Assembly (NCBI GenBank): GCA_026396515.1
Contig: JAPLWQ010000003.1
Coordinates: 99,569 to 163,568 of the forward strand
Origin: Candidatus Magasanikiibacteriota bacterium
GTDB lineage: Bacteria > Patescibacteriota > Patescibacteriia > Magasanikbacterales > GWA2-37-8
Length of the DNA stretch: 64,000 bases
Reading direction: 5' to 3'
Shown here: piece by piece, positions 1-64,000 of the stretch
How positions within the stretch are numbered: the first letter of the stretch is position 1
How the letters are laid out: the number at the start of each line of letters is the position of its first letter
Translations under genes and position numbers: made by a program
The notes under the pieces: model-generated
Databases searched by the model: none
Told to the model about the DNA's origin: nothing
The model's input: the letters and a program-made list of their open reading frames with translations, nothing else

Positions 1-923
1 AAAATATACGAGAAATTGAGCACAATGGCCTATTGTGGGTTAACGTGGCAAGACAAACTGAAAAGGATTTGGTTCAAATTCAAAAACGATTTGGGCTGCT
101 TGAGCAGGATATTCAAGAAAGTTTGCCGCCGTTTCAGCGTGCGAAAATTGTAAAAAGAGATAATTATTATTTCATGGTTTTGCATTTTCCGGTTTATAAC
201 CGCAATACCATGCGCCTCGGCTTTACGGAGGTCGATTTCTTCCTTAGCGCAAATTACATAGTTACTGTTCACGACTCGCGTTTGCCGGTTTTGGATCAAT
301 TTTTTAATGAATGTAAGAAATATCCGGAGCACAGGCAAAATTATTTCAGCGGCACTGCCGTTCATACCCTATTTGAGCTTTTGACCCGGCTGCTCGACTC
401 GATTTTCCCGATTCTTTTGCATGTTAATGAAGACATAAACACAGTTGATAAAAAATTGTTCACAAAATTTACCGGCCGGCAAATGGCTGAAGAGATACTA
501 AGGTTAAAAACAAATATTGTAACTTTCCGGCGTACGATGCAGGGCCACCGTACCGTCCTTGAACGCCTTATTATGTATAGCGGCCGGGAGCTGGACCTGA
601 TGGCTTACCAGAACTATATTAATAATTTGCGGGAATTTACCAATGAAATTTGGCACATGCTGGAAAGTCAGAAAGAAAGCATTAATGCTTTACACGAAAC
701 AAATGAATCAATCGTCAGTTTGCGCACCAATGAGGTGATGAAGACACTGACCATTATTTCAGTTATTACTTTTCCATTAACGCTAATTGCTACAGTATTT
801 GCCATTGATGCCAACGGCCGGCCGTTTGTTGATATGCCGTATGGATTTTATCTTATTTGCGGGTTGATGGCCCTGGGCGTTATAATGATGGTGGGTATAT
901 TTAAAAAGAAAGATTGGTTGTAA
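1..923 (+). CDS. corA: CorA-family divalent cation transporter, 5' end cut by the window edge
   Basis: The frame is open to position 1. The C-terminus (two TM helices ending ...GVIMMVGIFKKKDWL) aligns by eye to CorA C-termini. The canonical GMN signature is not obvious. Confidence 0.75.
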   Translation, partial: NIREIEHNGLLWVNVARQTEKDLVQIQKRFGLLEQDIQESLPPFQRAKIVKRDNYYFMVLHFPVYNRNTMRLGFTEVDFFLSANYIVTVHDSRLPVLDQFFNECKKYPEHRQNYFSGTAVHTLFELLTRLLDSIFPILLHVNEDINTVDKKLFTKFTGRQMAEEILRLKTNIVTFRRTMQGHRTVLERLIMYSGRELDLMAYQNYINNLREFTNEIWHMLESQKESINALHETNESIVSLRTNEVMKTLTIISVITFPLTLIATVFAIDANGRPFVDMPYGFYLICGLMALGVIMMVGIFKKKDWL

Positions 924-984
924 AAAATCGCCCCGACATTGGTCGTGGCGATTTTTTGTCCGCTTCTTGCGGATTTTTTTATAG

Positions 985-3231
985 CTATTTTATTTTTATT
1001 TCGTAAATTTTATTTGAGTCCAACACATAGGCGGTACCCTTTGACTCTTCCACCGCAAAAGAGGACGGTCCGGTGAAATCTTCGGCGGTCATCTGCCGTA
1101 AAAGCTTTCCGGTTTTGTCATAAATTATTACCCGCTTGTTTTTTGCATCAAGCAGGTAGATATTGTTAAGATCTGTGTAAGTCCAAATTTCGTTTGCCGA
1201 ATCGAGTGGAGGTTCAGGCGGTTCCAAATTTAGCGGCTGGGGTTCTCCCTGGGTGAATTTATACAGCTCCCCGGTTGCTTTAAGAATGTACATATCTCCG
1301 TCTATAGCCATATCAACGCCATCGCGAATGTTCAAAGTTGAATTTGTCAGCCAGTCTTTTCCCTGCCCGAATCCGCCTTTAATATTATCGTGCCGGTAAA
1401 TTTGGTTTGCCGCCACGTCCAGCGTGTATAGGCGCCGGTTATAAACAATCAGCGATTTGATTTCCGGGGCTCCGGCATAGCTGATTTCGCCCTTCTTAAT
1501 ACTTGCGGTTTTTGGGTCAAATATGACAATTGTTTTTTTATCAGAGGAAAGAAGCACTGCATAGTCGTTTTCTTTTGGCACAGCACCGGCTATAAATCCG
1601 TTAAGTGCATTTTCTGACGCGATAATAAATTTATTTTCTTTTGTTAATAGATCGTAGACCGCCACAGTAGAAGTATTTGATGCAAAACCAATTAATTTAC
1701 TTTCAACCTTGACGATTTTTTCGACCGTGCCAAAACCAAGCGCGCCCCAATCAACCACCAGCGCGGCTGCAACCGTATCCATTCTTCTTAACTTTTGCGT
1801 TAAGGTTGCCAGGCGGCCGGATATTTCGCTGCAAATTTGCTTATCAGCCGGTTGACAAACAAAATTCGCCAGAAGATTTTTCGCCTCATTTGCCTGCTGT
1901 TTTGCGCTATTTTCGTCGCCATATATTAAGGCGCTCTCTGCCGCGTCCGTCTGGTTCTTTACCAATTGGAGCCCTTCGCGATAAGCCTGGTTTGCTTCTA
2001 TCCGATTTTTTTGCGTTTGAAGATATAGAACGCTGCCGATAAATACGACGGCCACAGTAATTGATGCGATCGCCAAAATTTTTGTGATCAATGGAAGCTC
2101 GTTCATGCGCCGCTTAAAAGCACGAATACTGTCCGCCCATGATTCAAGGATGGCCCGACGGCGGTTTTGCAAATTAGTGGCGACGAAAAAAAGCATGATA
2201 ATAAGCCGCCCCAGATTAACTATCAATTTTGCCAAAATGAAGAAAAAATAATAAACGCCGTAGCCAATATAGCGCAGGCCTTTTCCGATAATTTTTATGG
2301 CTGAAATAATTTTTGGGCCGATTGGTTCTGCCGTTTTTATCACCGGGCGCTGTTTAAGATGGGCGGAAGCTGTTTGAGGCACAATCTTTTCAGTGACCGG
2401 CGCAGCGTCATCATCATCTTCTTTATCATCCGTTCGCATCTTATTGTTTATATTGTCAAATAAAGAAGGGGACAAGGTGCGGGCGGTTTTTTGCTCAGCG
2501 TTAAAAATAGTATTTTCACTTGCCACTTTGGCGATTTTTTCAGTTTTTACAATGTCGGTTTCCGGGGAAAAATGGATTATTAGACCGCCGAAAGAGTAGC
2601 CGTTTTTAATGCCGGCGAGAACTTTTTCGAAATGTTCGGCGCTTTGTTCAGTGGTGCGGCCGCCCGCTATTATTTTTTGAAGACGGTCGTGGTTAAAACA
2701 GCTGGCAATGTGGGAAGTGCCGACAAAAAAATAGTCGCCCGGGCTGACGCGGCCTTGGATGATTTGCGAAAAAAGTTTGTCCTCACCGGCATCCTCTTCA
2801 TTGGCCGCCACTAAATCCATCTTTTGAAATTGGCCGGATTTGTTTTTGTAAAACAACAGCGCCTCCGGATGTCCGCAAAAGGAAAAAACCAGCTCATTTC
2901 CCCGCAGGGCGCCGACCAGGCAGTGTAAATCCGCCTCCGGCCTGGTTAAAGCGAAATTTTCATGATTGATTTTGTCCAATATTACTTCCAGTGCATCCTT
3001 ATTTGGTTCGTTAGGTATTTCGTAGTAATCATTTTCCACCTGGTCCATCAGTGCTTGGAGGTTGACCACGTCTTCCTTGTCTCCGTTGTTGATTTCACAG
3101 GCGACAAAAAAATAGCCCTTTTCCTTTTCTTCTTCCGGGGTAGAGGGCTGTATAATATGCAATAAAACGTGTGAAAGCTCTTGGTTATCGCCTTCAACAA
3201 AAAATTCGTTTAATTGAAGCACAGAGTTCAT
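985..3231 (-). CDS. Large membrane protein with an N-terminal cytoplasmic domain, central TM segments and a C-terminal beta-propeller-like repeat region (hypothetical)
   Basis: 748-aa ORF. It has a hydrophobic stretch (YGVYYFFFILAKLIVNLGRLIIMLFFV...ITVAVVFIGSVLYL) and a repeated ~40-aa periodicity in the C-terminal third. Confidence 0.5.
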   Translation of the reverse strand: MNSVLQLNEFFVEGDNQELSHVLLHIIQPSTPEEEKEKGYFFVACEINNGDKEDVVNLQALMDQVENDYYEIPNEPNKDALEVILDKINHENFALTRPEADLHCLVGALRGNELVFSFCGHPEALLFYKNKSGQFQKMDLVAANEEDAGEDKLFSQIIQGRVSPGDYFFVGTSHIASCFNHDRLQKIIAGGRTTEQSAEHFEKVLAGIKNGYSFGGLIIHFSPETDIVKTEKIAKVASENTIFNAEQKTARTLSPSLFDNINNKMRTDDKEDDDDAAPVTEKIVPQTASAHLKQRPVIKTAEPIGPKIISAIKIIGKGLRYIGYGVYYFFFILAKLIVNLGRLIIMLFFVATNLQNRRRAILESWADSIRAFKRRMNELPLITKILAIASITVAVVFIGSVLYLQTQKNRIEANQAYREGLQLVKNQTDAAESALIYGDENSAKQQANEAKNLLANFVCQPADKQICSEISGRLATLTQKLRRMDTVAAALVVDWGALGFGTVEKIVKVESKLIGFASNTSTVAVYDLLTKENKFIIASENALNGFIAGAVPKENDYAVLLSSDKKTIVIFDPKTASIKKGEISYAGAPEIKSLIVYNRRLYTLDVAANQIYRHDNIKGGFGQGKDWLTNSTLNIRDGVDMAIDGDMYILKATGELYKFTQGEPQPLNLEPPEPPLDSANEIWTYTDLNNIYLLDAKNKRVIIYDKTGKLLRQMTAEDFTGPSSFAVEESKGTAYVLDSNKIYEIKIK

Positions 3232-3362
3232 AAGGCCTCTTTGACTAAATACGTCTTTTATTATACTATATATGCGAAATGGCGTCCATTAAATAGTGGA
3301 TATTCAAGGCATCAGAATAATGGAAAAAAAACGTTAAATTATATCAAATCTGAAGCAAATGT

Positions 3363-3956
3363 ATGCTTGAACACATTTTTGGTTCAAGGACCAGGTTAAA
3401 AATGCTGCAGCTTTTTTTGGCGCACCCGGAAAAGGCTTATTTTGTGCGTGAATTATCCAGATTGATTGGAGTGCAATTAAATGCGGTCCGCCGCGAAATT
3501 GTCAATTTGGAGCATATTGGGCTTATCGCGCCTGTCACCCTGAAGTCGGATTATCCTGAAGGCGGGGGGCGCTGTAAATATTATCGCATGCAAAGCGACA
3601 GCATGCTGTATCCGGAATTCAAAGAATTAATTTCCAAAGTCCAGATTCTTGAAGAGAGAGAATTTGTGGAGCAGTTAAAAAAACGGGCGGGAAAGATTAA
3701 ATTCTTAATTCTGACCGGGTATTTTACCGGAGAAAAAGATGCTGAATCGGACATGCTTATTGTCGGTGAAGTTAAACCGGCCGTAGTAGCCAAATTGGTC
3801 CGCGAATTTGAAAAAAATATCAGCCGCGAGATGCGTTATACCGTAATGTCGCACAGCGAATTTACCGACCGCCGTGAAATTGGAGATAAGTTTCTTTATG
3901 GTTTGCTTGAAGCCAGACACATAACTGCTGTTGACGAATATCGTCTGGTGAATTGA
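3363..3956 (+). CDS. Winged-helix transcriptional regulator-like protein
   Basis: The N-terminus (FGSRTRLKMLQLFLAHPEKAYFVRELSRLIGVQLNAVRREIVNLEHIGLI) is wHTH-like. The 197-aa ORF has an upstream RBS. Confidence 0.5.
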   Translation: MLEHIFGSRTRLKMLQLFLAHPEKAYFVRELSRLIGVQLNAVRREIVNLEHIGLIAPVTLKSDYPEGGGRCKYYRMQSDSMLYPEFKELISKVQILEEREFVEQLKKRAGKIKFLILTGYFTGEKDAESDMLIVGEVKPAVVAKLVREFEKNISREMRYTVMSHSEFTDRREIGDKFLYGLLEARHITAVDEYRLVN

Positions 3957-3962
3957 TCTTAT

Positions 3963-4337
3963 ATGAAAGTAATTATTGACAATTCCGGGGACGGCCAAAC
4001 TGTTTTTTATCTGAAAGAAAAAAAGGTATGGATAAAAGAAGTCAGCAGTTGGGCAAAATCGTTATTGGCTTGTCTGGAGTTTGTTCTTAAAAAACACAGG
4101 AGAAAAATAAATGATCTTTCGGGAGTGGCCGTAGTGGTTGGCGTCGGCAGATTTACGGCTGAACGGATTGCCGCCACTGTGGCGAATACCCTGGCTTTTG
4201 CTCTGAATATTCCGGTTGTCGCACTGCCGAAGGCAAATACAGTTGTTGCCGACAAAAAGTTTTTATCGGCTCGGCGCGGTGTGTATATCAGCGCCAAATA
4301 CAGCGGCGAAGCTCATATTGGCGGAAAGAATAAATAA
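3963..4337 (+). CDS. tsaB: Short TsaB (YeaZ)-like t6A biosynthesis protein
   Basis: MKVIIDNSGD...VVVGVGRFTAERIAATVANTLAFALNIPVVALP matches the TsaB IDTS...GPGSFTGVRIG core. It is a truncated 124-aa form. Confidence 0.65.
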   Translation: MKVIIDNSGDGQTVFYLKEKKVWIKEVSSWAKSLLACLEFVLKKHRRKINDLSGVAVVVGVGRFTAERIAATVANTLAFALNIPVVALPKANTVVADKKFLSARRGVYISAKYSGEAHIGGKNK

Positions 4338-4343
4338 CCAAGT

Positions 4344-5837
4344 ATGCTTATATCCGATTATCATAAATACCGCTTGTGCGAAATACTTCCCGGATTAAGC
4401 ATCTGGCTCACTCTGGCGCTTGCGGTAATACTGTCCTTTGTCAAGCCGCTATGGATGATTTATTTCATTATCGTATTTGATGTTTATTGGGTGCTGCGTG
4501 TGGTCTACTTTTCTTTTTATCTTATTTTGTCCTGGCGGCGATTCCGTATGGCGTTAAGAACCGATTGGCTGAATAAACTAAGAAATGAATTTCCGAATTG
4601 GGAAGAGAAAAAAAATGTTATTTTTTTGCCGCTTTACAATGAGGAATTTATCGTGATACAGGCAACGCTCGAAGCAATACTCAAATCAACCTATCCGGCT
4701 GAAAAGATGACAATAGTATTTTCCGGAGAGGCGCGCAATTTGCCGCATTGGCAAAATATGCAGCCGCAAATAATGAAATTGTATCAGGAAAGATTCGCCG
4801 ATATTGTATATTACACTCATCCGGCCAATTTGCCGGGCGAGATAGCCGGAAAAGGATCGAACCTGCATTACATGGAGTATCAGTTTAAAAAATATGCCGA
4901 TGAACGCGGTTGGAATTATATGAACATTATTGTTTCGGCATTTGACGTGGATACGGTGGTGCACGAACAGTATTTTGCTCATTTAAATTATATGTATTGC
5001 CGGCACCCCAGGCCGGACCACAGTTCTTTCCAGCCAGTCACATTGTACAACAACAACCTCTGGGAATCGCCGTCGGTTTTGCGCATCATGGCGTTTGGCA
5101 CCACTTTCTGGACAATGTTTTCTCTGGCCCGGTTGGATAATATGGTCACTTTTTCTTCGCACAGCATGAGTTTTAAGGCGCTGATGGATTGCGGCGGCCA
5201 TGCCAAAGATATTGTCAGTGAGGATTCGCGAATTTTTTATCAATGCTGGTTCAGCAATCAGGGCGATTATGAAGTTACGCCGTTATATATTCCGGTTTCC
5301 ATGGACACGGCGCGCGATGATAAATTGCTTAAAAGTTTAAAAAATTTATATTATCAACAGAGGCGCTGGGCCTGGGGGGTGGAGCATGTTCCTTATCTGA
5401 TGTGGCAATGGGGAAAATTTCCGCAAATTGGCCGGTTAAAAAAACTGGCTATGATATTTCATGAGTGGGAAGGAAAATGGAGTTGGGCGCTTGTGGCCAT
5501 ACTTATCACTTTGCTCGGCCGTCTGCCTTTGTGGGTGGCGCAGGAAGAGGTAAGGCAAAGCGCGTTGTTTTTCAACACGCCGCATGTTCTGGAAATAATG
5601 ATGACGGTGGCCATGCTCGGGTTGTTTATTTCAGCCATTATGTCCATGCTTATTTTGCCGCGCCGGCCGATAGGACACTCGCGCTATATGTATCTGATAA
5701 TGATTTTACAATGGGCTTTGCTCCCGGTATCCCTGATAGTTTTTTCAGCCATTCCCTGCATCGATGCGGTTACCCATTTAATGTTCGGAAAATATCTTGG
5801 TTTCAACGTATCTGCTAAAAAAAGGGCAGCAGTATAA
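4344..5837 (+). CDS. Family-2 processive glycosyltransferase (cellulose/chitin-synthase-like) integral membrane protein
   Basis: It has a QQRRWAWG (QxxRW) motif, a D,D,D-type GT-A region and multiple TM helices at both ends. Confidence 0.65.
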   Translation: MLISDYHKYRLCEILPGLSIWLTLALAVILSFVKPLWMIYFIIVFDVYWVLRVVYFSFYLILSWRRFRMALRTDWLNKLRNEFPNWEEKKNVIFLPLYNEEFIVIQATLEAILKSTYPAEKMTIVFSGEARNLPHWQNMQPQIMKLYQERFADIVYYTHPANLPGEIAGKGSNLHYMEYQFKKYADERGWNYMNIIVSAFDVDTVVHEQYFAHLNYMYCRHPRPDHSSFQPVTLYNNNLWESPSVLRIMAFGTTFWTMFSLARLDNMVTFSSHSMSFKALMDCGGHAKDIVSEDSRIFYQCWFSNQGDYEVTPLYIPVSMDTARDDKLLKSLKNLYYQQRRWAWGVEHVPYLMWQWGKFPQIGRLKKLAMIFHEWEGKWSWALVAILITLLGRLPLWVAQEEVRQSALFFNTPHVLEIMMTVAMLGLFISAIMSMLILPRRPIGHSRYMYLIMILQWALLPVSLIVFSAIPCIDAVTHLMFGKYLGFNVSAKKRAAV

Positions 5838-5839
5838 AT

Positions 5840-7324
5840 ATGACTTTTAAAAGATTTGTAAAAATTTCATTTCTGACGATTCTCGCCCTGCTTGTCGCCG
5901 GCGGTACTTTTATATTTTTTTGGTATCGCTCCGGCGGTCTTCAGCAAACTGTAATTCAAAAAATCGGCAAGCAATTTTTGTCTATTGATGAAAATACGCC
6001 CCCGGAAAACGGACAGACGTCCATTGACGGGGCAGCCGCCACTAATTTTGTACAAGAATTTTTTGGCTTGAGGGAGCCGCAGACATATTTGATAATGTTT
6101 TTGAACAATACCGAACTTCGGCCCGGCGGAGGCTTCATCGGAACATACGCAGTGGTGACTATGGATAAGGCCAATCCGAATATTGCAAAAGTTGAGGGCA
6201 CGGAAGTTCTTGATAATTTAGCGCCAAAGAATTTTCCTTCTGAGCCGCCGGCGCCGATCCGCGAATATCTTGGGCTGGACCGCTGGTATTTCCGCGATTC
6301 AAATTGGTCGCCGGATTTTAAAATATCGGCCGCCAAATCTCTTGACCTTTATCGCAAAGAAAATGGCGTTTTGGCAGACGATATAGATGCCGTCATCGGG
6401 TTTACTCCCACGCTGGTTGAAGATTTACTGCGCATTTCCGGTCCGGTCACGGTAAACGAAGTGGAGTTTACCGCGGATAATTTTACCGAGAAATTGGAAT
6501 ATGAGGTGGAGTACGGATTTGCCAAGAAAAATGTTCCTTTTGAACAGCGTAAAAAAATGCTGGCCGATTTGGCAAAAACAGTGATCATAAGCACAGCCAA
6601 AAACGCATTTTTGCATTGGGGAGAATATAAGGATCTGGTGGAAAAAATGCTGGCGGAAAAACAGATGATGGTTTATTCGCCCAATCAGGATTTTCAGAAA
6701 ATTTTTGAGAGCAAAAATTGGGCCGGTGAAATGTCCGGTGTAAGCTATGACTATTTAATGTGGGTTGATGCCAATCTTGGCGCGCTTAAAACCGACTGGG
6801 CGATTGAGCGGGAATTGACCTATGGGCTCAACCAGATAAGCGACGGACGTTATGTGGCAAAAGCAAAAATGACTTTTAATCATCGTGGTAAATTTGACTG
6901 GCGCACCACCAGATATCGTGACTACGCCCGCGTTTATGTGCCGGTGGGCAGTAAATTAATCAGAGTGAACGGTTCTATGAAATCGGATAAAAGTTCGGAC
7001 CCCGGTGTTGTTGACCAGGGTATAGAAAATGGCCGTCAATGGTTCGGTGCTTTTATCTCTATTGAACCTGGACGCACCGGAGAGCTGTCCTTTGAATACT
7101 TTGTGTCGCCGGAAGTGGTGCAACGGCTTAAAGCCAATGACTATCGTCTGTTTGTTCAAAAACAACTCGGCACGAATAATGTAAAATTATCGTTTCAATT
7201 AAATTTATCCAATATTTTGGCGTTTGCCTCTCCGGGAGAACCGTCCGGAAGACATGGTGACAATAAATATGAAAATAGCATGATTCTTAAAAAAGATATT
7301 GAATTGGAGGTTAGAACTAAATAA
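5840..7324 (+). CDS. Membrane-anchored extracytoplasmic protein (possibly DUF4012-like), hypothetical
   Basis: 494-aa ORF with an N-terminal TM anchor, adjacent to the GT2 gene. No catalytic motif was recognised. Confidence 0.45.
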   Translation: MTFKRFVKISFLTILALLVAGGTFIFFWYRSGGLQQTVIQKIGKQFLSIDENTPPENGQTSIDGAAATNFVQEFFGLREPQTYLIMFLNNTELRPGGGFIGTYAVVTMDKANPNIAKVEGTEVLDNLAPKNFPSEPPAPIREYLGLDRWYFRDSNWSPDFKISAAKSLDLYRKENGVLADDIDAVIGFTPTLVEDLLRISGPVTVNEVEFTADNFTEKLEYEVEYGFAKKNVPFEQRKKMLADLAKTVIISTAKNAFLHWGEYKDLVEKMLAEKQMMVYSPNQDFQKIFESKNWAGEMSGVSYDYLMWVDANLGALKTDWAIERELTYGLNQISDGRYVAKAKMTFNHRGKFDWRTTRYRDYARVYVPVGSKLIRVNGSMKSDKSSDPGVVDQGIENGRQWFGAFISIEPGRTGELSFEYFVSPEVVQRLKANDYRLFVQKQLGTNNVKLSFQLNLSNILAFASPGEPSGRHGDNKYENSMILKKDIELEVRTK

Positions 7325-7325
7325 T

Positions 7326-8333
7326 ATGTTTATAAAAAAAGTCGGAGTTGATCTCGGCACAAATAATGTTCGCGTTTATGTGCCGAAAAAAGGAGTAGTA
7401 ATTAATGAACCGTCGGTAGTGGCAATTTCCAAAAATGATGGAAAAATTTTGGCTGTCGGTTTGGAAGCGAAAGATATGCTGGGCCGCACTCCGGACTCAA
7501 TTTCCGCCGAGCATCCGCTTAAAGAAGGGGTGATTGCCAATTACAAAACCACTGAAGCGATGCTGCGGTATTTTATTAATAAAGCTTTGGGCGGCGTGCA
7601 CCTATTCAGGCCGGAAGTAATGGTGGCGGTTCCGAGCGGTATTACTTCAACCGAACGCCGCGCTGTGATAGATGCGACCATTGCCGCCGGTGCGCGTGCC
7701 GCATATCTGATTAAAGCTCCACTGGTTGCCGCCATCGGCGCGGATATTCCCATTGGTGCCGCGTCAGGACATATGGTGATTGATGTTGGCGGCGGTACAT
7801 CTGAGATTGCCGTGATATCGCTGGGCGGCATTGTCGCCAGCGGTTCAGTTCGCATTGGCGGAAATAAATTTGACCAAGCCATCGCCGAGTATATCAGAAG
7901 AAAGTATAACCTGGCCGTAGGCGTACACACGGCGGAAGAAATAAAAACCAGCGTCGGCTCGGCCATGTTTATGGGCAAGCCGTTAACCGCAGAAATTAAA
8001 GGGCAGGATATGGTTTCCGGATTGCCGCGAATTGTCACCGTTACTTCCGATGATGTCACTGAAGCGCTTCAACATGATTTAGAATTATTAATGAAAGCGA
8101 TTAAAGATGTTTTGCACGATACTCCACCTGAACTTTCTGCCGACGTGATGGACAAGGGGATAGTACTAACGGGCGGTTCAGCGCAACTTCGCCATCTGTC
8201 GGATTTAGTTACTGAAACAACCGGTGTGCCGACCTATGTGGCTGAAGATCCGTTGTTTTGTGCTGTAAAAGGTACGGGTACGGCTTTGGAAAATATTGAC
8301 AGCTACAAGAGAAGTATTTTAGCGACAAGATAA
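7326..8333 (+). CDS. mreB: Rod-shape determining protein MreB
   Basis: The MFIKKVGVDLGTNNVRVYV... actin-fold phosphate-1 motif and the DVGGGTSEIAVISLGG phosphate-2 motif are present. The ATG at 7326 follows the upstream stop, and the ORF track gives an alternative start at 7299. Confidence 0.9.
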   Translation: MFIKKVGVDLGTNNVRVYVPKKGVVINEPSVVAISKNDGKILAVGLEAKDMLGRTPDSISAEHPLKEGVIANYKTTEAMLRYFINKALGGVHLFRPEVMVAVPSGITSTERRAVIDATIAAGARAAYLIKAPLVAAIGADIPIGAASGHMVIDVGGGTSEIAVISLGGIVASGSVRIGGNKFDQAIAEYIRRKYNLAVGVHTAEEIKTSVGSAMFMGKPLTAEIKGQDMVSGLPRIVTVTSDDVTEALQHDLELLMKAIKDVLHDTPPELSADVMDKGIVLTGGSAQLRHLSDLVTETTGVPTYVAEDPLFCAVKGTGTALENIDSYKRSILATR

Positions 8334-8353
8334 TAATCTAATATTTTTTATAT

Positions 8354-10609
8354 ATGCCAGAAGGACCATTTATGCGCGTCGAAGATGTTAATTTTGGTGA
8401 AGTGCCGATGGAAGCGCCGATGGAAAATGGAAAGGAAAAAAAAGGTGAGTTTATTGATATCCGCAAAGAAGAAGTAAAAGTGCTTGGTGTTTCTTTGGAG
8501 CGAAATGCGGAAGCCGGGCCTCGCGTGCCTAAAGCGGACAAGTTTGCCGATTTTTCTGAAGATACTTTTTCACTGGATGTTCTTCAGAGAGTAGCAAAAT
8601 CCGTTTCGCTTGACCATCCGCTTTTGCTTGAAGGCGAGGCGGCGGCGGGCAAATCGTACACGATAGAATACTTGGCGCATCTATGCAATCAGGAAGTATA
8701 TAGAATGTCGCTCAACGGGCAAACCGATACCACGGATTTAATCGGTAAATGGGTGCCGCGCAGTGCCACACTGCGAAAAAGAATTGAAGATTTACTGAAG
8801 CATCCGGAAAAATGCCAGAGTGATGTTGTCAGAAGAATTATCGAATCACGCGTCGGTATCACAAGCGCTGAAAAAATGGGCATGAAAGAAATAGCGCCGG
8901 AAAAATTTGAAGAAGAAAATGCTAAGTTCGGCTTGAACAGAGAAGAAATGGAAATGGTCGCTACGCTGGAAGGGGTAGATGTACCGGAAGGTGATTGGGC
9001 GTGGCAAGACGGTGATATTCCAAAACAAATGGAATCAGGAGCGTGGTCCGTGCTCGATGAGGTTAATACTTGCGAGCCGCAAATTTTAGTCCGCCTGAAT
9101 GCTCTGCTTGAGAAAAATGGACAACTTGTTCTATCAGAAGACGGGTCGCGCGTAGTAAATCGCCACCCTGGTTTTCGTTTGTTTGCCACAGTCAACCCGC
9201 CGGGCGGCAGATATAAGGGGCGTATACCACTTTCTCAGGAATGGATTTCCCGGTGGAATTATCAGAATATCGGCGTTCTCCCGATGGAAATTAGAGCCAA
9301 GCGTTTAATGAAAGCTGCCGGTGTTGAAGCTGAACCGGTAAACATCAAAGACAAACTTCGGGTAATCAGGCCGGAAAAATCGGCTGGTGTTCCGGCGGTT
9401 GAAGGCAATCGCTTAGCCGATTATTATGAGCCGTCGTGGGTGAAAGATTTGTTTACCAAATACGGCGTATTCGCCGAGAAAGCCGCGCAAATGCTGGAAA
9501 GCGCCGAATTTGCAAAAGATCAGCTGCAAAAATTTGATGTTGATTCGCGCGATGATTGGCGATTTTTTGAGTATCTTAACCGTTTCCGCGAATCCGGCAA
9601 AATGACGCAGGTAATAAAAGAAGCTTTGGAATATTGCATTGTCAATAAATGCCAGAAAGAAATTGACCGCAAAAAATTACGCGACCTGATAGCCCTAATT
9701 AAGGTGTCGGAGCCAAAAGAAATTTTGAAAAATAGAACAGCAGAAAATCAGATGCACCTGCAAGCGGCAAAGAACAAAGCTCTTCGGCAAAGCATACCGG
9801 AGGGACATAGAAAAATCATAACCGGTGAGACGGAAAAAAATCCGATGATTTCGGCTGAAAATCCTGACGGAGAAACGATTATGATTGATATAGCCGATAC
9901 GATCAGAAGTTTTAAGGAGAATTTTAGGGATGGATACTTATTGCCCGAGTTTAGTGATGGTTTGCCGGACGAAATTAGCATGAGTGAAAAAGTGAAAAGT
10001 TTATGCCAGGATGTGATTGCCATGGGGCTAGACCAGGTAGCGGTTATGCCGGGTTTAAAAGTGCAGAATAAAGTTAAACGAAGCCGGTTGATGCAGAGTT
10101 TCGGTGAGCCGGTCACAAAAATTCTTACGCCTCTCGGTCTCGGAGACGGCGAAATGTATGGAGAAAAGCCGTTTATGGACCCCAAGTTTGGCAGTAAGGA
10201 GATACTTGTTCAGGAAAACCCTGACAATCCGTCTCGGAATAATTCTGATGGTTATTTAGTTTTTTATTCAAACAAGCCGTTGTTTAAACAGAGTAAAAAT
10301 CTCAACATCTCAGAAGCGAGAAAATATTTGTTTGAAATTGGCCAGTGCGGTTTAACAATGAACGATTATTTAGTGATTCAGCGTGCGGAGCTTGAGAAGA
10401 ACGGCGACCATCGGTTTGATACATTTTCAAAAAAGGCCGAAGATTCGCAGGAGACATATTTGGCAGATATGACGACAGGGGATGGTTCGGCGGTAAGCGC
10501 ACGATGGAACCCCAGAGACAAACGTATTGGTTTTTATGCCCACAAAGTCACGGAAAAAAATGAGGCTTGTGGAACGCTGGGCGTGGTAATAATACCGCTA
10601 AATACTTAA
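8354..10609 (+). CDS. Large AAA+ ATPase of the AAA_5/MoxR-CbbQ-like clade
   Basis: Walker A LLEGEAAAGKS, Walker B VLDEVN and sensor FATVNPP are present. The 751-aa protein has a ~420-aa C-terminal extension. Confidence 0.75.
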   Translation: MPEGPFMRVEDVNFGEVPMEAPMENGKEKKGEFIDIRKEEVKVLGVSLERNAEAGPRVPKADKFADFSEDTFSLDVLQRVAKSVSLDHPLLLEGEAAAGKSYTIEYLAHLCNQEVYRMSLNGQTDTTDLIGKWVPRSATLRKRIEDLLKHPEKCQSDVVRRIIESRVGITSAEKMGMKEIAPEKFEEENAKFGLNREEMEMVATLEGVDVPEGDWAWQDGDIPKQMESGAWSVLDEVNTCEPQILVRLNALLEKNGQLVLSEDGSRVVNRHPGFRLFATVNPPGGRYKGRIPLSQEWISRWNYQNIGVLPMEIRAKRLMKAAGVEAEPVNIKDKLRVIRPEKSAGVPAVEGNRLADYYEPSWVKDLFTKYGVFAEKAAQMLESAEFAKDQLQKFDVDSRDDWRFFEYLNRFRESGKMTQVIKEALEYCIVNKCQKEIDRKKLRDLIALIKVSEPKEILKNRTAENQMHLQAAKNKALRQSIPEGHRKIITGETEKNPMISAENPDGETIMIDIADTIRSFKENFRDGYLLPEFSDGLPDEISMSEKVKSLCQDVIAMGLDQVAVMPGLKVQNKVKRSRLMQSFGEPVTKILTPLGLGDGEMYGEKPFMDPKFGSKEILVQENPDNPSRNNSDGYLVFYSNKPLFKQSKNLNISEARKYLFEIGQCGLTMNDYLVIQRAELEKNGDHRFDTFSKKAEDSQETYLADMTTGDGSAVSARWNPRDKRIGFYAHKVTEKNEACGTLGVVIIPLNT

Positions 10610-10612
10610 ATT

Positions 10613-12625
10613 ATGGCCCGGTTTGTCGAGTCGTTTTCAGGCCGACAATTCAGCAAGTCAGATTCTTCCGATACTGGCGCTTCCGTAAATGAAGAAGCGG
10701 GTGTTGGTGTAAAAGAAATCGAAGAAACAAAGCCGGAGATAACCGCGGAAGAATATGCCGAGCGCGTGGAGCGTTTGCGGTCACTCGGCCGGGTAATTGG
10801 TTCTGATTTTGCCATGCGCGTGGAAGTCGGCAAAGAGCGCGGCTGGCGTTATAAATTCAAACCGGTGAATACAATTGAAGCCGATCCGGTAGATATTGCC
10901 GAAAAAAGCGTTGAATACTGTCTTGGCATTATAGCGCATGAGGGCGCGCACCGGGCTATATCCCGCACTGATTTTATTCCAAAAAAAGTCTGGCAAGAAA
11001 GCGGCTTTTCTTTTTTAATGAATGCGGTTGAAGATCCGAGAGTGAATAATTGGGTTGGTGAAAAATATGAAGGAGCGAAGGACTGGTTGAAGATGTCTTA
11101 TGATGAAGATATGGCGCCGGAAGATATGGTGGACAAACGAGCAAAAGAAAAGCTTGGTTACACGCCAAAGCACATTCGGTTTGGTCTGGAAATTATCAGG
11201 CGCTGGCACACCGGCGAGTTTTCTGCAGATGTGCCGGAAGATATACGGGAAGTACTGGATACCACGTTTAATTACGCCAAAGCCGCGTACAATTCATTGC
11301 CGGCGAGTAAAGCGGAAGAAAATGAAATAACCGACAAGGCGAAGATGGTCTACCGCATTGTTTATTCAAAGATTTGGCCGGAATACAAGAAGCTGGTTGA
11401 TAAATCAATTGATGAAGAAACATTACGCCAGATTTTGAAAGATATGATGGAAGGCGGGCAGATGGAGGGTGGTGAGCCGGGAGAGAAAGGGTCCGGCGAT
11501 GAATTAAGCGAAGAAATAAAAAAGAAAATTAAAGAAATACTTGACTCAATGACCGAAGAGGAAAAAAGGAAGTTGCTTGAAGGAGCGAAAGCGAAAGCGA
11601 AAGCAATACTCGATGAACTGGATACCGAGCTTGGAAAAGAGCTGCGCGGCCATATGGCTGATCAGCCTGAGACAAGTACTGAAGAGAGCAAGCGAATGGA
11701 GGCGGAAGACGCGGAAAGAAGAGCTCGTGCAAAAATTGAGGCGGAGGCCGGGGCACTTAGAGAACAGTTGGAACAGGCAAGGGAGAAAAATAAGAATGCT
11801 TATGACCGGGCTTTTGAGGAGGTAAAACCTTATATTGATAAGGTGGCTGAGGATATCATGAATATATTTATCGCCAAGAGGCATCCGCAGTTTAAGAAGA
11901 GCTTTCCCGGGCAAAAACTCCGCCTTAAGGGTGCTATGGCCTATGAATCAAGCGACAACTATCGTGATTTATTTGAACGGCGGTTGAATGCGGAAAGAAA
12001 AAGTTTATCGTTTTTTCTTTTGGTAGATTTGTCAGGCTCTATGTCAGGTGAAAAGATTGCCGAAACATTTAAAGGGGCCGTATTATTTGCTGAGGCGCTT
12101 AACAGAGTGAGTGAAACAATGGGCTCGGTTAAGGTCGCCATATATGGTTTTCAGGATACACTAATAAAATATAAAGAATTTGGCGAAAAAATGGATGATG
12201 ATTTGCGTCAGGCAATGAGCGTGATGCCGCGTGAAACGGAGAATCGCGGAGTACACAATGGCGCATCATACAATAGCGACGGATATTGTGTAGAAAAATC
12301 GGCCGAAATTTTAAATCAGCAACAAACAACCGGTAAGTTCTTGTTTGTCTTATCCGACGGCCAGCCTGCGCCCGACGGCGCACATCGTGCAGTCAAAGTA
12401 CAATATAATGAGTATGATCCCTCTGCCGAGCTTAGGGCAGTTGTTGCTCAAATATCCAAAGAAGGAAATATACACGTATTGGGCGTAGGCCTTGGCCCGC
12501 ATACCGAACATGTGAGTGATTATTATAGGTCGGATTTGGCACACGTAGATAATATTCCGAGTGTTGACGTAGACAAGCTGTCCCGGGTTCTCGGTGATAA
12601 ATTGGAACAATTGGTAATCAAATAA
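10613..12625 (+). CDS. vWA (MIDAS) domain protein with an HExxH motif and a K/E-rich coiled-coil linker
   Basis: The C-terminal LLVDLSGSMSGEK is a DxSxS MIDAS motif. GIIAHEGAHRAI is an HExxH motif. The gene lies 3 nt after the ATPase gene. Confidence 0.75.
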   Translation: MARFVESFSGRQFSKSDSSDTGASVNEEAGVGVKEIEETKPEITAEEYAERVERLRSLGRVIGSDFAMRVEVGKERGWRYKFKPVNTIEADPVDIAEKSVEYCLGIIAHEGAHRAISRTDFIPKKVWQESGFSFLMNAVEDPRVNNWVGEKYEGAKDWLKMSYDEDMAPEDMVDKRAKEKLGYTPKHIRFGLEIIRRWHTGEFSADVPEDIREVLDTTFNYAKAAYNSLPASKAEENEITDKAKMVYRIVYSKIWPEYKKLVDKSIDEETLRQILKDMMEGGQMEGGEPGEKGSGDELSEEIKKKIKEILDSMTEEEKRKLLEGAKAKAKAILDELDTELGKELRGHMADQPETSTEESKRMEAEDAERRARAKIEAEAGALREQLEQAREKNKNAYDRAFEEVKPYIDKVAEDIMNIFIAKRHPQFKKSFPGQKLRLKGAMAYESSDNYRDLFERRLNAERKSLSFFLLVDLSGSMSGEKIAETFKGAVLFAEALNRVSETMGSVKVAIYGFQDTLIKYKEFGEKMDDDLRQAMSVMPRETENRGVHNGASYNSDGYCVEKSAEILNQQQTTGKFLFVLSDGQPAPDGAHRAVKVQYNEYDPSAELRAVVAQISKEGNIHVLGVGLGPHTEHVSDYYRSDLAHVDNIPSVDVDKLSRVLGDKLEQLVIK

Positions 12626-12641
12626 TTATTAATAAATATTT

Positions 12642-13094
12642 ATGATATCAGAAAAAAATATTGCCAAGGTGAAGAAATTTATCGACGTTGTCTCTGATAT
12701 GCAATTTGGGCCGGGTAAGCAAATCGGTTTGTTGATATTGAAGAAGGAAGAGACGAAAGATATCAGTATTCTCGCGCCCAACAGCAATATTACGACTGTC
12801 CTGGAACTCTCTAAAGATGGCGACGCTGATGAGGTGATTGGATATTTAGCCGACGCAGTGAAAAGCGGCCGTCTTATTTTTATCCGGCTCCATGATTATC
12901 TTGACCCGAAAATATACAACCAGTTATTTCTCTTATCAAAGAATAGCCGGATGGAATATCCGAAGCTGGAAGAGAGAATTTTTGTGGACGCCGCCCCCGA
13001 AACAACGATAATTGTCATAACTACCGACAATGAACTGAATAAATTGAATTACACAAATATTCTCGATTTGTCCGGCTTGGTGGAGCGCCTCTAA
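12642..13094 (+). CDS. Hypothetical protein
   Basis: 150-aa ORF, co-directional and tightly spaced with its neighbours. Confidence 0.45.
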   Translation: MISEKNIAKVKKFIDVVSDMQFGPGKQIGLLILKKEETKDISILAPNSNITTVLELSKDGDADEVIGYLADAVKSGRLIFIRLHDYLDPKIYNQLFLLSKNSRMEYPKLEERIFVDAAPETTIIVITTDNELNKLNYTNILDLSGLVERL

Positions 13095-13098
13095 TAAT

Positions 13099-14214
13099 AT
13101 GACGATTGGCATTGAAGCATCGCACGCGAACAAAGATAAGCGAACCGGAGTTGACGAGTACTCATGGCAGATTATTAATCATCTTAAAAAAATCATTCCC
13201 GCCGAAGTGCGGGTGATTTTATATAGCCAGACGCCGCTCATCGGGGAACTCGCCGACTTGCCGCCGAACTGGCAATCGCGTGTTTTGCCCTGGCCATGGA
13301 AGCTATGGAGCCAAATTTGTCTGTCTCATGAACTTTGGCGGAATATGCCGGATGTATTTTTTGCTCCGGGACAATTGGTACCGGCGATTACGCCGAAAAA
13401 TACGGTGACCACCGTGCATGACAGCGCTTTTAAGGTTTACCCCAAAGCATACCGCTTTTTTAGCCGTTTATATTTGTGTCTGATGAATAAAATGGTACTA
13501 AGGAAATCCCGGATTATTTTGACTCCGTCCGACTTCAGTCGGCGCGAACTCAAACGTCTATATGATTTTGATACGAACCGCGTCTCGGTTACGCCACTCG
13601 GATATAACCGCGCTATTTACCGTAAGATACAAATAAATTTTGAAGAAAAGAATAAGGTGTTAAAAAATATTGGTATTACCAAGCCGTTTTTTATTTTTGT
13701 CGGCCGGCTTGAACAAAAAAAGAACGTGGCGAACATTGTCCGCGCATTTGATGTAATAAAAAAGCAGTATGATTGCGCGCTGGTAATGGTTGGTACGCCC
13801 GGCTGTGGTTACAAAGAAGTGGAAAAGACGATCGAGGAAAGTCAGAACAAAAGCGATATTATTTTGACCGGCTGGCTAGATTCAGAGACAGTCGCCAAGT
13901 TGTACAACCTGGCTGAAGCCATGATTTTTACCACTAATTATGAAGGGTTCGGTTTGCCGGCGCTTGAAGCAATGGCTTCGTGCTGTCCGGTTGTTGTTTC
14001 AAAAGGGAACAGCCTGGAAGAAGTGGTGGGCGATGCCGCCTTGGTAGCCGATCCGAAGTCTCCGGATGATATCGCATCCGCCGCATTGTTGCTAATCTCA
14101 AATCGTGATTTGCGAAACAGTAAAATTTTGGCCGGTATGGCCAGAACAGAGCTATTTTCCTGGGAAAACACAGCTAAACTTACTTGGCAGGCCTTGCGGG
14201 AAGCGGGGATATAA
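13099..14214 (+). CDS. GT4-family glycosyltransferase
   Basis: The FVGRLEQKKN...EGFGLPALEAMASCCPVVVS block is an E-x7-E-type GT-B C-terminal domain. Confidence 0.8.
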   Translation: MTIGIEASHANKDKRTGVDEYSWQIINHLKKIIPAEVRVILYSQTPLIGELADLPPNWQSRVLPWPWKLWSQICLSHELWRNMPDVFFAPGQLVPAITPKNTVTTVHDSAFKVYPKAYRFFSRLYLCLMNKMVLRKSRIILTPSDFSRRELKRLYDFDTNRVSVTPLGYNRAIYRKIQINFEEKNKVLKNIGITKPFFIFVGRLEQKKNVANIVRAFDVIKKQYDCALVMVGTPGCGYKEVEKTIEESQNKSDIILTGWLDSETVAKLYNLAEAMIFTTNYEGFGLPALEAMASCCPVVVSKGNSLEEVVGDAALVADPKSPDDIASAALLLISNRDLRNSKILAGMARTELFSWENTAKLTWQALREAGI

Positions 14215-14271
14215 GCTAATATAATGAAAGCAAACGCGTAAGGGGGGACTATTTTATATTACCCATTATTC

Positions 14272-15183
14272 ATGATTATCGGCCACCAAAAAAATCTGCA
14301 GTTTCTGACCTGCGCGCTTGAAAATGAAAAGTTAGCTCATGCTTATTGTTTTTCCGGTCCTGACCAGGTGGGGAAACGTACAGTGGCAAAATATATTGCC
14401 GCGAAAGCATTGAATACGGAGTCGGAAAAACTGGGGGTCCACGCCGATTATTTGTATATTGAACGCGCCGTAGAAGAAAAGACTGGTAAATTAAAGAAAG
14501 ATATTATCGTTAGTCAGGCGAAAATAATAGGTAATTTTCTTCAAAACAGATCCTGGCTGGGCGGGAAAAAGATTGTCATAATTGATGAAGCGGAGAAAAT
14601 AAATATTGAAGCGGCCAATGCCCTTTTAAAAACTCTGGAGGAATCAGCGGAAAACAGCCTGATAATATTACTTACGGAAAATGACAGGAATTTGCCGGCG
14701 ACTGTTCTTTCCCGTTGTCAGCAGCTAAATTTTTCTCTTGTTCCGGAAGCTGAAATTGCCGAAGCATTAATACAATCCGGAAATGTTCCGGAAACAGTTA
14801 AACTTGCGGCCGAGGCATCATGGGGTAGGCCGGGCCGGGCAGTGGAGCTTTTAAATGATAAGGAAAAAATGAGTGAATACGTTTCAGAGATCGACCGCTT
14901 GGAAAAAATTATCGGTCGGCCATTTTTCGAAAAAATATCGGCGACCGAAGATCTTTTTGGAGACAAGGAAGATGCTGTGCGCGGACGTGATAAATTAAAA
15001 AATATTTTGGATCTTTGGACAATGCTTTGGCGTGGCGTTTTCTCCGGCAACACCGTAGCGGGCAAATATTTTTCACCGGGTCAGACGTTGAAAATCATCG
15101 ATGAAATAAAAAACGCGCGGGAACTGCTTACCCGCAATATCCACCCGCGCTTATTAATTGAAAGAATTTTATTAATAATTTAA
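14272..15183 (+). CDS. holB: DNA polymerase III delta' subunit
   Basis: AHAYCFSGPDQVGKRT, IIDEAEKIN, AANALLKTLEE and SRCQ motifs are present. Confidence 0.75.
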   Translation: MIIGHQKNLQFLTCALENEKLAHAYCFSGPDQVGKRTVAKYIAAKALNTESEKLGVHADYLYIERAVEEKTGKLKKDIIVSQAKIIGNFLQNRSWLGGKKIVIIDEAEKINIEAANALLKTLEESAENSLIILLTENDRNLPATVLSRCQQLNFSLVPEAEIAEALIQSGNVPETVKLAAEASWGRPGRAVELLNDKEKMSEYVSEIDRLEKIIGRPFFEKISATEDLFGDKEDAVRGRDKLKNILDLWTMLWRGVFSGNTVAGKYFSPGQTLKIIDEIKNARELLTRNIHPRLLIERILLII

Positions 15184-15186
15184 TTT

Positions 15187-16266
15187 ATGTCTAAAAAAAT
15201 TCTCGTTTTCCTGTTGCTCGCGGTTTTTGTTTTCACCGGTGCCAGCTGTATCACCACCAAAAAAGCCACCGAAACCGGGCCGATGGGCGTATTTAAGTCA
15301 ATCGATCGCGGGGAGAAATGGACTCCGGCCATGGCAGTGCCCACGGCACAGGGGGTAAAAAGCCTTAGCACAGTGAAGGTCTATCGCATGTTTGATGACC
15401 CGAGCGACCCGAATGCCTATTATCTGGCCAGCCGCGGGCAGGGTCTATATTATACTTATGATAATGGCGATTCATGGGCGGCTGTTCCGTTTTTCAGCGG
15501 AAAATTTGTTTATACTGCCGCTGTTGATCCGGCCGATAAATGTACTATCTACGCGAGTGATGGCGCTCACATATATAAATCAGAGGATTGCGCACGCACC
15601 TGGAACTTAATGTTTACAGAAGAGCGTTCAGGAGAAAGATTATCTTCAATAGATATTGATTCGTCAGACGGTTCAATTTATGGCGCTGAAATAGGCGGTG
15701 ATCTTTTGGTAAGCCGAGATGCCGGCCGCAGCTGGCAGGTTATCAAGCGTTTTACTTTTGCGTTGCAAGATGTTTTTGTTGACAAGCAGGTGCCCGGCCG
15801 CATATACGTCGCTTCACAGCGAACTCATCTGTATCGATCCGATGATGCCGCCGCCACCTGGACCGATTTGCGCGAGGGCTTCAAAAAGTTCAATGACAGC
15901 AAAGTGTATTATCGCTTGTCTGTCAGCAAAAGCCAAAAAGATACAATTTATTGGATCAGCAAGTACGGCATATTACGTTCCGTCGATGCCGGAGCCACTT
16001 GGACGGAATTAAAATTATTAACGCCTCCAGGAGCCGTCACGATTTACGGTTTCGCCGTGAATGAAAAAAACCCGAATGAAATCTATTATACCGGCACGAT
16101 TCTTGGAGAAGGCAGCAGCCATGTGCGTTCAACCTTTTATAAAAGCGTCGACGGCGGCGCCACTTGGGTGACGCAAAAATTGCCGACTAATACCATCCCG
16201 GTCGTAATCAAAATTCATCCGGTGGATGACGCTACGCTGCTAATGGGTTTTGCCCTGCTGAATTAA
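15187..16266 (+). CDS. Lipoprotein with BNR/Asp-box repeats (beta-propeller, Ycf48/sialidase-like fold)
   Basis: It has a lipobox (FTGASC) and seven S-x-D-x-G-x-T-W Asp-box repeats. Confidence 0.7.
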   Translation: MSKKILVFLLLAVFVFTGASCITTKKATETGPMGVFKSIDRGEKWTPAMAVPTAQGVKSLSTVKVYRMFDDPSDPNAYYLASRGQGLYYTYDNGDSWAAVPFFSGKFVYTAAVDPADKCTIYASDGAHIYKSEDCARTWNLMFTEERSGERLSSIDIDSSDGSIYGAEIGGDLLVSRDAGRSWQVIKRFTFALQDVFVDKQVPGRIYVASQRTHLYRSDDAAATWTDLREGFKKFNDSKVYYRLSVSKSQKDTIYWISKYGILRSVDAGATWTELKLLTPPGAVTIYGFAVNEKNPNEIYYTGTILGEGSSHVRSTFYKSVDGGATWVTQKLPTNTIPVVIKIHPVDDATLLMGFALLN

Positions 16267-16302
16267 TTTCTCTATTAAATTCCGCAAAAATTAATCTTTA
16301 CT

Positions 16303-16851
16303 ATGAATATTAATGAGCACAAAGAAGATTTTAACAAGGCAATTGATTTTTTGAAGCAGGATATTGCCGGGCTGCGCACTGGCCGCGCTTCCACCGCCAT
16401 GGTTGAAGATATTCATGTTGAGGCCTATGGCACGCGCCAGCCGTTGAAAGCGGTGGCCAGTATTTCCGTGGCTGATCCAAAAACATTAAATGTTGAGCCG
16501 TGGGACAAGAGCCTAATGTCGGCGGTAGAGAAAGGCATCCGCGATTCTGGTTTAGGAATAAATCCGGTAAATGACGGCCGGCTTATCCGGTTAAGCATGC
16601 CTGAATTGACTGTTGAACGCCGGGCGGAACTGACAAAAATATTGCATCAAAAATTGGAAAACGCCCGTATTTCCATCCGTCAGGTGCGTGAAGATGTGCG
16701 GGGGATAATAAATGACGGCGAAACAGAGGGGACAATCACTGAAGACGAAAAATACCGCCTGCAGGAAGAGTTGGATAAATTGGTTAAAGAATTCAACGAG
16801 CAGATTAAAATGGTGGGAGAAAAGAAAGAAGCGGAAATTAGCGGGATATAA
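16303..16851 (+). CDS. frr: Ribosome recycling factor
   Basis: It matches RRF along its full length by eye (DFLKQDIAGLRTGRAS...VEPWDKSLM...RRAELTK). Confidence 0.9.
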   Translation: MNINEHKEDFNKAIDFLKQDIAGLRTGRASTAMVEDIHVEAYGTRQPLKAVASISVADPKTLNVEPWDKSLMSAVEKGIRDSGLGINPVNDGRLIRLSMPELTVERRAELTKILHQKLENARISIRQVREDVRGIINDGETEGTITEDEKYRLQEELDKLVKEFNEQIKMVGEKKEAEISGI

Positions 16852-16853
16852 AT

Positions 16854-17501
16854 ATGCAATCAAGGCCTTATAAATTATTATTTGCCGGCGGCGCATGCTT
16901 GTGTCTTGCACTTTTTGTATTTGCGGGCTGCGGTATGCAGAAAAAGATTTCAAAAAATAACGAAGATATATTAAATACGGTTGAACCGCTTAAAGCCGGC
17001 GAGTATATTGAATATGGCAACCCCCAGTATCAGTTCAGCATAAAATATATAGCTTCACTTATTTCCGATTTTTCCAGTCCGGAGTCAAAGCTGATATTAG
17101 GCTTTCCCGAAAGTTTTACCACCGGTACCAATCTGGGAACGGCGCAGATACGCCTGGATATAAACAAAAGAACATGTGCGAATTTTTCCAGCGGCGAAGA
17201 CCAAGCGGTTGGATGGCATTATACCAAAACAACGGCGATCGGCACCGATTTTCCGGAAAAGATTACCGTGAACGGCGCTGAGTTTAGGCGTCTGAAATGC
17301 AGTGATGCGGCCATGTCGCATGTGGCAGATTCGCTTATCTACATTACGGAAAAAGACAGCAACGCTTTTTCGCTCAATCTGTATTTGCTCTCAGCCAATC
17401 CCGAAGTGTATGATGAGAGCATCCGACCTTTAACTTATGACCCGGCTGGAATGGAAAAAATATTTCTGCAGGTCTTATCAAGTTTTAAATTTAAAGAATA
17501 A
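16854..17501 (+). CDS. Hypothetical lipoprotein
   Basis: Signal peptide plus lipobox (VFAGC). Confidence 0.5.
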   Translation: MQSRPYKLLFAGGACLCLALFVFAGCGMQKKISKNNEDILNTVEPLKAGEYIEYGNPQYQFSIKYIASLISDFSSPESKLILGFPESFTTGTNLGTAQIRLDINKRTCANFSSGEDQAVGWHYTKTTAIGTDFPEKITVNGAEFRRLKCSDAAMSHVADSLIYITEKDSNAFSLNLYLLSANPEVYDESIRPLTYDPAGMEKIFLQVLSSFKFKE

Positions 17502-17502
17502 T

Positions 17503-18870
17503 ATGCCCGACCTTGATACAATAGTTTCGCTTTGCAAAAGGAGGGGGTTTGTTTTTCCTGGCTCGGAAATTTACGGCGGCCTGGCAAACAGCTGGGATTA
17601 CGGACCGCTGGGTCATTTGCTCAAACAAAATATTAAAAAAGCCTGGTGGAAATTTTTTGTCGCCGAACGCGATGACATGGTGCCGCTTGATTCGGCGATT
17701 ATTATGAACCCGAAAATTTGGGAAGCGTCCGGCCATTTGGAAAATTTTAGTGATGAACTGGTGGAGTGCAAAGAATGCCACCATCGTTTCCGCGTTGACC
17801 ACCTGCTTGAAGCAAAAGGAATTACCCCAAAGTTTGATAAAGAAGTGGTAAAAAAACCGGTGAAATTATCCTGTCCGGATTGTGATGGCGCGCTTACCGA
17901 ACCAAAGGCCTTCAATCTAATGTTTAAGACATTTCTGGGCACCACCGAAGACAATTCCACCGTGGCCTATCTGCGTCCGGAAACAGCCGGCGGCATGTTT
18001 ACCAATTTTAAAAATATTCAAAACGTTACGCGCCGCAGATTGCCGTTTGGTATCGCCCAAATAGGCAAGTGCTTCCGCAATGAAATTACGCCCGGCAATT
18101 TTATTTTTCGCACCCGCGAATTTGAAATAGGGGAGTTTGAGTATTTTATCAACCCTAAAGGATGGGAAAAGGTTTTTGAGATGTGGCTTAGTGAAATAAA
18201 GCGCTGGTGGAAAGATATTATGCAGGTGAATATGGACAATCTCGTTTGGCATGAAATTCCGGACAGCGAGCTCGCGCACTACAGCAAACGAACAGTGGAT
18301 GTTGAATATAAATATCCGTTTGGTGTTAAGGAGCTGCACGGCATTGCCTATCGCACCGATTTTGATCTGGCGCGCCATGAAAAAGTGAGCGGCCAGGATT
18401 TGCACTACACGGATCCGGAAACGAACGAGAAATTTTTGCCGCATGTGATTGAACCGACTTTTGGAATTGATAGGATGCTGCTTGTCGCTTTGCTTGAAGC
18501 GTATCACGAAGAAGAGGCGCCGACTGCTGAAGAAGGGGAGACGGATAAGCGCGTGGTGATGAAATTTCCCAAACATTTGGCGCCCTACCAGGTGGCCGTT
18601 TTACCGCTTTCTAAGAAGGAAGATCTGGCAAAAGTTTCAAAACCTTTAGCCACTGATTTGCGCAAGCATTTTTCCGTTGATTATGACGAAACGCAAAGCA
18701 TCGGCAAACGCTATCGCCGCGAAGACGAGATCGGCACGCCGTATTGTGTTACGGTTGATTTCGAATCGCTTGAAGACAAAAAAGTGACCGTACGCGACCG
18801 CGATACGATGAAACAAGACAGGGTGGCGATTGAAGAATTAATAAATTATTTAAAAGAAAAATTTATTTAA
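17503..18870 (+). CDS. glyQS: Glycine--tRNA ligase, single-chain class II type
   Basis: FVFPGSEIYGGLANSWDYGPLG and class II motifs are present. The start at ATG 17503 follows the upstream stop at 17501, and the ORF-track start at 17437 is an extension. Confidence 0.9.
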   Translation: MPDLDTIVSLCKRRGFVFPGSEIYGGLANSWDYGPLGHLLKQNIKKAWWKFFVAERDDMVPLDSAIIMNPKIWEASGHLENFSDELVECKECHHRFRVDHLLEAKGITPKFDKEVVKKPVKLSCPDCDGALTEPKAFNLMFKTFLGTTEDNSTVAYLRPETAGGMFTNFKNIQNVTRRRLPFGIAQIGKCFRNEITPGNFIFRTREFEIGEFEYFINPKGWEKVFEMWLSEIKRWWKDIMQVNMDNLVWHEIPDSELAHYSKRTVDVEYKYPFGVKELHGIAYRTDFDLARHEKVSGQDLHYTDPETNEKFLPHVIEPTFGIDRMLLVALLEAYHEEEAPTAEEGETDKRVVMKFPKHLAPYQVAVLPLSKKEDLAKVSKPLATDLRKHFSVDYDETQSIGKRYRREDEIGTPYCVTVDFESLEDKKVTVRDRDTMKQDRVAIEELINYLKEKFI

Positions 18871-18877
18871 TAAATAT

Positions 18878-19111
18878 ATGAATACTGAAAAAAATCTCGG
18901 CGGAGAGCTTAGTGGAACTTTGTCAAACGAAGTTGATCCGGCTGTGAAGTCGCTCGATCTGTTGAAGAAACAAATTTTGGCCAGCGAGGCTCTTGTTGAA
19001 AATATGACTCGCTCCGGTGAAAATGTCAGTCCCGATGAACTGCAGGAAGCGCGTGATTATCTTGCTGAACTCAGGAAAGATCTAAAAAACCGCGAGGATT
19101 TGGTTAAGTAA
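18878..19111 (+). CDS. Small hypothetical protein
   Basis: 77-aa ORF sitting in an operon gap. Confidence 0.35.
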   Translation: MNTEKNLGGELSGTLSNEVDPAVKSLDLLKKQILASEALVENMTRSGENVSPDELQEARDYLAELRKDLKNREDLVK

Positions 19112-19114
19112 TTT

Positions 19115-20386
19115 ATGCATCGCCAAACAAAGTTAAAAAATGGTCTGGCCAGTATTTTTGTTCCGATATCCGGCACCAAGGCGGTCACTATTATGATACT
19201 CTTGTCTGTCGGGTCGCGCTATGAAAATTCGCGCAATAATGGCGTCTCCCATTTTGTTGAACATCTGATGTTTAAGGGAACGAAGAAGCGCCCGACCACG
19301 CAGCATATCTCCCGCGAGCTGGATTCAGTCGGGGCCCAGTTTAATGCTTTTACAGGAAAGGAATACACCGGCTATTATGTAAAAATTGGAGGGGCCAAAC
19401 AGGAATTGGCAATGGATGTTCTTTCCGATATGCTGTACAACTCCAAATTTGATGAAGCGGAAATAAAAAGAGAAAAAGGGGTGATTATGGAGGAGATAAA
19501 GATGTATAAAGATGACCCGATGTCGGCGGTGGAGGATGTGATTGAGAAATTGATGTTTGGCGGGCACGCCTTAGGCCGTAATATTGCCGGAACTATTCAG
19601 GGGATAAAACAAATGAGCCGGGCAGACCTTTGGGATTATTATCGCGGGGCTTACGCGCCAAAAAATATGGTTTTGGTAGCGGCAGGAGCTATAAATACGA
19701 AAACAAAAAAATTGGCTGAAAAATATTTTGGAAATTATTCGGCGCCGGTTAAGATTAGGAAAGACGATTATGACCCGTTTAAAAAATTTATCAATGCCTC
19801 TTTTTCAAAAAGGGTTGGCGTGGAAAAAAGGAAAATTGATCAGGCGCATGTAATTTTAGCTTATCCTGGTTTAAAAAAAGACGACCCCAAGAGATATGCC
19901 CTGGCCGTTCTAACCAATATTTTGGGCGGGGGAATGAGCTCGCGGCTTTTTGTCGAGGTGCGTGAAAGACGCGGTTTGGCCTACCGGATTCGAGCCGAAG
20001 TAATTAATTATCGTGATACCGGTGCCGTGTTCATTTCCACCGGGCTGGACCAAAATCGCCTGAAGGAGGCATTTGTGACAATTGAAGCTCAAGTGAAGCG
20101 TATCGCCACCGAACTTGTCAGCAGTAAAGAATTGGCGGATGCAAAAAGCAATATTGCCGGCCATCTGACTTTGGCCATGGAAAATTCACATAATCAGGCG
20201 CAATGGTTTGCCGAGAATTTTTTGTTTTTTAAGAAATTGGAATCATACGAAGAAGCCGTCGCTAAAATAAAAAAAGTAACGGCAAAAGACGTGCTAAATT
20301 TGGCAAAAATAATTTTTAAGCCGCAGGCTAAGCGCGTTGCCGTAATCAGCGCAAAGAAAAAAAGCCAAATAATAAAATCATTATGA
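19115..20386 (+). CDS. M16-family (pitrilysin/insulinase-like) zinc peptidase
   Basis: It has the inverted zincin motif HFVEH (HxxEH). Confidence 0.8.
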   Translation: MHRQTKLKNGLASIFVPISGTKAVTIMILLSVGSRYENSRNNGVSHFVEHLMFKGTKKRPTTQHISRELDSVGAQFNAFTGKEYTGYYVKIGGAKQELAMDVLSDMLYNSKFDEAEIKREKGVIMEEIKMYKDDPMSAVEDVIEKLMFGGHALGRNIAGTIQGIKQMSRADLWDYYRGAYAPKNMVLVAAGAINTKTKKLAEKYFGNYSAPVKIRKDDYDPFKKFINASFSKRVGVEKRKIDQAHVILAYPGLKKDDPKRYALAVLTNILGGGMSSRLFVEVRERRGLAYRIRAEVINYRDTGAVFISTGLDQNRLKEAFVTIEAQVKRIATELVSSKELADAKSNIAGHLTLAMENSHNQAQWFAENFLFFKKLESYEEAVAKIKKVTAKDVLNLAKIIFKPQAKRVAVISAKKKSQIIKSL

Positions 20387-21147
20387 AAACAATACATTTA
20401 TTTGCCAACTGGAAAATGTATCTCGGCTATGACGAAAGCAATATTTTAGCCAACGCTTTAATTGGCGAGGTAAGAAAGATGCCGCCGGCTATAAATATAG
20501 CTTTGTTTCCCAGTGCTTTATCTCTATATTCAATCGCGTTGAATCTTAAAGAAACAGATATCGCCGTGGGGGCGCAGAATGCGTATTGGCTTGATAAGGG
20601 CGGTTATACCGGAGAAGTATCTGTTGGTATGTTTAAGGAGGTTGGTTGCAGGTATGTGCTTATTGGACACTCTGAGAGACGGCACGTTTTTCACGAGACC
20701 AACCTTGAAGTTAGGAAAAAAGTTGAAGCGGCTTTTGCCGAAAAGATAATGCCGGTGGTTTGTGTTGGTGAAACAAAAGAAGAGCGTAACGCCGGAAAGA
20801 CAGAGGAAGTTGTGGAAGTTCAGTTAAGAGCCGCGTTTGAAGATTTAAATTTACCAAGCGACACCAGATTTATCATTGCCTATGAACCGGTTTGGGCAAT
20901 CGGCACCGGCGATGCTTGCGATCCGAAAGAGGCCGAACGGATACATAAAGAAATCGCAAAAATTACCAAGTCGCTTTTGTCTGATGTGAATTTCAGTATT
21001 CTTTACGGCGGCAGCGTGCGCGCGGAAAATGTGGCCGACTATTTGGCCGGTTCGCACACGGACGGCGTTCTTATTGGTAATGCGTCGGCAAAATTGGATA
21101 CGTTTAAAGGTATTATGGATAAGGCTGCTCAATTCGCCGCAAAGTAA
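20383..21147 (+). CDS. tpiA: Triosephosphate isomerase
   Basis: ANWKMY, IGHSERR and YEPVWAIGTG are present. Confidence 0.9.
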   Translation: MKTIHLFANWKMYLGYDESNILANALIGEVRKMPPAINIALFPSALSLYSIALNLKETDIAVGAQNAYWLDKGGYTGEVSVGMFKEVGCRYVLIGHSERRHVFHETNLEVRKKVEAAFAEKIMPVVCVGETKEERNAGKTEEVVEVQLRAAFEDLNLPSDTRFIIAYEPVWAIGTGDACDPKEAERIHKEIAKITKSLLSDVNFSILYGGSVRAENVADYLAGSHTDGVLIGNASAKLDTFKGIMDKAAQFAAK

Positions 21148-21153
21148 ACTATT

Positions 21154-22062
21154 ATGACCAACATTATCTTTATCTCACTCATAACTTTGGCACTGGTCGT
21201 TATCGCCGTTATTGTCGTGCGTAAGTTTCCGGTTGTTGCCAATCTTGATTTGGAACATCTGGCCGAAGAACAGGAAATAAAGAAAAAAAATGCGATTTTG
21301 GAAAAGCGCCTTTCGGAGAAAAGCAACCAGGCGCAAAAACAATTTCAGGAAAAATTGAATCCGTTAAAACGGCTGTGGGCGCTTGTGCAATACAAATTTA
21401 GAGTGTATGTCGGCAAGATTGAAAAATTATTGCACTATGAAGATTTGATAAAAAATAGGCTAAAAAATCGCGAGCTTTCCTCAATTGACCGCGAAAAGCA
21501 GATTAGCACATTACTTCAGCAAGGCGAGAGCCAATTTCATGAAGGCAATTATGATAAGGCCGAAGAATTTTTTATTGCCGCGATAAAGTTTGATAAGAAA
21601 TTGGCGCCGGCATACCGCGGGTTGGCGGACACCTATATGGCCAAAGGCGCCGCCGAAGAAGCGATGCAAACCTATGATTATCTAAGCCGGCTTACACCCG
21701 CTGATGATGCTTTATTGGTAAAATTATCCGAGCTTTCCGAGGAACGCGGTAAAATTAATGAAGCAATTCATTATCTCGAAAAGGCTGTTTCCATCAATGA
21801 TTCGCTTTCTCCGCGTTTTTATCATTTGGCTGAATTACTGCAGAAGGTGGACCAGCCGGAAGTGGCTATTGAGGCGGTCTCTCAAGCAGTTGAACTCGAA
21901 TCAAAAAACCCTAAATATCTTGACTTATTGATAGAAATTGCTATAATATGTGGCAATCGGAAGGTAGCCGATAAGGGATTTGAAGAATTGCGGCTGGTAA
22001 ACCCGGATAATCAAAAATTGGCCGAGTTTAAGGAGAGGATTGAAAAAATTGAGCAGATGTGA
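21154..22062 (+). CDS. TPR-repeat protein with an N-terminal TM anchor
   Basis: An N-terminal hydrophobic helix is followed by repeated ~34-aa A/Y/L-patterned units. Confidence 0.6.
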   Translation: MTNIIFISLITLALVVIAVIVVRKFPVVANLDLEHLAEEQEIKKKNAILEKRLSEKSNQAQKQFQEKLNPLKRLWALVQYKFRVYVGKIEKLLHYEDLIKNRLKNRELSSIDREKQISTLLQQGESQFHEGNYDKAEEFFIAAIKFDKKLAPAYRGLADTYMAKGAAEEAMQTYDYLSRLTPADDALLVKLSELSEERGKINEAIHYLEKAVSINDSLSPRFYHLAELLQKVDQPEVAIEAVSQAVELESKNPKYLDLLIEIAIICGNRKVADKGFEELRLVNPDNQKLAEFKERIEKIEQM

Positions 22063-22086
22063 TATAATTGCCCGACTTTTGAGGAT

Positions 22087-22159
22087 GCCGTTGTAGCTCA
22101 GTTGGTAGAGCAACTCCATGGTAAGGAGTAGGTCCGCGGTTCAAATCCGCGCAACGGCT
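22087..22159 (+). tRNA. tRNA-Thr (anticodon GGT)
   Basis: Manual cloverleaf: acceptor GCCGTTG/CAACGGC, D-loop AGTTGGTA, anticodon loop ATGGTAA, T-loop TTCAAAT. Confidence 0.8.
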
Positions 22160-22188
22160 CTGGGTTTACAAATAGTATCGCCTTGTAC

Positions 22189-22261
22189 GCCACCTTAGCT
22201 CAGCTGGTAGAGCAACGGTTTTGTAAACCGTAGGTCGTCGGTCCGAGCCCGACAGGTGGCT
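22189..22261 (+). tRNA. tRNA-Thr (anticodon TGT)
   Basis: Manual cloverleaf: acceptor GCCACCT/AGGTGGC, anticodon loop TTTGTAA. Confidence 0.8.
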
Positions 22262-22277
22262 CGCAGATCATTTAATC

Positions 22278-22359
22278 GGATGGGTTCCCGAGCGGTCAAA
22301 GGGGACAGACTGTAAATCTGTTGGCTCCGCCTTCGAAGGTTCGAATCCTTCCCCATCCA
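22278..22359 (+). tRNA. tRNA-Tyr (anticodon GTA) with a long variable arm
   Basis: Acceptor GGATGGG/CCCATCC, anticodon stem ACAGA/TCTGT, loop CTGTAAA, a 13-nt variable arm and T-arm GAAGG-TTCGAAT-CCTTC. Confidence 0.8.
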
Positions 22360-22386
22360 CATTGTAAATTAATAATATTGAAAAAT

Positions 22387-22551
22387 ATGTCGTCCAAAGA
22401 AAGAGAAAACATGATAAAGATGGAGTGTTCTGAATGTAAGCGCGTTAATTACTTCAGCAGAAAGAATAAAAAACTTCTGAAGAACCGCTTGGAGATAAAG
22501 AAATACTGCCGTCACTGCAAAAAGCACTTGGCACACAAGGAAACAAAGTAA
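22387..22551 (+). CDS. rpmG: 50S ribosomal protein L33
   Basis: [54 protein letters not shown] carries the L33 CxxC...CxxC zinc ribbon. The ORF-track extension back to 22321 would run through tRNA-Tyr. Confidence 0.85.
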
Positions 22552-22555
22552 TTTT

Positions 22556-22584
22556 AAGGGCAGGACTCTTGTCCTGCCTTTTAA
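22556..22584 (+). terminator. Intrinsic terminator after rpmG
   Basis: Hairpin AAGGGCAGGAC-TCTT-GTCCTGCCTT followed by TT. Confidence 0.55.
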
Positions 22585-22588
22585 ACAC

Positions 22589-22626
22589 GGGGGGGTTCGT
22601 ATAGTGGTAGTATTATGGTCTCCAAA
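22589..22626 (+). pseudogene. tRNA-like 5' fragment (Trp-like anticodon loop, no matching 3' half)
   Basis: GGGGGGTTCGTATAGTGGTAGTATTATGGTCTCCAAA has a classic D-loop AGTGGTAG. It shares GGTCTCCAAA with the tRNA-Trp 0.5 kb downstream. No complementary acceptor or anticodon 3' strands were found. Confidence 0.3.
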
Positions 22627-22668
22627 TTGCCTTGTTATTGGAGGAATGATGACGTATAATATAGACAT

Positions 22669-23112
22669 ATGGAAAGTAACATATGTCTAAAATGTCACAA
22701 GAGCAAGCTGATATCCGAATTCAGTATTAGAGATAAGGAATCAAGGCGTTTTCATAGCCTCTGCAAAGATTGCCATTCAAAATATAGGCGAGAGCACTAT
22801 TTGCGGAATAGAGAGAAATATTTAGTTAAGGCAAAACGATGGAACAAGAAACAGACGTTTTCTCTACGCGCATTTATCTTCGACTATCTCTCAAATCATC
22901 CATGTGTAGATTGTGGTTCGAAAGATGTTAGAGTTTTAGATTTCGACCATGAAAGAGATAAGAAAATGGGCATCGCTCAAATGATACGAAATTGTCATTC
23001 ATTGTCATCGGTAGAAAAAGAAATTAAAAAATGCAGAGTAAGATGTGCTAATTGCCATAGAATAAAAACATTTTCACGAGGAAATTTTTGGAAAAATAAA
23101 ATGGGTCCGTAG
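22669..23112 (+). CDS. HNH endonuclease with an N-terminal CxxC/CxxC zinc finger (homing-endonuclease-like)
   Basis: CVDCGSKDVRVLDFDHERDKK...CANCH is an HNH core. The stop codon lies inside the 5' end of tRNA-Trp. Confidence 0.7.
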   Translation: MESNICLKCHKSKLISEFSIRDKESRRFHSLCKDCHSKYRREHYLRNREKYLVKAKRWNKKQTFSLRAFIFDYLSNHPCVDCGSKDVRVLDFDHERDKKMGIAQMIRNCHSLSSVEKEIKKCRVRCANCHRIKTFSRGNFWKNKMGP

Positions 23113-23174
23113 TTTCAATGGTAAAACATCGGTCTCCAAAACCGAGGTTCCCCGTTCGAATCGGGGCGGGCCTG
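23103..23174 (+). tRNA. tRNA-Trp (anticodon CCA)
   Basis: Acceptor GGGTCCG/CGGGCCT (two G-U pairs), anticodon stem TCGGT/ACCGA, loop CTCCAAA, T-arm CCCCG-TTCGAAT-CGGGG. Confidence 0.8.
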
Positions 23175-23238
23175 CGATTTTTACCCCGCATAGGCGCGAA
23201 GCGCATTGTGCGGGGACTACACCCCCTGCGAAATAAAT

Positions 23239-23263
23239 GAATCCTGTAAGGGATTCTTTTATT
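23239..23263 (+). terminator. Putative intrinsic terminator downstream of tRNA-Trp
   Basis: Hairpin GAATCC-TGTAAG-GGATTC followed by TTTTATT. An upstream GC hairpin CCCCGCA...TGCGGGG is also present. Confidence 0.45.
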
Positions 23264-23351
23264 AAGCGTAATATAGCTATATTTTAGTATTTAGGCTAAA
23301 ATAGCAGGTAAAATTGAAATAATTATCATATTCCGATTGTATATATAACAT

Positions 23352-23918
23352 ATGCCTGTTCCCGAGAATTTAACCGATGAACAGCTGATTGTAGGCGTAA
23401 GAGAAATTGATAAGGAATTCTACAGTGAGATCATCCGGCGCTATCAAACAAAGCTGTCCCATTATTTGCGAAAATTTATTAAAAGCGGTGATGAACTTGA
23501 AGACGTGCTTCAAGATGTTTTTATAAAGGCATATCGTAACTTGTATGATTTTGACGTGGGTAAGAAATTTTCTCCCTGGATATACCGCATCGCGCATAAT
23601 GAAGCGCTGAATCATGTAAAAAAATATCGCAGGGAATCGGTATCACTCGACGACCAGGAGTTGGAAATATTTGATGAAGGTTTTGATATCAAGGAGACGG
23701 TTGATCGTACTATTGCCCGGGAAAGAATAGAGAGCGCGCTCTTGAAAATTAAAGACAGATATCGCGAACCTATTATATTGTATTTTTTTGAACAAAAGAC
23801 CTATGAAGAGATCGGCGATATTTTACGCTTGCCCCGTAATACTGTCGGCACGCTTGTATCACGTGGAAAAAAATTATTGAAACAATTATTAGCCACTGAA
23901 AAATATGATAGAAAATAA
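23352..23918 (+). CDS. ECF-type sigma-70 family RNA polymerase sigma factor
   Basis: Region 2 is DVLQDVFIKAYRNLYDF...FSPWIYRIAHNEALNHVKK. Region 4 is YEEIGDILRLPRNTVGTLVSRGKKLL. Confidence 0.8.
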   Translation: MPVPENLTDEQLIVGVREIDKEFYSEIIRRYQTKLSHYLRKFIKSGDELEDVLQDVFIKAYRNLYDFDVGKKFSPWIYRIAHNEALNHVKKYRRESVSLDDQELEIFDEGFDIKETVDRTIARERIESALLKIKDRYREPIILYFFEQKTYEEIGDILRLPRNTVGTLVSRGKKLLKQLLATEKYDRK

Positions 23919-24762
23919 TAAAAATAATCTGGAAGAGAAAGTGATGTCTCAGATAAAAACGGGACGCGTGAAATTGCGTTCAAAATACATTTTCCTTGCT
24001 GAAAAATTAGGACTGGGAAGCGCGGTGGCGCTCAGCGTCTTATTGGCCGTATTATTTTTTAATTTGGTGCTTTTTTATTTAAAAGCGTCTGATAATATCG
24101 GTTATCTAAGTTTTGGCAGCCGCGGTTTATATGCCTTTTTGGAATCGTTTCCGTTCGCGCTTGCCGCCGGTTTAGTCATTCTGGTGCTTGTCGCCGCCTT
24201 TATCATTAAACGAAGCGGCTTTCTTTATAATAAGCCATTTGGCAGGATAGCTGTCGGGCTCGTTATTTTTATCATGGCTCTCGGAATTATTCTAACCTAT
24301 ACCAGTCTTGCTGAGCAGTTAGAGCGCCATGCATACGGACCAAATCCTTCAGGCATGTTTTTTCGTCCGCTTTTCAATCACGGGCTTGATGAACGCGGGC
24401 GCGGTACTACCGGTAGAGTAGTGGAATTGAATGATAATATTATTAGTATTCAGACGCCGCACGGCATTGAAAAAATCGACATCAGTAAACTTAAAACCCT
24501 TCCGGAACAGGAGCTTAAGGTAGGATCGTTTGTTATGGCGATAGGAGAAAAGAAAGGTGATATTTTTGAACCGGAAAATATTCGCGTTGTAAACGAGGAT
24601 GAGATGCCGATGATACGGCGTGGTGTGCACCGTCGTTTTGGGTCGTTTGAGCCACCCATGCCTTTACCGCCGGGAATTGGTTATGAAGGATGCGCTATGA
24701 ACGATTGCCCGATGGGCGGCTCAACCTCAGCTCCCTGCGAAGCAGAATGTTTTTCTCAATAA
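23905..24762 (+). CDS. Membrane protein downstream of the ECF sigma factor (putative anti-sigma factor)
   Basis: It has 3-4 TM helices and overlaps the end of the sigma gene. A Cys-rich C-terminus is present. Confidence 0.45.
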   Translation: MIENNKNNLEEKVMSQIKTGRVKLRSKYIFLAEKLGLGSAVALSVLLAVLFFNLVLFYLKASDNIGYLSFGSRGLYAFLESFPFALAAGLVILVLVAAFIIKRSGFLYNKPFGRIAVGLVIFIMALGIILTYTSLAEQLERHAYGPNPSGMFFRPLFNHGLDERGRGTTGRVVELNDNIISIQTPHGIEKIDISKLKTLPEQELKVGSFVMAIGEKKGDIFEPENIRVVNEDEMPMIRRGVHRRFGSFEPPMPLPPGIGYEGCAMNDCPMGGSTSAPCEAECFSQ

Positions 24763-24781
24763 AATATTTTTAAATATATCT

Positions 24782-26533
24782 ATGAAAAAGTTTTTTGGTT
24801 TAATTTGGAAGCACAAAATATATACTTTAATCATTCTCGCCTTAGTCGGCGTTGGCGGTTATTTTGGCTATAAAAAGTGGTTTGTGCCGGACGCTGTCAC
24901 GCGCTATGTCACGGCAAAAGTTGAACGCGGCGTGCTGGTTTCGTCAATTAGCGGTTCCGGCCAGGTATCTGCTTCAAATCAGGTTGATATTCAGCCGAAA
25001 GCGTCGGGTGATGTTTTAAGCGTGTCCGTGAAGGCGGGACAGGAAGTCAAAGCAGGGGCTTTGTTGGTACAATTGAATGCCAGCGCAGCGCTCAAAGCGG
25101 TGCGCGACGCTTCATCCAATCTGGAGTCTACGAGATTGTCTTTGGAAAAACTTACAAAGTCAACAGACGCGCTGACGCTTCTTCAATACGAAAATTCTTT
25201 GGCTCAAGCTCAGGAATCAAAAACAAAAGCTGAAGATGATTTAGCAAAGGCCTACGAAGATGGGTTCAATAATGTCGCGAACGCTTTTTTGGATCTGCCG
25301 AGCATGGTATCCGGATTATATGATATTTTGTATGGCTATACGTTTGACTATAGCATTCCCAATCTTGAATACTACGCGAATAATGCGATGATCTTTGAAG
25401 ATGTGGAAAGGGCGGAAAATTATAGAAACAGCGTTTCTCTTTCATATAGCGCGGCAAAAAATGCTTATGATATCAACTTTGACAGTTATAAAGCAGCCGG
25501 CAGATTTTCAAGCACTTCCACGATTGAAGATCTTATTGATGAGACATATGAGACGACAAAATTAATTGCTGAAGCGATAAAAAACGCCAATAATTTAGTC
25601 CAGTACTATACGGATGTTTTAACAGAAAATAAAGCACGGGTACAGTCGCAGGCATCAAATCATTTGTCCACCCTAAATGGCTATACCGGAACAACTAATT
25701 CTCAGCTTATTACGCTTCTCGCTCAAAAAAGAACAATTCAGACGGATAAGGAATCGATAGTAAATTCTGAGCGCACCATAGCCGAGAAAACCGTATCACT
25801 CGCCGACCTGAAAGCCGGAACTGACCCGTTAGATATTCAAGCTCAGCAAATAACCTTAAGACAGCGGCAAAACTCATTGTCAGACGCCAGAGAAACCCTG
25901 TCTAATTATTCGGTGCGTGCCCCGTTTGACGGAGTGATTGCGGCGGTAAATGTAAAAAAGGGGGATGCTGCGTCCTCGGGTTCTGCCGTTTGCACTATTA
26001 TCACCAAACAACGCGTCGCTACGATTGCCCTGAATGAAGTGGATGTGGCAAAAGTAAAAGCCGGACAAAAAGCCGTTGTTACTTTTGACGCAGTTGAAGA
26101 CCTGAGTATTACCGGCGAGGTTGTTGAAGTAGATGCTATCGGCGCCGTGAGTCAGGGCGTGGTCAGCTATAATGTTAAAGTTGCTTTTGATATTCAGGAT
26201 GAGAGAGTGAAGCCGGGTATGAGCGTTAGTGTCAGTATCATTTTAAGCAGTAAGCCTGATGTGCTTCTGGTTTCAAGTTCTGCCATCAAAACTCAAAATG
26301 GTTCCAGTTATGCTGAAGTGATGGTGAGCGGTACTCCACAAAAAATGACTATAACTGTTGGTGACTCAAACGACACTATGACTGAGGTGGTGAGTGGTTT
26401 AAGCGAAGGCGATGAAGTTGTGACCCAGACGGTGACCGGTGCCGGCACTGCAAGTGCTGCGGCGGGAAGCGCGGGCAGTCAGTCAGCTAACCGCGGCGCC
26501 CCTGGCGGAATGATGTTTGGAGAGATGCACTAG
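24782..26533 (+). CDS. HlyD/MacA-like periplasmic adaptor (membrane fusion protein)
   Basis: It has an N-terminal TM segment, a long coiled-coil and lipoyl/beta-barrel segments. It lies upstream of MacB-like ABC genes. Confidence 0.75.
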   Translation: MKKFFGLIWKHKIYTLIILALVGVGGYFGYKKWFVPDAVTRYVTAKVERGVLVSSISGSGQVSASNQVDIQPKASGDVLSVSVKAGQEVKAGALLVQLNASAALKAVRDASSNLESTRLSLEKLTKSTDALTLLQYENSLAQAQESKTKAEDDLAKAYEDGFNNVANAFLDLPSMVSGLYDILYGYTFDYSIPNLEYYANNAMIFEDVERAENYRNSVSLSYSAAKNAYDINFDSYKAAGRFSSTSTIEDLIDETYETTKLIAEAIKNANNLVQYYTDVLTENKARVQSQASNHLSTLNGYTGTTNSQLITLLAQKRTIQTDKESIVNSERTIAEKTVSLADLKAGTDPLDIQAQQITLRQRQNSLSDARETLSNYSVRAPFDGVIAAVNVKKGDAASSGSAVCTIITKQRVATIALNEVDVAKVKAGQKAVVTFDAVEDLSITGEVVEVDAIGAVSQGVVSYNVKVAFDIQDERVKPGMSVSVSIILSSKPDVLLVSSSAIKTQNGSSYAEVMVSGTPQKMTITVGDSNDTMTEVVSGLSEGDEVVTQTVTGAGTASAAAGSAGSQSANRGAPGGMMFGEMH

Positions 26534-26547
26534 AAGGAATATCAACT

Positions 26548-27230
<683 letters not shown>

Positions 27231-27234
<4 letters not shown>

Positions 27235-28454
27235 TTTTTTCCGACCTATTTGAAGAGACAATATTTTCAATGTCATCAAACAAATCCCGTTCGGCTTTGA
27301 CTATTTTAGGTATTGTCATCGGCATCGCTTCGGTTATTGCACTAATTTCCGTCGGCCAGGGCACTTCAAAAGGAATTACCGATCGTATTGAATCGCTTGG
27401 CACAAATTTGCTCGTGGTTATGCCCGGCTCGCAAAGGCAAGCCGGCAATATTGTGCGCGGCGGTATGGGTTCATCACAAAGTTTAAATCTTGAAGATGCC
27501 GAAGCAATAAAAGCGACCGTTACAGATATCACCGCTGTAGCCTCCACAGTTAGTTCTCGTAAGCAAGTGACAGCCAAAGGACAAAATACCAATACCAGCA
27601 TTTATGGTATTGATACCAGTTATTTCGGCATAAAAAGTATTGAAATGGAGCTGGGCAATCAGATAACCGAACAGCAGATAAAGTCTAAGGCAAAAGTGGC
27701 GGTTCTTGGACCGACCACGCGCGACGACTTATTCGGTGTCGGCGCAAATCCGGTCGGACAGAGGATAAAAGTTAGCAGTCAGGAATTTACTGTTATTGGA
27801 GTCACTTTAACTAAAGGCGGTACCGGGATGGGCAGTTCCGATGATTTAATATATATACCTCTGACCACCGCCCAACAATATGTTACCGGCAATCAATCGG
27901 TAAGTAATATCAATATTCAGGTTTCATCGGCCGATCTGATGAGCTTTGTTCAGGCGCAGGTACAGGAGCTATTGCTGCAAAGACATCGTATAGCCGATTC
28001 CACACAAGCCGATTTTAGTATTATGAATCAGGCGGACATGTTAAGCGCCATGTCGTCGGTGGCCGATACCTTGACATTGCTTCTGGCCGCCATCGCCGGA
28101 ATTTCGTTGTTAGTCGGCGGCATCGGTATTATGAATATGATGTTGACCACTGTTACGGAGCGAACCAGAGAAATCGGTTTGCGTAAATCGCTCGGCGCAA
28201 CCAGTAACGATATCAGCAGCCAGTTTCTAGCTGAATCCGTATCACTGACATTTATTGGCGGAATTATTGGCATAGCCGTCGGTTGGGCGGCGGCCTTACT
28301 GATCGCCAAGCTTGGCAGCCTGACTACCGTGGTTACATCTTGGTCAATTTTTCTTTCTGTTGGAGTATCAACATTGGTCGGCATTGTTTTTGGTTTTTAT
28401 CCGTCTCGGCGGGCGGCTAAGCTGGATCCGATAGACGCTTTACGCTATCAATAA
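27231..28454 (+). CDS. MacB/FtsX-like ABC transporter permease
   Basis: It has an N-terminal TM segment, a large periplasmic domain and a C-terminal FtsX-type 3-TM bundle. The gene overlaps the ATPase gene by 4 nt. Confidence 0.85.
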
Positions 28455-28467
28455 ATAATATTTATAT

Positions 28468-29148
28468 ATGCGCAAATACATTATTATCTTCATAATTTTT
28501 TCCGCCATGGCGCTTATTGCCACCGGCTGTGCTGTAAAAAACAGCGCAAACCAAAAAAATGGCAATGCAGAGCCGAACGCCAGTCAGGGCGAAATGAATG
28601 CGTCCGGCACTGAACGAATGAATTTTGGTACTCCGGCCAGCATTCAAGATTTGGCAATTGGTAAAAAAATAACCGTGATGGGTACAACCAATTCAGATGG
28701 GACAATCAGCGCGACAAGAATCATGATAGGTGAGATGCCGGGGTTCGGTCAGGGTATGAGGTCAAGCACTGATCATTTTGCTACCGGTACTATGCCGGGT
28801 CAAAATAATGACGGGCAGCAAGATCTACAACCACCACAAGGCGAAGGCCAGATGCCGTCGGGCGGTGATGCGCCGCAAGGTGAGCAATTCCAGAGGCGCA
28901 GCGCCGGCGGTCAGTGGGGTGGCCAAAACGGTACCGGCGGACAAAGAATGGGTCGCACGCCCGGTCAGTCGCGTCTTTCCGGTGAAATTATGAAACTCGA
29001 CGAAACCAGTATAGTTCTCCAAATCACAGATAATGGTTCAAAAATTGTTTTTTATTCTCAAAAAACTGAAATATTTAATGTACCGACTTCAACCCCGCCA
29101 ATGCCGCCGCGAATTACGAGTACGACCGTATCAGGCAGCCAGCCATAA
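28468..29148 (+). CDS. Secreted lipoprotein with a G/Q/M-rich low-complexity region
   Basis: Lipobox IATGC with a GQ-rich repeat region. Confidence 0.5.
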   Translation: MRKYIIIFIIFSAMALIATGCAVKNSANQKNGNAEPNASQGEMNASGTERMNFGTPASIQDLAIGKKITVMGTTNSDGTISATRIMIGEMPGFGQGMRSSTDHFATGTMPGQNNDGQQDLQPPQGEGQMPSGGDAPQGEQFQRRSAGGQWGGQNGTGGQRMGRTPGQSRLSGEIMKLDETSIVLQITDNGSKIVFYSQKTEIFNVPTSTPPMPPRITSTTVSGSQP

Positions 29149-29238
29149 ATTTTAAATACTAAAGCCGCGCTATGCGCGGCTTTTTTTGTAAAGTAAAAAA
29201 TGTGTTATAATCAATACGTAATAATAATTTAAATACTT

Positions 29239-29613
29239 ATGACCGAATTAAAACAAGTGTACAAGTGTAGTGTTTGCGGCAATATCGTTGAGGTGTTGCA
29301 CACCGGCGTGGGGGAGTTGGTTTGCTGCGGCAAACCGATGGAACTCCAGGCGGAAAAAATGCAGGATGAAGGTGCGGAAAAGCATGTGCCGGTTGTAGAA
29401 AAAACAGAAACCGGATTAAAAATAAAAATCGGGTCGGTTTCACACCCGATGGCGGAAGAGCACTATATTGAATGGATTGAAGTGATCACCGGGTCGGGTG
29501 TATTCCGGGAAACGTTAAAACCCGGAGATGCGCCGGAAGTGGAATTCGCCGTTAAAGAAGAAATTATTGAAGTAAGGGCGCACTGCAATATTCATGGGTT
29601 GTGGAAAAAATGA
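29239..29613 (+). CDS. dfx: Desulfoferrodoxin (2Fe superoxide reductase)
   Basis: The N-terminal desulforedoxin motif is CSVCGN...CCGKPM. The SOR domain has EKHVPVV...H...H...CNIHGLW. Confidence 0.85.
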   Translation: MTELKQVYKCSVCGNIVEVLHTGVGELVCCGKPMELQAEKMQDEGAEKHVPVVEKTETGLKIKIGSVSHPMAEEHYIEWIEVITGSGVFRETLKPGDAPEVEFAVKEEIIEVRAHCNIHGLWKK

Positions 29614-29619
29614 TAAAAA

Positions 29620-29651
29620 AATGAAGCGGCTTAGGCCGCTTCATTTTTTTC
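29620..29651. terminator. Bidirectional intrinsic terminator between convergent genes
   Basis: Hairpin AATGAAGCGGC-TTAG-GCCGCTTCATT is flanked by an A-run and a T-run. It overlaps the stop codon of the minus-strand gene. Confidence 0.6.
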
Positions 29652-30956
29652 TTCAACTTGTTTCTTTAACCTCTCAAATAGGTTTGTTTTTTCCAGCGCC
29701 AGTGCAAATTGAAAAGAAAAGGTATTCAATATCTCCCTGTCTTCCGGCAAATAAATTTCACCAGTTTTCTTTTCACCGATCAAAATTTGCGCCAAATTGG
29801 CGCCGTCGTGTTCGGCATTTACAAATAGCTCATCATCATCGCCTTTCGGCAATATTTCAAACAGATCCTCCTCGCTAATTTTTATTGTGTTAGGACCGCC
29901 GTCTCTTTCAAACAGTAATTTTTCCCTGACCAAATAAATTTTTATGCCTGTCGGTTTGAATATTTTATAAAGTTCTTCCGCCGTGCTTTCAATCAGAGAA
30001 TTTAAATCGATATTCAGATTCAGCGCCAAGCTTAAATTATACATCGCTTCCGAATAGGAAATGTGGTCTTTAAAAAATATTTTATCCGTTTTTTTCTGCA
30101 GAAATTTATTTATCGGGGGAATGCCGATTGCGCCGACAAGCGCGGCTAAAAGCGAAGCGATAGGGTAGGATACGGATTGTGACAGGTCAAGCCAAATTAA
30201 CGCCGTGTTGATTATTAAAAGATAAAAGCCGATTATCGCACCGATGATAACGGAATAGATGATCGATTTTTGAATAACAACTTTAATGTTCAGCAGGCCA
30301 TGCTTAAGGATGGTGTAGGCGAGTGCGGCGCTTAGAAAAATTATACATTGTGGGCCAAGCGTAAAATAGGATATATTGCCGAACAGCGGCAGAATCGCGT
30401 TACAAAGCATTGTGCCGAGCGATGCCAGGCCAAAGCCAAGAAATATGTAGCTGATTTGCGCTCTTTGTACCACGGTTGCTTTCCGGCGCATTTCCACCAC
30501 TCTGATCAAACTGAAAATCCACAATATAATTGTATAGCCGAGCACGAAGAAATACAGCGGCCCGGTAGTTGACTCCGCCGCTTTGTTAAACGGAAAGTTT
30601 GTTCCGGTGATGCTGTATTTTGAATATGCAAAAAGAGATAAAACGATTGCCGGAACGTATATCAAAGCGAATTTAAGTATGGTGATTGAATGGCCGGTAA
30701 AAACTTCTATCAGGTTTGCATATATAGCCATGGCAAAAATTGCCGCGATCAGCGCTGTACCCGCCCAGAATATAAGTGATTTTTCCGTGTAAGATATGTC
30801 GGCCAACGCGTTGCCGACCAAACATATCGTGCTGGAAGCAAACAATGCCGCCAAGTATCTTGCCAGTTTGATTTCCCATTTTTTTACAATAAGAAAAGCC
30901 GCAAATCCCAGGTTGATGATTGCTAGAATTGCGGCTGAGTAGGTAAAGGCGAACAT
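29631..30956 (-). CDS. Polytopic membrane protein (~9-10 TM) with a C-terminal cytoplasmic GAF-like domain and no kinase or output domain
   Basis: A hydrophobic N-terminal ~330 aa is followed by a soluble ~150-aa C-terminal domain. The probable start is ATG 30956 (MFAFTYS...), and the ORF-track extension to 31154 overlaps the upstream gene. Confidence 0.55.
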   Translation of the reverse strand: MFAFTYSAAILAIINLGFAAFLIVKKWEIKLARYLAALFASSTICLVGNALADISYTEKSLIFWAGTALIAAIFAMAIYANLIEVFTGHSITILKFALIYVPAIVLSLFAYSKYSITGTNFPFNKAAESTTGPLYFFVLGYTIILWIFSLIRVVEMRRKATVVQRAQISYIFLGFGLASLGTMLCNAILPLFGNISYFTLGPQCIIFLSAALAYTILKHGLLNIKVVIQKSIIYSVIIGAIIGFYLLIINTALIWLDLSQSVSYPIASLLAALVGAIGIPPINKFLQKKTDKIFFKDHISYSEAMYNLSLALNLNIDLNSLIESTAEELYKIFKPTGIKIYLVREKLLFERDGGPNTIKISEEDLFEILPKGDDDELFVNAEHDGANLAQILIGEKKTGEIYLPEDREILNTFSFQFALALEKTNLFERLKKQVEEKNEAA

Positions 30957-30976
30957 AGGCGGGTTAAGTTGGTGTT

Positions 30977-31720
30977 TCAGGGAAAGCAGCACGGGCTGCG
31001 GTAAACGACAATGACCGAAAAATTTCGGCTCTGCGCGTCTTCCAGGAAATCCGGATATACCGAATGCATGGAAAGACCGTTCCCGGTATAGAAGCCGAGA
31101 ATGGGGTCGGATTTTCCCGGTGCCGGCAGGTCGAGTTCCGGTATGCGCGGACAAGTGCTGTCAAGTGTGCCGCGCGTGCGCTTCACGGTTTGCGCCGCAT
31201 ACCAAAGCGCGATCTTCATTACAGCATCTTTGTCTAAAAGATCCTTGTTAATTATACCAAGATTATGGATCTTTTCCAAGTAGGCGCTGAAACCGGAAAT
31301 GCGCGATGTGCCGACTGCGTACGGTTTGCCTCGGCTGGTGATGTGCTTGCCGAGATTCTTGATCAGAGTCAAACCGACGCCCGGTGAGAGTGAATCGAGA
31401 GTGATCATGCAGAAGGTGTTGCCGTCAGGTTTGTGAGTGGCGCGGGAGTAGCCGTGGTCGGTAAGTTCGTCGTAGGTACGGCAGGGAATCTGATCGGCCG
31501 GGTTAAAATCAATCAACTGGAGATAACAGAACGCTTTTACCGCGTCGTTTTTTTCAGCCACCAAGAACCCGTCGGGATGCGTATCCAGCCAGCATCTCAC
31601 GTGGTCTTCGATGAACGGCGTGCATCCGGTACCGTGGTAAACCTGTTGTTCAATCGACACGATTGCCGGAATGTCTGCTTCGGCGCCAAGCCGAATACTG
31701 ACCATTGACCTATCTGTCAT
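30977..31720 (-). CDS. Putative GNAT-family acetyltransferase (N-terminal), GC-rich gene
   Basis: The IRLGAEADIPAIVSIEQQVYHG...FLVAEKNDAVKAFCYLQL fold is GNAT-like. The function is low-confidence. Confidence 0.45.
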   Translation of the reverse strand: MTDRSMVSIRLGAEADIPAIVSIEQQVYHGTGCTPFIEDHVRCWLDTHPDGFLVAEKNDAVKAFCYLQLIDFNPADQIPCRTYDELTDHGYSRATHKPDGNTFCMITLDSLSPGVGLTLIKNLGKHITSRGKPYAVGTSRISGFSAYLEKIHNLGIINKDLLDKDAVMKIALWYAAQTVKRTRGTLDSTCPRIPELDLPAPGKSDPILGFYTGNGLSMHSVYPDFLEDAQSRNFSVIVVYRSPCCFP

Positions 31721-31936
31721 GCGTTTCCTCCAGTTGTGGTCGGTTGAGGATTTGTATTATTACGAATATGTCGCCTTTGAGTTGTGTAATGAACAATTTT
31801 TCGTCTGCATTCTTGTTTTCAGAACAAGGACGTACAAAATTTTACCACATTAATCATAAATAAGCAATATTCGGATGAATAAAAAAGCCCCGGCGCAAAT
31901 GAATACGTCGGGGCGGGTTGGGTTTGAACGAACGGG

Positions 31937-32407
31937 TCAGCTAATTTGTTCGCATTCCACTTCGAAGATGAGCGCGTTGAGCCAGAGGATGAACTTCCCG
32001 GCGGCCTTGAACGAAACGGTCATCAGGCGTTTGTGCGGGAAATGGTACTTGAAGGCCGGCGGGCAGGCATCTTCGCTCGTGATCGAGGCGATAATGCCGG
32101 GAAAGCCGTCTTCGCGCAACCACTCGGCGATCTTCGTGCCGGTGATCTTGTCCATATTCTCGTCGAGGAGAACGATGTCGTCGCGACCGCCCAGGATGTC
32201 CGGGTAGACGGCGCTTGACTGGATGATGGTAACCGAGAAGATGTTGTCCCAGTGCAGAAGCAGCGGAACGATTCCCTCCACGGCGTTTTCGTCACCGTCC
32301 ACCACGATCACGCGCAGTGGGCGCATTGGCCGACGCATCAGCTCCCTGAGTTTGGGCAAAGATTTGCCGAGTGAGAAAACGCGAATGGGCGGATCTTTCT
32401 TTTTCAT
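31937..32407 (-). CDS. Stand-alone receiver (REC/CheY-like) domain protein, copy 1
   Basis: RVIVVDGDE...DIVLLDENMDKITG is a phospho-acceptor Asp context. It has no output domain and is a paralog of 33089..33550. Confidence 0.6.
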   Translation of the reverse strand: MKKKDPPIRVFSLGKSLPKLRELMRRPMRPLRVIVVDGDENAVEGIVPLLLHWDNIFSVTIIQSSAVYPDILGGRDDIVLLDENMDKITGTKIAEWLREDGFPGIIASITSEDACPPAFKYHFPHKRLMTVSFKAAGKFILWLNALIFEVECEQIS

Positions 32408-32500
32408 GCTTTCACTTTGTCTCCTTCGGCCTTACCCCAAAAGGGCAGGTCATTTTTTGATTGAAAATGTGCGTAAACAATGTAGCAGTTTTTTCAGTGT

Positions 32501-32538
32501 TTGTCAATATTGACAAAGATATAGTTATCCGCTATTCT
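32501..32538 (+). promoter_or_regulatory. Sigma70-type promoter with a palindromic operator for the small-protein gene, copy 1
   Basis: The perfect palindrome TTGTCAATATTGACAA embeds a -35 TTGACA, followed by a 17-nt spacer and -10 TATTCT. The RBS AAAGGAGG lies at 32570. Confidence 0.6.
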
Positions 32539-32583
32539 ATCGGACGCGTGCTTTCATAAACCAACTCAAAAAGGAGGAAACGG

Positions 32584-32955
32584 ATGACGATACTAGTTAT
32601 CGCGAAAGCATGGTTTGAAAACGACGAGCGTTCGTTCGGCAGACCCTGCGGTGTCATTCGTGGGGCGAACATGATGAGCCAGCCGTTCTTTTCCAAGGAG
32701 GTCGGTCTGGCCACGGTTGAGGCAGTGAAGGCGCACTTGTCGCTTGCCGATGACGAATGTGACATTCTGCGCCGAGATATCCTCTCGTCCGATCTCGCCT
32801 ACACGCGCAATGTTTTTGACATGGCGGTCCACATCATCGCCGTGGAACTGTGCTTATCGGCGCTCTCCGAGCACAGCGATATTTCTCAACTCGACCTCGA
32901 TTTTCAAAAGAACGGAAACGAAAATCCGGGTGTGAACGGTACAACTGTTCACTAA
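32584..32955 (+). CDS. Small hypothetical protein (W-x-ENDE-x-SFGRPCGVIRG family), copy 1
   Basis: 123 aa with a strong RBS. It is a paralog of 33713..34141. Confidence 0.55.
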   Translation: MTILVIAKAWFENDERSFGRPCGVIRGANMMSQPFFSKEVGLATVEAVKAHLSLADDECDILRRDILSSDLAYTRNVFDMAVHIIAVELCLSALSEHSDISQLDLDFQKNGNENPGVNGTTVH

Positions 32956-32976
32956 CAACCATTCGATGTTCTTTCC

Positions 32977-33012
32977 CGCGCTGGCGATTCAATCGCCGGC
33001 GCTTTTTTTAAA
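32977..33012 (+). terminator. Intrinsic terminator, copy 1
   Basis: GCGCTGGCGATTCAATCGCCGGCGC followed by T7 and then A7. Confidence 0.6.
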
Positions 33013-33088
33013 AAAATACCCTCCCGACTATTGCCGGGAGGGTTGCGTAATGAGCGAGAGAGGAGAATGTGGAGGCGCGGCCTTGCGC

Positions 33089-33550
33089 TTACTCCATCCG
33101 GTCGCGCAGGACCGTTTCGATCAGGCCGTTCATGAACTTGATGAACCTTTCGGTTTCCTTGATGTCGCTGCCGACGCATGCTTTGTGGCCGAAGTGCGTT
33201 TTGAAATCGTTGGGTGACTCGTCGCCCTGTCCGATGGAAGCGATCATGCCGCAGTATGAACTGCTGCGCAGCTGCTCGGTGACCTGCGCCCCGGTGAGGC
33301 CGTCCAACTGCTCGTCGAGAAGCACGATGTCGCTCTCCAAATCGAGCGGAGGCATCTGGCCGTCGGACTGTATCACGGTGAGCAGGCCGAGGTTGTTCCA
33401 GTGTCCGAGAAGTGTGCGCATGCCGGCGACCGCAACTTCGCTGTCGTCGATTATGAGCACGCGAACCGGCCTTTTTGCAGGTATGCGCATCTGATTCTTC
33501 AAGCCCTGCATAAATTCCGCATAGAACACCGCCATGTCACGCAGGCTCAT
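33089..33550 (-). CDS. Stand-alone receiver (REC/CheY-like) domain protein, copy 2
   Basis: RVLIIDDSE...DIVLLDEQLDGLTG. It is a paralog of copy 1. Confidence 0.6.
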   Translation of the reverse strand: MSLRDMAVFYAEFMQGLKNQMRIPAKRPVRVLIIDDSEVAVAGMRTLLGHWNNLGLLTVIQSDGQMPPLDLESDIVLLDEQLDGLTGAQVTEQLRSSSYCGMIASIGQGDESPNDFKTHFGHKACVGSDIKETERFIKFMNGLIETVLRDRME

Positions 33551-33619
33551 CTTGCCCTCCTTTGTTTGATTAAAATTTTCCCCATTCCCGTTTGCATATT
33601 ACGCCTGATATAGTTTTGC

Positions 33620-33674
33620 TGTCAAGAAAATTCAGGCTTGAAGGATTGACAAAATCCGAAAAATCTGTTATTCT
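33620..33674 (+). promoter_or_regulatory. Sigma70-type promoter and operator, copy 2
   Basis: TGTCAA (33620) and TTGACA (33646, also the -35) form an inverted repeat. A 17-nt spacer precedes -10 TATTCT (33669). The RBS is AAAGGAGG. Confidence 0.55.
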
Positions 33675-33712
33675 GTCACAACGTTTAGTGAAAAACAAAA
33701 AGGAGGTGCGAT

Positions 33713-34141
33713 ATGGGGTTGTTCATCGCGCGCGTCTGGTTCATTTACGACGAGAATACCTTCCGGAAGCCCTGTGGATTTGTACGTGGAAATGGCTTTA
33801 TTAGCCAGCCGTTTTTTTCCAAACAAATCGGCAAGGTCGCTATCGCCATGGTAGGCAACATGTTCAATCTTAGTATCGAAGAGATGAAATTTCTGCGTTC
33901 GGCGCTGGTGATGTCCGGCTTGCAGGAGGCGGAAAACGCTTTGGATCGGGTCGTGACGCGTGTCAGAGTCGTATCAAGCATTACCGAAAAAATTTCCTCG
34001 GTGATACTCAAGACCACTAAGCAGACGCTTAGCGATGACGCAGTTGCTGCAATGTTCAAGCCGCTCAATGTGTACTTCGACTGCGTCGACATCTTGGATG
34101 CTTCCAATACGCCGACCACCAAGTACAGATTCATCCACTGA
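33713..34141 (+). CDS. Small hypothetical protein, copy 2
   Basis: It has W-x-x-DEN-x-FRKPCGFVRG. It is a paralog of 32584..32955. Confidence 0.55.
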   Translation: MGLFIARVWFIYDENTFRKPCGFVRGNGFISQPFFSKQIGKVAIAMVGNMFNLSIEEMKFLRSALVMSGLQEAENALDRVVTRVRVVSSITEKISSVILKTTKQTLSDDAVAAMFKPLNVYFDCVDILDASNTPTTKYRFIH

Positions 34142-34164
34142 CAATATCAACAAGTGCTCTTTCC

Positions 34165-34199
34165 CGCGTCGGCGATTCAATCGCCGGCGCATTTTTTTT
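34165..34199 (+). terminator. Intrinsic terminator, copy 2
   Basis: GCGTCGGCGATTCAATCGCCGGCGC followed by a T-run. It is near-identical to copy 1. Confidence 0.6.
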
Positions 34200-34206
34200 A
34201 TAAAAA

Positions 34207-34375
34207 TCTCCCTCTCCTTTACTAAAGAGAAGGTAGCGACGCTTTCCCTCTCCTTTTTAAGGAGAGGGTTAGGGTGAGGTAATTTACACTTCCTTTTTAA
34301 TTCCCTCTCCTTTCTAAGGAGAGGGTTAGGGTGAGGTAAAATTCCCCCTCTTTTGAAGAGGGGGTTAGGGGGAGT
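34207..34375. repeat. Four tandem REP-like palindromic units (hairpin plus TTAGGGTGAGG tail)
   Basis: The units lie at 34207-34240 (degenerate), 34247-34282, 34302-34338 and 34343-34375. The consensus is CCCTCTCC-N6-GGAGAGGG-TTAGGGTGAGG. The fourth unit has compensatory changes (CCCCCTC/GAGGGGG). Confidence 0.7.
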
Positions 34376-35674
34376 TTAAACCTCCGCGAACATCATCGGA
34401 ATGCCGAGCCGTTTGCGTTTAGTTTCACCAAAAAGTTTATCGTGATGGCGTTCCGGTATATCGCCGCGGTCGCCAAGATGTGCGCCAAAGCGCTGCGCTT
34501 CAAAACTGGAGCCCAAAAAAATAGCATGCTTGCCATATTTTTTTGCCAGCTCGTCCACGCTTTCATAAAGTTTCACCATTTTTTGCATCCGTGCGCCCGA
34601 GGTAAATAAATCAGGTTGAATCACCGCCGGATTCAAATTGGCGAGCACAATGCCGGTCGCGCGGTAGGGTACGCCGCGTTTTAGTAAAGTATAAAAAACA
34701 TCCCGCGCCGCCGCGATAATTTCCTGCGGGGTGGCGGTCGGCCGCGACAGCGCAAACTCGGCGCCGGCGTGACGGAAGTCCTGCGTGCGCAAAACTATTG
34801 CCACCGTGCCGGCGATCAATTTGTGCCGGCGCGCTTTGATGCAGGCGTTTTCAATATTTTTGGAAAGCTGGGAAAAAATAAAATCCGCGCTGTCTGATGG
34901 GGGAGTGAAGGTCTTAAATTTTTGAATAGAAAAATACGAAGATTTTTCTTCCAGTAGCAGTGGCATAACAGATGCGCCGTTTAATTCCTGCCAAATTTCC
35001 CAGAACGGACGCGCCAGATTGTTTTTCACCCACCACTCATTGGCCCGGGCAAAATCACCGGCCGTAAAAAAATTGTGGCGCTTTAAAAAAATAGTTGTAG
35101 CCGGGCCAATACCCCAGACCTTTTCCACCGGATACTTGTCCAGAAACCGCCAGCGGTCGCGCGTGGAGATAATAGTTAAGCCGGACGGCTTTTTCCATTT
35201 GGAACCCATCTTGGCCAACACCTTGCTCGGCGCGAGACCAACGGAGAAAGTGAACCCGAGTTCGCTGTCCAAATCGTGTTTAATTTTTTCCGCGAGCGCT
35301 ATATATCCCGAGCCATGGCGATTGCCATATCCCGTCAGGTCAGCAAAGCATTCATCTATCCCATATTCTTCCACGGCATGCGTGTAGCGCCGTACAATGG
35401 CGTACAAACGGCGCGAGAGCAGGGAATAGGTTTCATAGTCGGACGGCAGGATAACCGCGTCGGGGCAAATCCGGCGGATTTCAAACAAGGGCATGGCCCG
35501 GGTTACTCCGCGCGCTTTGGCTTCATAGCTCATGGATGAAGCGATTCCGCGCTCTTTGCCGGTCACCACCGGTTTGCCTTTCAGTTCGGGGTGGCGCGAT
35601 TGTTCGCAGGAAGCAAAAAACGCGTCGCCATCGACGTGCAGTATTGCTTTTGGAAAAGAAGAAATTGCGAACAT
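34376..35674 (-). CDS. dinB: Y-family translesion DNA polymerase (DinB/UmuC-like)
   Basis: HVDGDAFFASCE is the palm-domain catalytic motif. Little-finger domain. Confidence 0.85.
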   Translation of the reverse strand: MFAISSFPKAILHVDGDAFFASCEQSRHPELKGKPVVTGKERGIASSMSYEAKARGVTRAMPLFEIRRICPDAVILPSDYETYSLLSRRLYAIVRRYTHAVEEYGIDECFADLTGYGNRHGSGYIALAEKIKHDLDSELGFTFSVGLAPSKVLAKMGSKWKKPSGLTIISTRDRWRFLDKYPVEKVWGIGPATTIFLKRHNFFTAGDFARANEWWVKNNLARPFWEIWQELNGASVMPLLLEEKSSYFSIQKFKTFTPPSDSADFIFSQLSKNIENACIKARRHKLIAGTVAIVLRTQDFRHAGAEFALSRPTATPQEIIAAARDVFYTLLKRGVPYRATGIVLANLNPAVIQPDLFTSGARMQKMVKLYESVDELAKKYGKHAIFLGSSFEAQRFGAHLGDRGDIPERHHDKLFGETKRKRLGIPMMFAEV

Positions 35675-35733
35675 AATTTTTTACAACCCGGGTATATTAG
35701 TGTAAACTATAGCCAATTATTAAATTTCAATTT

Positions 35734-36441
35734 ATGCCCAAACAATATCCGCGCGTAAAATTTATCATTGACCGCAAGCGGGATATGTTCGCCTTAAAGT
35801 TAGGCGACGAATATATCAAGCATTGTTTTCCCAATAATATGCGCTTTGTCGGTGGCAAAGATTTTTCCAAAAAAGAAAGGTTAAAATTGGCGAAGAGCTT
35901 TGCCGAGAACAGATACGAGAAAGAACTGAACATATTCAGGAGCAATCTAAAAGTGACGGAACGGAAATGGCGCAAGCATGAAAAAATATTTTTCCGGCTG
36001 GTTGATAAAATTTTTAAGAATTATCCATGGCCGAAAGGCAACTATCGTGGCTATATCTCCGCTTTCTATCGTTTCCCGCGCAATATCAGCCAAAAGACAT
36101 TTGCTTTTCCCGCTCAGTATAATAATCCCAGATTTGTTAATTTTGATCTATTGGTAATCGCTCACGAGATGCTGCATTTCATCACCTATGATTATTTGCA
36201 GAAAAAATATCATTTGAAGCCAAGTGAGCATCATAATAAGGATAATTTTTTCTGGCAGTTTACGGAAAACTTGAATGTGCTGATTGAAAATTCTAAAATG
36301 TGGCGTCCATTTTCCGGTAAATTTGTTTCCGGGCCTTACGATAAGAAAGCGGCGGAGTTGCTTGCATCAATGGAAAAAATTTGGCGGAAAAATCATGATC
36401 TGGATAATTTGATTGTCAAAACTTTTAAACTTAAAAAATAG
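35734..36441 (+). CDS. Hypothetical protein with an HExxH motif
   Basis: IAHEMLHF. AT-rich relative to its neighbours. Confidence 0.45.
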   Translation: MPKQYPRVKFIIDRKRDMFALKLGDEYIKHCFPNNMRFVGGKDFSKKERLKLAKSFAENRYEKELNIFRSNLKVTERKWRKHEKIFFRLVDKIFKNYPWPKGNYRGYISAFYRFPRNISQKTFAFPAQYNNPRFVNFDLLVIAHEMLHFITYDYLQKKYHLKPSEHHNKDNFFWQFTENLNVLIENSKMWRPFSGKFVSGPYDKKAAELLASMEKIWRKNHDLDNLIVKTFKLKK

Positions 36442-36442
36442 T

Positions 36443-37015
36443 TTACACTTTATACTTGCGTACCGCTCCCACCACCACCGCGGCAATATTTAATTCATCC
36501 GTCGGCACGATTGGACGGTATTTGCGGTTGGCCGGCACAAGCGTAATATGCTCGCCGGTTTTTTTGTAATATTTCAGCGTCCAGGCGTGGTCCACTTCTG
36601 CCACCACCACGTCGCCGTCGCGCGGCTGGCGTCCGCGTTCCACCAAAACCAAATCACCCGGCATAATACCGGCTTCAATCATCGAGTCGCCGGAAACTTT
36701 GAGCATATAAGTGGCTTCTTTGTGTCCGATTAAATATTCGTCCAAGGTCATGGTGTCGCAAAGTTCTTCCTCGGCCGGAGTAGGGAAGCCGGCGGCAATG
36801 TTGCCCAAAACCGGTACACCAAGAAAGCGCGAACCCGGTGCCAATCGTCCACCATCATCACGGCGCAAAAAACCTTCCTCTTCCAGCTTGGCCACGATTT
36901 TGTGCACTGCGTTGGTGGATTTGAGCCCGGCCAGAGCCATAAACTCGCGGTAGCTCGGCAGGCGCCGTTTGGTTTTGTAGAATTTGTTGAAAAACGCCAG
37001 GTAGTTCTTTCCCAT
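36443..37015 (-). CDS. lexA: LexA repressor (S24 peptidase)
   Basis: N-terminal wHTH, Ser-Lys dyad context VSGDSM...K and an AG cleavage site. Confidence 0.9.
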   Translation of the reverse strand: MGKNYLAFFNKFYKTKRRLPSYREFMALAGLKSTNAVHKIVAKLEEEGFLRRDDGGRLAPGSRFLGVPVLGNIAAGFPTPAEEELCDTMTLDEYLIGHKEATYMLKVSGDSMIEAGIMPGDLVLVERGRQPRDGDVVVAEVDHAWTLKYYKKTGEHITLVPANRKYRPIVPTDELNIAAVVVGAVRKYKV

Positions 37016-37071
37016 ATAAGTAATAGTTGTGTATAATTAGCGTTGCTTGTTTATTTTCCTTATGGTAGTAT

Positions 37072-37087
37072 AGTGAACAAGTGTTCA
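37072..37087. promoter_or_regulatory. LexA (Cheo/SOS) box
   Basis: GTGAACAAGTGTTCAC contains GAAC-N4-GTTC (Gram-positive-type consensus CGAACRNRYGTTCG). It lies in the divergent lexA/helicase promoter region and overlaps a -10-like TATACT on the lexA strand. Confidence 0.7.
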
Positions 37088-37134
37088 CCTTGTCAATGTG
37101 GATAACTTTTCACCCCGTTAAACCCCGCCTAATT

Positions 37135-38523
37135 ATGTATTACAAAAAATCCGCCAAAAAGAAAACAAAGCAATACGCCAGCCGGCCGGTTAAAGAAGAC
37201 GCCAATCGTTTTGACCACCTGACAATCAACGACGAATGGCGCACCGTGCTCGACGCTCTGGAAAACAGTCCGGAAAATATTTTTGTCACCGGACGGGCCG
37301 GCACCGGCAAATCCACCCTGCTTGATTATTGGCGTGCTCAAACCAAACAAAACATTGTCGTGCTCGCGCCAACAGGCGTCGCCGCGCTCAATGTCCGCGG
37401 TCAAACCATTCATTCTTTTTTCGGTTTTCATCCGGGTATCACTCCGGCCGATGTCCGCCGCCACGGCACCAAAGAAGGCGCGGAAAATATGTATAAAAAA
37501 ATTGAGTCCATTGTGATTGACGAGGTCTCTATGGTGCGCGCCGACCTCTTGGACTGCGTGGATAAATTCATGCGCCTGAACGGCCGTGAACGCGGCCGGG
37601 CATTTGGCGGTGCGCGTCTCGTGGTATTCGGCGATATGTGTCAGCTCCCGCCGGTTATCACCAATGCCGAGCATGAGGCATTTTTTTCTCTTTACCGCAC
37701 GCCATATTTTTTCTCGGCCAATGTTTTGCGCGACCAGCAACTGGTCGGCCCATCCAATGATTTTTTGAAATTCGAACTCAACGAAGTTCACCGGCAGAAA
37801 GACGCCAATTTTATCCGTCTGTTAAATCGCGTGCGCGATAACGAAGCCACGGCCGAAGATTTGGCCGAACTCAACGAGCGTCACGATGAAAATTTTCAAA
37901 TGAGCGATGATGACTATCGCATTTATCTCACCGCCACCAATCAGGCGGCGGCGGAAATAAACGGGGCGCGCTTGAATCGCTTGTCCGGCAAACCGCAATC
38001 GTTCAAAGCCGATTCGTACGGCCATTTCGACGACCGCGCCTATCCCACCGACGAAGTATTACAACTTAAAGTCGGCGCGCAGGTGATGCTTATAAACAAC
38101 GACGCCACGAAACGCTGGGTCAATGGTTCAATCGGGCGCGTGGTTGATTTTAAAAAAAGTAACTATGGCTTGCCGGGTGTGAGCGTGAAATTGTCGGATG
38201 GGGAAGTGGTGGAAGTTGAACCGCACACCTGGAAGGCGCATCGCTATCATTTCAATGTCTCACAACAAAAAATCGAAGCCGAAGAAATTGGTGCCTTCAC
38301 TCAGCTGCCTCTCAAACTCGCCTGGGCGGTGACGATCCACAAAGCGCAAGGCAAAACCTTTGATCGCGTGGTGCTCGACATCGGGCGCGGGATGTTCGCC
38401 TCCGGCCAATTGTATGTCGCTCTGTCGCGCTGTACTTCACTCGAAGGAATTGTCCTCATCCAACCGCTTATGCCCCGGCACATCATCACCGATCCGGTCG
38501 TCTCCGAGTTTCTGCGCGGATAG
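37135..38523 (+). CDS. Pif1/RecD-family (AAA_30) ATP-dependent DNA helicase
   Basis: Walker A GRAGTGKST, Walker B IVIDEVSM and C-terminal SH3-like/2B domain motifs are present. The likely start is 37135, because the ORF-track start at 37081 overlaps the LexA box. Confidence 0.8.
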   Translation: MYYKKSAKKKTKQYASRPVKEDANRFDHLTINDEWRTVLDALENSPENIFVTGRAGTGKSTLLDYWRAQTKQNIVVLAPTGVAALNVRGQTIHSFFGFHPGITPADVRRHGTKEGAENMYKKIESIVIDEVSMVRADLLDCVDKFMRLNGRERGRAFGGARLVVFGDMCQLPPVITNAEHEAFFSLYRTPYFFSANVLRDQQLVGPSNDFLKFELNEVHRQKDANFIRLLNRVRDNEATAEDLAELNERHDENFQMSDDDYRIYLTATNQAAAEINGARLNRLSGKPQSFKADSYGHFDDRAYPTDEVLQLKVGAQVMLINNDATKRWVNGSIGRVVDFKKSNYGLPGVSVKLSDGEVVEVEPHTWKAHRYHFNVSQQKIEAEEIGAFTQLPLKLAWAVTIHKAQGKTFDRVVLDIGRGMFASGQLYVALSRCTSLEGIVLIQPLMPRHIITDPVVSEFLRG

Positions 38524-38536
38524 ATTATCATTTTCC

Positions 38537-38572
38537 TCCCTCTCCTTACCAAGGAGAGGGCTGGGGTGAGGT
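38537..38572. repeat. Fifth copy of the REP-like unit
   Basis: CCTCCCTCTCC-TTACCAA-GGAGAGGG-CTGGGGTGAGGT. Confidence 0.6.
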
Positions 38573-38585
38573 CACACACAAAAAC

Positions 38586-38616
38586 AAAAACCCCGCCTTT
38601 CGGCGGGGTTTTTTAA
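38586..38616. terminator. Bidirectional intrinsic terminator
   Basis: AAAAACCCCGCC-TTTC-GGCGGGGTTTTTT between convergent helicase and csp genes. Confidence 0.7.
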
Positions 38617-38626
38617 AAACAGATTG

Positions 38627-38830
38627 TTAGGCGCGAGCTACATTGATAGCGCGCGGGCCCTTGTCCGATTCCTCGGTTTCAAAGGTCACGGCATCGCCTT
38701 CGCGTAATTCGTCGAAGGTAACGCCCTGGAGGGATGTAGAGTGGAAGAATAAATCCTTCCCGGCAGTACCCCCTTCAGGAGCGATAAAGCCGAAACCCTT
38801 ATCTGTCAATCTTTGAATTTTTCCGTTCAT
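38627..38830 (-). CDS. cspA: Cold-shock protein (CspA family)
   Basis: GFGFI (RNP1) and VFFHST (RNP2-like) are present. 67 aa. Confidence 0.85.
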   Translation of the reverse strand: MNGKIQRLTDKGFGFIAPEGGTAGKDLFFHSTSLQGVTFDELREGDAVTFETEESDKGPRAINVARA

Positions 38831-39027
38831 AGATAGAAAATAGTGAATAAATCTGCAAAGTGGCCTCTGCAGAAATTCGACTAGTTTCTACGTGGAGACA
38901 TACTTTTTAGATATATAGTATAGCATAAAATAGAGGTTTTGTCAATAGCCTGTTGATAAAATAAGAAAAACCCCCAGCACTTGTCGCAAAAGTGGTGGGG
39001 GCGGGGTTGGCAAAGAGCGGTTTCGGG

Positions 39028-39237
39028 TCAGAACTCCACGACTGTGCCCGGCGAACCGTGAGCCAGGAAAACGGGGTTGGAACAGTCCACATGGCACTCC
39101 TTGAGGAAATTGGCGTGCATCTGCCGGACCATCTCCTTCATCTCTTCCTGGTTCTTCGCGTGAACGATGCCGGTTGCTGCGCATTTTTGGCAGGAAAAGA
39201 AATACTTTTTCTGGCCTGCGTCTTTCTCTATTCCCAT
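39028..39237 (-). CDS. Small Cys-rich hypothetical protein
   Basis: 69 aa with CQKC...C..C. GC-rich. Immediately downstream of the membrane-protein gene. Confidence 0.4.
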   Translation of the reverse strand: MGIEKDAGQKKYFFSCQKCAATGIVHAKNQEEMKEMVRQMHANFLKECHVDCSNPVFLAHGSPGTVVEF

Positions 39238-39240
39238 TTC

Positions 39241-39708
39241 TCACTCCTTCAGAGTCTGCTGCTCCGGATTCTCGTTCTCCAGATGCAGAAATTTGCACTC
39301 GAGGTGCAGATACAGGAAAGACACGATGACGGTCGCGAAAAGGGCGATGACGCTCGCCCTGACGCCGTAACCGGCCGAAATCGCGAGGTTCCCGCTGACC
39401 AGGCCGGCTCCGATCACCGTGAAGCATATCAGGCCGGACAAGATGCCGGCTTTGGCGCCTCTCGGGAATTTTCCCGCCGCGGACCTGAAAGCGGAATAGA
39501 ATCCCCGGTAGATGCCGACGATGACCCCCATGCTAACCGACGCCACGATGCAGGATGTGCCCCGCGGCACGGTATCCCTGGAAATGTAGTAGAAGATGGT
39601 TCCGATCGCAAGCAGGATAAAAGTGAACCACAAGGCCTTGAACAGCTCGTCGCTGACCAGTCTTGTCCAGCTGGCTTGTCCGGCAATACCTTTCGATTTT
39701 TCGCCCAT
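39241..39708 (-). CDS. Hypothetical membrane protein (4 TM)
   Basis: The start at 39708 follows the RBS GAGGAGG. GC-rich. The ORF-track extension to 39765 is unlikely. Confidence 0.5.
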   Translation of the reverse strand: MGEKSKGIAGQASWTRLVSDELFKALWFTFILLAIGTIFYYISRDTVPRGTSCIVASVSMGVIVGIYRGFYSAFRSAAGKFPRGAKAGILSGLICFTVIGAGLVSGNLAISAGYGVRASVIALFATVIVSFLYLHLECKFLHLENENPEQQTLKE

Positions 39709-39854
39709 GTTTGCCTCCTCAGTTGTTTGTTGAAAGGAACATTCTCTAACCGTGAACGTTAGCAATTCAGAGCGGAAAAGTCAAGGTTACGCGCCTGTTT
39801 TTCTTTTGACTTGGCGGGCCCGTAGGAGTAAAATATATACAATGTTATAGCGTT

Positions 39855-40775
39855 ATGGAAAGAGAATTCGTCCCATTAAGCCGCCTGAAACCGCGCGAAA
39901 AAATGAAAAGCCGGGAAAATCCCACTGAAAAGCTTACCGTCATGATGCGCCAAATTTCCGAGCGGGTGAACAAGGAAGCACTGGCAAAATATGGTTTGCG
40001 TGATTTTTTGCACTCCGACGGCTCGCTCAATATGGCGGGCTATGCCAATGAACTCTATTCAACTGAAGACATTGAGAGCGATAAGAACCGCGTCCGCGAT
40101 ATGGAGATAGAATTCAGCCGGGCCAAGATATCGCAGGTGCAGGCGTTCTACCGCGAGAAATACGGCGCCAAAACCCAGGAAGAAATAGTGGGACACTGGC
40201 GCAAAGAAAAAATCCAGAACAAAAACGGACAAATGGAAATGGCTGTCACCGGTTTGCTTCATAAAATTCTGAAAGACGATTTTTTGGTGGTGCGCGCTTC
40301 GGCCTATGATGATTACAAAAACGGCGTGGACAATATTATTTTAAACAAACGCACCGGCGAAGCCATCTGCGCCTTTGACGAAGTGCACGAAGGCGGGGCG
40401 GGCGAGCGCACCGGCGAGAAGATGGAGAAGATAAAAAAGGTGGCGAGCCGCGGCGGGGCGAGAGTGCGTTATGGCATTAAATTGGAGGAGGGGAAACTCA
40501 AGCGCGCGGAGATGGCGACCCTGCCCGTGTTTTATCTGGGTTTAAAAAGCGCCGAGCTCGAGAACCTGCTCGCCAAAATGGATTTTAATCCGGACAGCGC
40601 CGTTACGCCGGCGGAGTATGATGTGTTTGCTAAACTGACGGCTTCGCTTAAAGAACAAAAACAGATTTTGGACGGGACCGATGTTCCGCCTGCGGTTCGC
40701 AACAAACTGGAGACGTTTGAGAGTTTGTTGGAGGAGTTTGAAGAAAGAGGAGTTGAAATGAGAGAGGCGGCGTAG
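39855..40775 (+). CDS. Hypothetical protein
   Basis: 306-aa charged, helical ORF with no recognised motif. Confidence 0.45.
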   Translation: MEREFVPLSRLKPREKMKSRENPTEKLTVMMRQISERVNKEALAKYGLRDFLHSDGSLNMAGYANELYSTEDIESDKNRVRDMEIEFSRAKISQVQAFYREKYGAKTQEEIVGHWRKEKIQNKNGQMEMAVTGLLHKILKDDFLVVRASAYDDYKNGVDNIILNKRTGEAICAFDEVHEGGAGERTGEKMEKIKKVASRGGARVRYGIKLEEGKLKRAEMATLPVFYLGLKSAELENLLAKMDFNPDSAVTPAEYDVFAKLTASLKEQKQILDGTDVPPAVRNKLETFESLLEEFEERGVEMREAA

Positions 40776-40836
40776 ATGGAAATAAAGTATTTCGGTTTTA
40801 TGGGGGAAGTGGTAAACTATTATAGTTGTTACAATT

Positions 40837-41670
40837 ATGCCGAGAAAGGCAGGGTCCAAAATGGCTAAAGTTTTATCACATATTAAAGAAAAACCTTATT
40901 TCAATAAGGGTGATTTTGTTTTATATCATGGTGACTGCATAAACACCCTCGAGCAAATACCGGAAAATTCGGTTGATATGGTTTTTGCGGATCCACCCTA
41001 TCTTTTGTCGAATGGCGGTTTTACATGTGACGGCGGAAAAATGGTTAGCGTAAATAAAGGCAAGTGGGATGTGAGCAACGGTCTTAAACAGGACTTTGAA
41101 TTTCATTTATCATGGATCAATGCGTGCAAACGCGTTTTAAAACCCGGGGGCACTATTTGGATCAGTGGAACATATCATTCAATATACCAATGCGGCTTCG
41201 CGCTTCAAGTGGAAAAGTTTCATATATTAAACGATATTGCATGGTTCAAACCGAATGCTTCGCCGAACTTGAGTTGCCGTTTTTTTACTGCCAGCCATGA
41301 AACATTAATTTGGGCGAGGAAAGACAAAAAAGCAAAGCACATGTTTAATTATAAATTGATGAAAAACGGTGATTGGCCGGATGATTTTATTAAAAAGCCA
41401 AACTTACAAATGCGAAGCGTGTGGTCCATTTATCCACCAAAAAGAGACGAGAAGAAATTTGGAAAACATCCAACTCAGAAACCGATTGATTTGCTTGTTC
41501 GGATTGTTTTGGCTAGTACAGATAAGGGTGACGTGGTTTTGGACCCGTTTTCTGGGTCCGCCACAACTGGATTGGCCGCGATATTAAATAATCGTAAATT
41601 TATTGGTGTTGATTTAGATAGAAAGTATTTGGATTTATCGATAAAGCGTTTCAGAAATTTAAATGCATAG
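40837..41670 (+). CDS. Beta-class DNA methyltransferase (N6-adenine or N4-cytosine), DPPY then FxGxG order
   Basis: Motif IV is VFADPPYLL and motif I is LDPFSGSATTGLAA. An alternative start lies at 40861. Confidence 0.8.
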   Translation: MPRKAGSKMAKVLSHIKEKPYFNKGDFVLYHGDCINTLEQIPENSVDMVFADPPYLLSNGGFTCDGGKMVSVNKGKWDVSNGLKQDFEFHLSWINACKRVLKPGGTIWISGTYHSIYQCGFALQVEKFHILNDIAWFKPNASPNLSCRFFTASHETLIWARKDKKAKHMFNYKLMKNGDWPDDFIKKPNLQMRSVWSIYPPKRDEKKFGKHPTQKPIDLLVRIVLASTDKGDVVLDPFSGSATTGLAAILNNRKFIGVDLDRKYLDLSIKRFRNLNA

Positions 41671-41672
41671 CT

Positions 41673-42221
41673 ATGCCAGTAAAGAAACCGGCTCGTAAAA
41701 ATATCTACACACATACGATAGATTTGGCACCTCTTAATATTATTAATCATCCACGCGAGCAATTTCGTGAAATGTTGGAAAGAATGAAATATCGCGGTTA
41801 TGAAGTCGAAAGATTGGCCGACGGTAGAAAAATTATTGTTACCAAGCCGGGAGGAAAATTTGTTTTCGGCACAGTGAAGCGTGAAGATTTTATGGTATGG
41901 ATTTTTAATCCGCAAACTAATGAATTATGGTTGATATCACACAAGAATATTTTTGAAGACCTCGAAAATAAAGCCAATGTTGATAAACGGGCGACTTTAC
42001 AAATTATTGCTGCGCTTGAGCGCGTTTATTCTGGCGATGAGCCCGATGTCGTTCTCGCCGAAATGGATTTGTCTAATCCTACAGGCGAGGCACCGGAATT
42101 ATTGTTAAAAGCATATAAATGGATTTGGGGCCAAGAAGATTGCAATTATCCAACGGGTGAAGGTAGGGATATGTCAATGAATATTATCAGAGAATTAAAG
42201 ACGCGTATTATTGTTGAATAA
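41673..42221 (+). CDS. Hypothetical protein, candidate cognate Type II restriction endonuclease
   Basis: 182 aa, 2 nt downstream of the MTase. No clear nuclease motif was recognised. Confidence 0.35.
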   Translation: MPVKKPARKNIYTHTIDLAPLNIINHPREQFREMLERMKYRGYEVERLADGRKIIVTKPGGKFVFGTVKREDFMVWIFNPQTNELWLISHKNIFEDLENKANVDKRATLQIIAALERVYSGDEPDVVLAEMDLSNPTGEAPELLLKAYKWIWGQEDCNYPTGEGRDMSMNIIRELKTRIIVE

Positions 42222-42268
42222 TTTTTCTGGTAAAATGATAAAATATAGACGCTAAATTTAGCTAAAAT

Positions 42269-45200
42269 ATGCCTTTGGATAATCGAATCATCGATAATCA
42301 GAATAGCAACAATTTATACCGCGCGATATCAGAAGCCATTGGAGATGACACCCAAGGCATAGATATTGAAGTTGGATATTTTTATCTTTGCGGATTTGAA
42401 CTTTTATCAAAAAAACTTGATAAAATTAAAGTGCGAATCCTGGTTGGTTCTTATATTGATCCAGAAGCCATACCGACTTTAATAATGGAATCGATGAAAA
42501 AAACATCGGTAAATTTAGATCCGTTCCAACCCAGAAGTGTTCCGACTTCAAAACAGGAAAGAGTCAGAGCTCTTGGAGAAGGTATCAAGAAACTTGCAAA
42601 CCAAACATCAATATTTGACGCACCGGAATCTCAGGAATCATACTCAATTCTCGAAAGAAAACTCGAAGATGGTTCCCTTGAGATTAAAATGACCGAAACG
42701 CAAGCGCATGGAAAATGTTATGTAATCCATAATAAAAATGCCGGCAAAGTCTTTATGGGGTCGAGTAATTTTACTTATAATGGCCTAGTTGGACAGCAGG
42801 AAATAAACGAAACATTTGATACGGAAGAAAAATATAAGGAATATTCGAATAAATTTTCCGAGCGATGGGCCGATGCGCGCAATATCGTCATTCAAGAAAA
42901 AGGTAAATCAGACATGTTTTTGAGAAAATTTAAAGATGAACTTTGGATGAATGTGGTGCCGACTCCGTATCTTATGTATGTCCGGCTCCTTAATGAGATA
43001 TTTGGCGCTGAATACGAAGTTGATGTAACTAGCGCATCACAGGCTACACGAGGACAGTATTTGAACCTTTCATATCAGATGGATGCAGTAAAGATGGCAA
43101 TTGAAAGACTGAAAAATTATGATGGCGCTATCATAGCGGATGTTGTCGGTCTCGGGAAAAGTATTATAGCCACTACTATTGCTGTAAATTGTCCTGATTT
43201 AAAAACGATAATTATTGCCCCTCCGCATCTTGTTCCGATGTGGGAAGATTATGCCGAAGAGTTTAAACTTCGAGGGCCAAAGGTTTTTAGTGCTGGTAAA
43301 ATTGATGAGGTTTATGATAAATATAAAAATTCTACGGAGCCTATATTATTTATTCTCGATGAAGCGCATAGGTATAGAAATGAAGACACGCAAGACTATC
43401 AGTTGCTCCATCAGTTGACCCGCAGTAACGGTGAAAATAAGGTTTTAATACTATCAGCGACGCCCTTTAATAATGACCCGAGCGATATTTTTGCTTTGAT
43501 TAAACTTTTTCAAACTCCTGGCGCCGCCACACTTCGAACCGTAGAAAATTTATCAGCGAAGTTTGCAGATCTTGCGAATAGATATAAAACGCTTCGAAGA
43601 TTTCAAGCAAACGGTGCCATAACCACGGAACAGCGCAAAGAATTAGATAATAAACGCGATGCCATCGCCTCTGAGCTTCGACGATTACTTGAGCCTATTA
43701 TAATTAGACGTTCGAGGATAGACCTTGAAAAAATTACTCGTTACCGAGATGATTTGAAGGCTCAGAAAATTGAATTTTCAAAGATGAATGACCCAATTAT
43801 TCGGGAGTATAAATTAGGTAATTTCACTGACCTATATTTAGAAACCATAAACAAAATTGTGCCGGAAAAGAAAATTGTCGGCGGTTTAACCGGCGCACGA
43901 TACATGCCTACGACCTATGCTTTAGATATTGTAGATTTTACTAAAAAGTATCCGGATTTTGAAGATATTAGAACGGCTCAAATGAACGTAGCTTCCTTTA
44001 TGAGAAAACTTTTGGTAATGCGTTTTGAAAGTTCAAGAGCCGCATTCCAAAGTACTCTTCAAAAATTTATCGATTCACATCAAAGAATTCTCGATTGGGT
44101 AGAAAAAAAACAATTAGTACCAATTTCCAAGAAAGCCTATATTCCATCACCGGATGAGATGCCGGAAGAAGATGCGGAGGAAATTAATTCGGAAGAACAT
44201 GCAGAATTCGCAAACACTGAAGTCGCAAATAATAAAAAGATTGTTTTTGTTAAACTTGAGGATCTCAATGAAAAATTTGTACCTGAGCTTAAACATGATA
44301 TCAGCGTACTTACAGATATTTACGAAAAATGGTTTGGTTCGCAATCGCCGTTTTTATCGATGCCGGACCCCAAATTAAAACAACTCACTTTAGACATTCA
44401 AGAACGTCTAGCCAACGATCCGAATCGGAAAATTGTTATTTTTAGTATGTACGCAGATACAGTTGTTTATATAGGTGAAGAGCTCAAAAACGCTGGTATC
44501 CCAACCTTTGTATATACTGCTCAAAACAGCAATAGCGATCGCAAAATAATCAGAGAGAATTTTGACGCCGGAATCCCAACCGATAAACAGTCCGATGATT
44601 TCAGGGTTCTTGTTGCAACCGATGCTTTGAGCGAGGGTGTCAATCTGAATAGGGCAGGACGAGTTATTAATTATGATATTCCATATAATCCAACACGAGT
44701 CATACAGCGGGTAGGCCGGATAAACCGAATAGATAAAAAAATGTTTAAGGAGCTTTTTATTGATAACTATTTTCCTACCGAACATGGCGAGAAGGAAGTC
44801 AATATCAGGGGTGTGTCAACTTTAAAGATGCAGATATTTAATTCCGTGGTAGGTAATGATTCGCGCACCCTTACAGAAGATGAAACTCCGGAATCTTTTT
44901 TCATTGACGAATTTAGAAAGGCGACAACCGAAGAAGAGAGTTGGGATACTGTACACCGAGAAGCATACGAGCAAGCAAAACGAAATATACAAACAATGGA
45001 ATTAGCAAAAAAGATTCCGATGAGAGCGCGCATTGTGAGAACAAATAAGCCAGTTCAATTGGGGGTGGGGGTTGGTATTCGAGGGCAAAATAAAATATAT
45101 GCGCTCGAAACTAATGGACGGGCTGAGTTGGTTGATGCAGAAAAAGTATTAAATCATTTTGCTGCGAAACAGGACGAAGTTAGCGAGAAAGCCGATGACC

Positions 45201-45556
45201 AATTCGGGTTGGTTTTTGCCATATTGAAGGAAAAACTTTTTGAAAAGCCGCCCATGGGGCAAATGTCGAGAAACCGAACAGAGGTCGTGCGCATATTACG
45301 AAGTATTCGAGAAACTCAATATCAAAATTACCGCGATGATTTAATGAAAGTTGTCAGCGATCTTGACGACCTTTCAGAGGGGCAACTCAAAGCAATAATT
45401 AAGTTAGCAAAGAAGACTGATTTGTCTGAAGACCGATTAGTCGAAGCTATTATCGAAATAGCGCCGGAACAGCAGGTAAAGGTGAGCTTGGATAGACAAA
45501 ATAATGAAGCAAAATCGGCAAATCTTCTATTATTTACGCAAGAGCACCGCATATGA
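42269..45556 (+). CDS. PLD(HKD)-nuclease domain fused to an SNF2-family helicase
   Basis: The N-terminus has an HKD-like AHGKCYVIHNKNAGKVFMGSSNFT. The helicase has motifs I LGKS, II LDEAHRYRN, III LILSATPFNN and VI QRVGRINR. Confidence 0.8.
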   Translation: MPLDNRIIDNQNSNNLYRAISEAIGDDTQGIDIEVGYFYLCGFELLSKKLDKIKVRILVGSYIDPEAIPTLIMESMKKTSVNLDPFQPRSVPTSKQERVRALGEGIKKLANQTSIFDAPESQESYSILERKLEDGSLEIKMTETQAHGKCYVIHNKNAGKVFMGSSNFTYNGLVGQQEINETFDTEEKYKEYSNKFSERWADARNIVIQEKGKSDMFLRKFKDELWMNVVPTPYLMYVRLLNEIFGAEYEVDVTSASQATRGQYLNLSYQMDAVKMAIERLKNYDGAIIADVVGLGKSIIATTIAVNCPDLKTIIIAPPHLVPMWEDYAEEFKLRGPKVFSAGKIDEVYDKYKNSTEPILFILDEAHRYRNEDTQDYQLLHQLTRSNGENKVLILSATPFNNDPSDIFALIKLFQTPGAATLRTVENLSAKFADLANRYKTLRRFQANGAITTEQRKELDNKRDAIASELRRLLEPIIIRRSRIDLEKITRYRDDLKAQKIEFSKMNDPIIREYKLGNFTDLYLETINKIVPEKKIVGGLTGARYMPTTYALDIVDFTKKYPDFEDIRTAQMNVASFMRKLLVMRFESSRAAFQSTLQKFIDSHQRILDWVEKKQLVPISKKAYIPSPDEMPEEDAEEINSEEHAEFANTEVANNKKIVFVKLEDLNEKFVPELKHDISVLTDIYEKWFGSQSPFLSMPDPKLKQLTLDIQERLANDPNRKIVIFSMYADTVVYIGEELKNAGIPTFVYTAQNSNSDRKIIRENFDAGIPTDKQSDDFRVLVATDALSEGVNLNRAGRVINYDIPYNPTRVIQRVGRINRIDKKMFKELFIDNYFPTEHGEKEVNIRGVSTLKMQIFNSVVGNDSRTLTEDETPESFFIDEFRKATTEEESWDTVHREAYEQAKRNIQTMELAKKIPMRARIVRTNKPVQLGVGVGIRGQNKIYALETNGRAELVDAEKVLNHFAAKQDEVSEKADDQFGLVFAILKEKLFEKPPMGQMSRNRTEVVRILRSIRETQYQNYRDDLMKVVSDLDDLSEGQLKAIIKLAKKTDLSEDRLVEAIIEIAPEQQVKVSLDRQNNEAKSANLLLFTQEHRI

Positions 45557-48500
45557 TAAATCCTATTTTTTCAAATAAATATAACGAAGAAACATTTGCT
45601 GAATTTATACAAGGTATTATTCCGAGTCTTTCTTTAGATAAAAAACGAGCTGAGGTTCGCACCGGTTTCAAATCAATCCAACAAATTGCAGAAGCCAGTG
45701 AAAATAAACTCGATTTAGTCGTTTTTGTAGCCCAGCTAGATTCATCGCTTCATGCTCGTGTCGAAATTACAAAGAATACTTATGCCGTGCTCAAAAGTCA
45801 TGCTAGGTCTAATGCTTTGGTTGCCTATATTTCAGATGATTCTTCGGAATGGCGCCTCTCTCTCATCACCACCAAGGTTGCGAGGACAAAAGACGGAACA
45901 AAAGAATCAATATCAAACCCACGTCGTTTTTCTTATGTTTTGGGACCAAATGCAAAAGTGGCGACGCCTTCAAATATGCTACGAGGAACCATCGACTCAA
46001 TTATTGATCTGGAAAATAAGTTTTCTTTGGCGGTAGTTAGTAAGGAATTCTTTACTCAGATAGCGACACAATATTCTAAGCTTGTTGGAGGAACACGAGG
46101 AGAGGGACGAAAGGCAATGGTTTTTGAAAGGACGCTTAAGCTCGGAGATACAAATGATGCCGTCAATGCAAATTTTGCCATTCGTCTTATCGGTAGGTTA
46201 GTCTTTTGTTGGTTTCTGAAACAGAAAAAAGGACATCTAGGTAGTCCGCTCATACCGTCTGAGATACTATCTGTTTCTGCTGTAAAAACAATTGGCGATT
46301 ATTATCATTCAGTTTGTGTCCCACTTTTTTTCGAGGTTTTGAATAAACCACAACCCTCTCGACCAACAATTTTTTCTTATTCAGAATTATTCGATCAAGT
46401 TCCTTTTCTAAATGGTGGATTATTCCAAGACCATACAGAAGACAACCATAAATTTAATCGCGCTACCGGAATGAGCGAGCGGCGCGGTGTGGTTATTGTG
46501 CCCGACATTTGGTTTTCTGAATTGTTTCAAGTTTTTGAGGAATACAATTTTACAATTGATGAAAATACTTCGATAGATACGGAACTCTCGATTGATCCGG
46601 AAATGTTGGGTCGAATTTTTGAAAATCTTTTGGCGGAGGTGAACCCGGAAACTGGTGCCAGCGCACGGAAATCAACCGGAAGCTTCTATACCCCTCGTGA
46701 GATTGTTGACTTTATGGTAGAAGAATCACTTATTGCTCATCTCAAAACAAAAACCAATATATCCGAAGAAAAGCTACGGGCTCTTTCGTCTTACGATTTG
46801 GACGATGACACATCTCATCCAATTGATCAGCAAGAACAAAAACTGCTTGTTGAGGCTATACATAATACAACGGTTCTAGATCCCGCCTGTGGTTCCGGCG
46901 CTTTCCCGATCGGCGTTCTTCAGAGATTGGTGCACATGCTTGGCGTTCTTGATCCGGAATGTTCGATTTATTTGAGCAGGATTCCACCTGAAATGCGCAG
47001 GCAACTTCAAAAACATAGCCTTACATATGTCAGAAAACTCGGCGTAATTCGAGAGTGCATACACGGGGTGGATATACAGCCTGTTGCTATAGATATTTCT
47101 CGCTTAAGATGTTTTCTGACACTTGTCGTTGACCAACAAGTTGACGACGATGCCCCAAACAGGGGTATTGAGCCATTGCCAAACTTAGATTTTAAATTTG
47201 TTTGTGCCAACACGCTTATAAAACCGCCGGTCCATGAAGGCCCGCTATTCGGCGATGAATTTGCAGATGCATTAGGAGAACTTATTGACGAATATTTTGC
47301 GCCGGTCGATCAGTTGCACAAATTGGAGACAGCACGAAAATTACAACAGTTGATAAGCGAAAAAACAAACAAAGAACTCGAAAGCATCATTAAGTCATAT
47401 AGCTATCTGAAAGATGAAAAACATAAACAAGCGTTGGCTCAAATAAATGAAAAGTTAGATAGTGAAAGAATACGAATAAATTCACTCTGGAAAAGTTACG
47501 AAAATATCTTTCAAAATAAACCCGTTGGTTTTTTTGATACCAGATATTTTTTCCCCGTTGTATTTCGTGGCGGTGGTTTTGATATTGTGATAGGTAATCC
47601 GCCGTATGTTAGACAGGAAGAATTTTCAGGTATTAAGCCAGTTCTAAAAGAACAATACGGTGATTTTTTTAATGGACGTGCTGATCTATATACATACTTC
47701 ATCGCAAGAGGGACGACACTACTAAAAGAACGAGGAATTTTATCTTTTATAACATCAAATAAGTTTTTTGTTCGGGGTTATGGTGAAAACACAAGAGCAT
47801 TGCTTACAAAAGATATATCATTAAAAAAAGTGGTGAACTTCGGTGAGCTTCCTGTTTTTCAAGCATCTGTAGATTCAGCGATTGTGCTAGCGGAAAACAC
47901 AAAACCAAAAGAAAAAGACTCGCTTGATTTTGCTCAAGCAAAGACAGGGGCTGATATTAAAAACATCCATGAATTTTTTGAAACAAAAAAAGGAACTATA
48001 AAATTAACTTCTTTGGGATCGGGGGTATGGTCATTGCAGGATCCCGAAAAGTTAACAGTTTTAAATAAAATAAAGAGTCAAAAGAATACACTCGGGGCAT
48101 ATTACGATGGTAATATTTTTGCTGGACTTAAAACTGGGTTAGACGGCGTCTACGTAATCACAAGAAGCTTTCGGGACAAGTTGATTAATGCTGATAAAAA
48201 ATATGAAGTAGTTATTAAACCCTGGCTTAGAGGAAAAGATGTAAAAAAATGGAATCCTAACTTCCATGATTTGTGGGTAATAAATCTACGTTCTTCCTCG
48301 AACTTTACGTGGCCCTGGTCCGGGATGAGTAATGTTGTGGCTGAAACGATATTTCAATCGCAGTATCCTATTTTATATGACTATTTAATTCAGCACAAAA
48401 AAAAGATTTCAAAAAGAAGTGATCAGGGCGATTACTGGTGGGAACTGAGGTCTTGTGCTTACGATGACAAATTCAATACAAGAAAAATCATATATCCTGA

Positions 48501-48912
48501 CTGTGCAAAAGAGATGAGGGCCACATATGATGAAACGGGGCTATACGGAACACTTGCTATGTACATAGTGAGCTACGACCCCATAATTATGGGAATATTA
48601 AATAGTAAGCTTTTCGATTGGTATTCAAGAATGACATTTGCAACATTTGGCGATCCATGGAATGGTGGGAGAATAATTTTCAAAACAATTTATATGTCAA
48701 AAGTCCCAGTGCCTGATACTAAAAATAATACCGGTGTATTGATTAAGGGTGGTGTTGATAAAATTTTGGCAATTACCAAATCGAGCGATTATTTAGAAAA
48801 TTCTGCAAAAAAAGCAGAAGTCAAAAAATACGAAGAACAAATTGACAAGCTAGTTTATGAACTCTACGATCTGAAACCGGAAGAAATCGAAATTGTAGAA
48901 AATTTGAAATAA
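45553..48912 (+). CDS. MmeI/Eco57I/PglX/DrmMI-like gamma-class N6-adenine MTase, possible single-chain Type IIG/L RM enzyme
   Basis: Motif I is LDPACGSGAFP and motif IV is GNPPYV. The ~300-aa N-terminal domain contains D-x8-ExK (AQLDSSLHARVEITK). It overlaps the upstream gene by 4 nt (ATGA). Confidence 0.75.
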   Translation: MINPIFSNKYNEETFAEFIQGIIPSLSLDKKRAEVRTGFKSIQQIAEASENKLDLVVFVAQLDSSLHARVEITKNTYAVLKSHARSNALVAYISDDSSEWRLSLITTKVARTKDGTKESISNPRRFSYVLGPNAKVATPSNMLRGTIDSIIDLENKFSLAVVSKEFFTQIATQYSKLVGGTRGEGRKAMVFERTLKLGDTNDAVNANFAIRLIGRLVFCWFLKQKKGHLGSPLIPSEILSVSAVKTIGDYYHSVCVPLFFEVLNKPQPSRPTIFSYSELFDQVPFLNGGLFQDHTEDNHKFNRATGMSERRGVVIVPDIWFSELFQVFEEYNFTIDENTSIDTELSIDPEMLGRIFENLLAEVNPETGASARKSTGSFYTPREIVDFMVEESLIAHLKTKTNISEEKLRALSSYDLDDDTSHPIDQQEQKLLVEAIHNTTVLDPACGSGAFPIGVLQRLVHMLGVLDPECSIYLSRIPPEMRRQLQKHSLTYVRKLGVIRECIHGVDIQPVAIDISRLRCFLTLVVDQQVDDDAPNRGIEPLPNLDFKFVCANTLIKPPVHEGPLFGDEFADALGELIDEYFAPVDQLHKLETARKLQQLISEKTNKELESIIKSYSYLKDEKHKQALAQINEKLDSERIRINSLWKSYENIFQNKPVGFFDTRYFFPVVFRGGGFDIVIGNPPYVRQEEFSGIKPVLKEQYGDFFNGRADLYTYFIARGTTLLKERGILSFITSNKFFVRGYGENTRALLTKDISLKKVVNFGELPVFQASVDSAIVLAENTKPKEKDSLDFAQAKTGADIKNIHEFFETKKGTIKLTSLGSGVWSLQDPEKLTVLNKIKSQKNTLGAYYDGNIFAGLKTGLDGVYVITRSFRDKLINADKKYEVVIKPWLRGKDVKKWNPNFHDLWVINLRSSSNFTWPWSGMSNVVAETIFQSQYPILYDYLIQHKKKISKRSDQGDYWWELRSCAYDDKFNTRKIIYPDCAKEMRATYDETGLYGTLAMYIVSYDPIIMGILNSKLFDWYSRMTFATFGDPWNGGRIIFKTIYMSKVPVPDTKNNTGVLIKGGVDKILAITKSSDYLENSAKKAEVKKYEEQIDKLVYELYDLKPEEIEIVENLK

Positions 48913-48956
48913 AAAAATCTAAAAAATTTCTATATTAATAAATTTTACGCACTAAT

Positions 48957-50585
48957 ATGGGGTCAAAATTCCTTTCAGCTCTTTCTGAAGAGGCGTATCT
49001 TAAACTAACTGATAAGTTGTATGGGATACAAAGTGGGCAGTGTTTTATATGCCAAAAAAAGATTGATTTAGCGCTTCAAACCACTAATATAGATCACATC
49101 ATACCACTTAAAACTCGGGGTAAGGATTCGGAAGATAATTTCGCCTTAACACACGAGAGTTGCAATAAATCGAAACTAGATGCAAATTTAAATATTGCAA
49201 GAATTTTGTGTCACCTTAAAGAAATACAGGACCGAGTTTTCGTCGATAGTGGTCGGGCGGCATCCCTTAAGGATGTTTTGGCTTCCTTTGGTGGTTCGAA
49301 GTATGATTTTAAACATAAGATTAGTAATGATAAGATTGAATTTAGTTTTTCAGACGTTAGAGAAAATGATATACAAATCAAAGATATTTATGAAGATATT
49401 TTAACTGGTAATCAGACTGGTAAAATTGAAAAGACTTGTTTTACAGACGTCCCCATTGAATACATTTATCACGATGACGCAATAAATCCACGTGGCATAA
49501 ACACAAGCATAAGTCGACTAGTAAAGGAATTTTATAAAGGCAATCCCCAGCTGCACTTATGTTTAGCACGAATCGATGATAATAAGTTAAAAATTTTTGA
49601 TGGTCAGCATAAAGCAGTCGCGCAAATATTACTTGGGAACAAGAGGCTGCTGCTCCGTATCTTCATTGACCCAAACGTAGATAGACTGACTGAGACAAAT
49701 ACTAACGCGGGGAGTACTTTGAGGCAAATTGCGTTTGATAAATCAATAATGCGCCAATTGAATAATACGTTATACACTGAGAAGATAGATAAATTTCAAG
49801 CGGACCACCACTTGGCAGAGGACGATTTCTCGTTTTCAGAACAGCAACTCGTCGATTATTTTAAGGGTGAAAATGTAAATATGAAAAAATATATTTCTGA
49901 TAGTATAAAACACTCCATTACATATTCAAAAGAAAATAAACTAAAAGATTACATAGACTTTGAAGGTAAGGCGAAGGAGTTACCAATTTCTTATAGTGCT
50001 TTTAGCAAAGCAATTCTCGAGCAAGTTGTCGATTCTAAACAATTTTTGGATACACCTATTAATTACAAGTCCGAAGAAGGTCTGAATCCACGAGAAATGC
50101 AGATAAACCAAATTGTTGAATTGCTTAATATAATTGCTGAAGAGATATATATCGGTAAATTTAAACCAGAAATTGGAGTATACCGTATTGAACAAAAGAT
50201 TATTGACAAGAAAGATGTAGAAATTACTACCGAGCATTTGACTGCTTATCGTATGAGCAAAGAAGAAATAATTTTCAATTGGTTTATATATTTAAACAAA
50301 GTCATTGAAAGTTATTTTAATAATACGGGTAGGATTTACGAAGCCAACCAATTATTTATGGAGAAGTTTGACGATCAATTGTGGGCAAACATACGGAATT
50401 TTATTAACAATTTATCCATCCTTCCTCTCTGGAAAGATAAGTCTATGGCAAGCACAATTTTTGCAGGTAAGAAGAATTATGATTATTGGAAAGAAATTTT
50501 TGAAAAGGGAAAAAGTCCTGACGGGGCGCAAGTTCTTGCCACGCCATTAAATTTTATTGAAATGATAAGAAGCGAAAAACAATAA
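48957..50585 (+). CDS. N-terminal HNH nuclease fused to a DndB/ParB-like (DGQHR-type) domain
   Basis: The HNH core is CFICQKK...DHIIPLKTRGKDSEDNFALTHESCNKSK. FDGQHKAVAQIL is a DGQHR/DGQQR-like motif. Confidence 0.6.
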   Translation: MGSKFLSALSEEAYLKLTDKLYGIQSGQCFICQKKIDLALQTTNIDHIIPLKTRGKDSEDNFALTHESCNKSKLDANLNIARILCHLKEIQDRVFVDSGRAASLKDVLASFGGSKYDFKHKISNDKIEFSFSDVRENDIQIKDIYEDILTGNQTGKIEKTCFTDVPIEYIYHDDAINPRGINTSISRLVKEFYKGNPQLHLCLARIDDNKLKIFDGQHKAVAQILLGNKRLLLRIFIDPNVDRLTETNTNAGSTLRQIAFDKSIMRQLNNTLYTEKIDKFQADHHLAEDDFSFSEQQLVDYFKGENVNMKKYISDSIKHSITYSKENKLKDYIDFEGKAKELPISYSAFSKAILEQVVDSKQFLDTPINYKSEEGLNPREMQINQIVELLNIIAEEIYIGKFKPEIGVYRIEQKIIDKKDVEITTEHLTAYRMSKEEIIFNWFIYLNKVIESYFNNTGRIYEANQLFMEKFDDQLWANIRNFINNLSILPLWKDKSMASTIFAGKKNYDYWKEIFEKGKSPDGAQVLATPLNFIEMIRSEKQ

Positions 50586-50686
50586 TTTTTTAATGTCCTA
50601 TTTTTTGATGCCGGAAAGTACAAATATTGGGCAATGAATAATATTCTAAACAGAGCGAAGACACAGAAGAAGTGGCAGTGAAGTCC

Positions 50687-50715
50687 TTGACATCTTTCTC
50701 ATTTTGTGTTATGTT
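50687..50715 (+). promoter_or_regulatory. Sigma70 promoter with an extended -10
   Basis: -35 TTGACA (50687-50692), 17-nt spacer, TGTTATGTT extended -10 (50707-50715). Confidence 0.5.
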
Positions 50716-50721
50716 ATAAAT

Positions 50722-50942
50722 GTAGCCCATTAAATTCTATTAGCGCGAAACGCGCCGCATAATTCTGCCAAAAACAAGGCAACCAGGGAAATCTGCTGGG
50801 AGCCATATGGATTATGACGACTAACTGCTAAAGCGGTTGGGAGATTTCATTCTAAGAGGTAGCAACCCGCCTACGTTTCATTCGTGAAACTACGGACGGG
50901 CAAGTATCTTTTGATGAAATCTCTTAGCCGCTTTTTTGTTTT
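50722..50942 (+). ncRNA. Structured RNA of unknown family (~220 nt), an sRNA or a cis-regulatory leader
   Basis: A 21-bp helix (50830-50850 paired with 50914-50934) encloses a GTTTCA-TTCG-TGAAAC hairpin. GCGCG-AAA-CGCGC and CCAG-N9-CTGG hairpins are also present. It ends in GCCGC-T6 and GTTTT. Confidence 0.4.
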
Positions 50943-50986
50943 CTTAAAGGTCGAACCGCTACGGCGGAAAGGAAAGCAATTCGGCT

Positions 50987-51523
50987 ATGATTAATTCATT
51001 AACATATACACATATGAGAAGAACTAAGCAAAAGACACATAAAGCAAGTGTTCAAGTTGATAACCCGCCATTGTTTATTGGCTTTATCATGGAAGAGAAG
51101 GCCTTTTCGTTTGATGTTTATTTAATAAACAATTCGAACTGGAAATATAAAAGCGTAACCATTTTTACCGGCGCATTTATGACGGTTGACGACGACCTGC
51201 TGGAGACGAGTAAGGTCGTTAAAGTTAAGGGTCCTCTTGGAGCTTATTCAAGCATAAAAATCGATAGAAGTGATTGGAATGAATTGGATTTTGTGATCTG
51301 GTATCACCTTGATCTTGTTCGCGCGGATGATACGGTCGAGAAATATTGGTTTTGTTTACCTAAAGGTGGCGGTGATTACGACAATAAGGTGATTAAATTG
51401 CCAATAATTAACAGGAAAGGCATGAGCATAGAATTGGAGGCCAGAAATGGTGAATGTATCGCAGAGGAGACCAAAACTATTGAGATGAAATCAAAGTATC
51501 ACAAATTTAGTAAGGAATATTAA
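50987..51523 (+). CDS. Hypothetical protein
   Basis: 178 aa with the RBS GGAAAGGAAAG upstream. No motif recognised. Confidence 0.45.
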   Translation: MINSLTYTHMRRTKQKTHKASVQVDNPPLFIGFIMEEKAFSFDVYLINNSNWKYKSVTIFTGAFMTVDDDLLETSKVVKVKGPLGAYSSIKIDRSDWNELDFVIWYHLDLVRADDTVEKYWFCLPKGGGDYDNKVIKLPIINRKGMSIELEARNGECIAEETKTIEMKSKYHKFSKEY

Positions 51524-51548
51524 ATAATAAATATTAAATAATAAATAT

Positions 51549-51806
51549 ATGAGTATTAATGATCTAAAATATATTAATGATGATGAATTGGATGGGTACT
51601 CGTTACTCGGAAAGGGAACAGGCACTAGCTTGCAGCACTGCGCAAGTATGGGTGTACGCCATTGCAAAGATTTTCTGAATCGAGTACGCGGATACAGGAT
51701 TGAGCAAAGCGACACCAGTGAAATGATGTATAAGGCCTTAAAGGAAATAGGGGATAAAAGAGAGTGGCCGATGTATATCACAGTGTCATTTTACGAAAAA
51801 AAATGA
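51549..51806 (+). CDS. Small hypothetical protein
   Basis: 85 aa. Its stop codon lies inside a perfect inverted repeat. Confidence 0.4.
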   Translation: MSINDLKYINDDELDGYSLLGKGTGTSLQHCASMGVRHCKDFLNRVRGYRIEQSDTSEMMYKALKEIGDKREWPMYITVSFYEKK

Positions 51807-51817
51807 CACTGTGATAT
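51775..51817. repeat. Perfect 18-bp inverted repeat (hairpin)
   Basis: ATATCACAGTGTCATTTT-ACGAAAA-AAAATGACACTGTGATAT. No U-tract follows on either strand. Confidence 0.7.
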
Positions 51818-51886
51818 ACTTGTCCAAAACAGCGTAAAGTGGGATAATATGTACAGATTTAATCAAATTTTGAAATTTATAAATAT

Positions 51887-52414
51887 ATGAATTCTCAAAA
51901 TAGACAAAGAAACTCTTTTGTTGCTTTATGCGATTATGCTTCACGTTCCAATTGGTGTTGGAATATTGTTTGTACAACCTGCGGGCATGGTGCGTTTAAA
52001 GTTTCGTATGCAAAAATAATCAATGGTCAAAATCCTGATGATGAATCATTTTGGCCATATGGCAAGGAAAATGACGATTCACTTAAAGAAATGAATGTTA
52101 ATAGAGTTTTTCTTGGTGATGCGAGTGCCGATGCCCAAATTAAACTTGCGTCTGTTGTCGCAAAAGCCAAATTATCCGATATCCAATCTGTGGCGAAATT
52201 TCCTGATTGGTTAGGGTATATTGGTCTTGTTATCCATCATTGTCCTAACCAGGAAGCCAGGAAGATTATATCCGATTCGTTTCTTTCGCAATTTATCGAA
52301 TTATTGAAGGATAAAGCTGGAATTCGCGAATATTTAAGCCAGAAACAAGCGAAACAAGAATTATTAGATATTAATGATTTAAGTAGAATTGAAAATGAAA
52401 TTGTTAATCACTAA
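51887..52414 (+). CDS. Hypothetical Cys-containing protein
   Basis: 175 aa with CWNIVCTTCGHG. No family recognised. Confidence 0.45.
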   Translation: MNSQNRQRNSFVALCDYASRSNWCWNIVCTTCGHGAFKVSYAKIINGQNPDDESFWPYGKENDDSLKEMNVNRVFLGDASADAQIKLASVVAKAKLSDIQSVAKFPDWLGYIGLVIHHCPNQEARKIISDSFLSQFIELLKDKAGIREYLSQKQAKQELLDINDLSRIENEIVNH

Positions 52415-52447
52415 AAAGTTGATCCCATAAACGACGCTATTAAAAAT

Positions 52448-53215
52448 ATGCTCGGCGCCATAGCAGGGGATATTATCGGTTCAGTTTACGAATGGAATAA
52501 TATTAAAACAACGGATTTTCCGTTGTTTTCAGACCGTTCGCATTTTACGGATGATACGGTAATGACTGTCGCTGTGGCCGAATGTTTAATAAGCGGGAAA
52601 GATTATTTTTTAACCTTTAAAGAAATTGGCCAAAAATATCCTGATGCCGGGTACGGCGATGCTTTCAGGCAATGGCTTTTTTCACGGCAGACCGAACCGA
52701 ACAATAGTTTTGGAAATGGCGCTGCAATGCGGATTAGCCCGATTGGTTTTTTCTTTAATGATTTGGATTCGGTTTTATCCAAAGCAGTGAAATGTACGAA
52801 TATAACTCACGATCATCCTGAAGCGCGGAAAGGCGCGCAGGCGGTTGCGGCAGCCATATTTTTGGCACGAACCGGCAAAACAAAAGCGGAGATTAAGGAT
52901 TATGTTGAAAAAAGTTTTGGCTATGATTTGAGCAGGCGTTTGGATGATATCCGGCCAAATTATAAATTTGATGCCAGTTGCCAGGGCTCGGTGCCTGAAG
53001 CGATTATTGCTTTTCTGGAATCCACTGATTACGAAGACACCGTACGGAAGGCGGTTTCTCTTGGTGGCGATAGCGACACAATTGCCTGCATAACCGGCGG
53101 AATCGCCGAGGCGTTTTATAAAGGCGTGCCTAATGATATAATTACCAAGACCCGGGCGTTATTAACACCTGATTTATTGGATGTCGTTGATAAGTTTTAT
53201 GAACATATTAAATAA
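52448..53215 (+). CDS. ADP-ribosylglycohydrolase family protein (DraG/ARH3-like)
   Basis: LGAIAGDIIGSVYEW...FTDDTVMTVAVAE are the N-terminal Mg-binding motifs. GGDSDTIACITGGIAEAFY is the C-terminal motif. Confidence 0.8.
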   Translation: MLGAIAGDIIGSVYEWNNIKTTDFPLFSDRSHFTDDTVMTVAVAECLISGKDYFLTFKEIGQKYPDAGYGDAFRQWLFSRQTEPNNSFGNGAAMRISPIGFFFNDLDSVLSKAVKCTNITHDHPEARKGAQAVAAAIFLARTGKTKAEIKDYVEKSFGYDLSRRLDDIRPNYKFDASCQGSVPEAIIAFLESTDYEDTVRKAVSLGGDSDTIACITGGIAEAFYKGVPNDIITKTRALLTPDLLDVVDKFYEHIK

Positions 53216-53256
53216 TTTTTATAATTAGTTTTTTAATTCATTTTATTTTATTCGCT

Positions 53257-53790
53257 ATGAACAAACTCTCGGCGCTAAAAATCATTCTCGCGCTGCTCCC
53301 GGCCCTGATATTTACCCAGAGCTGGGCTTGGGTTACCGGCAAGCATTATACACTCTTTGCTTTGCTCGTTCTTTGGGCGGCGATGGTTTGGTTTGTTTTG
53401 GATTATGCAGATAAAAACAAGATTATATTCAAGCTGTTGCGCGCGCTTGAAATTGCCTTCTTTTTACTCCCGATTTCAGCATATGCAGCTGTATCTATCC
53501 TTAGTTCGCTCATGATGAGGGCTTCAAGCAGTGAATTTGAAAGAACGGGCGCGGCAATCGGTTCGGCAATCGGCGGTACGATCGTCGTTGTCATCGCGCT
53601 TGTTATCGGTTTGATTTTGGGTCTTATCACGCATATCATTGCCGGTAGCTTTCAGAAAAAGGTTGATAAAAATATCAAAGAAGAGCCGGGAAAAAATTTC
53701 TTTACCCAGAACAAAGCGCTTACTATTTTTATCGGCATGATTATTTTGGTGATTATCGTCGATCTAACCAGCAAGACATTCATTAAATAG
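53257..53790 (+). CDS. Hypothetical membrane protein
   Basis: 177 aa with several TM helices. Confidence 0.5.
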   Translation: MNKLSALKIILALLPALIFTQSWAWVTGKHYTLFALLVLWAAMVWFVLDYADKNKIIFKLLRALEIAFFLLPISAYAAVSILSSLMMRASSSEFERTGAAIGSAIGGTIVVVIALVIGLILGLITHIIAGSFQKKVDKNIKEEPGKNFFTQNKALTIFIGMIILVIIVDLTSKTFIK

Positions 53791-53802
53791 AGGCGCATAT
53801 TC

Positions 53803-55284
53803 ATGGCGGCATCAGTGTTAGATATGCTTACAAAATCCCAATTCATGAATTATGTTAAGTGCCCGGTGTATTTTTGGCTTGCCAAACACCGGCCTGATTT
53901 GATTCCGGAAGATACGGCGGCGACACAGCGGCTTTTTGCCATGGGCAAAGAGGTGGATTTGCTGTCCCGCCAGCTTTTTTCTGGTGGTGTTGAAACCGCC
54001 GGTTTTAACCAAGAGGGTTGGGAGAACACGCAGGCGCTACTTGCCGGCTCTGCCAAGGTCATTTTTCAGCCCACAGCGGTGGCTGAACCGCTGACCTGCC
54101 GGGCGGATATCCTGACGCGCAATGGCGCAAAGTGGGACCTTCACGAGGTGAAACAGTCAAACAGTGTCCAGCCGAAACATATTTTTGATGTTGGTTTCCA
54201 GCGTATTTGTTTTGAGAGTGCCGGCGTGAAAATTGGCCGGTCATATTTGGTGCATCTCAACCGCGAATATGTCCGCCAGGGTGCGATTGAGCCGGAAAAA
54301 TTGTTTATTTCGGAAGATATCACGGATGAGGTTCTGGAAAAGATGGATGAGATAAAAGAGGAGATTGCCAAGGCACTTGAAATATTGAAATGGACCAAAG
54401 AGCCGGACAAGCGTTTGATTAAACTCTGCAGTACGCCGAAAAACTGTGAATATTTGAAATATTATTGTGAGGGCGTGGCAGGCGTGCCGGAAATAGCGGC
54501 GGAAATCGGATCCAAACATTTGCTCGCGTTAATAAAGCGGGGGATTATCGCGCCGGAAAAATTATCCGCTGAAATACTTACGAAAGTTGGTTATGAGCCG
54601 GAAGAGCCGTTTACGAAAATTGACGCGCCGTCTATCCGCCGGGAACTGAAAAAGTTGGAATATCCTTTGTATTTTTTTGATTACGAAACATATGGCGAGG
54701 CTATTCCGCCTTTTGACGGCACGAGGCCACATCAGCAAATTCCTTTTCAATATTCCTTACATATTAAAGATTCACCGGATGCGGAAATCAGGCATCTGGA
54801 ATTTTTGGCCACGAAGTTTGAAAATCCTGTGTCCGAATTGCTGGCGCAATTAAAACGCGACATCGAGCCGAAGGGAAGCGTGATTGTATGGTTTGAATCA
54901 TTTGAAAAATCGCGCAACGAGGAAATGGCAAAAATGATGCCGGAGTATGCTGATCTTTTGGATGATTTGAACGAGCGAATTTTTGACCTGTATCTTATTT
55001 TTAAAATCAAGAGTGAGATGTACTCTGACAGTGAGTTTCAAGGAAGCGCGTCACTCAAGGCGGTCTTGCCGGTACTTTGTCCGGAACTTTCCTATGAATC
55101 ATTGGAAATACAGGAGGGCGGTACCGCTTCATCAAGCTGGCCTATTTTGACGAGCGACAAAACGCCGGTTGCGGAAAAAGAAAAATTGAAGAATAATATG
55201 CTGGAGTATTGTCAGCGGGATACGGAGGCGATGGTGGGGATTTTGAATAAAGTGTGCGAGGATATTGATTGTAAGATTCAATAA
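53803..55284 (+). CDS. Cas4/RecB-like PD-(D/E)xK nuclease (4-Cys cluster) fused to a DUF2779-like C-terminal domain
   Basis: There is an N-terminal Cys (VKCP) and CSTPKNCEYLKYYC. CRADIL...LHEVKQS is a D/E-x-K motif. The C-terminus has YFFDYETYG. Confidence 0.55.
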   Translation: MAASVLDMLTKSQFMNYVKCPVYFWLAKHRPDLIPEDTAATQRLFAMGKEVDLLSRQLFSGGVETAGFNQEGWENTQALLAGSAKVIFQPTAVAEPLTCRADILTRNGAKWDLHEVKQSNSVQPKHIFDVGFQRICFESAGVKIGRSYLVHLNREYVRQGAIEPEKLFISEDITDEVLEKMDEIKEEIAKALEILKWTKEPDKRLIKLCSTPKNCEYLKYYCEGVAGVPEIAAEIGSKHLLALIKRGIIAPEKLSAEILTKVGYEPEEPFTKIDAPSIRRELKKLEYPLYFFDYETYGEAIPPFDGTRPHQQIPFQYSLHIKDSPDAEIRHLEFLATKFENPVSELLAQLKRDIEPKGSVIVWFESFEKSRNEEMAKMMPEYADLLDDLNERIFDLYLIFKIKSEMYSDSEFQGSASLKAVLPVLCPELSYESLEIQEGGTASSSWPILTSDKTPVAEKEKLKNNMLEYCQRDTEAMVGILNKVCEDIDCKIQ

Positions 55285-55285
55285 T

Positions 55286-55681
55286 ATGTTGCGCGTCCCA
55301 CCCTCTGAACTCCGCGTCACATTTTCCCGATCATCCGGCGCGGGCGGGCAGAACGTGAACAAGACCTCAACCAAAGTAATCGTGCATTGGCCGGTGGGCC
55401 GTTCTCGGGTTTTGACGGCGGAAGAAAAGGCGCGGGTGCGGATAAAATTGGCGAGCCGGATAAATATTAATGATGAGGTGGCGGTGAAGTCAGAAGAGGA
55501 GCGGTCGCAGCCGCAGAATCGCGCGCTGGCCGTGGCTCGTTTACAGGCGTTGGTGGCGCGTGCATTGCAGGTGCCGAAGAAACGCCGGCCGACCAAGCCG
55601 ACCCGGGCGTCCAAATTGCGCCGACAGGAAGTTAAAATACACAGGTCGCGGGCAAAGGCATCCCGGAAAAATATCGAATAA
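55286..55681 (+). CDS. arfB: Alternative ribosome-rescue factor ArfB (peptidyl-tRNA hydrolase, GGQ)
   Basis: SSGAGGQNVNKTSTKV GGQ motif and a basic C-terminal tail. The start at 55286 follows the upstream stop. Confidence 0.8.
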   Translation: MLRVPPSELRVTFSRSSGAGGQNVNKTSTKVIVHWPVGRSRVLTAEEKARVRIKLASRININDEVAVKSEEERSQPQNRALAVARLQALVARALQVPKKRRPTKPTRASKLRRQEVKIHRSRAKASRKNIE

Positions 55682-55688
55682 AATATTT

Positions 55689-56378
55689 ATGAAAAAAACA
55701 GCTATATTTGACATAGACGGAACAATATTCCGTTCCAGCTTGCTCATAGAGATAACCGAAGCCCTGGTCCAGGAGGGTTTGTTTCCGGTTGCGGCGAGAA
55801 GCGGATACGCCAAGGCGTATAAAAAATGGTCGGACCGCAAGGGTTCTTATGAAAAATATATTGATGCGGTCATAGTGGTATATGTTAAATACATAAAAGG
55901 GGTGTCGCGTGTTGATTTTATGAAGGTGGCAAAAAAAGTCGGATATTTCCACAAGAACCGGGTTTACCGCTACACGCGTAAGCTAGTAAAGGATTTGAAG
56001 AATAAAAATTATTTTCTTTTGGCCATTTCCGGTTCGCCATATGAGATGGTGGAAGAGTTTTGCCGGGGATGGGGATTTGATAAAGTTTACGGCCGGGTTT
56101 TTGAAGTTGATAAGAAAGGAAAATTCACGGGTAAAGTGCTGCGTTCTGACCTGATTGCCGATAAGGAAAAAATATTAAAGCGGGCGGTGAAAAAAGAGGG
56201 TTTAAGTTTGGCCGGCTCTGTCGGCGTAGGGGATTCGGAAACGGATATCGCATTTTTGAAAATGGTGAAGCGTCCGGTTTGTTTTAATCCCAACGGAAAA
56301 CTTTACGCACACGCCAAGCGCGTTGGTTGGCCGGTGGTGGTGGAACGCAAGGACGTAGTGTACAATATAATTAAATGA
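55689..56378 (+). CDS. HAD-superfamily hydrolase (phosphoserine-phosphatase-like)
   Basis: Motif I is FDIDGTI and motif IV is GDSETD. The ORF-track start at 55560 overlaps arfB and is rejected. Confidence 0.75.
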   Translation: MKKTAIFDIDGTIFRSSLLIEITEALVQEGLFPVAARSGYAKAYKKWSDRKGSYEKYIDAVIVVYVKYIKGVSRVDFMKVAKKVGYFHKNRVYRYTRKLVKDLKNKNYFLLAISGSPYEMVEEFCRGWGFDKVYGRVFEVDKKGKFTGKVLRSDLIADKEKILKRAVKKEGLSLAGSVGVGDSETDIAFLKMVKRPVCFNPNGKLYAHAKRVGWPVVVERKDVVYNIIK

Positions 56379-56390
56379 TTTTTTTATCAT

Positions 56391-56582
56391 ATGACCACGG
56401 GAAAAAAGGTTCTGCTGGCAATAATAGTCGTGTTCGTCGTTTTAGTCGTCGGTTTTCTGGTTTTTTACCGGATGAAGGTAAACGAATTGAAGCGCGCGCA
56501 GGCAGAACTTAATCAACAGAGTGCGGAAGCTTTTAATATTTGGTGGGAACAGCAAGAGGCCCTGAAAGCAAAGAAGAAATAA
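56391..56582 (+). CDS. Small single-TM protein
   Basis: 63-aa ORF with a hydrophobic N-terminus. Confidence 0.4.
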   Translation: MTTGKKVLLAIIVVFVVLVVGFLVFYRMKVNELKRAQAELNQQSAEAFNIWWEQQEALKAKKK

Positions 56583-56643
56583 TTATTTTTCAACGCCATT
56601 AGATTCCCGCCTTCGCGAGAATGACAAATAATTTTTTAATCAT

Positions 56644-56865
56644 ATGTGTTTCAAGAAAAAATTAACGCCGATGTATCTCCTTAAAAATATTTCCACTGTT
56701 ATCGGCTTTGTGCTGGTCTGGCGAGGTGTTTGGTATGCCCTCGATTGGTTGGATTGGCGATTGCTTGGCGGCAGCCACATTTGGTCGACACTGGGCGGTA
56801 TTGTTCTCGGCCTTTTACTATTGTATTGGCCGGACAAAGATTTGAGGAAGATCGAGAATTTATGA
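56644..56865 (+). CDS. Small 2-TM membrane protein
   Basis: 73 aa. It overlaps the ABC ATPase start by 4 nt. Confidence 0.4.
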   Translation: MCFKKKLTPMYLLKNISTVIGFVLVWRGVWYALDWLDWRLLGGSHIWSTLGGIVLGLLLLYWPDKDLRKIENL

Positions 56866-57647
56866 TTGAAGTTAAAAATTTAACGAAAAAATTTGACGAT
56901 TTCGTGGCGGTGGATAATATCTCGTTTCAAGTTAAGGAAGGGGAGATATTTGCATTTCTTGGGCCCAATGGCGCGGGAAAATCTACCACCATCAAAATGT
57001 TGACCACACTTTTGGCACCGACTACCGGCACAATGACTTTGAACGGCCACGATCCGGTTCGCGAGCCGTCGGCCGTGCGTCGTTCGTTCGGCATCGTTTT
57101 TCAGGACCCGAGTCTGGACGACGAGCTGACCGCTTATGAAAACATGGAATTTCACGGCGTGCTTTATGATGTGCCGGATAAATTGCGCCGTGAAAGAATT
57201 GAATACTTGCTCAAATTCGTTGAGTTGTGGGACCGGCGTGATAATTTGGTAAAAGAATTTTCCGGCGGTATGAAGCGCCGGTTGGAAATCGCCCGCGGGC
57301 TTTTGCATCATCCCAAAATTTTCTTCTTGGACGAGCCGACTCTCGGACTCGACCCGCAAACCCGAAATTCTCTGTGGAATCATCTGAAAGAACTTAACAA
57401 AAACGAAAAGACAACAATATTTTTTACCACGCATTACATGGAAGAGGCAGAGCGCATTGCCGACCGTATCGCCATTATTGACCACGGCAAGATTATCGCT
57501 TCCGGCACGGCAGAGGAATTGAAACAAAAAACAAATACCGGTTCGCTTGAAGACGCGTTTTTATCTTTAACCGGTAAGAGTATTCGTGAAGAATCCGCCA
57601 GTCCAAACGACCACATGCGGACAATGCGCCGGGCGCATGGCCATTAA
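56862..57647 (+). CDS. ABC transporter ATP-binding protein (ABC-2/DrrA-like)
   Basis: GPNGAGKST, FSGGMKRRLEIARGLL and FLDEPT are present. The start is at 56862, and the ORF-track extension is rejected. Confidence 0.9.
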   Translation: MIEVKNLTKKFDDFVAVDNISFQVKEGEIFAFLGPNGAGKSTTIKMLTTLLAPTTGTMTLNGHDPVREPSAVRRSFGIVFQDPSLDDELTAYENMEFHGVLYDVPDKLRRERIEYLLKFVELWDRRDNLVKEFSGGMKRRLEIARGLLHHPKIFFLDEPTLGLDPQTRNSLWNHLKELNKNEKTTIFFTTHYMEEAERIADRIAIIDHGKIIASGTAEELKQKTNTGSLEDAFLSLTGKSIREESASPNDHMRTMRRAHGH

Positions 57648-58403
57648 TTGACCCCTATGAAAAAGATTTACATTCTGTGGCTCAGACAAATTAAAAGATA
57701 CTTGCGCTCCAAATCGCGCATCGTCGGTTCACTTGCCCAACCCCTGCTTTTTTTGCTTGCCCTGGGTTATGGTTTCGGTTCGGTGTATCAAAAGGCGGGC
57801 GAGGGGAATTATCTGAATTTTTTGGCGCCGGGCATTATCGGCATGAGTATCTTATTCACTTCTGTTTTTTCCGGTATGGAGGTTATCTGGGACAGGCAAT
57901 TCGGATTTCTGAAAGAAACGCTTGTCGCGCCGATGTCCCGATTTAGTATTATGATCGGCCGCACTTTGGGCGGGGCGACCGTGGCCACTTTGCAGGGCGT
58001 GTTGGTGATGCTTATCTCAATTCTTTTCGGCTTTCATCCGGCGAGCTGGTTTGCCCTTCTGCCGGCTGTTTTTATTATGTTTTTGACCGCCCTGCTTTTT
58101 ACTTCGCTCGGCACCATGATTGCCTCGTTTCTTGATGATATGCAGGGATTCCAGCTGATCATGAATTTTTTGGTGATGCCGTTGTTTTTTCTATCGGGCG
58201 CGCTATTCCCACTGCAGGGTTTGCCTACTGCATTGGGCATTATTGCGCGGATTGATCCGCTTTCTTATGGTATCGACGCTCTACGCGGTTTGCTTATCAA
58301 TGCCGGGCATTATGGTTTGGGGATGGATATTTTAGTGCTTGGCGCAGTTACTTTGCTGTTTTTGTCATTAGGCAGTTATTTTTTCAAGAAAGTTCAAATT
58401 TAA
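57648..58403 (+). CDS. ABC-2 type transporter permease
   Basis: Six TM helices, adjacent to the ATPase. Confidence 0.8.
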   Translation: MTPMKKIYILWLRQIKRYLRSKSRIVGSLAQPLLFLLALGYGFGSVYQKAGEGNYLNFLAPGIIGMSILFTSVFSGMEVIWDRQFGFLKETLVAPMSRFSIMIGRTLGGATVATLQGVLVMLISILFGFHPASWFALLPAVFIMFLTALLFTSLGTMIASFLDDMQGFQLIMNFLVMPLFFLSGALFPLQGLPTALGIIARIDPLSYGIDALRGLLINAGHYGLGMDILVLGAVTLLFLSLGSYFFKKVQI

Positions 58404-58407
58404 CCGT

Positions 58408-59064
58408 ATGAATGATAATTTGCCTTCTGAGACAACGCCGGGCAAAAAAATAATTTTTAAAGACATCACCCTTTCTATAGCGGCCGGGTTGGGTTTATTT
58501 TTTGTCAGTTTGTTTATCAACTACTGGGCCGGAACCTACGCCTCCTTGCGCGCGAGTAATGTGGTAAGTGACATAATACTTGATAATATTCCGGTGTTTG
58601 ATGTGGGCGGAATTTTTGTCTATGGCTTTGCGGCTTTTCTGATACTTCTCGGCTGGTTGATGGTACGAAAACCAGAGCGGGCGCCGTTTATGTTGAAAAG
58701 CTTGAGTATCTTTATTTTAATTCGTTCCTTTTTCATTATTCTAACGCACATTGGCCCGATACCGCAGACTGCAGCAGAATCGTTTAACGCGATTGTCAGT
58801 AAATTCACTTTTACCGGCGATTTATTTTTTTCCGCCCACACCGGACTGCCATTTTTAATGGCGCTTGTTTTTTGGAAGAATAAAATTCTGCGGAACGTCT
58901 TTATCGCCCTATCGATTTTTTTCGGCATTGTGGTTTTGCTGGGGCACCTTCATTATTCCATCGACGTATTCGCCGCCTTCTTTATCACTTTCGGCATATT
59001 TCATATTGCCGTCCGATTATTTAAAAAGGATTATGATTTACTGATTGGCCGTGATGTGGTATAA
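58408..59064 (+). CDS. Hypothetical membrane protein
   Basis: 218 aa with 5-6 TM helices. Confidence 0.5.
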   Translation: MNDNLPSETTPGKKIIFKDITLSIAAGLGLFFVSLFINYWAGTYASLRASNVVSDIILDNIPVFDVGGIFVYGFAAFLILLGWLMVRKPERAPFMLKSLSIFILIRSFFIILTHIGPIPQTAAESFNAIVSKFTFTGDLFFSAHTGLPFLMALVFWKNKILRNVFIALSIFFGIVVLLGHLHYSIDVFAAFFITFGIFHIAVRLFKKDYDLLIGRDVV

Positions 59065-59113
59065 TTAGTTTACGTTATTTAATTATTAGAATTTATTTTT
59101 TAACCATATTTAT

Positions 59114-59656
59114 ATGGAAAACAAGGGGGATAAAAAAATCGTCGGTCATAAGTGCGGTATGAATTGCTCGTGCGCCTGGACAAAATTGTCCTGGGGCCAC
59201 CTGTTGCTCAAGATTTTTTTGGCATTGGTGATGATCGCGCTCGCTTTAGCCATTTCAATGGCAGTATTCTACAAGCTCGGACACGGCGGGAAGAGCGAAA
59301 GCAAACGCCTTGGCGTGATGCGCGGACAAGTTAGTACTCAAGCTTGCTTTGGAGAAGAAAAGGGCGGGGGAGTAATAATGATGGGCGGCGGCAATATGGC
59401 TTTTAAGGCAGGTAAAGAGGTGCCAGCCATGCCGGAGAGGACTTATGGCAATATTACCAAAATAGAGGCAAATCAGATTACGGTTAAGAATAACGCGGCG
59501 CAAGATCAGATTATATTGTCTTTAGCGGATACGGTGATTGTTTCATCAACCGTTGAAGTGGGATTGGCTTCTTTGCAGGTCGGACAAAACATTATTGTTT
59601 ATGGCTCGCCTGATAAAGATAAAAAATTGGAGGCGAAATTGATACAGATACAGTAA
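59114..59656 (+). CDS. Hypothetical exported/membrane-anchored protein
   Basis: 180 aa with an N-terminal TM helix. Confidence 0.45.
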   Translation: MENKGDKKIVGHKCGMNCSCAWTKLSWGHLLLKIFLALVMIALALAISMAVFYKLGHGGKSESKRLGVMRGQVSTQACFGEEKGGGVIMMGGGNMAFKAGKEVPAMPERTYGNITKIEANQITVKNNAAQDQIILSLADTVIVSSTVEVGLASLQVGQNIIVYGSPDKDKKLEAKLIQIQ

Positions 59657-59671
59657 ATAATAATTGAGAAG

Positions 59672-59698
59672 TCCCCGGTGAATAACCGGGGATTTTTT
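59672..59698 (+). terminator. Intrinsic terminator
   Basis: TCCCCGG-TGAATAA-CCGGGGA followed by TTTTTT. Confidence 0.65.
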
Positions 59699-59804
59699 AT
59701 TGCCGACCTATTAATATTGATATTTTCCAATATTTGTGCTATGTTCTCCATGAGAGGGGTCCGACACTGACACAGCCGAACATTGACAAAGAAAGGATAA
59801 AACA

Positions 59805-60797
59805 ATGCGCGTAAAGTTCTATGGCACACGCGGTTCAACCGCGATTTGCCGAAAGGACGCCGTGGAATATGGTGGCAACACCACCTGCCTGCGGCTGCTC
59901 TCGGAGTTCCTGCCGGAGGGCTGGGCTTTGCTTATCGACACGGGCACCGGGTTCGTGGAGGCGAGCAAGGACTTGCTCAAGGAAGGCATCATGAAGGTTG
60001 CCGTGCTCTTCACGCACTGGCACCACGACCACACCGCAGGGCTCCTGCTCGCGCCCCATACCCACATCCCGTCCGCGGAGTTCAAGATCTGGGGTCCGGA
60101 AGAACACGGTCAGAATCCCGAGGACGTGATCTCTGGTCTCATGCGCGAGCCGGTCTTCCCGGTGAACTTCCAGAAGCTGCGCCACCGCTTCAAGCTGCAT
60201 TCGCTCAAGCACATCGGTACGCAGGTGCTGGTTATCCACCCGGAAGCCGGTTTCCACCTCCTGCCCGTGCACGTGTACGAGAAGGCGGCCAAGGAAGGCC
60301 TCAAGCTCGCGCTCGGTAAGGGCCGGTACGGCATCTTCGAGTGCCTGGTGGTGAAAATGCTCAAGACCGCCCACCCGGAGTACACGGTTTCGTACCGGTT
60401 CGAGGAATCGCCGCCCGACGGAGAAGTGTTCGTCTTCCTGACCGACCACGAGAACACGGATGGCATCCCGGCCGACCTGGTGCGCCACGTGCACAAAGCC
60501 GACCTCCTGGTGCAGGATTGCCAGTACACCCGCGAGGTGTACGACAAGAGGACAGCCGGGTTCGGTCACGGCACGCCCGACTACTGTGTGAAGCTCGCGC
60601 TCCGCGCCGAGGTGAAGTGGCTCGGGTTGACACACCATGATCCGGGCGCAAGCGACAAGGTCGTGGATGAGATCGTGGAAGAAGCGTTTGCGGAGCTGAC
60701 GAAGGGCAGGGCCGTGGACGACTACGACCCGCTTCCTTTCGACATCTTCGCCTGCGCCGACTACGAGGAGGTTGATGTCGTCCGTAGGGAAGACTAA
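59805..60797 (+). CDS. Metallo-beta-lactamase-fold hydrolase, GC-rich (likely horizontally acquired)
   Basis: THWHHDHTAG is an HxHxDH motif. GC content is roughly 60% or more, against about 40% in the flanks. Confidence 0.75.
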   Translation: MRVKFYGTRGSTAICRKDAVEYGGNTTCLRLLSEFLPEGWALLIDTGTGFVEASKDLLKEGIMKVAVLFTHWHHDHTAGLLLAPHTHIPSAEFKIWGPEEHGQNPEDVISGLMREPVFPVNFQKLRHRFKLHSLKHIGTQVLVIHPEAGFHLLPVHVYEKAAKEGLKLALGKGRYGIFECLVVKMLKTAHPEYTVSYRFEESPPDGEVFVFLTDHENTDGIPADLVRHVHKADLLVQDCQYTREVYDKRTAGFGHGTPDYCVKLALRAEVKWLGLTHHDPGASDKVVDEIVEEAFAELTKGRAVDDYDPLPFDIFACADYEEVDVVRRED

Positions 60798-60836
60798 ACC
60801 GTAGCGCACAAGAACATGTCAATTTAGGCTGAACAA

Positions 60837-60869
60837 GGAAAGGGCCCCTCTCACCCTTTCCTTTTTTTT
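60837..60869 (+). terminator. Intrinsic terminator after the MBL gene
   Basis: GGAAAGGG-N9-CCCTTTCC followed by T8. Confidence 0.65.
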
Positions 60870-60927
60870 GACTCTGACCTGCGCGAGGCGGTATAATTAT
60901 AAGGTGTTTATAAATTATTAAATAAAT

Positions 60928-61332
60928 ATGGCCAGTAACACTACCTTCACATGGTATCAATCGCTTATCAAGCCGTCATGGGCTCCGCCGTCGTGGCTGT
61001 TCGGTCCGGTTTGGACATTATTGTATGTTTTGATCGCTGTTTCTTTCGGTTCGGTGTTTTGGATGGCGTTTAATAAAAAAATTGCGCTGTTGGTTGCTCT
61101 ACCGTTTATTTTAAATCTTATTTTTAATTTGGTTTTTTCTCCGATTCAGTTCGGTCTGCAAAATAATTATCTGGCCGCTTTGGATATTTTGCTTATTCTC
61201 GGCACGCTTATTTGGGCGATGATTGCCATTTTTCCGCACGCCCACTGGATTACATATATTCAAATTCCTTATCTGCTCTGGGTATCTTTCGCCACAATTT
61301 TGCAACTGACGGTCACTTTTTTGAACCGATAA
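60928..61332 (+). CDS. tspO: TspO/MBR family tryptophan-rich sensory protein
   Basis: WYQSLIKPSWAPPSWLFGPVWTLLY with five TM helices. The promoter TTGACT/TATAAT lies upstream. Confidence 0.85.
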   Translation: MASNTTFTWYQSLIKPSWAPPSWLFGPVWTLLYVLIAVSFGSVFWMAFNKKIALLVALPFILNLIFNLVFSPIQFGLQNNYLAALDILLILGTLIWAMIAIFPHAHWITYIQIPYLLWVSFATILQLTVTFLNR

Positions 61333-61335
61333 AGC

Positions 61336-61575
61336 ATGTACTACGTCTATATCTTAAAATGCGCCGATAAAACTTTGTATACCGGCATCACGGTAGATTT
61401 GGTTCGGCGGGTGAGAGAGCACAACTCATCAAAGCTCGGCGCGAAATATACCCGGGCGCGCCGTCCGGTAAAATTGGTTTATTCAAAAAAGTATCGCAAC
61501 CGGTCGTTGGCTTCAAAAGCGGAGAGCAGAATAAAAAATTTAACAAGAACAGAAAAATTAAAACTTATTAAATAA
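61336..61575 (+). CDS. GIY-YIG nuclease superfamily protein (UPF0213/YhbQ-like)
   Basis: MYYVYILKCADKTLYTGIT...RRVREHN. Confidence 0.8.
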   Translation: MYYVYILKCADKTLYTGITVDLVRRVREHNSSKLGAKYTRARRPVKLVYSKKYRNRSLASKAESRIKNLTRTEKLKLIK

Positions 61576-61580
61576 TTTTT

Positions 61581-62153
61581 ATGCCCAAGAGGATTCTTTT
61601 TGGAGCGGTGGCCCTCATGATGGCCATGACATTTGCCGGTGCCGGGTGCGGTGGCCCGGGTGGTGCAGGCCCGGACGCGGATAAGCCGTCCGGCAAGAGT
61701 GGGAAGTCGGAAATGCAGGAGGTATGTAAATATTTCCCCAAGGAGTTGGTGGAAGAGGCAATCGGCCGGCCGATTGTGAAAGTGGAGGATAACAGCATCG
61801 CGGAGGATTTTATCTGCAATTATTACACCGTTTGGAGCGAAACATATGACCATACTCCGTACGGCGACAAACCGGGAGGCGCTCCGGTTGTGGTGGTGCT
61901 CGAAGAGGACACCAGCGTGACGGCAAACAAGGCGGATCTTGATAAATACGGATATACCTACAAAAAAGATGACAGTTTGCCGGTTGATAATCTGATGTTT
62001 TATTCCCGGGGTGCTAAAACGCCTTATCGTGTGGATTTGATTGTGAATGAAACCAGATTTTTCCGGATAAATACGGTGCACTCCGCAGTGACCGATGAAG
62101 AAATAGTAAAAATCGGCAAGCGTTTTGCCGAGAGAATGGCAAATGGAAAATAA
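61581..62153 (+). CDS. Hypothetical lipoprotein
   Basis: Signal peptide plus lipobox (FAGAGC). Confidence 0.5.
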   Translation: MPKRILFGAVALMMAMTFAGAGCGGPGGAGPDADKPSGKSGKSEMQEVCKYFPKELVEEAIGRPIVKVEDNSIAEDFICNYYTVWSETYDHTPYGDKPGGAPVVVVLEEDTSVTANKADLDKYGYTYKKDDSLPVDNLMFYSRGAKTPYRVDLIVNETRFFRINTVHSAVTDEEIVKIGKRFAERMANGK

Positions 62154-62223
62154 TAAATGAAAAAAATAACCCCCGGTTTTTGGCCGGGGGTTGGATGCTG
62201 ACAGAGGAAAAAAGGGGGGCTGA

Positions 62224-63315
62224 CTAGCGGTGATGCAGAGCGTCGATGTAGACGGTTTGCATGTACTGCGTTTTTAACGCATGCAGCATCGGTCCGCTGG
62301 AGCCGGGATTCTGTTTTTCTAACAGCCGGAAGATAGCGTCGATCCCTAAGCAGGTCTGCCGGAATGAAGCCTCGTGCTTTGATATCGGCGTTGACTTGTA
62401 GGCACCATCGAGCGCGGTGTTGTAAGTATTGTCTATCTCGATCATCTGATTTGTGCCTTCACCCCGCAACGAATTGCCAAGTTTCTGAACTTCGGCGTCA
62501 AGAATTTTTTGATATTCCTGGCCGCCGATTTTTTGTGTCAGACGGTTCTGAAATTCGTGCACATCGACTTCGCGGCTGGCGTATATGGCGGGGTTCGACG
62601 CGTCGTATCGATTTTCACCATAGACCTTGGCGTGCATTCCCTCGTGTAAAAACACCAGACCGCGCGAAATCTTGCCCAACAGTTCAGGGTAGATGACCAT
62701 CACCCGGATTTCGGGTATATATTGGGCGCCAGCCGAGACGCTGTGAATCTTTTGGTCCAGGCCGGGAATTTTTTTGATGTCGTCCTCGGTGATGATGTCC
62801 AGGCCGGTGGGAGTTGTTTTCCCCTCGGCCGTTTCCAGAATCCGCATAGTGGAAGCGCTTTCCGGCCTCATCAGATAGGTGTTGGCGCGCAAGAAATCGA
62901 TAATCTCCCGAGCTTGCGGATCGCCGGTAATCTTTGCAACTTCCTCGGCGCTTTCCATCCACTCGGTTCTCAGCTTATCGCGTTCCCGCCGGTCGGCTTC
63001 AAGTTGTTTCGGATCGGTCTCCGGGCTGTCCTTTGTCGGCGAGAACCAGCGCGGAGCGACCTGCTTCATGCCTTTCAGGGCGGCTTTGTCGTGGTCGCTC
63101 AGCTCCTGAGGCGAGGCGGCAGCGGTCCTTTTCGTGGCCGCGGGCTGTTCCCGCTTGGTGCTGATTGCTGCGGCTATCAGGACCAAAGCAATGATTGTGA
63201 TGAGGATGTAGGGCAGTTTTGAGCGCCTTCGATCTCTAAGCGATGATTCCAGAGTTCGCCTGGACGGGCGGAAAGCGGTTTTCCTTTTTGCGACCTTGTT
63301 CTTTTTCGGTTTCAT
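62224..63315 (-). CDS. Membrane-anchored hypothetical protein with an HExxH motif
   Basis: A basic N-terminus and TM helix, then FLHEGMHAKV. Confidence 0.5.
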   Translation of the reverse strand: MKPKKNKVAKRKTAFRPSRRTLESSLRDRRRSKLPYILITIIALVLIAAAISTKREQPAATKRTAAASPQELSDHDKAALKGMKQVAPRWFSPTKDSPETDPKQLEADRRERDKLRTEWMESAEEVAKITGDPQAREIIDFLRANTYLMRPESASTMRILETAEGKTTPTGLDIITEDDIKKIPGLDQKIHSVSAGAQYIPEIRVMVIYPELLGKISRGLVFLHEGMHAKVYGENRYDASNPAIYASREVDVHEFQNRLTQKIGGQEYQKILDAEVQKLGNSLRGEGTNQMIEIDNTYNTALDGAYKSTPISKHEASFRQTCLGIDAIFRLLEKQNPGSSGPMLHALKTQYMQTVYIDALHHR

Positions 63316-63706
63316 TTCGGCCTCTTTTCTCTGTCTATGCTGTCAAGGTACGGCTTCGTTTTTGTGACCAATTAAATTAGCACATCTGATGGGATGTGTC
63401 AATACAAAACACCCCGATTTAAGGGGTGTTTGAGCTCCGGTGTTTTTATTTCAATCCAATTTTTTTGCGGATTTTGTCCATTTTGAATTCGTCAGTTTTT
63501 TTCTTCATTTTAATGTGGTATTTTTTTACGCGTTTATTTAGCTCAGCTATTTCTTTGTTGAGCTTCTTGGCGTCTTCCAGAAGTAATTTATATGAATCTT
63601 TCGGCATAATTAGTCAATTGATTATGGATGAAATTATTATAGCAGATAATTGACTGGGCGGCAATCGAATGTTAATATATGTGTAATAAACTACTAATAT
63701 TTTCTT

Positions 63707-64000
63707 ATGAATGGCGAAAGTGCAAAAGATAAATTCGCGCGAATTAAAGCCGAACAAGAAGCTAAAAAGAAAGAGGCCGCTGCCGAAACGGCAAGAATGG
63801 CGGCTGAAAAAATGGAAGCGGCGAAAACAGATGTGGAAAAGGTCAGAGCTGAGTTTTTGGAGAATGCTGAAAAGGCGGAGGCTTTAAGAGTTGATATTGA
63901 GGGGTGTGAGACGGAGGATACTTCAAGTTGGGATGAAGAGGCTAAAGCCTCAGCTAAGGAGATTGTTGACGGTATGAAGGCGGAAGAGATGGCTCTGCTT
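63707..64000 (+). CDS. Partial ORF (3' end beyond the window), A/E/K-rich coiled-coil protein
   Basis: The frame is open from ATG 63707 to the window end. Low complexity. Confidence 0.3.
   Translation, partial: MNGESAKDKFARIKAEQEAKKKEAAAETARMAAEKMEAAKTDVEKVRAEFLENAEKAEALRVDIEGCETEDTSSWDEEAKASAKEIVDGMKAEEMALL

Follow-up and report, generated by a model that had tools for sequence, protein, structure and literature searches.

The window analysed here is the whole stretch of 64,000 nucleotides from a member of Candidatus Magasanikbacteria, and the locus under study is a mosaic defence island within it. The GC content is 0.35-0.41 across the island region against 0.45-0.52 in its flanks. Three co-directional genes, designated A, B and C, follow a methyltransferase gene and a short open reading frame:

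40837-41670, plus strand: Type II N6_N4 (beta-class) DNA methyltransferase (Pfam N6_N4_Mtase, 1.8e-55; PADLOC MTase_II, 4e-96)
41673-42221, plus strand: 182-aa open reading frame, candidate partner of the Type II methyltransferase, with no profile match
42269-45556, plus strand: gene A, 1095 aa, PLD (HKD) nuclease fused to an SNF2-type ATPase
45553-48912, plus strand: gene B, 1119 aa, Type IIG/IIL-like gamma-class N6-adenine methyltransferase with a target-recognition domain
48957-50585, plus strand: gene C, 542 aa, HNH domain, ParB/Srx-fold domain (DGQHK) and helical C-terminal domain

Genes A and B share 4 nt (ATGA), and B is separated from C by 44 nt. Apart from A and B, no open reading frame in the window exceeds 751 aa. 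The three reading frames, the overlap, the gap and all of the motifs are where an earlier "sequence-only reading" of this DNA had placed them, and profile searches bore out its identification of A as a PLD-SNF2 protein and of B as an N6-adenine methyltransferase resembling MmeI, PglX and DrmMI. That reading went further and joined A, B and C in one tight defence system.

Gene A is predicted to encode the motor-nuclease, or "Res"-like, subunit of a two-gene module. Its Pfam domains are PLDc_2, SNF2-rel_dom and Helicase_C, which fall into two parts:

42353-42868, plus strand: single HKD/PLD nuclease domain, aa 29-200 (Pfam PLDc_2, 3.3e-11; RE_NgoFVII, 4.6e-05)
43070-44731, plus strand: SNF2/SF2 ATPase core, aa 268-821 (from Pfam, motifs and homolog conservation)

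The HKD motif reads H147-x-K149 ... G164-S-S-N167, and the ATPase core carries a Walker A motif (GLGKS, aa 294-298), DEAH (aa 364-367) and a motif VI (QRVGRINR, aa 813-820). Among 12 homologs that are 45-89% identical, H147, K149, G164, S165, S166 and N167 are invariant (HGK...GSSN), as are GLGKS, DEAH and QRVGRINR.

Gene B is predicted to encode the "Mod", or specificity, subunit of the same module. It matches Pfam Eco57I (1e-37), N6_Mtase and TaqI_C, and the order of its motifs (X, I, IV) is that of the gamma class. Its parts are:

45553-46032, plus strand: N-terminal alpha/beta domain with a restriction-endonuclease-like fold, aa 1-160
46033-46542, plus strand: MmeI/PglX-like helical spacer, aa 161-330 (RLIGRxxFCWFL, PxLNGGLF)
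46543-47922, plus strand: methyltransferase core, aa 331-790 (motif X TGSFYTPR, motif I DPACGSGAF, motif IV NPPY)
47950-48909, plus strand: hypervariable target-recognition domain of the TaqI_C type, aa 800-1119 (TaqI_C at aa 890-1031)

The methyltransferase core motifs are conserved across 59 homologs, with NPPY of B at aa 682-685. Mean column conservation over aa 800-1119 of the homolog alignment is 0.09-0.30, and the recognition domains are 29-47% identical between loci whose A proteins are 78-91% identical. In relatives, the spacer and N-terminal domain match Pfam DUF7814. The clade to which this copy belongs has S25 and V59 in the N-terminal domain where 80-85% of the family have D and E, and the restriction-endonuclease-like domain is devoid of conserved catalytic residues in this clade.

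Gene C encodes two recognisable domains ahead of its helical C-terminal region:

48957-49256, plus strand: Cas9/McrA-type zinc-finger HNH nuclease, aa 1-100 (C29, C32, D46-H47, N61, H66, C69-N70)
49269-49721, plus strand: ParB/sulfiredoxin-fold domain, about aa 105-255 (HDxxINPR at aa 172-179, FDGQHK at aa 214-219)

The C family is strongly conserved, horizontally spread and without a characterised member. A fixed architecture of about 540 aa is maintained down to 22% identity, and the HNH and DGQHK motifs, the K of the latter included, are invariant. The earlier description of C as an HNH nuclease with a DGQHR/ParB-like domain was right, with the difference that its ParB-like part draws its support only from structure prediction, in which the neighbours are ParB, PadC and Srx, while the profiles were negative. 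Not one of 25 family members matches PF14072 (DndB) at E<=1 or PF03235 (DUF262), and gene C itself has no match to DUF1524, nor to any NCBIfam model at E<=0.1.

Five C contexts from diverse phyla are without A-B, and across all 88 loci at which C homologs were located, neither A nor B has a homolog and no partner gene is conserved. Different, unrelated genes, for example DUF4365 or Type I hsdR, precede C in its nearest relatives (77-83% identical). We predict that C is an independent, stand-alone nuclease and a chance neighbour of A-B in the defence island. An alternative is that C is a facultative accessory, an auxiliary or back-up effector which becomes added behind varied restriction operons, at their 3' ends, and would loosely aid A-B, for instance against phages with modified DNA that escape A-B. 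At several loci (L212, L131, L140, L142, L149, L158, L175) a Type I hsdR or another large restriction gene does precede the C homolog, at a distance of 0-40 nt, and families of restriction-type helicases are found directly beside C homologs more often than any others (among 112 proteins: ResIII 8, HsdR-type SWI2_SNF2 5, AAA_14 4, Fic 3). Auxiliary nucleases beside BREX and BR cores have been described (PMC12839542), and ParB-family genes are known inside restriction-modification loci (PMC3632139). C homologs tend to stand beside varied restriction operons, and their closeness to other restriction genes suggests a weak functional link with such operons in general; here C has the same orientation as B and no terminator-like site was seen in the 44-nt gap, so B and C may be co-transcribed and cooperate locally. 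Against an add-on role, such a neighbour is found at only about 10% of the C loci, no partner family occurs at more than 4 of the 88, and many copies, those at L001-L006, L010 and L011 for example, are surrounded by housekeeping genes and far from any restriction gene. We consider this explanation unlikely and favour an independent C.

As an independent enzyme, C would have its intact HNH domain controlled by the ParB/sulfiredoxin-type nucleotide-binding domain, a role suggested by the fold, and would not require a cognate methyltransferase. Nucleotide-binding proteins with the ParB/Srx fold bind or hydrolyse NTP by means of a GxxR/DGQxR loop; C has the predicted fold and, in the corresponding motif, an invariant FDGQHK. 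By analogy with GmrSD/BrxU, SspE and DndI, C probably acts as a nucleotide-gated restriction nuclease that is either modification-dependent or triggered by infection. Those proteins likewise carry, within a single chain of about 550-650 aa, both a ParB/Srx-fold DGQ(Q/H)(R/K) domain and a His-Me/HNH nuclease; they occur in defence islands, and a dedicated methyltransferase is not a prerequisite for their activity (PMC4619093; PMC11662687). They differ from C in domain order, having an N-terminal DUF262 (DGQQR) and a C-terminal DUF1524, whereas in C the HNH comes first, is of the zinc-finger Cas9/McrA type rather than DUF1524, and is joined to a DGQHK motif. The same motif and the lack of a profile match separate C from the DndB/DGQHR family (PF14072, TIGR03187), and no dndACDE or sspABCD gene was found among the window genes scanned or the 112 nearest neighbours of C homologs. 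Fusions of ParB-CTPase and HNH domains have recently been noted but are unstudied (PMC12704722); C is an additional candidate among these and among single-gene defence nucleases.

A homolog of B lies immediately downstream of the A homolog in 76 of 80 species genomes, and in the remaining four the contig ends there. These genomes span CPR, Bacillota, Bacteroidota, Planctomycetota, Elusimicrobiota, Proteobacteria and Actinomycetota. The pair is also present in 23 of 27 viral contigs (IMG/VR), down to 26-34% identity, and close homologs keep the 4-nt overlap. A-B is present in at least 547 of the scanned species genomes and also occurs on phage and prophage contigs. Clustering of all open reading frames of 90 aa or more at the 80 A loci brought out no third recurrent family; recombinases came next in frequency, at no more than 11 loci. 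The conserved unit is the A-B pair alone. It is a self-contained, horizontally mobile module that is widespread and uncharacterised.

Because A is highly conserved, the recognition domain of B is hypervariable and the N-terminal domain of B is without conserved catalytic residues in this clade, we read A-B as an ATP-dependent restriction-modification system with the logic of Type III, Type ISP and MANTIS systems. B would be a Type IIG/IIL-like enzyme whose own N-terminal nuclease has degenerated and whose cleavage function has passed to A. It would bind a short, probably asymmetric DNA site through the variable TaqI_C-type domain, and host DNA would be marked at that site by the adenine methylation of B (NPPY). 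At an unmethylated site B would recruit or license A, and ATP hydrolysis by the SNF2 motor of A would drive movement on double-stranded DNA. Since there is a single HKD motif per A, two protomers must meet to make one PLD active site, and this jointly formed site would cut the DNA. The data show directly how the genes are linked, their domain content, the conservation of motifs, the variability of the recognition domain and the predicted folds; from these we infer the physical interaction of A with B, translocation, dimer-dependent cleavage and the methylation target alike.

Type III (EcoP15I) and Type ISP (LlaGI/LlaBIII) enzymes also join a methyltransferase/recognition unit, which sets specificity, to an SF2 ATPase-nuclease, and Type III systems likewise have two genes. 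Like them, A-B would be expected to hemimethylate an asymmetric site and to communicate over long range, driven by ATP, before cleavage. Unlike both types, A has an N-terminal PLD nuclease rather than PD-(D/E)XK or Mrr and an SNF2-like motor, and the gene order is motor first, then methyltransferase. B is gamma-class and MmeI-like, not a beta-class Mod, and A has no C-terminal PD-(D/E)XK domain such as that of Res, which leaves only the two-subunit logic in common with Type III. In contrast to the single polypeptide of Type ISP, A-B is encoded by two genes, and Pfam searches of A and B gave no Mrr and no Type_ISP_C match.

B might instead be a complete, autonomous Type IIG enzyme that is simply accompanied by A, which would then be unrelated to it and an ATP-driven Type IV (modification-dependent) nuclease resembling SauUSI. 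B does unite a gamma-class N6-adenine methyltransferase, a recognition domain and an MmeI-like spacer in one polypeptide, as Type IIG/IIL enzymes do; it falls into the PADLOC class REase_MTase_IIG (1e-94 over aa 160-1078) and begins with a restriction-endonuclease-like fold, and PLD-helicase enzymes such as SauUSI work alone. However, the IIG model starts aligning only at aa 160 and leaves the nuclease part unmatched, and with its otherwise conserved acidic residues missing in this clade, B has no catalytically competent N-terminal PD-(D/E)XK nuclease that we could recognise. Nor did the Pfam scan of A reveal a recognisable target-recognition or modification-reader domain. The near-obligate adjacency, the start-stop overlap and the co-variation of A with the N-terminal part of B argue for one machine, and strict pairing with a separate motor-nuclease distinguishes B from Type IIG/IIL enzymes (Eco57I, MmeI, DrdV) and from PglX. 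An autonomous B is very unlikely, and we retain the interpretation of A-B as one restriction-modification system.

Judged by analogy, the closest characterised counterpart of A is MtsD of MANTIS, a PLD-SF2 dimer with one shared PLD site that is targeted by a methyltransferase (10.64898/2026.09.23.753747). MANTIS (MtsABCD) is the same system as Gao_RL and as the Type-2 DUF499-centred BREX-related (BR) system; type 1 is also named Hma. As in A, an HKD/PLD nuclease forms the N-terminal part of the MANTIS effector and is joined to an SF2/SNF2 ATPase; the gene for a specificity-bearing N6-adenine methyltransferase adjoins the effector gene, and a highly conserved effector is combined with a variable methyltransferase recognition domain in an ATP-dependent restriction-modification logic (PMC12839542; 10.64898/2026.09.23.753747). 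In architecture only, A-B shares with BR type 2/MANTIS an HKD-SF2 protein encoded next to an N6-adenine methyltransferase. The difference is that in MANTIS the methyltransferase has to be loaded and activated by two further proteins, the DUF499 AAA+ ATPase MtsA and the small DUF3780/3870 protein MtsB. The genes for MtsA and MtsB occur in 98% of type-2 BR loci (PMC12839542); DUF499 and DUF3780 genes are absent from the window and not recurrent in the 80 A-B loci. B differs further in being MmeI/Eco57I-like, 1100 aa long and equipped with its own N-terminal restriction-endonuclease-like domain.

Class 1 DISARM likewise combines an SNF2 helicase with a PLD nuclease and an adenine methyltransferase of the Eco57I type, but here PLD and SNF2 are fused in A, and DrmA and DrmB (DUF1998) are missing: no neighbour in the window matches DUF1998, and no DUF1998 gene recurs in the 80 loci. 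The window also holds no BREX PglZ phosphatase, no BrxC/PglY ATPase and no BrxL. The earlier statement that the locus is not a canonical DISARM, BREX or Dnd/Ssp system accordingly stands, with no DUF1998, PglZ, BrxC, dnd or ssp gene among the window genes scanned. A-B could still be a decayed or minimal remnant of Class 1 DISARM, BREX type 3 or BR type 2 (MANTIS, Gao_RL, Hma) whose other genes are lost or elsewhere. Partial PADLOC and NCBIfam matches link A to DrmD, HmaA (PADLOC, 2.5e-22), BrxHII and DpdE, and B to DrmMI and PglX, and an HKD-SF2 protein with an N6-adenine methyltransferase amounts to two of the four MANTIS genes. The scores nonetheless fall far below the cut-offs: A reaches 138 bits against 610 for NF038317 in a partial match over aa 570-900 and is not a DrmD equivalog, B reaches 64 against 500 for BREX-1 PglX and is not a PglX equivalog, and the PLD anti-phage family gives 123 against 1100. 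PglZ and BrxC-like genes, like the other missing components, do not recur in the 80 loci. A-B is maintained without further partners in more than 10 phyla and on viral contigs, a pattern that marks a complete unit and not a product of decay, and we hold a remnant to be highly improbable.

That A, B and C form one obligate three-component system, with C as a second effector or sensor of A-B, is barely credible: all three are nucleic-acid enzymes typical of defence and are tightly spaced on one strand with no terminator-like site between B and C, but C is missing from all 80 genome and all 30 viral A loci just as A and B are from the C loci, the nearest A-B relatives (88-91% identical) carry varied, unrelated defence genes 3' of B (among them ThsB-TIR, Mrr, PC4, MORC and GmrSD_N), and the closest relatives of C are preceded by unrelated genes. 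Since the homologs do not co-occur, the triad of the sequence-only reading fails the test of gene-neighbourhood conservation across genomes that the same reading had set beforehand. A three-gene system would have meant a new defence architecture; it is not real. The recognition of a defence island, in which several independent defence modules stand side by side, was sound.

Very probably, then, the island is composed of independent modules: the Type II methyltransferase with its small open reading frame, the A-B pair as a self-contained two-gene ATP-dependent system of the restriction-modification kind, and gene C. Much more tentatively, A-B may represent a distinct, unnamed class of minimal ATP-dependent restriction-modification, in which a methyltransferase derived from Type IIG/IIL has a degenerate nuclease and cleavage is left to a separate, dimerising PLD-SNF2 motor (the simplest known relative of MANTIS/BR, DISARM and BREX, without a loader ATPase), and C may found a single-gene family of nucleotide-gated HNH restriction nucleases on the ParB-CTPase fold. 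Current tools label A-B merely as a "Type IIG methylase" and a "helicase-related protein". With the effector logic of MANTIS/BR and DISARM minus their loader ATPases, the pair would offer a minimal and tractable system in which to study the licensing of a motor-nuclease by a methyltransferase, and how self DNA escapes cleavage where methylation is confined to one strand. Both A-B and C are candidates for annotation updates in defence-finding pipelines; current concepts are not overturned.

The methyltransferase at 40837-41670 is a separate module within the same island. It had been paired with an adjacent restriction endonuclease; the methyltransferase is clear, while the 182-aa open reading frame that follows it matches nothing in Pfam, PADLOC or PHROGs and is unrelated to the 205-aa open reading frame in the equivalent position at L094. 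At two other loci, L094 and L095, a copy of the methyltransferase that is 74% identical lies upstream of A-B.

The locus is a defence island of three elements lying side by side: a Type II methyltransferase with a 182-aa ORF, a two-gene module formed by genes A and B, and a solitary gene C. The clustering of defence genes noted in the sequence-only reading is borne out. The features of the window are as follows.

34376-35674, - strand, UmuC-like Y-family polymerase, just upstream of the island
36443-37015, - strand, S24/LexA-like peptidase, just upstream of the island
37081-38523, + strand, PIF1-like helicase, just upstream of the island
40837-41670, Type II N6_N4 methyltransferase, followed by the 182-aa ORF
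42269-45556, + strand, gene A, 1095 aa, PLD(HKD) nuclease fused to an SNF2-type ATPase
45553-48912, + strand, gene B, 1119 aa, Type IIG/IIL-like N6-adenine methyltransferase
48957-50585, + strand, gene C, 542 aa, HNH and ParB-fold protein
52448-53215, ADP-ribosylglycohydrolase, between C and the DUF2779 gene
53803-55284, DUF2779/Cas4-like gene, 493 aa, 3.2 kb 3' of C

The three co-directional ORFs, with the ATGA overlap of A and B and the 44-nt spacing between B and C, are as the sequence-only reading had described them. They lie within a region of low GC content (0.35-0.41 at approximately 40-53 kb, vs 0.45-0.52 in the flanks), and no terminator-like hairpin was found in the 44-nt gap. Scans of 39.5-54 kb returned promoters and terminators at chance level (41 promoter sites vs 42 expected; 14 terminators vs 12.5) and are uninformative on operon structure; a promoter-like site matching at 10/12 positions, about 87 nt 5' of C, is not significant.

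The domain assignments made earlier for the three proteins were also correct, being supported for A and B by profiles and motifs, and for C by HNH profiles and, in the case of the domain with the visible DGQHK motif, by structure prediction only. In gene A, one PLD/HKD domain (aa 29-200) precedes an SNF2-type ATPase core, and 12 homologs of 45-89% identity all retain the motifs H147-G-K149, G164-S-S-N167, GLGKS, DEAH and QRVGRINR unchanged. The profile hits of B are Eco57I, N6_Mtase and TaqI_C; B also carries DPACGSGAF and NPPY and is recognized by the PADLOC Type IIG model at 1e-94 in an alignment that starts only at aa 160. The HNH profiles are the sole profile matches to C; no DndB, DGQHR or DUF262 domain was matched in Pfam, NCBIfam, PADLOC, PHROGs or a PDB sequence profile, 24 relatives of C were likewise unmatched by the profiles for these three domains, and the ParB-fold domain was resolved by structure prediction only.

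Genes A, B and C had been proposed to form a single system, and this proposal is refuted by searches in both directions. A search for A, restricted to one genome per species, yielded at least 547 loci. Of the best 80, 76 have a B homolog directly 3' of A, the other four contigs end right after A, and none has a C homolog. When all ORFs of 90 aa or more from these 80 loci were clustered all-against-all, A (in 80 loci) and B (in 76) were the only recurrent families, followed by serine recombinases (11 loci), integrases (6), an AlbA_2/Schlafen-HTH protein (6) and then Cas4-like/DUF2779 genes. A conserved third gene for A-B was rejected for the Cas4-like/DUF2779, AlbA_2/Schlafen-HTH and recombinase families, each present in no more than 14% of loci. 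B adjoins A in 23 of 27 A-bearing IMG/VR contigs, even at 26-34% identity, and none of these contigs carries C. The reverse test, on 88 C-bearing loci from metagenomes, viral contigs and genomes, found no true A or B homolog and no neighbor family in more than four loci, so the co-occurrence predicted for the three genes was not found from either side. In the A-B copies that are 88-91% identical to those of the window, the genes after B are either ThsB-TIR, 8xMP and Mrr or PC4, MORC, GmrSD_N and Cas4, whereas C copies of 77-83% identity are preceded by DUF4365 or by a Type I hsdS-hsdR operon; the unlike neighbors of these closest relatives settle the question against the triad. In five contexts, each from another lineage, C stands by itself among housekeeping genes or assorted defence genes.

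The sequence-only reading was right that the locus is not canonical DISARM or BREX. Assignment of A-B to DISARM, BREX, BR/MANTIS or Hma was rejected, as scores fell far under the curated cut-offs, and the partners of DISARM, BREX and BR systems (DUF1998 proteins, PglZ/BrxC, DUF499, DUF3780) are absent from the window and from the 80 A loci. The closest characterised analog of A-B is MANTIS/Gao_RL, BR type 2 (PMC12839542; 10.64898/2026.09.23.753747). Both combine an HKD-SF2 effector with a specificity-bearing N6-adenine methyltransferase, but MANTIS/Gao_RL has a loader ATPase and a co-activator and A-B has neither. In annotated records the two genes go under no more than the general names "SNF2-related protein" and "N-6 DNA methylase", and an unannotated PHROGs family matches A (5e-98). 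A literature search, with REBASE and subscription papers outside its scope, returned nothing specific on DUF7814 or on a named two-gene system of PLD-SNF2 protein and methyltransferase. A-B is a widespread, uncharacterised two-gene module of ATP-dependent, restriction-modification-like type.

A-B moves horizontally as a unit, with copies for example in Planctomycetia, Saccharibacteria, Zixibacteria and Gammaproteobacteria in which A is 78-89% identical. Identity to the closest loci is 78-91% for A, 78-89% for B aa 1-340, 73-81% for the methyltransferase core and 29-47% for the recognition domain (B aa 800-1119). Across 59 homologs the mean column conservation of the recognition domain is 0.09-0.30, while motifs X, I and IV of B are preserved. 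These comparisons indicate that the module evolves internally as do restriction-modification systems whose specificity subunit is separate.

No D...(D/E)xK motif is present in the restriction-endonuclease-like N-domain of B (45553-46032). Acidic residues are broadly conserved there in two columns only, D25 (80% of the family) and E59 (85%), and the window's clade has S and V at these positions. Since a nuclease motif is missing and D25 and E59 are lost in this clade, we read B as a methyltransferase and specificity subunit of apparent Type IIG/IIL derivation with a degenerate nuclease domain, and A as the nuclease and motor of the module. Some members of the family may have a working N-domain and others an inactive one. 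The clade that has replaced E59 consists of the window and eight other loci (L012, L014, L015, L016, L020, L026, L032 and L066).

Because each A protein has one HKD motif, A would have to pair, two protomers forming one PLD active site. Such pairing of single-HKD proteins is known for Nuc and BfiI. The MANTIS effector MtsD has been shown to pair for its PLD site (10.64898/2026.09.23.753747). B, which has one methyltransferase and one recognition domain, would be likely to leave an asymmetric site hemimethylated. Newly replicated host DNA is spared in Type III, Type ISP and MANTIS systems through ATP-driven long-range communication and site orientation, and A-B would be expected to act likewise.

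The relatives of C number more than 1800, typically at 65-83% identity, and span CPR bacteria, Bacteroidales, Bacilli, Geobacter, Spirochaetia and Nanoarchaeota. The family is compact, and its architecture of about 540 aa stays the same in members with as little as 22% identity. The zinc-finger HNH residues (C29, C32, D46-H47, N61, H66, C69-N70) are invariant or nearly so, and the HDxxINPR and FDGQHK motifs of the ParB-fold domain show the same conservation. No relatives occur in PLSDB plasmids and only three in IMG/VR, which gives no support to an origin on plasmids or phages. Restriction genes of various types are over-represented among the immediate neighbors of C: among 112 neighbor proteins there are eight ResIII and five HsdR-type SWI2_SNF2 proteins, together with AAA_14/DUF4143, Fic, YhcG and methyltransferases, and the spacing to the restriction gene is sometimes 0-40 nt. 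Such neighbors would suit a loose, facultative cooperator of restriction operons in general, a role that we consider improbable; the 88 loci contain no conserved partner gene. Stand-alone Type IV-like nucleases and ParB-family genes show the same partnerless, restriction-adjoining habit in defence islands (PMC3632139).

We regard C as an uncharacterised solitary HNH-ParB-fold protein with predicted nuclease activity; a 2025 survey lists ParB-CTPase/HNH fusions as uncharacterised (PMC12704722). By analogy to GmrSD/BrxU, SspE and DndI, in which a ParB-like NTPase gates an HNH nuclease (PMC4619093; PMC11662687), we propose that C is a nucleotide-gated restriction nuclease that either depends on modification or is triggered by infection. 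Membership in any of these three groups was rejected, as C has the opposite domain order and another type of HNH and is not matched by the profiles. Both A-B and C are worth modest experimental follow-up. In one metagenomic contig (L175, 3067-15952) a C homolog lies between two very large ORFs of 1644 aa and 2110 aa, with gaps of 0 nt and 18 nt.

The N6_N4 methyltransferase 5' of A is 74% identical to a copy in the same position in L094 and L095, two loci whose A-B is 91% identical to that of the window. The methyltransferase and the small ORF that follows it together occupy 40837-42221 in the window, 460-1947 in L094 and 488-1975 in L095. These small ORFs (182 aa in the window, 205 aa in L094/L095) are unrelated to one another. 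The methyltransferase therefore accompanies A-B in this sub-clade, but its putative partner has been exchanged. Evidence for or against the 182-aa ORF being the restriction enzyme of this methyltransferase was sought and none was found.

Homologs of the DUF2779/Cas4-like gene occur shortly 3' of B in three unrelated loci (L050, 17237-18712; L051, 9382-10800; L075, 15991-17445) and, at 41% identity, directly 3' of C in a Falkowbacteria contig (L007, 11671-13143). A different gene, encoding a 255-aa PDDEXK_1/Cas4-like protein, is directly 3' of B in L024, L026, L028 and L066. The Cas4-like genes may be a recurrent accessory or simply defence-island residents. In Bacteroidota, a gene with AlbA_2/Schlafen, HATPase_c_4 and wHTH domains, called "RNA-binding domain-containing protein" in RefSeq, is inserted between A and B or just upstream (L088, 13177-15123; L090, 4716-6101; L091, 13231-15138; L096, 5370-6914; also L042, L074 and L089), and may serve A-B as a regulator or sensor specific to this lineage.

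Between C and the DUF2779 gene (50987-53790) there are also a DUF996-like membrane protein and ORFs of 178 aa and 175 aa that matched nothing in any library. All ORFs of this interval still fall within the low-GC stretch, and they may be further defence or counter-defence cargo. LexA/S24 genes, one of which lies just upstream of the island, were also seen near A-B in L032, L061, L063 and L068 and near C in L008 and L009. Elsewhere in the window, a 751-aa AAA_5 (MoxR-like) ATPase adjoins a 670-aa CobT_C/VWA protein at 8354-12625, a pair of MoxR-VWA type, and four tRNA genes (Thr-GGT, Thr-TGT, Tyr-GTA and Trp-CCA) are clustered at 22087-23175.

Follow-up and report, generated by a model that had tools for sequence, protein, structure and literature searches.

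A window of 64,000 nucleotides from a Candidatus Magasanikiibacteriota contig, by which we mean the whole stretch of DNA analysed, contains a gene that raises a simple question: what is done by a protein in which an HNH nuclease precedes a ParB-like motif, the opposite of the order found in GmrSD-type enzymes? The first-pass annotation described an HNH segment followed by DGQH(K) and a long helical C-terminus, and proposed that the protein could sense or regulate DNA modification, as DndB does, while carrying a nuclease. The arrangement proved to be real. The open reading frame is intact, encoding 542 aa between an ATG start and a TAA stop in the ORF list and its translation, and its N-terminus is confirmed by full-length homologues that align from residue 1. 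The product is 100% identical to P0001, a protein from a Candidatus Magasanikbacteria contig. In the AlphaFold2 model of the full-length protein (pLDDT 82.7) the helical C-terminus is evident, and the order is reversed relative to GmrSD/SspE, with the HNH at the N-terminus and a ParB/sulfiredoxin (Srx)-like domain downstream (Table 1). Judged from its sequence, the protein is an uncharacterised, widespread DNA-cutting enzyme coupled to a ParB-type domain of the putative nucleotide-switch kind.

Table 1 Features of the HNH-ParB locus, in coordinates of the window
Feature	Coordinates	Strand	Basis or content
PLD(HKD)-SNF2 helicase, 1095 aa, two genes upstream of the ORF	42269..45556	+	Pfam PLDc_2, SNF2-rel_dom, Helicase_C
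Eco57I/TaqI_C-type N6-adenine methyltransferase, 1119 aa	45553..48912	+	Pfam Eco57I (E 1e-37), N6_Mtase, TaqI_C
Complete ORF	48957..50585	+	HNH, beta-rich linker, ParB/Srx-like domain, helical domain, in that order
N-terminal HNH (beta-beta-alpha-Me) nuclease region, aa 1-98	48957..49250	+	Pfam, PDB profile matches, Foldseek, residue conservation
Beta-rich linker subdomain, aa 99-157	49251..49427	+	Strands 120-147 in model, pLDDT ~90
ParB/sulfiredoxin-fold putative NTP-binding domain, aa 158-255	49428..49721	+	Foldseek, motif register, sub-threshold TIGR03187
C-terminal all-alpha domain, aa 256-542, ~14 helices	49722..50582	+	Separate AlphaFold2 model

The Pfam HNH model PF01844 recognises aa 29-73 (nt 49041-49175, CFICQKKIDLALQTTNIDHIIPLKTRGKDSEDNFALTHESCNKSK) at E 5.8e-9, the score of 36.4 bits exceeding its cut-off of 21.4, and PF13395 matches the same region (E 3.1e-5). 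PF01844 is also passed by 16 of 22 diverse family members, with E values down to 1.3e-11. The landmarks of the domain are C29xxC32, D46-H47, N61, H66xxC69-N70 and a trailing helix at residues 78-98. In an alignment of 40 close relatives, D46, H47, N61, N70, K73 and the zinc site C29/C32/H66/C69 are invariant, bearing out the expectation that the nuclease retains its catalytic His and Asn; the catalytic His is absent from two divergent cluster representatives, P0140 and P0144. A family profile searched against PDB sequences matched Cas9 and a group II intron maturase in their HNH regions (E 1e-11 to 1e-6), with no matches outside the HNH, and Foldseek matched this region to Cas9 HNH domains and McrA. 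The conservation of the catalytic residues argues for cleavage, rather than regulation, as the likely output of the protein. An RNA-guided HNH nuclease of the Cas9, IscB or TasH kind was considered and rejected: Cas9 and IscB models match the HNH segment only, at 19-35 bits against cut-offs of 100-375, and neither a CRISPR/TIGR-like array nor an Rfam RNA lies nearby. The match to the TasH fold in the search with the C-terminal domain was insignificant (E 5.5), and we found no conserved non-coding flank across loci.

Profile searches gave no match to the beta-rich linker that follows the nuclease. In the central domain, DGQHK occupies aa 215-219 (nt 49599-49613), 168 residues past the catalytic His47, in agreement with the annotated distance of about 170 aa. 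None of its five residues, D215, G216, Q217, H218 and K219, varies among 22 members, whose identity falls as low as 23%, so the motif is not a chance tetrapeptide; together with Q198 and N248 these residues are the most conserved of the protein in this divergent set. The domain also contains INPR (nt 49482-49493), PQLH (aa 197-200) and ETNTNAGSTL (nt 49692-49721), and the order and spacing of INPR, FDGQHK and ETNTNAGxxL correspond to ParB boxes I-III and to the QR/DGxQR/FxxxN motifs of DUF262 (defined in PMC4619093 and PMC11411939). Relative to QR/DGQHR/FxxxN, the protein has NPR for QR, DGQHK with Lys for Arg, and L/T-xxx-N248-xx-G-xx-L for FxxxN, so that the phosphate-binding Arg of DGQQR/DGQHR/GERR is replaced by Lys. 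Foldseek searches against the PDB returned as top matches more than 20 chains of ParB, Noc, PadC and sulfiredoxin, which were weak by E value (0.01-0.4) with probabilities of 0.9-1.0 and target-normalised TM scores of 0.35-0.62. These matches disappeared when aa 256-542 were modelled and searched alone, which maps them to aa 158-255.

At the level of sequence profiles the domain is distant from every family compared. The DGQHR model TIGR03187 was the sole non-HNH model matched recurrently, in 9 of 150 members; all of these matches were sub-threshold and fell on the DGQHK-bearing central domain, the best E value being 0.0038 and the best listed score 16 bits (P0167) against a cut-off of 58.85. 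Among the same 150 members, one had ribonucleotide-reductase matches. In the window protein and the 22 members, PF03235 (DUF262) gave no match even at E <= 10, and PF14072 (DndB) gave none; PF02195 (ParBc) and PF17762 matched no genuine family member. Comparison by hhalign with 13 diverse DUF262 proteins from plasmids (P 0.04, probability 1.3%) and with the low-diversity DUF262 family P0271 (E 0.058, probability 0.9%) was not significant, and an HMM of aa 150-300 run against all 2,134 ORFs from the loci retrieved reached the DUF262 protein only at E 3.5. The structures of SspE and GmrSD, with which the annotation had suggested comparing the model, and that of BrxU were absent from the top 50 fold matches. 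The ParB/DndB-like assignment therefore survives in part. The fold matches, the register of the three motifs and the recurrent weak TIGR03187 matches support a ParB/sulfiredoxin fold for the central domain, whereas no DUF262, DndB, DGQHR or ParBc profile reaches threshold and the motif ends in Lys, not Arg; accordingly, we describe the domain as a distant relative at the level of fold rather than as a member of any of these families.

The C-terminal domain (287 aa), modelled separately by AlphaFold2, gave a pLDDT of 83.4 and a pTM of 0.85. It has no structural match (best Foldseek E 4.6 in the PDB and 0.98 in BFVD), no fold likeness to the solved SspE or BrxU structures, and no Pfam, NCBIfam, PADLOC or PHROG match. 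Its conserved residues are E295, P343, R379, E382, H427, R432 and W492. A confidently modelled domain with no structural relative is an obvious candidate for a new recognition module, directed at DNA or at an infection signal. Taken together, these results establish the domain composition of the protein, the ParB/Srx fold of its central domain and the conservation of its catalytic and nucleotide-site residues.

The same architecture is common to more than 1,880 clusters (90% identity) in about 20 phyla, including CPR bacteria and Nanoarchaeota, all members being annotated as "HNH endonuclease" only. Identity within the family ranges from 41 to 83% and is about 65% across most phyla, archaea included. 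In PADLOC-DB 2.0, the one defence catalogue searched, the family is absent and there is no match beyond the HNH. Some representatives of odd length were considered as real fusions and rejected, since their extra Mito_carr and DUF1016/YhcG segments look like products of chimeric contigs or gene calls. The distribution is patchy, with at least 109 of 185,579 species representatives carrying the gene (a lower bound). The gene averages a GC content of 0.341 where its flanks have 0.418, with a deficit of up to 25 points in GC-rich hosts, and DNA conservation between loci ends ~30-130 bp outside the ORF. Mostly the gene stands alone in varied housekeeping contexts, about three quarters of loci having no defence neighbour. 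The gene is thus usually solitary, and it is mobile.

Such behaviour could be that of a selfish, homing-like HNH gene that spreads by cutting a target and copying itself in, with no defence benefit to the host. The HNH is closest to the class of Cas9, IscB and group II intron maturases, and a single gene of foreign GC content, highly identical across distant phyla and conserved for only this short distance past its ORF, fits such spread. However, the gene does not lie within an intron, an intein or a host gene, its insertion contexts are completely different and share no common target sequence, and tblastn found no homologue in collections of 50,697 phage records and 72,556 plasmid records. 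Moreover, homing enzymes usually have nothing like the ParB-switch and helical part (440 aa), which here is more conserved than the nuclease, and the gene is enriched beside restriction-modification (R-M) genes. We consider a homing-like gene quite unlikely.

In the window, the gene follows the methyltransferase gene after a gap of 44 nt, and the methyltransferase and helicase genes overlap by 4 nt. In PADLOC the helicase matches 'HKD+Snf2' (E 2e-37) and is also DrmD-like; it is probably a separate restriction-like translocase-nuclease. The methyltransferase is type IIG-like (E 1e-94). The PLD-SNF2 and methylase pair recurs in the same order at locus L027 of one Sphingobacteriales genome, where the helicase homologue (29% identity over 880 aa) is positioned as in the window. 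An obligatory three-gene system was rejected, the pair being present in 2 of 81 loci and far more divergent (24-29% identity at L027) than the HNH gene (65%). Among 118 neighbours from 77 genomes, the only recurrent families immediately beside the gene were Type I HsdR (5-7) and HsdM (6), and HsdR-, HsdM- and HsdS-like clusters were found within three genes in 10, 9 and 8 loci, respectively. Loci of close relatives contain TIR, PemK, BsuBI/PstI R-M or SAVED/SMODS genes, or have the gene directly 3' of HsdR. The gene is thus associated with restriction-modification and defence loci.

These neighbours bear on the possibility that the protein is a back-up effector of the abortive-infection type, latent beside Type I R-M or helicase-methylase genes, switched on when a phage disables them, and then cutting cellular or phage nucleic acid. 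The PrrC anticodon nuclease, which sits inside the EcoprrI Type I locus, is switched on when phage disables R-M. Consistent with a guard of this kind, R-M genes are the only recurrent neighbours, and the gene can be found immediately following HsdR, flanked by hsdR and hsdM, or downstream of the PLD-SNF2/methylase pair; the intervening gaps, like that in the window, are often short. However, most copies are solitary, with no R-M genes within three genes, and the R-M partners are conserved in neither type nor sequence, as illustrated by the L027 pair. Because the adjacent partners are not conserved, a specific protein-protein guard relationship is unlikely, and we regard the back-up effector as an unlikely reading overall.

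Genomic context also bears on the proposal that the protein senses or regulates modification as DndB does, binding DNA at modification sites and exerting NTP-dependent control of a modification operon. DndB is itself a ParB-fold repressor that binds ATP or GTP (PMC12704722). The DGQH motif and the weak TIGR03187 matches fit this proposal, as do the DNA methyltransferase genes that adjoin the gene here and at roughly one locus in four. Nevertheless, most copies have no adjoining modification gene, neither an HTH nor any other recognisable DNA-binding regulator domain was found, and the conserved catalytic HNH favours cleavage as output. Neither dnd, ssp nor other phosphorothioation or deazaguanine (dpd) genes were found in the window, among the 118 homologue neighbours or in nine further loci. 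Context thus lends the proposal no support: a defence nuclease is favoured over a modification regulator because the gene is solitary or beside R-M and other defence genes, and we consider a DndB-like role highly improbable.

A role in housekeeping or mobile-element maintenance, such as DNA repair, segregation or plasmid/prophage competition, rather than phage defence, would draw on the fact that ParB-fold proteins serve segregation and inter-plasmid conflicts; Osa is a ParB/Srx protein that acts in plasmid/prophage competition. The locus of one relative (P0009) resembles a mobile element, the gene lying amid a lengthy series of short ORFs that are unannotated and all point the same way. Against such a role, we found no ParB HTH, no dimerisation domain, no ParA and no parS-type context, and the patchy distribution and foreign GC content of the gene also speak against it. 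This explanation appears very unlikely.

We put at about even the chances that the family comprises stand-alone, horizontally mobile, NTP-gated defence nucleases that work like GmrSD, BrxU and SspE with permuted domains, and the predicted protection of microbes against viruses is their probable function. Under this defence-nuclease reading, the central ParB/Srx-fold domain would bind, and probably hydrolyse, a nucleoside triphosphate through putative switch motifs (INPR, PQLH, FDGQHK and ETNTNAG) and act as a conformational switch. The helical C-terminal domain would provide target recognition and/or oligomerisation, and might respond to foreign DNA, to modified DNA or to a cue of infection. 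The central domain, once switched, would license the N-terminal HNH to cut DNA, with H47 as the presumed general base alongside N61, N70 and a Cys2-His-Cys zinc site. We infer NTP binding, interdomain coupling, the DNA target and activity against phages. Since most copies lack a partner methylase, the protein is not a methylation-protected restriction enzyme, and with methylation protection excluded it is most likely modification-dependent (Type IV-like) or infection-activated. There are precedents: Type I R-M, BREX and Hma loci can harbour GmrSD-like enzymes (PMC11411939), and HNH fusions are known for ParB-fold domains, which bind ATP, GTP or CTP (PMC12704722).

If this reading is correct, the NTP-switched restriction nucleases gain a permuted architecture, a ParB/Srx switch is capable of driving a classical zinc HNH that precedes it in the chain, and the ParB-CTPase fold extends to a clade missed by current Pfam and TIGRFAM models. 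A family of this size, lacking any name beyond its nuclease and any entry in the defence catalogue, is potentially a widespread defence gene. A bolder proposal, which we hold to be possible though rather doubtful, is that the family represents a new class of single-protein immune nuclease, in which the ParB-type NTP switch couples the orphan-fold 287-aa domain, as a sensor, to the Cas9/McrA-like HNH, and that it senses something outside the known Type IV scope, for example a phage protein, a novel modification of phage DNA or the disabling of the neighbouring R-M system. High conservation across bacteria and archaea would then reflect a universal target.

Several known systems share parts of this architecture. 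With the DndB/DGQHR proteins (TIGR03187, PF14072), the protein has in common a ParB/Srx fold followed by a helical domain, four of the five DGQHR signature residues, and repeated TIGR03187 matches on the corresponding region; it differs in its 16 bits against the 58.85 cut-off, its Lys for Arg, the lack of a PF14072 match, the presence of a nuclease, and loci with no dndCDE or ssp genes near. A survey of ParB-CTPase-fold proteins, which can bind ATP, GTP or CTP, describes fusions of a nucleotide-binding ParB-fold module to HNH (PMC12704722), and our protein resembles these, whereas the C. difficile ParB-HNH-HNH protein tested there has another architecture. Because the domain-fusion plots of that survey are Pfam-coded and PF02195 does not match the HNH-ParB family, the family probably lies outside it.

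The 387-aa DUF262-HNH proteins of the P0271 family, some copies of which are named 'McrA' in their source, likewise join a ParB-like DGQ domain to a PF01844 HNH and are strongly conserved across phyla (83-87%). However, in these proteins DUF262 comes first and HNH last, PF03235 recognises them readily, they are 150 aa shorter and have no large C-terminal helical domain, and outside the HNH the two families have no significant sequence similarity. At one locus (L019), a P0271-family protein lies two genes from a homologue of the HNH-ParB protein.

From the DUF262-DUF1524 Type IV enzymes GmrSD, BrxU, SspE and TgvB, the protein differs in having its nuclease first and its ParB-like domain central instead of N-terminal, and in using a zinc-bearing PF01844 HNH of the Cas9/McrA/intron-maturase type instead of DUF1524; a C-terminal DUF1524 (PF07510) was matched once in the 22 members, at E 0.1. 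Its ParB-like domain fails both PF03235 and hhalign and carries DGQHK, not DGQQR, and its 287-aa helical domain is C-terminal and unlike SspE and BrxU in fold. In both cases, a single polypeptide combines a ParB/Srx fold bearing a DGxQ[R/K] nucleotide-site motif with a helical region and a nuclease of the His-Me finger type. Three motifs can be compared (here the QR-like NPR, DGQHK and xxxN-x2-G-x2-L), and the genes, which stand alone, turn up repeatedly within or next to defence loci, Type I R-M among them (PMC11411939).

Full-length homologues align with the product of the HNH-ParB ORF from its very first residue, so the start is sound. The first-pass annotation had described an HNH string, a DGQH(K) motif downstream of it and a helical remainder, and all three are present: both strings occur in the translation, DGQHK lying 168 residues past the catalytic His47, and the AlphaFold2 model of the full-length protein (pLDDT 82.7) predicts mostly helices for the rest. 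Pfam HNH (PF01844, gathering score 21.4) matches the window protein at 36.4 bits (E 5.8e-9), and HNH_4 is the second Pfam match. Cas9, IscB, PtuB, retron HNH and phage HNH models of NCBIfam, PADLOC and PHROG all match the same 50-60 residues, and these scans of the window protein returned nothing outside that segment. Among PDB sequences, the family profile recovered HNH segments from many Cas9 proteins, McrA and, at E 1e-11, a group II intron maturase. The catalytic His and Asn, on which the first-pass annotation had staked its nuclease claim, are retained, as C29, C32, D46, H47, N61, H66, C69, N70 and K73 do not vary among 40 relatives (65-83% identity). The HNH of Cas9 follows the pattern DH...N...N, from which we take H47 to be the general base; N61 and N70 serve as the structural and metal-binding asparagines, and C29/C32/H66/C69 is the zinc site. 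In a 22-member alignment, the His of the HNH is lost in two divergent cluster representatives, P0140 and P0144.

In alignment A2, the catalytic DH is replaced (AY, DR) in a few divergent cluster representatives (P0140, P0144, P0270) that keep FDGQHK and the helical domain. Judged by these sequences, some function of the ParB-plus-helical module may be independent of cleavage.

The assignment of the DGQH region as a ParB/DndB-like DGQHR domain, also made in the first pass, stands in fold and motif register and falls short in profile matches and in the final residue of the motif, which is Lys instead of Arg. The window protein matched none of the DUF262 (PF03235), DndB (PF14072), ParBc (PF02195) and TIGR03233 profiles, and the same four went unmatched when 22 diverse members were examined with a limit of E <= 10; the profile check against DUF262, DndB and DGQHR models gave nothing at threshold. 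Three independent lines, namely fold search, motif register and recurrent weak profile matches, place a ParB/sulfiredoxin (Srx) fold at residues ~158-255. Top Foldseek matches in the PDB were Noc, ParB from three species, the ParB-like PadC, pNOB8 ParB and several sulfiredoxins, with probabilities up to 1.0 and E-values that are weak (0.01-0.4); target-normalised TM-scores reached 0.62 for small Srx chains, at an rmsd of 3.2-3.7 Å. The only other chains in the top 50 were HNH domains. When residues 256-542 were modelled and searched alone, Foldseek gave no ParB or Srx match, so these matches stem from the stretch between the HNH and residue 255. Within that stretch, a beta-strand VPIEYIYHDDAINPR, a helix SRLVKEFY, an NPQLH strand and a beta hairpin ending in FDGQHK are followed by a helix AVAQILLG, a strand LLLRIFI and then ETNTNAGSTL. 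ParB proteins carry box I (NPxQPR), box II (GERRxRA) and box III (EN..), and we take the motif order of the DGQH region to be that of boxes I, II and III in sequence. The order QR, DGQ[QH]R, FxxxN of DUF262/DGQHR proteins is matched as well (PMC4619093; PMC11411939): ...QPEYQR...VLDGQQR...TINIAGVPL in a DUF262 protein at locus L019 compares with INPR...FDGQHK...TNTNAGSTL in the window protein.

Among 150 cluster representatives scanned singly, TIGR03187 (DGQHR domain) was the sole non-HNH model matched repeatedly, in nine, always sub-threshold (best E 0.0038); all other non-HNH families had at most two matches each. In one homologue, P0167, this match aligns residues 173-234 with profile positions 68-132 and so falls on the DGQH region. 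Across 22 members, with identity down to 23%, Q198, D215, G216, Q217, H218, K219, A222, N248, A251, L255, Q257, F260, E295, P343, R379 and R432 are invariant, making the putative nucleotide site, on residue conservation, the best-conserved part of the protein. With hhalign, the region aligned to a DUF262-HNH family of low diversity at E 0.058 and to 13 diverse plasmid-derived DUF262 proteins at a P of only 0.04, yet in the expected register; a DGQH-region HMM run against 2,134 local ORFs did not pick out the DUF262 protein. Given the weak Foldseek and hhalign support and the Lys for Arg, we call residues ~158-255 a ParB/Srx-fold, DGQHR-like domain and withhold membership of DUF262 or DndB.

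Modelled alone, residues 256-542 are confidently predicted (pLDDT 83.4, pTM 0.85) to be all-alpha, with about 14 helices. Neither the PDB (best E 4.6, probability 0.02) nor the viral models of BFVD (best E 0.98) held a similar structure. The only non-trivial structural neighbour is BFVD A0A5J6TQ41, an unnamed viral protein of 549 aa (E 0.98, probability 0.69, 247 aligned columns); as its length is close to that of the HNH-ParB family, the two could be very distantly related.

The family is large. The window protein has a 100% identical counterpart on record for a Candidatus Magasanikbacteria genome and matches >1,880 clusters (90% identity) at E <= 0.001; the best 120 of these have 532-605 aa, 97-100% query coverage, HNH as sole Pfam domain and, where named, the names 'HNH endonuclease' or 'hypothetical'. 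Residues 85-542 searched against 1.84 billion representatives gave 425 clusters at 50% identity (70 at E <= 1e-30), whose full-length members are all about 510-560 aa, the queried region beginning at residue 85-160; no other domain architecture was found among these matches. Odd-length representatives with Mito_carr or DUF1016/YhcG segments were not accepted as true fusions, because chimeric contigs or gene calls appear to account for them. A single representative among the 150 scanned matched ribonucleotide reductase models as well (E 1e-11; alignment A3).

With one genome per species, 109 carriers were found, a lower bound because the scan relied on two peptide patterns only, and 80 were retained. 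They span Bacteroidota, Spirochaetota, Bacillota, Pseudomonadota, Desulfobacterota, Campylobacterota, Planctomycetota, Atribacterota, Cloacimonadota, Ignavibacteriota, Acidobacteriota, Verrucomicrobiota, Synergistota, Poribacteria, Cyanobacteriota (Gastranaerophilales), several CPR lineages and Nanoarchaeota, and their homologues are 41-74% identical to the window protein. The gene averages 7.7 GC points under its flanks (20-25 points in GC-rich hosts), and DNA similarity between loci ends about 30-130 bp from the ORF. The HNH-ParB gene is a horizontally mobile single gene. A homing-type selfish HNH gene would also be mobile and solitary; with the ParB-type site and helical domain so well kept, we consider this reading quite unlikely.

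The gene often stands alone amid housekeeping genes, as in Bacteroidales, Geobacter, Paceibacterota and Spirochaetia. When three genes on either side were clustered across 77 genomes, the only sizeable neighbour families were HsdR, HsdM and HsdS (Pfam; 10, 9 and 8 loci), HsdR frequently directly upstream and HsdM directly downstream. Among 118 immediate neighbours, only Type I R-M domains were matched >3 times; with other DNA methylase neighbours counted too, an R-M gene lies no more than three genes away at about a quarter of loci. A methylation-protected restriction enzyme is excluded, because most copies lack a methylase partner. A PrrC-like guard of R-M systems, suggested by the Hsd neighbours and disfavoured by the many solitary copies, appears unlikely. 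The closest relatives share the leaning towards R-M neighbours: P0003 (80% identity) has TIR and PemK genes to one side and BsuBI/PstI R-M and SAVED/SMODS CBASS genes to the other, P0002 lies beside NmeDI_C and DUF4365 genes, and P0006 directly after HsdS-x-HsdR. P0009 (71% identical; L107-L109) lies within >12 small co-directional ORFs lacking Pfam matches, with two N6_N4 methylase genes upstream, a setting that resembles the genome of a phage or another mobile element; these surroundings notwithstanding, the curated phage and plasmid collections hold no homologue of the HNH-ParB protein. A housekeeping or mobile-element maintenance role, which the surroundings of P0009 might suggest and the foreign GC content of the gene does not, seems very improbable. 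Neither the window nor the examined homologue neighbourhoods contain dnd, ssp or dpd genes, and a DndB-like modification regulator, for which the DGQHR-like domain speaks, is the least probable of the readings weighed.

Beside one homologue, in a Desulfococcus MAG, a 387-aa DUF262-HNH protein of canonical order with DGQQR is encoded two genes downstream (L019:4351-5529, + strand). Its family (P0271-P0390) keeps 83-87% identity across Bacteroidota, Spirochaetota, Chloroflexota and Patescibacteria, making it another single-gene nuclease with striking conservation and wide transfer.

In the window, the HNH-ParB gene forms the end of a low-GC stretch (0.35-0.39 versus 0.42-0.52 elsewhere), which stops before an ADP-ribosylglycohydrolase gene (52448-53215) and would fit an acquired island; neither an integrase nor a flanking tRNA was seen at it, the window tRNAs lying at 22087-23175. 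The helicase and methylase genes overlap by 4 nt, and 44 nt separate the methylase end from the HNH-ParB gene. This pair (phrog_26785, E 5e-98) looks like a two-gene ATP-dependent restriction-modification-like system, and the helicase-methylase-HNH order recurs in a Sphingobacteriales genome (pair at L027:2-6567) with 29%, 24% and 65% identity, respectively.

Features of the HNH-ParB gene and its surroundings (window positions)
Feature	Position	Strand	Remark
Low-GC stretch	42000-52000		helicase, methylase, HNH genes and two unannotated ORFs
PLD(HKD)-SNF2 helicase, 1095 aa	42269-45556	+	PADLOC 'HKD+Snf2', DrmD-like
Eco57I/TaqI_C-type N6-adenine methylase, 1119 aa	45553-48912	+	type IIG-like MTase
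HNH-ParB ORF	48957-50585	+	intact, 542 codons; translation starts MGSKFLSALSEE
HNH string	aa 29-73, nt 49041-49175	+	translation
DGQHK motif	aa 215-219, nt 49599-49613	+	translation

Other elements flank these genes. At the island's left edge (40837-42221, +), a 277-aa N6_N4 DNA methylase (Pfam E 1.8e-55) is followed after 2 nt by a 182-aa ORF with no family match except a very weak NucS-like one (E 0.055); by sequence, the two may form a Type II R-M pair whose endonuclease is of an unrecognised kind. At 50687-50715 (+) lies a promoter-like site, TTGACA-17-TATGTT with TG upstream. The 275-nt stretch after it (to 50990) has an unusually stable predicted RNA fold, with an MFE of -99.3 kcal/mol (z = -6.06, 0/200 shuffles as stable) and a long imperfect hairpin (arms 50830-50857 and 50907-50934). 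This stretch has no credible Rfam family and is not conserved beside homologues in other loci; it may be a repeat element, or else a leader or small RNA serving ORF 50987-51523. A perfect 20-nt inverted repeat, GTATATCACAGTGTCATTTT / AAAATGACACTGTGATATAC with a 7-nt spacer (51773-51819), lies ~70 nt upstream of the unannotated ORF 51887-52414 and resembles an operator or terminator.

In GmrSD-like enzymes, the nuclease is gated by NTP binding and hydrolysis in the ParB-like domain. A conserved nuclease joined to a ParB-type nucleotide site, in a solitary mobile gene with recurrent R-M and defence siting, gives a pattern like that of GmrSD-like Type IV enzymes, and we give roughly an even chance to the HNH-ParB protein being an NTP-gated stand-alone defence nuclease that uses GmrSD logic in permuted form. 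The ParB-type domain would impose NTP gating on the HNH nuclease, the helical domain would serve as a sensor or oligomerisation module, and the trigger would be a foreign-DNA feature (modification-dependent) or infection.

Comparable siting is known: a Vibrio Type I R-M locus encloses TgvAB, a Type I R-M operon of Campylobacter jejuni has a GmrSD-related gene between its hsdR and hsdS, and the GmrSD-like BrxU (= HEC-05) and HEC-06 genes are embedded in Hma clusters (PMC11411939). BrxU is also reported from a plasmid-borne BREX/Type IV defence island. That COG1479/DUF262 ParB-like domains occur fused to nucleases, HNH among them, has been remarked on generally (PMC3632139), and a recent survey lists ParB-CTPase-HNH fusions in Pfam-coded plots (PMC12704722). 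The HNH-ParB family has no ParBc Pfam match (window protein and 22 members) and no PADLOC model, and no published description was found in the literature searched, which does not prove absence. It resembles GmrSD/SspE/BrxU and DGQHR proteins in fold and motif logic and differs in failing their defining profiles, in its DGQHK motif and in its large orphan C-terminal domain. Unlike GmrSD/SspE/BrxU, it carries a PF01844 zinc HNH instead of DUF1524, and in reversed domain order, as the first pass had recognised, with the HNH ahead of DGQHK. HNH-ParB is a large family, unnamed and probably defensive, that is easy to test, with a mechanism expected along the known paradigm.

Follow-up and report, generated by a model that had tools for sequence, protein, structure and literature searches.

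The 64,000-nt stretch of DNA analyzed here (the window) spans positions 99,569 to 163,568 of contig JAPLWQ010000003.1 (assembly GCA_026396515.1) from a Candidatus Magasanikiibacteriota bacterium. A structured RNA is encoded at 50722–50942 of the window on the plus strand, where a promoter is followed by a folded RNA and by a hairpin with a U-run. The first ORF behind it (50987–51523, plus strand) encodes 178 residues, or 169 residues from the NCBI start at 51014. It is followed on the same strand by a co-oriented cluster (51549–53215) with an 85-residue ORF (51549–51806), a 175-residue ORF (51887–52414) and an ADP-ribosylglycohydrolase gene (52448–53215); further cluster members encode a small membrane-like protein and a DUF2779 nuclease-like protein. 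The 178-residue protein is 100% identical to a Candidatus Magasanikbacteria MAG protein and has only two other relatives. Its AlphaFold model is poor (mean pLDDT 54.6), and its Foldseek matches were limited to generic beta-sandwiches at TM values under 0.4. The region upstream of the RNA is an island of low G+C content (35–39% at 42–52 kb) that carries genes for a DNA methylase, a PLD-SNF2 helicase, a type IIG restriction-modification enzyme and an HNH protein.

The promoter consists of a −35 box, TTGACA (50687–50692, plus strand), and an extended −10 box, TGtTATGTT (50707–50715, plus strand), with a 17-nt spacer to the −35 box, and corresponds to the TTGACA-N17-TGnTATGTT promoter proposed in an initial annotation of this DNA. 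In the promoter scan, the pair TTGACA/TATGTT (50710–50715) has 10 of 12 matches, with a TG two bases upstream. Transcription is predicted to start near 50722, within a TGTAG motif (50721–50725). In an alignment of 61 homologues (see below), several have a TATAAT-like box 5–8 nt ahead of the same (T)GTAG motif.

Folded as RNA, the plus strand at 50720–50945 has a minimum free energy (MFE) of −79.2 kcal/mol (z = −5.13), and none of 200 dinucleotide shuffles is as stable; the fold of the minus strand is weaker (z = −3.64). The MFE structure includes all of the helices named in the initial annotation. The first is hairpin P1 (GCGCG-AAA-CGCGC, 50743–50755), which had been described with a GAAA tetraloop; the hairpin is present, but its loop is an AAA triloop. 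Homologues have a hairpin of different sequence in this slot (GUCCG..CGGAC and similar). The 5′ strand of helix P2, CG-CAUAAUUC (50756–50765), pairs with its 3′ strand, GGAUUAUG-A-CG (50809–50819), in agreement with the match of a covariance model of the family to 50754–50937. P2 closes a junction that contains P4 and, in most homologues, a further hairpin, P3. In the window, comparison with the homologue alignments shows that P3 is replaced by a 12-nt A-rich joiner, UGCCAAAAACAA (50766–50777). P4 (GGC-AA-CCAG-GGAAAUCUG-CUGG-GA-GCC, 50778–50804) is the GGC..CCAG-N9-CUGG..GCC hairpin noted earlier and is supported by the fold, the alignments and covariation; it presents a near-invariant 11-mer, GGGAAAUCUGC, at 50786–50796. 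A linker (50818–50833) with the conserved CGACUAAC (50818–50825) and an AAAG leads to P5.

P5 is a long hairpin (50830–50934), supported by the fold and by covariation, with a 21-bp closing helix that pairs 50830–50850 with 50914–50934, wobble pairs included, as had been proposed. A conserved 18-mer, CGGUUGGGAGAUUUCAUU, occupies 50834–50851. The tip of P5 carries an insertion of about 60 nt (50852–50913), in which the previously named CCCGCC/GGACGGG helix and GUUUCA-UUCG-UGAAAC hairpin are both found. This insertion is lineage-specific; in most homologues a short CAGC-loop-GCUG tip takes its place. The two ultra-stable tetraloops that had been cited in favor of a functional RNA are thus no hallmark of it, as one is the P1 triloop and the other lies inside a non-conserved insertion. 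The window copy is a variant with an enlarged P5 and without P3, a hairpin also missing from one other homologue (L185; homologous loci are cited by L numbers). Without P3, the window copy might be a weakened or differently tuned member of the family.

Directly after the G+C base of P5 follows a U-run, U6 G U4 (50932–50942), which bears out the terminal GC stem and U-run described before. The GCGG/CCGC base of P5 followed by this U-run has the sequence and fold of an intrinsic terminator and is predicted to act as one; a U-run of at least four U is retained in essentially all homologues. A terminator scan made no call at the RNA because it takes only loops of 3–8 nt, a limit that the long and branched P5 hairpin exceeds. 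Beyond the U-run lie a GGUCGA motif (50949–50954), with GGUCGA or UAGUCC found at this place in most loci, and, before the ORF, a small hairpin, CCGC-UACG-GCGG (50956–50967), with similar small G+C hairpins in homologues.

The RNA could not be assigned to a known family, as the initial annotation had anticipated. At gathering thresholds, Rfam 15 reports only four tRNAs in the whole window, and the Rfam 15 models of tmRNA, SRP, RNase P, 6S, T-box and the riboswitch classes do not match the RNA. A permissive scan of 50580–51000 (E ≤ 10) gave only microRNA and lncRNA noise of 5–22 bits, against thresholds of 50–114 bits, and a scan of five typical homologue loci (E ≤ 1) gave nothing at the position of the RNA. 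BLASTN searches with the RNA against plasmid and phage collections had no match. In the literature searched, the motif strings were not found, nor was any paper that ties genes of small alarmone hydrolases (SAHs) or the CPR to such an RNA or to SAM riboswitches. By the evidence of Rfam 15 and the searchable literature, the family is undescribed.

A clearly homologous RNA was found upstream in the locus of one relative of the 178-residue protein (41% protein identity); the two RNAs share long identical stretches and differ at the hairpin tip. Further homologues were collected by scanning genome contigs, one genome per species, with the 18-mer from the 3′ hairpin, which is therefore invariant in this set by construction. 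The scan returned at least 93 stretches, with about 80 true homologues among the matches listed. In three lineages that were anchored by protein rather than by RNA and whose sequence was compared, 17–18 of the 18 positions are identical. A separate scan of viral contigs with a 15-mer gave 93 matches, all due to chance except one (L081), which is another copy of the RNA in a contig of the viral collection. Judged by record titles, most homologues belong to Patescibacteria (Magasanik-, Uhr-, Moran-, Staskawicz-, Saccharibacteria and others, mostly MAGs). Other MAG contigs are labeled Bdellovibrionales, Micavibrio, Gastranaerophilales, Omnitrophota, uncultured Gammaproteobacteria, Planctomycetia, Flavobacteriaceae and Nitrospiraceae, labels that come from titles only and may reflect either horizontal spread or mis-binning. 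Several copies per genome occur, with two in L105, and with L131 and L162 coming from one MAG.

The homologues, typically about 190–220 nt long, share one plan in the alignment of 61 sequences: P1, then P2 closing a junction with P3 and P4, the GACU linker, P5 and the U-run. RNAalifold predicts 40 pairs, 23 of them with compensatory changes. Covariation was tested on a trimmed alignment of 48 sequences against a structure of 44 pairs that we had named ourselves. In this structure 95.3% of the cells pair, compared with 37–44% when the 3′ partners are slid by 1–3 columns. Double-sided changes are found in 24 of the 44 pairs (264 cells), and none of 500 shuffles reaches any of the five measures used. 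P2 is the most covarying helix, with compensatory changes in all 10 of its pairs, and P3, P4 and the P5 tip covary as well. The P4 stem varies in this compensated way while its loop 11-mer is near-invariant, with nine of 11 positions invariant among the 48 sequences and the other two at least 90% conserved; UAGG and the GACU of the linker are likewise invariant or nearly so. A covariance model built from the 48 sequences (R1) matches the window at 50754–50937 with 103.9 bits (E = 1.5e-23). It finds a single copy there, since its minus-strand matches are due to the palindromic P5.

These data bear out the earlier view of a functional RNA rather than a chance fold: it belongs to a large family with strong covariation, which is real and widespread, mainly in Patescibacteria (CPR), as judged from the sequences collected. 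As in riboswitches, a conserved structured domain combines covarying helices with invariant nucleotides. Several wobble pairs of P5 are themselves conserved (U-G in 41 of 48 sequences, G-U in 32 and 43 of 48). The molecule is thus an RNA of the plus strand, because the conserved G-U pairs fit that strand only. An element that acts at the DNA level, such as a recombination site or a mobile-cassette hairpin in single-stranded form, would explain why the same conserved upstream block is joined to unrelated ORFs and why genes for serine recombinases, FtsK-like proteins and transposases occur near several loci. Such an element is nevertheless improbable in the extreme, because the many conserved G-U pairs would work only in plus-strand RNA, the plus strand folds better than the minus strand, promoter-like and terminator-like signals flank the element, and the compensatory changes preserve helices rather than sequence.

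The position of the RNA is as constant as its structure. The next ORF is co-oriented in 66 of 75 loci, and its ATG lies mostly 45–90 nt behind the U-run, with a median gap of about 64 nt and about 45 nt in the window. In a subclass of 10 loci with unrelated ORFs, conservation does not end with P5 but also covers UAGUCC, a small hairpin and a stretch rich in A, and breaks off at the ATG. An element that is contiguous with the translation start fits a leader, and the conserved sequence past the U-run implies that transcripts must often run beyond P5. Control could therefore act on translation or RNA stability instead of termination. A small RNA of about 220 nt that stands alone and acts in trans, with the P4 loop as its seed and the ORFs merely co-traveling in the island, would agree with the promoter and the strong terminator-like hairpin with U-run, with the exposed near-invariant loop, with a P5 that is conserved beyond the needs of a plain expression platform, and with the multiple copies in some genomes. 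This is unlikely, however, as it accounts neither for the near-constant position and orientation with narrow spacing before an ORF nor for the conservation past the U-run and, in one subclass, to the ATG. In addition, the promoter scan of the window found no separate promoter between the U-run and the ORF.

Three further pairings that involve the linker, the P4 loop or the region before the ATG were examined and found unsupported. P6, between the linker GACU and GGUCGA or UAGUC, has duplex energies no better than cross-locus and random controls; at least five contiguous pairs between the linker and GGUCGA/UAGUCC can be formed in 69% of loci, compared with 23% of random windows and 68% of cross-locus combinations, and without covariation. 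GGUCGA/UAGUCC is thus a conserved motif whose pairing with the linker is unproven. P7, which would join the U-run to the A-rich sequence ahead of the ATG, is no better than in upstream regions of other genes; visual inspection had suggested it in single loci only. A helix of the P4 loop with a GCAGAUU before the ATG is found in one subclass only, with no enrichment overall (8% compared with 7%).

The genes behind the RNA are diverse. Homologues of the 178-residue protein of the window lie directly behind the same RNA in L001, L097 and L162, and members of this family are found behind the RNA in four loci or more. DUF2779 genes are near the RNA in seven other loci. The commonest downstream partner, identified by ORF clustering and Pfam, is an HD_4 protein. 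Its profile matches solved structures of small alarmone hydrolases (7qoe, 7qoc and 4yf1) with E-values of 1e-40 to 1e-32; Mesh1 and the RelA/SpoT hydrolase domains are matched as well. An SAH motif is found within 2 kb downstream of 35 of 82 copies of the RNA, and the SAH is often the first or second ORF. Other first ORFs encode small zinc-ribbon or uncharacterized proteins, several of which are fused to hydrolases elsewhere. Thus, as is expected for riboswitches, the RNA precedes co-oriented genes with a common theme, here partly understood; as these genes are diverse and mostly without assigned function, a ligand cannot be deduced from them.

The SAH link was also approached from the protein side, using one RNA-linked SAH as a query and the contigs of eight relatives (54–62% identity). 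Six of these eight lineages have the RNA upstream (121–134 bits), sometimes with one small ORF in between, one has a SAM-I riboswitch in this place, and one has neither. In a set of 160 distant SAH loci from metagenome and viral contigs, mostly at 30–40% identity, the RNA was found in none. In L375, an RNA and SAH module stands alone within a tRNA gene cluster.

The initial annotation had also placed the RNA at the edge of a defense island and considered it as a possible component of the neighboring system. This link is not supported, since the upstream HNH, type IIG and SNF2 genes, like the other genes of the upstream island, are not conserved neighbors of the RNA in the ORF clusters of other loci. 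The HNH protein, which has a Cas9-like HNH motif, was rejected as a partner for the same reason. A retron msr-msd was also rejected, as no reverse transcriptase domain is encoded by the flanking ORFs (39.9–60.8 kb) or by the inspected or scanned representatives of the 15 largest ORF clusters.

Loci of the ToxIN type have the order promoter, structured RNA, terminator and protein gene. The same layout in the window, the location of the loci in defense or mobile islands and the minimal RNA and SAH module of L375 might suggest that the RNA is the partner of the downstream protein, in a type III toxin-antitoxin system or a ribonucleoprotein, and that it binds or neutralizes this protein while a leaky terminator allows expression. 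However, one conserved RNA before many unrelated proteins is a poor fit to a specific pair, and SAHs, going by the names of the matched structures, are known as detoxifying enzymes and not as toxins. The RNA has no tandem repeats, and a type III antitoxin was rejected on this ground after inspection of 50500–51100. Such a partnership is very unlikely. Compared with the type III systems ToxIN, CptIN and TenpIN, the RNA shares the order of elements and the setting in defense islands, but differs in the missing repeats and in the diversity of the downstream proteins, which are not endoribonuclease toxins.

The strongest argument for a cis-regulatory sensor, drawn from comparison of the loci, is that the RNA is exchanged for a known riboswitch. 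SAM-I elements (RF00162) are found in the same islands (L147, L151, L144, L367, L372 and L378–380), with scores of 46–65 bits on these neighboring elements and never on the RNA itself. In the SAH lineage in which a SAM-I element replaces the RNA, it scores 63–65 bits, above the threshold of 44.4. A recurring array consists of the RNA, a small zinc-ribbon ORF, an SAH, a SAM-I element and an ORF of 95–98 residues. Moreover, the RNA-led protein of L001 has an N-terminal domain homologous to a 147-residue ORF that lies behind SAM-I in L358, L359 and L147 (E = 2e-22), and its C-terminal domain is the 178-residue family of the window. The 85-residue ORF of the window is homologous to ORFs right behind SAM-I in L367 and L151 (E = 6e-11). 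The same gene families thus follow both leaders, indicating that the RNA and SAM-I are used interchangeably before the same cassettes. Where both lie side by side in one locus (L367, L372, L378, L147 and L151), they probably respond to different signals. Replacement by a cis-acting riboswitch before the same gene families is a further point against the stand-alone small RNA.

The near-invariant loop of P4 suggests how such a leader may switch. The loop sequence GAAAUCU (50788–50794) is the exact complement of AGAUUUC (50842–50848) in the 5′ strand of P5, with seven contiguous Watson-Crick pairs (−8.5 kcal/mol). Seven pairs were reached by 61 of 100,000 shuffled loops and by 285 of 100,000 random 11-mers. 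The loop also mimics the 3′ strand of P5 (AAAUCUC), so that both can compete for one partner in the manner of an antiterminator. A to G is the one substitution observed in the loop; it preserves the pairing as G-U, and in two of the three cases the same change is found in the P5 3′ strand, compared with one of 78 other sequences (p of about 0.003, uncorrected for shared ancestry). Both sides of the loop pairing are near-invariant and one of them is the search anchor, so that no covariation is possible between them; the competition between the P4 loop and P5 is suggestive of a switch.

Taking these results together, the RNA is interpreted as a cis-acting attenuator leader of the gene cluster beginning at 50987, and as a candidate riboswitch of a new class, with a probability of about 0.6. 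Among the three options initially listed for the RNA (small RNA, riboswitch or attenuator leader, component of the neighboring system), the leader is best supported, because of its fixed position and orientation, the conservation up to the ATG in one subclass and the replacement by SAM-I. In the proposed mechanism, transcription would begin near 50722 and the sensor would fold first, with P1 followed by P2 closing the junction with P4 (and with P3 in most relatives). P5 and the U-run would form next, and transcription would stop about 45 nt ahead of the ORF. Alternatively, the P4 loop GAAAUCU would pair with AGAUUUC of the P5 5′ strand in competition with the P5 3′ strand, and the winning partner would set termination or read-through into the downstream genes. 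The balance would most likely be shifted by a small molecule that binds at the P2/P3/P4 junction, which would make the leader a riboswitch.

The main rivals are the stand-alone small RNA and a cis leader that answers a protein or RNA. In the latter, an RNA-binding protein, a tRNA or the ribosome would be sensed, and its binding sites would be the AAUCU-type motifs repeated in P4 loop and P5 3′ strand, as well as the base of P5, which is rich in wobble pairs. All evidence for cis action applies equally to such a leader, the P5 wobble pairs are conserved, and parallel A-to-G changes in the P4 loop and the P5 3′ strand would fit a single factor that reads both. It is still rather unlikely, since the ORF clusters contain no conserved candidate protein gene beside the RNA, the downstream proteins are too diverse for autoregulation, and no T-box model matches.

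P5, which would be the expression platform of a riboswitch, belongs to the best-conserved portions of the RNA, which is unusual for riboswitches. This conservation hints at an additional role of P5, for example in binding a protein or RNA partner.

Among known leaders, SAM-I (S-box) is closest in organization to the candidate riboswitch. Both lie in the 5′ untranslated region of a co-oriented gene, have a multi-helix junction with covarying stems and invariant joining or loop nucleotides followed by a hairpin and U-run, and occupy the same slot before SAH genes and before the ORF families of 147 and 85–95 residues. However, the RNA matches neither RF00162 nor any other Rfam riboswitch in sequence or structure. 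The SAM-I aptamer is a four-way junction, whereas this RNA has a three-way junction (P2/P3/P4) followed by a long hairpin of conserved sequence, and its ligand is hypothetical. If the ligand were an alarmone, the RNA would resemble the ppGpp and PRPP riboswitches (ykkC subtype 2) in sensing a phosphorylated nucleotide, with an alarmone hydrolase as the commonest downstream enzyme; yet the ykkC models do not match (E ≤ 10 for the window, E ≤ 1 for the five loci) and the architecture differs. Orphan leader motifs such as raiA (skipping-rope RNA) were likewise found by conservation and covariation and are widespread in uncultured bacteria, but none of their models matches this separate family. 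A raiA motif occurs near one homologue.

The gene context by itself prompts one speculation on the signal, which is doubtful though conceivable. The RNA would represent a new class of riboswitch for nucleotide signals related to conflict, such as the alarmones (p)ppGpp or (p)ppApp, made by toxin-type synthetases of competitors, hosts or defense systems, and would turn on enzymes that undo the damage. If so, the induced enzymes would be SAHs in most genomes and, in the window, a cluster that includes the ADP-ribosylglycohydrolase. Together with SAM-I, the RNA would then form an RNA-based layer for sensing stress or attack in ultra-small, host-dependent bacteria.

The CPR (Patescibacteria) make up a large share of bacterial diversity, and gene regulation in them is almost uncharted. 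The RNA is found in dozens of CPR lineages and also in records labeled as predatory or host-dependent bacteria. It precedes, and as a leader would most likely control, SAHs and many small uncharacterized genes in defense or mobile islands. Being short, the RNA offers a testable handle, amenable to synthesis and ligand screening. Should it be a riboswitch, the ligand would reveal the signal to which the cassettes respond and hence the role of their uncharacterized genes. That SAM-I heads the same cassettes is unexpected for genes that are not evidently connected with methionine or SAM metabolism, and suggests that these organisms couple metabolite sensing to genes of conflict or stress.

A gene upstream of the leader RNA, the structured RNA without an Rfam match that ends in the P5 hairpin and a U-run, encodes a 542-residue protein (window 48957–50585, +) with an HNH motif at residues ~20–75. 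The best matches of this motif are the HNH models of Cas9 and IscB (E = 1e-8 to 5e-4); the remaining ~460 residues are without a family match, and a gasdermin-like match at residues 104–144 is weak. The HNH protein is not kept as a neighbor of the leader RNA in the other loci. Further upstream lies a defense island of low G+C content (35–39%; window 40837–48912, +), which contains a type II DNA methylase, an uncharacterized 182-residue ORF and a PLD-SNF2 helicase (1095 residues), whose ORF overlaps by 4 nt with the next one, that of a type IIG restriction-modification enzyme (1119 residues).

The downstream cluster headed by the leader RNA includes an ADP-ribosylglycohydrolase (window 52448–53215, +; Pfam E = 3e-39). 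This enzyme resembles the alarmone hydrolases found behind the leader RNA elsewhere, in that both undo a toxin-typical modification or signal. A DUF2779 protein with a Cas4-like nuclease domain is encoded at 53803–55284 (+). Such proteins are found within a few kb of the leader RNA in eight loci (the window and seven others), where their genes are often positioned directly upstream of it.

In the compared loci L375/L376, a tRNA gene cluster (1296–3047) is interrupted mid-way by a minimal unit consisting of the leader RNA (1803–1942) and a small alarmone hydrolase (SAH) gene (2001–2783). Other copies of the leader RNA adjoin tRNA or tmRNA genes (L150, L111, L102 and L126). Together, the insertion into a tRNA cluster and these tRNA and tmRNA neighbors suggest that the leader RNA and SAH gene constitute a small mobile cassette. 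SAH cassettes are also accompanied by FtsK/SpoIIIE-like translocase genes downstream, or by serine recombinase or transposase genes at their borders (~2800–4800 in L348–L366; 3800–4790 in L367/L372), and CPR bacteria may therefore carry these cassettes as part of integrative or conjugative elements. In L150, the leader RNA locus is flanked by two matches to the skipping-rope RNA (RF02924), one at 3635–3717 (-) scoring 36.9 bits, barely over the threshold of 36.7, and the other at 1719–1801 (+) scoring 28.6 bits. The window itself contains a four-tRNA gene cluster at 22087–23174 (+).

In homologues, two interleaved helices, CUGNA/UGCAG and GUCCG/CGGAC, are possible in the region of the 5' hairpin P1 (e.g. 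L154 6390–6420 and L001 5712–5742; columns ~45–90 of homologue alignment A2). If formed, they would amount either to a compact pseudoknot or to a second element of the two-state type. In the window copy, the P1 region has a simple hairpin only. One contig (L105) carries two leader RNA copies, 616–814 and 5300–5498 (-), separated by 4.7 kb, each followed by a homologous zinc-ribbon ORF of 128–133 residues.

In most homologue loci, the U-run of the leader RNA is followed by a short GGUCGA (or UAGUCC) motif, located at 50949–50954 in the window. The same motif is also found 3' of the aptamer in SAM-I riboswitches of the same islands (L358 ~1470–1477; L367 ~2946–2953). These riboswitches (RF00162, 46–65 bits) precede SAH genes and small uncharacterized ORFs in CPR islands, and were identified in L358 (1361–1471), L359 (1353–1463), L367 (2841–2947), L372 (2835–2941), L378 (2062–2168), L147 (5076–5182), L151 (2789–2936) and L144 (6532–6630, -). 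A link of the genes behind them to methionine or SAM metabolism is not evident; the riboswitches may link genes for stress or conflict to the level of SAM.
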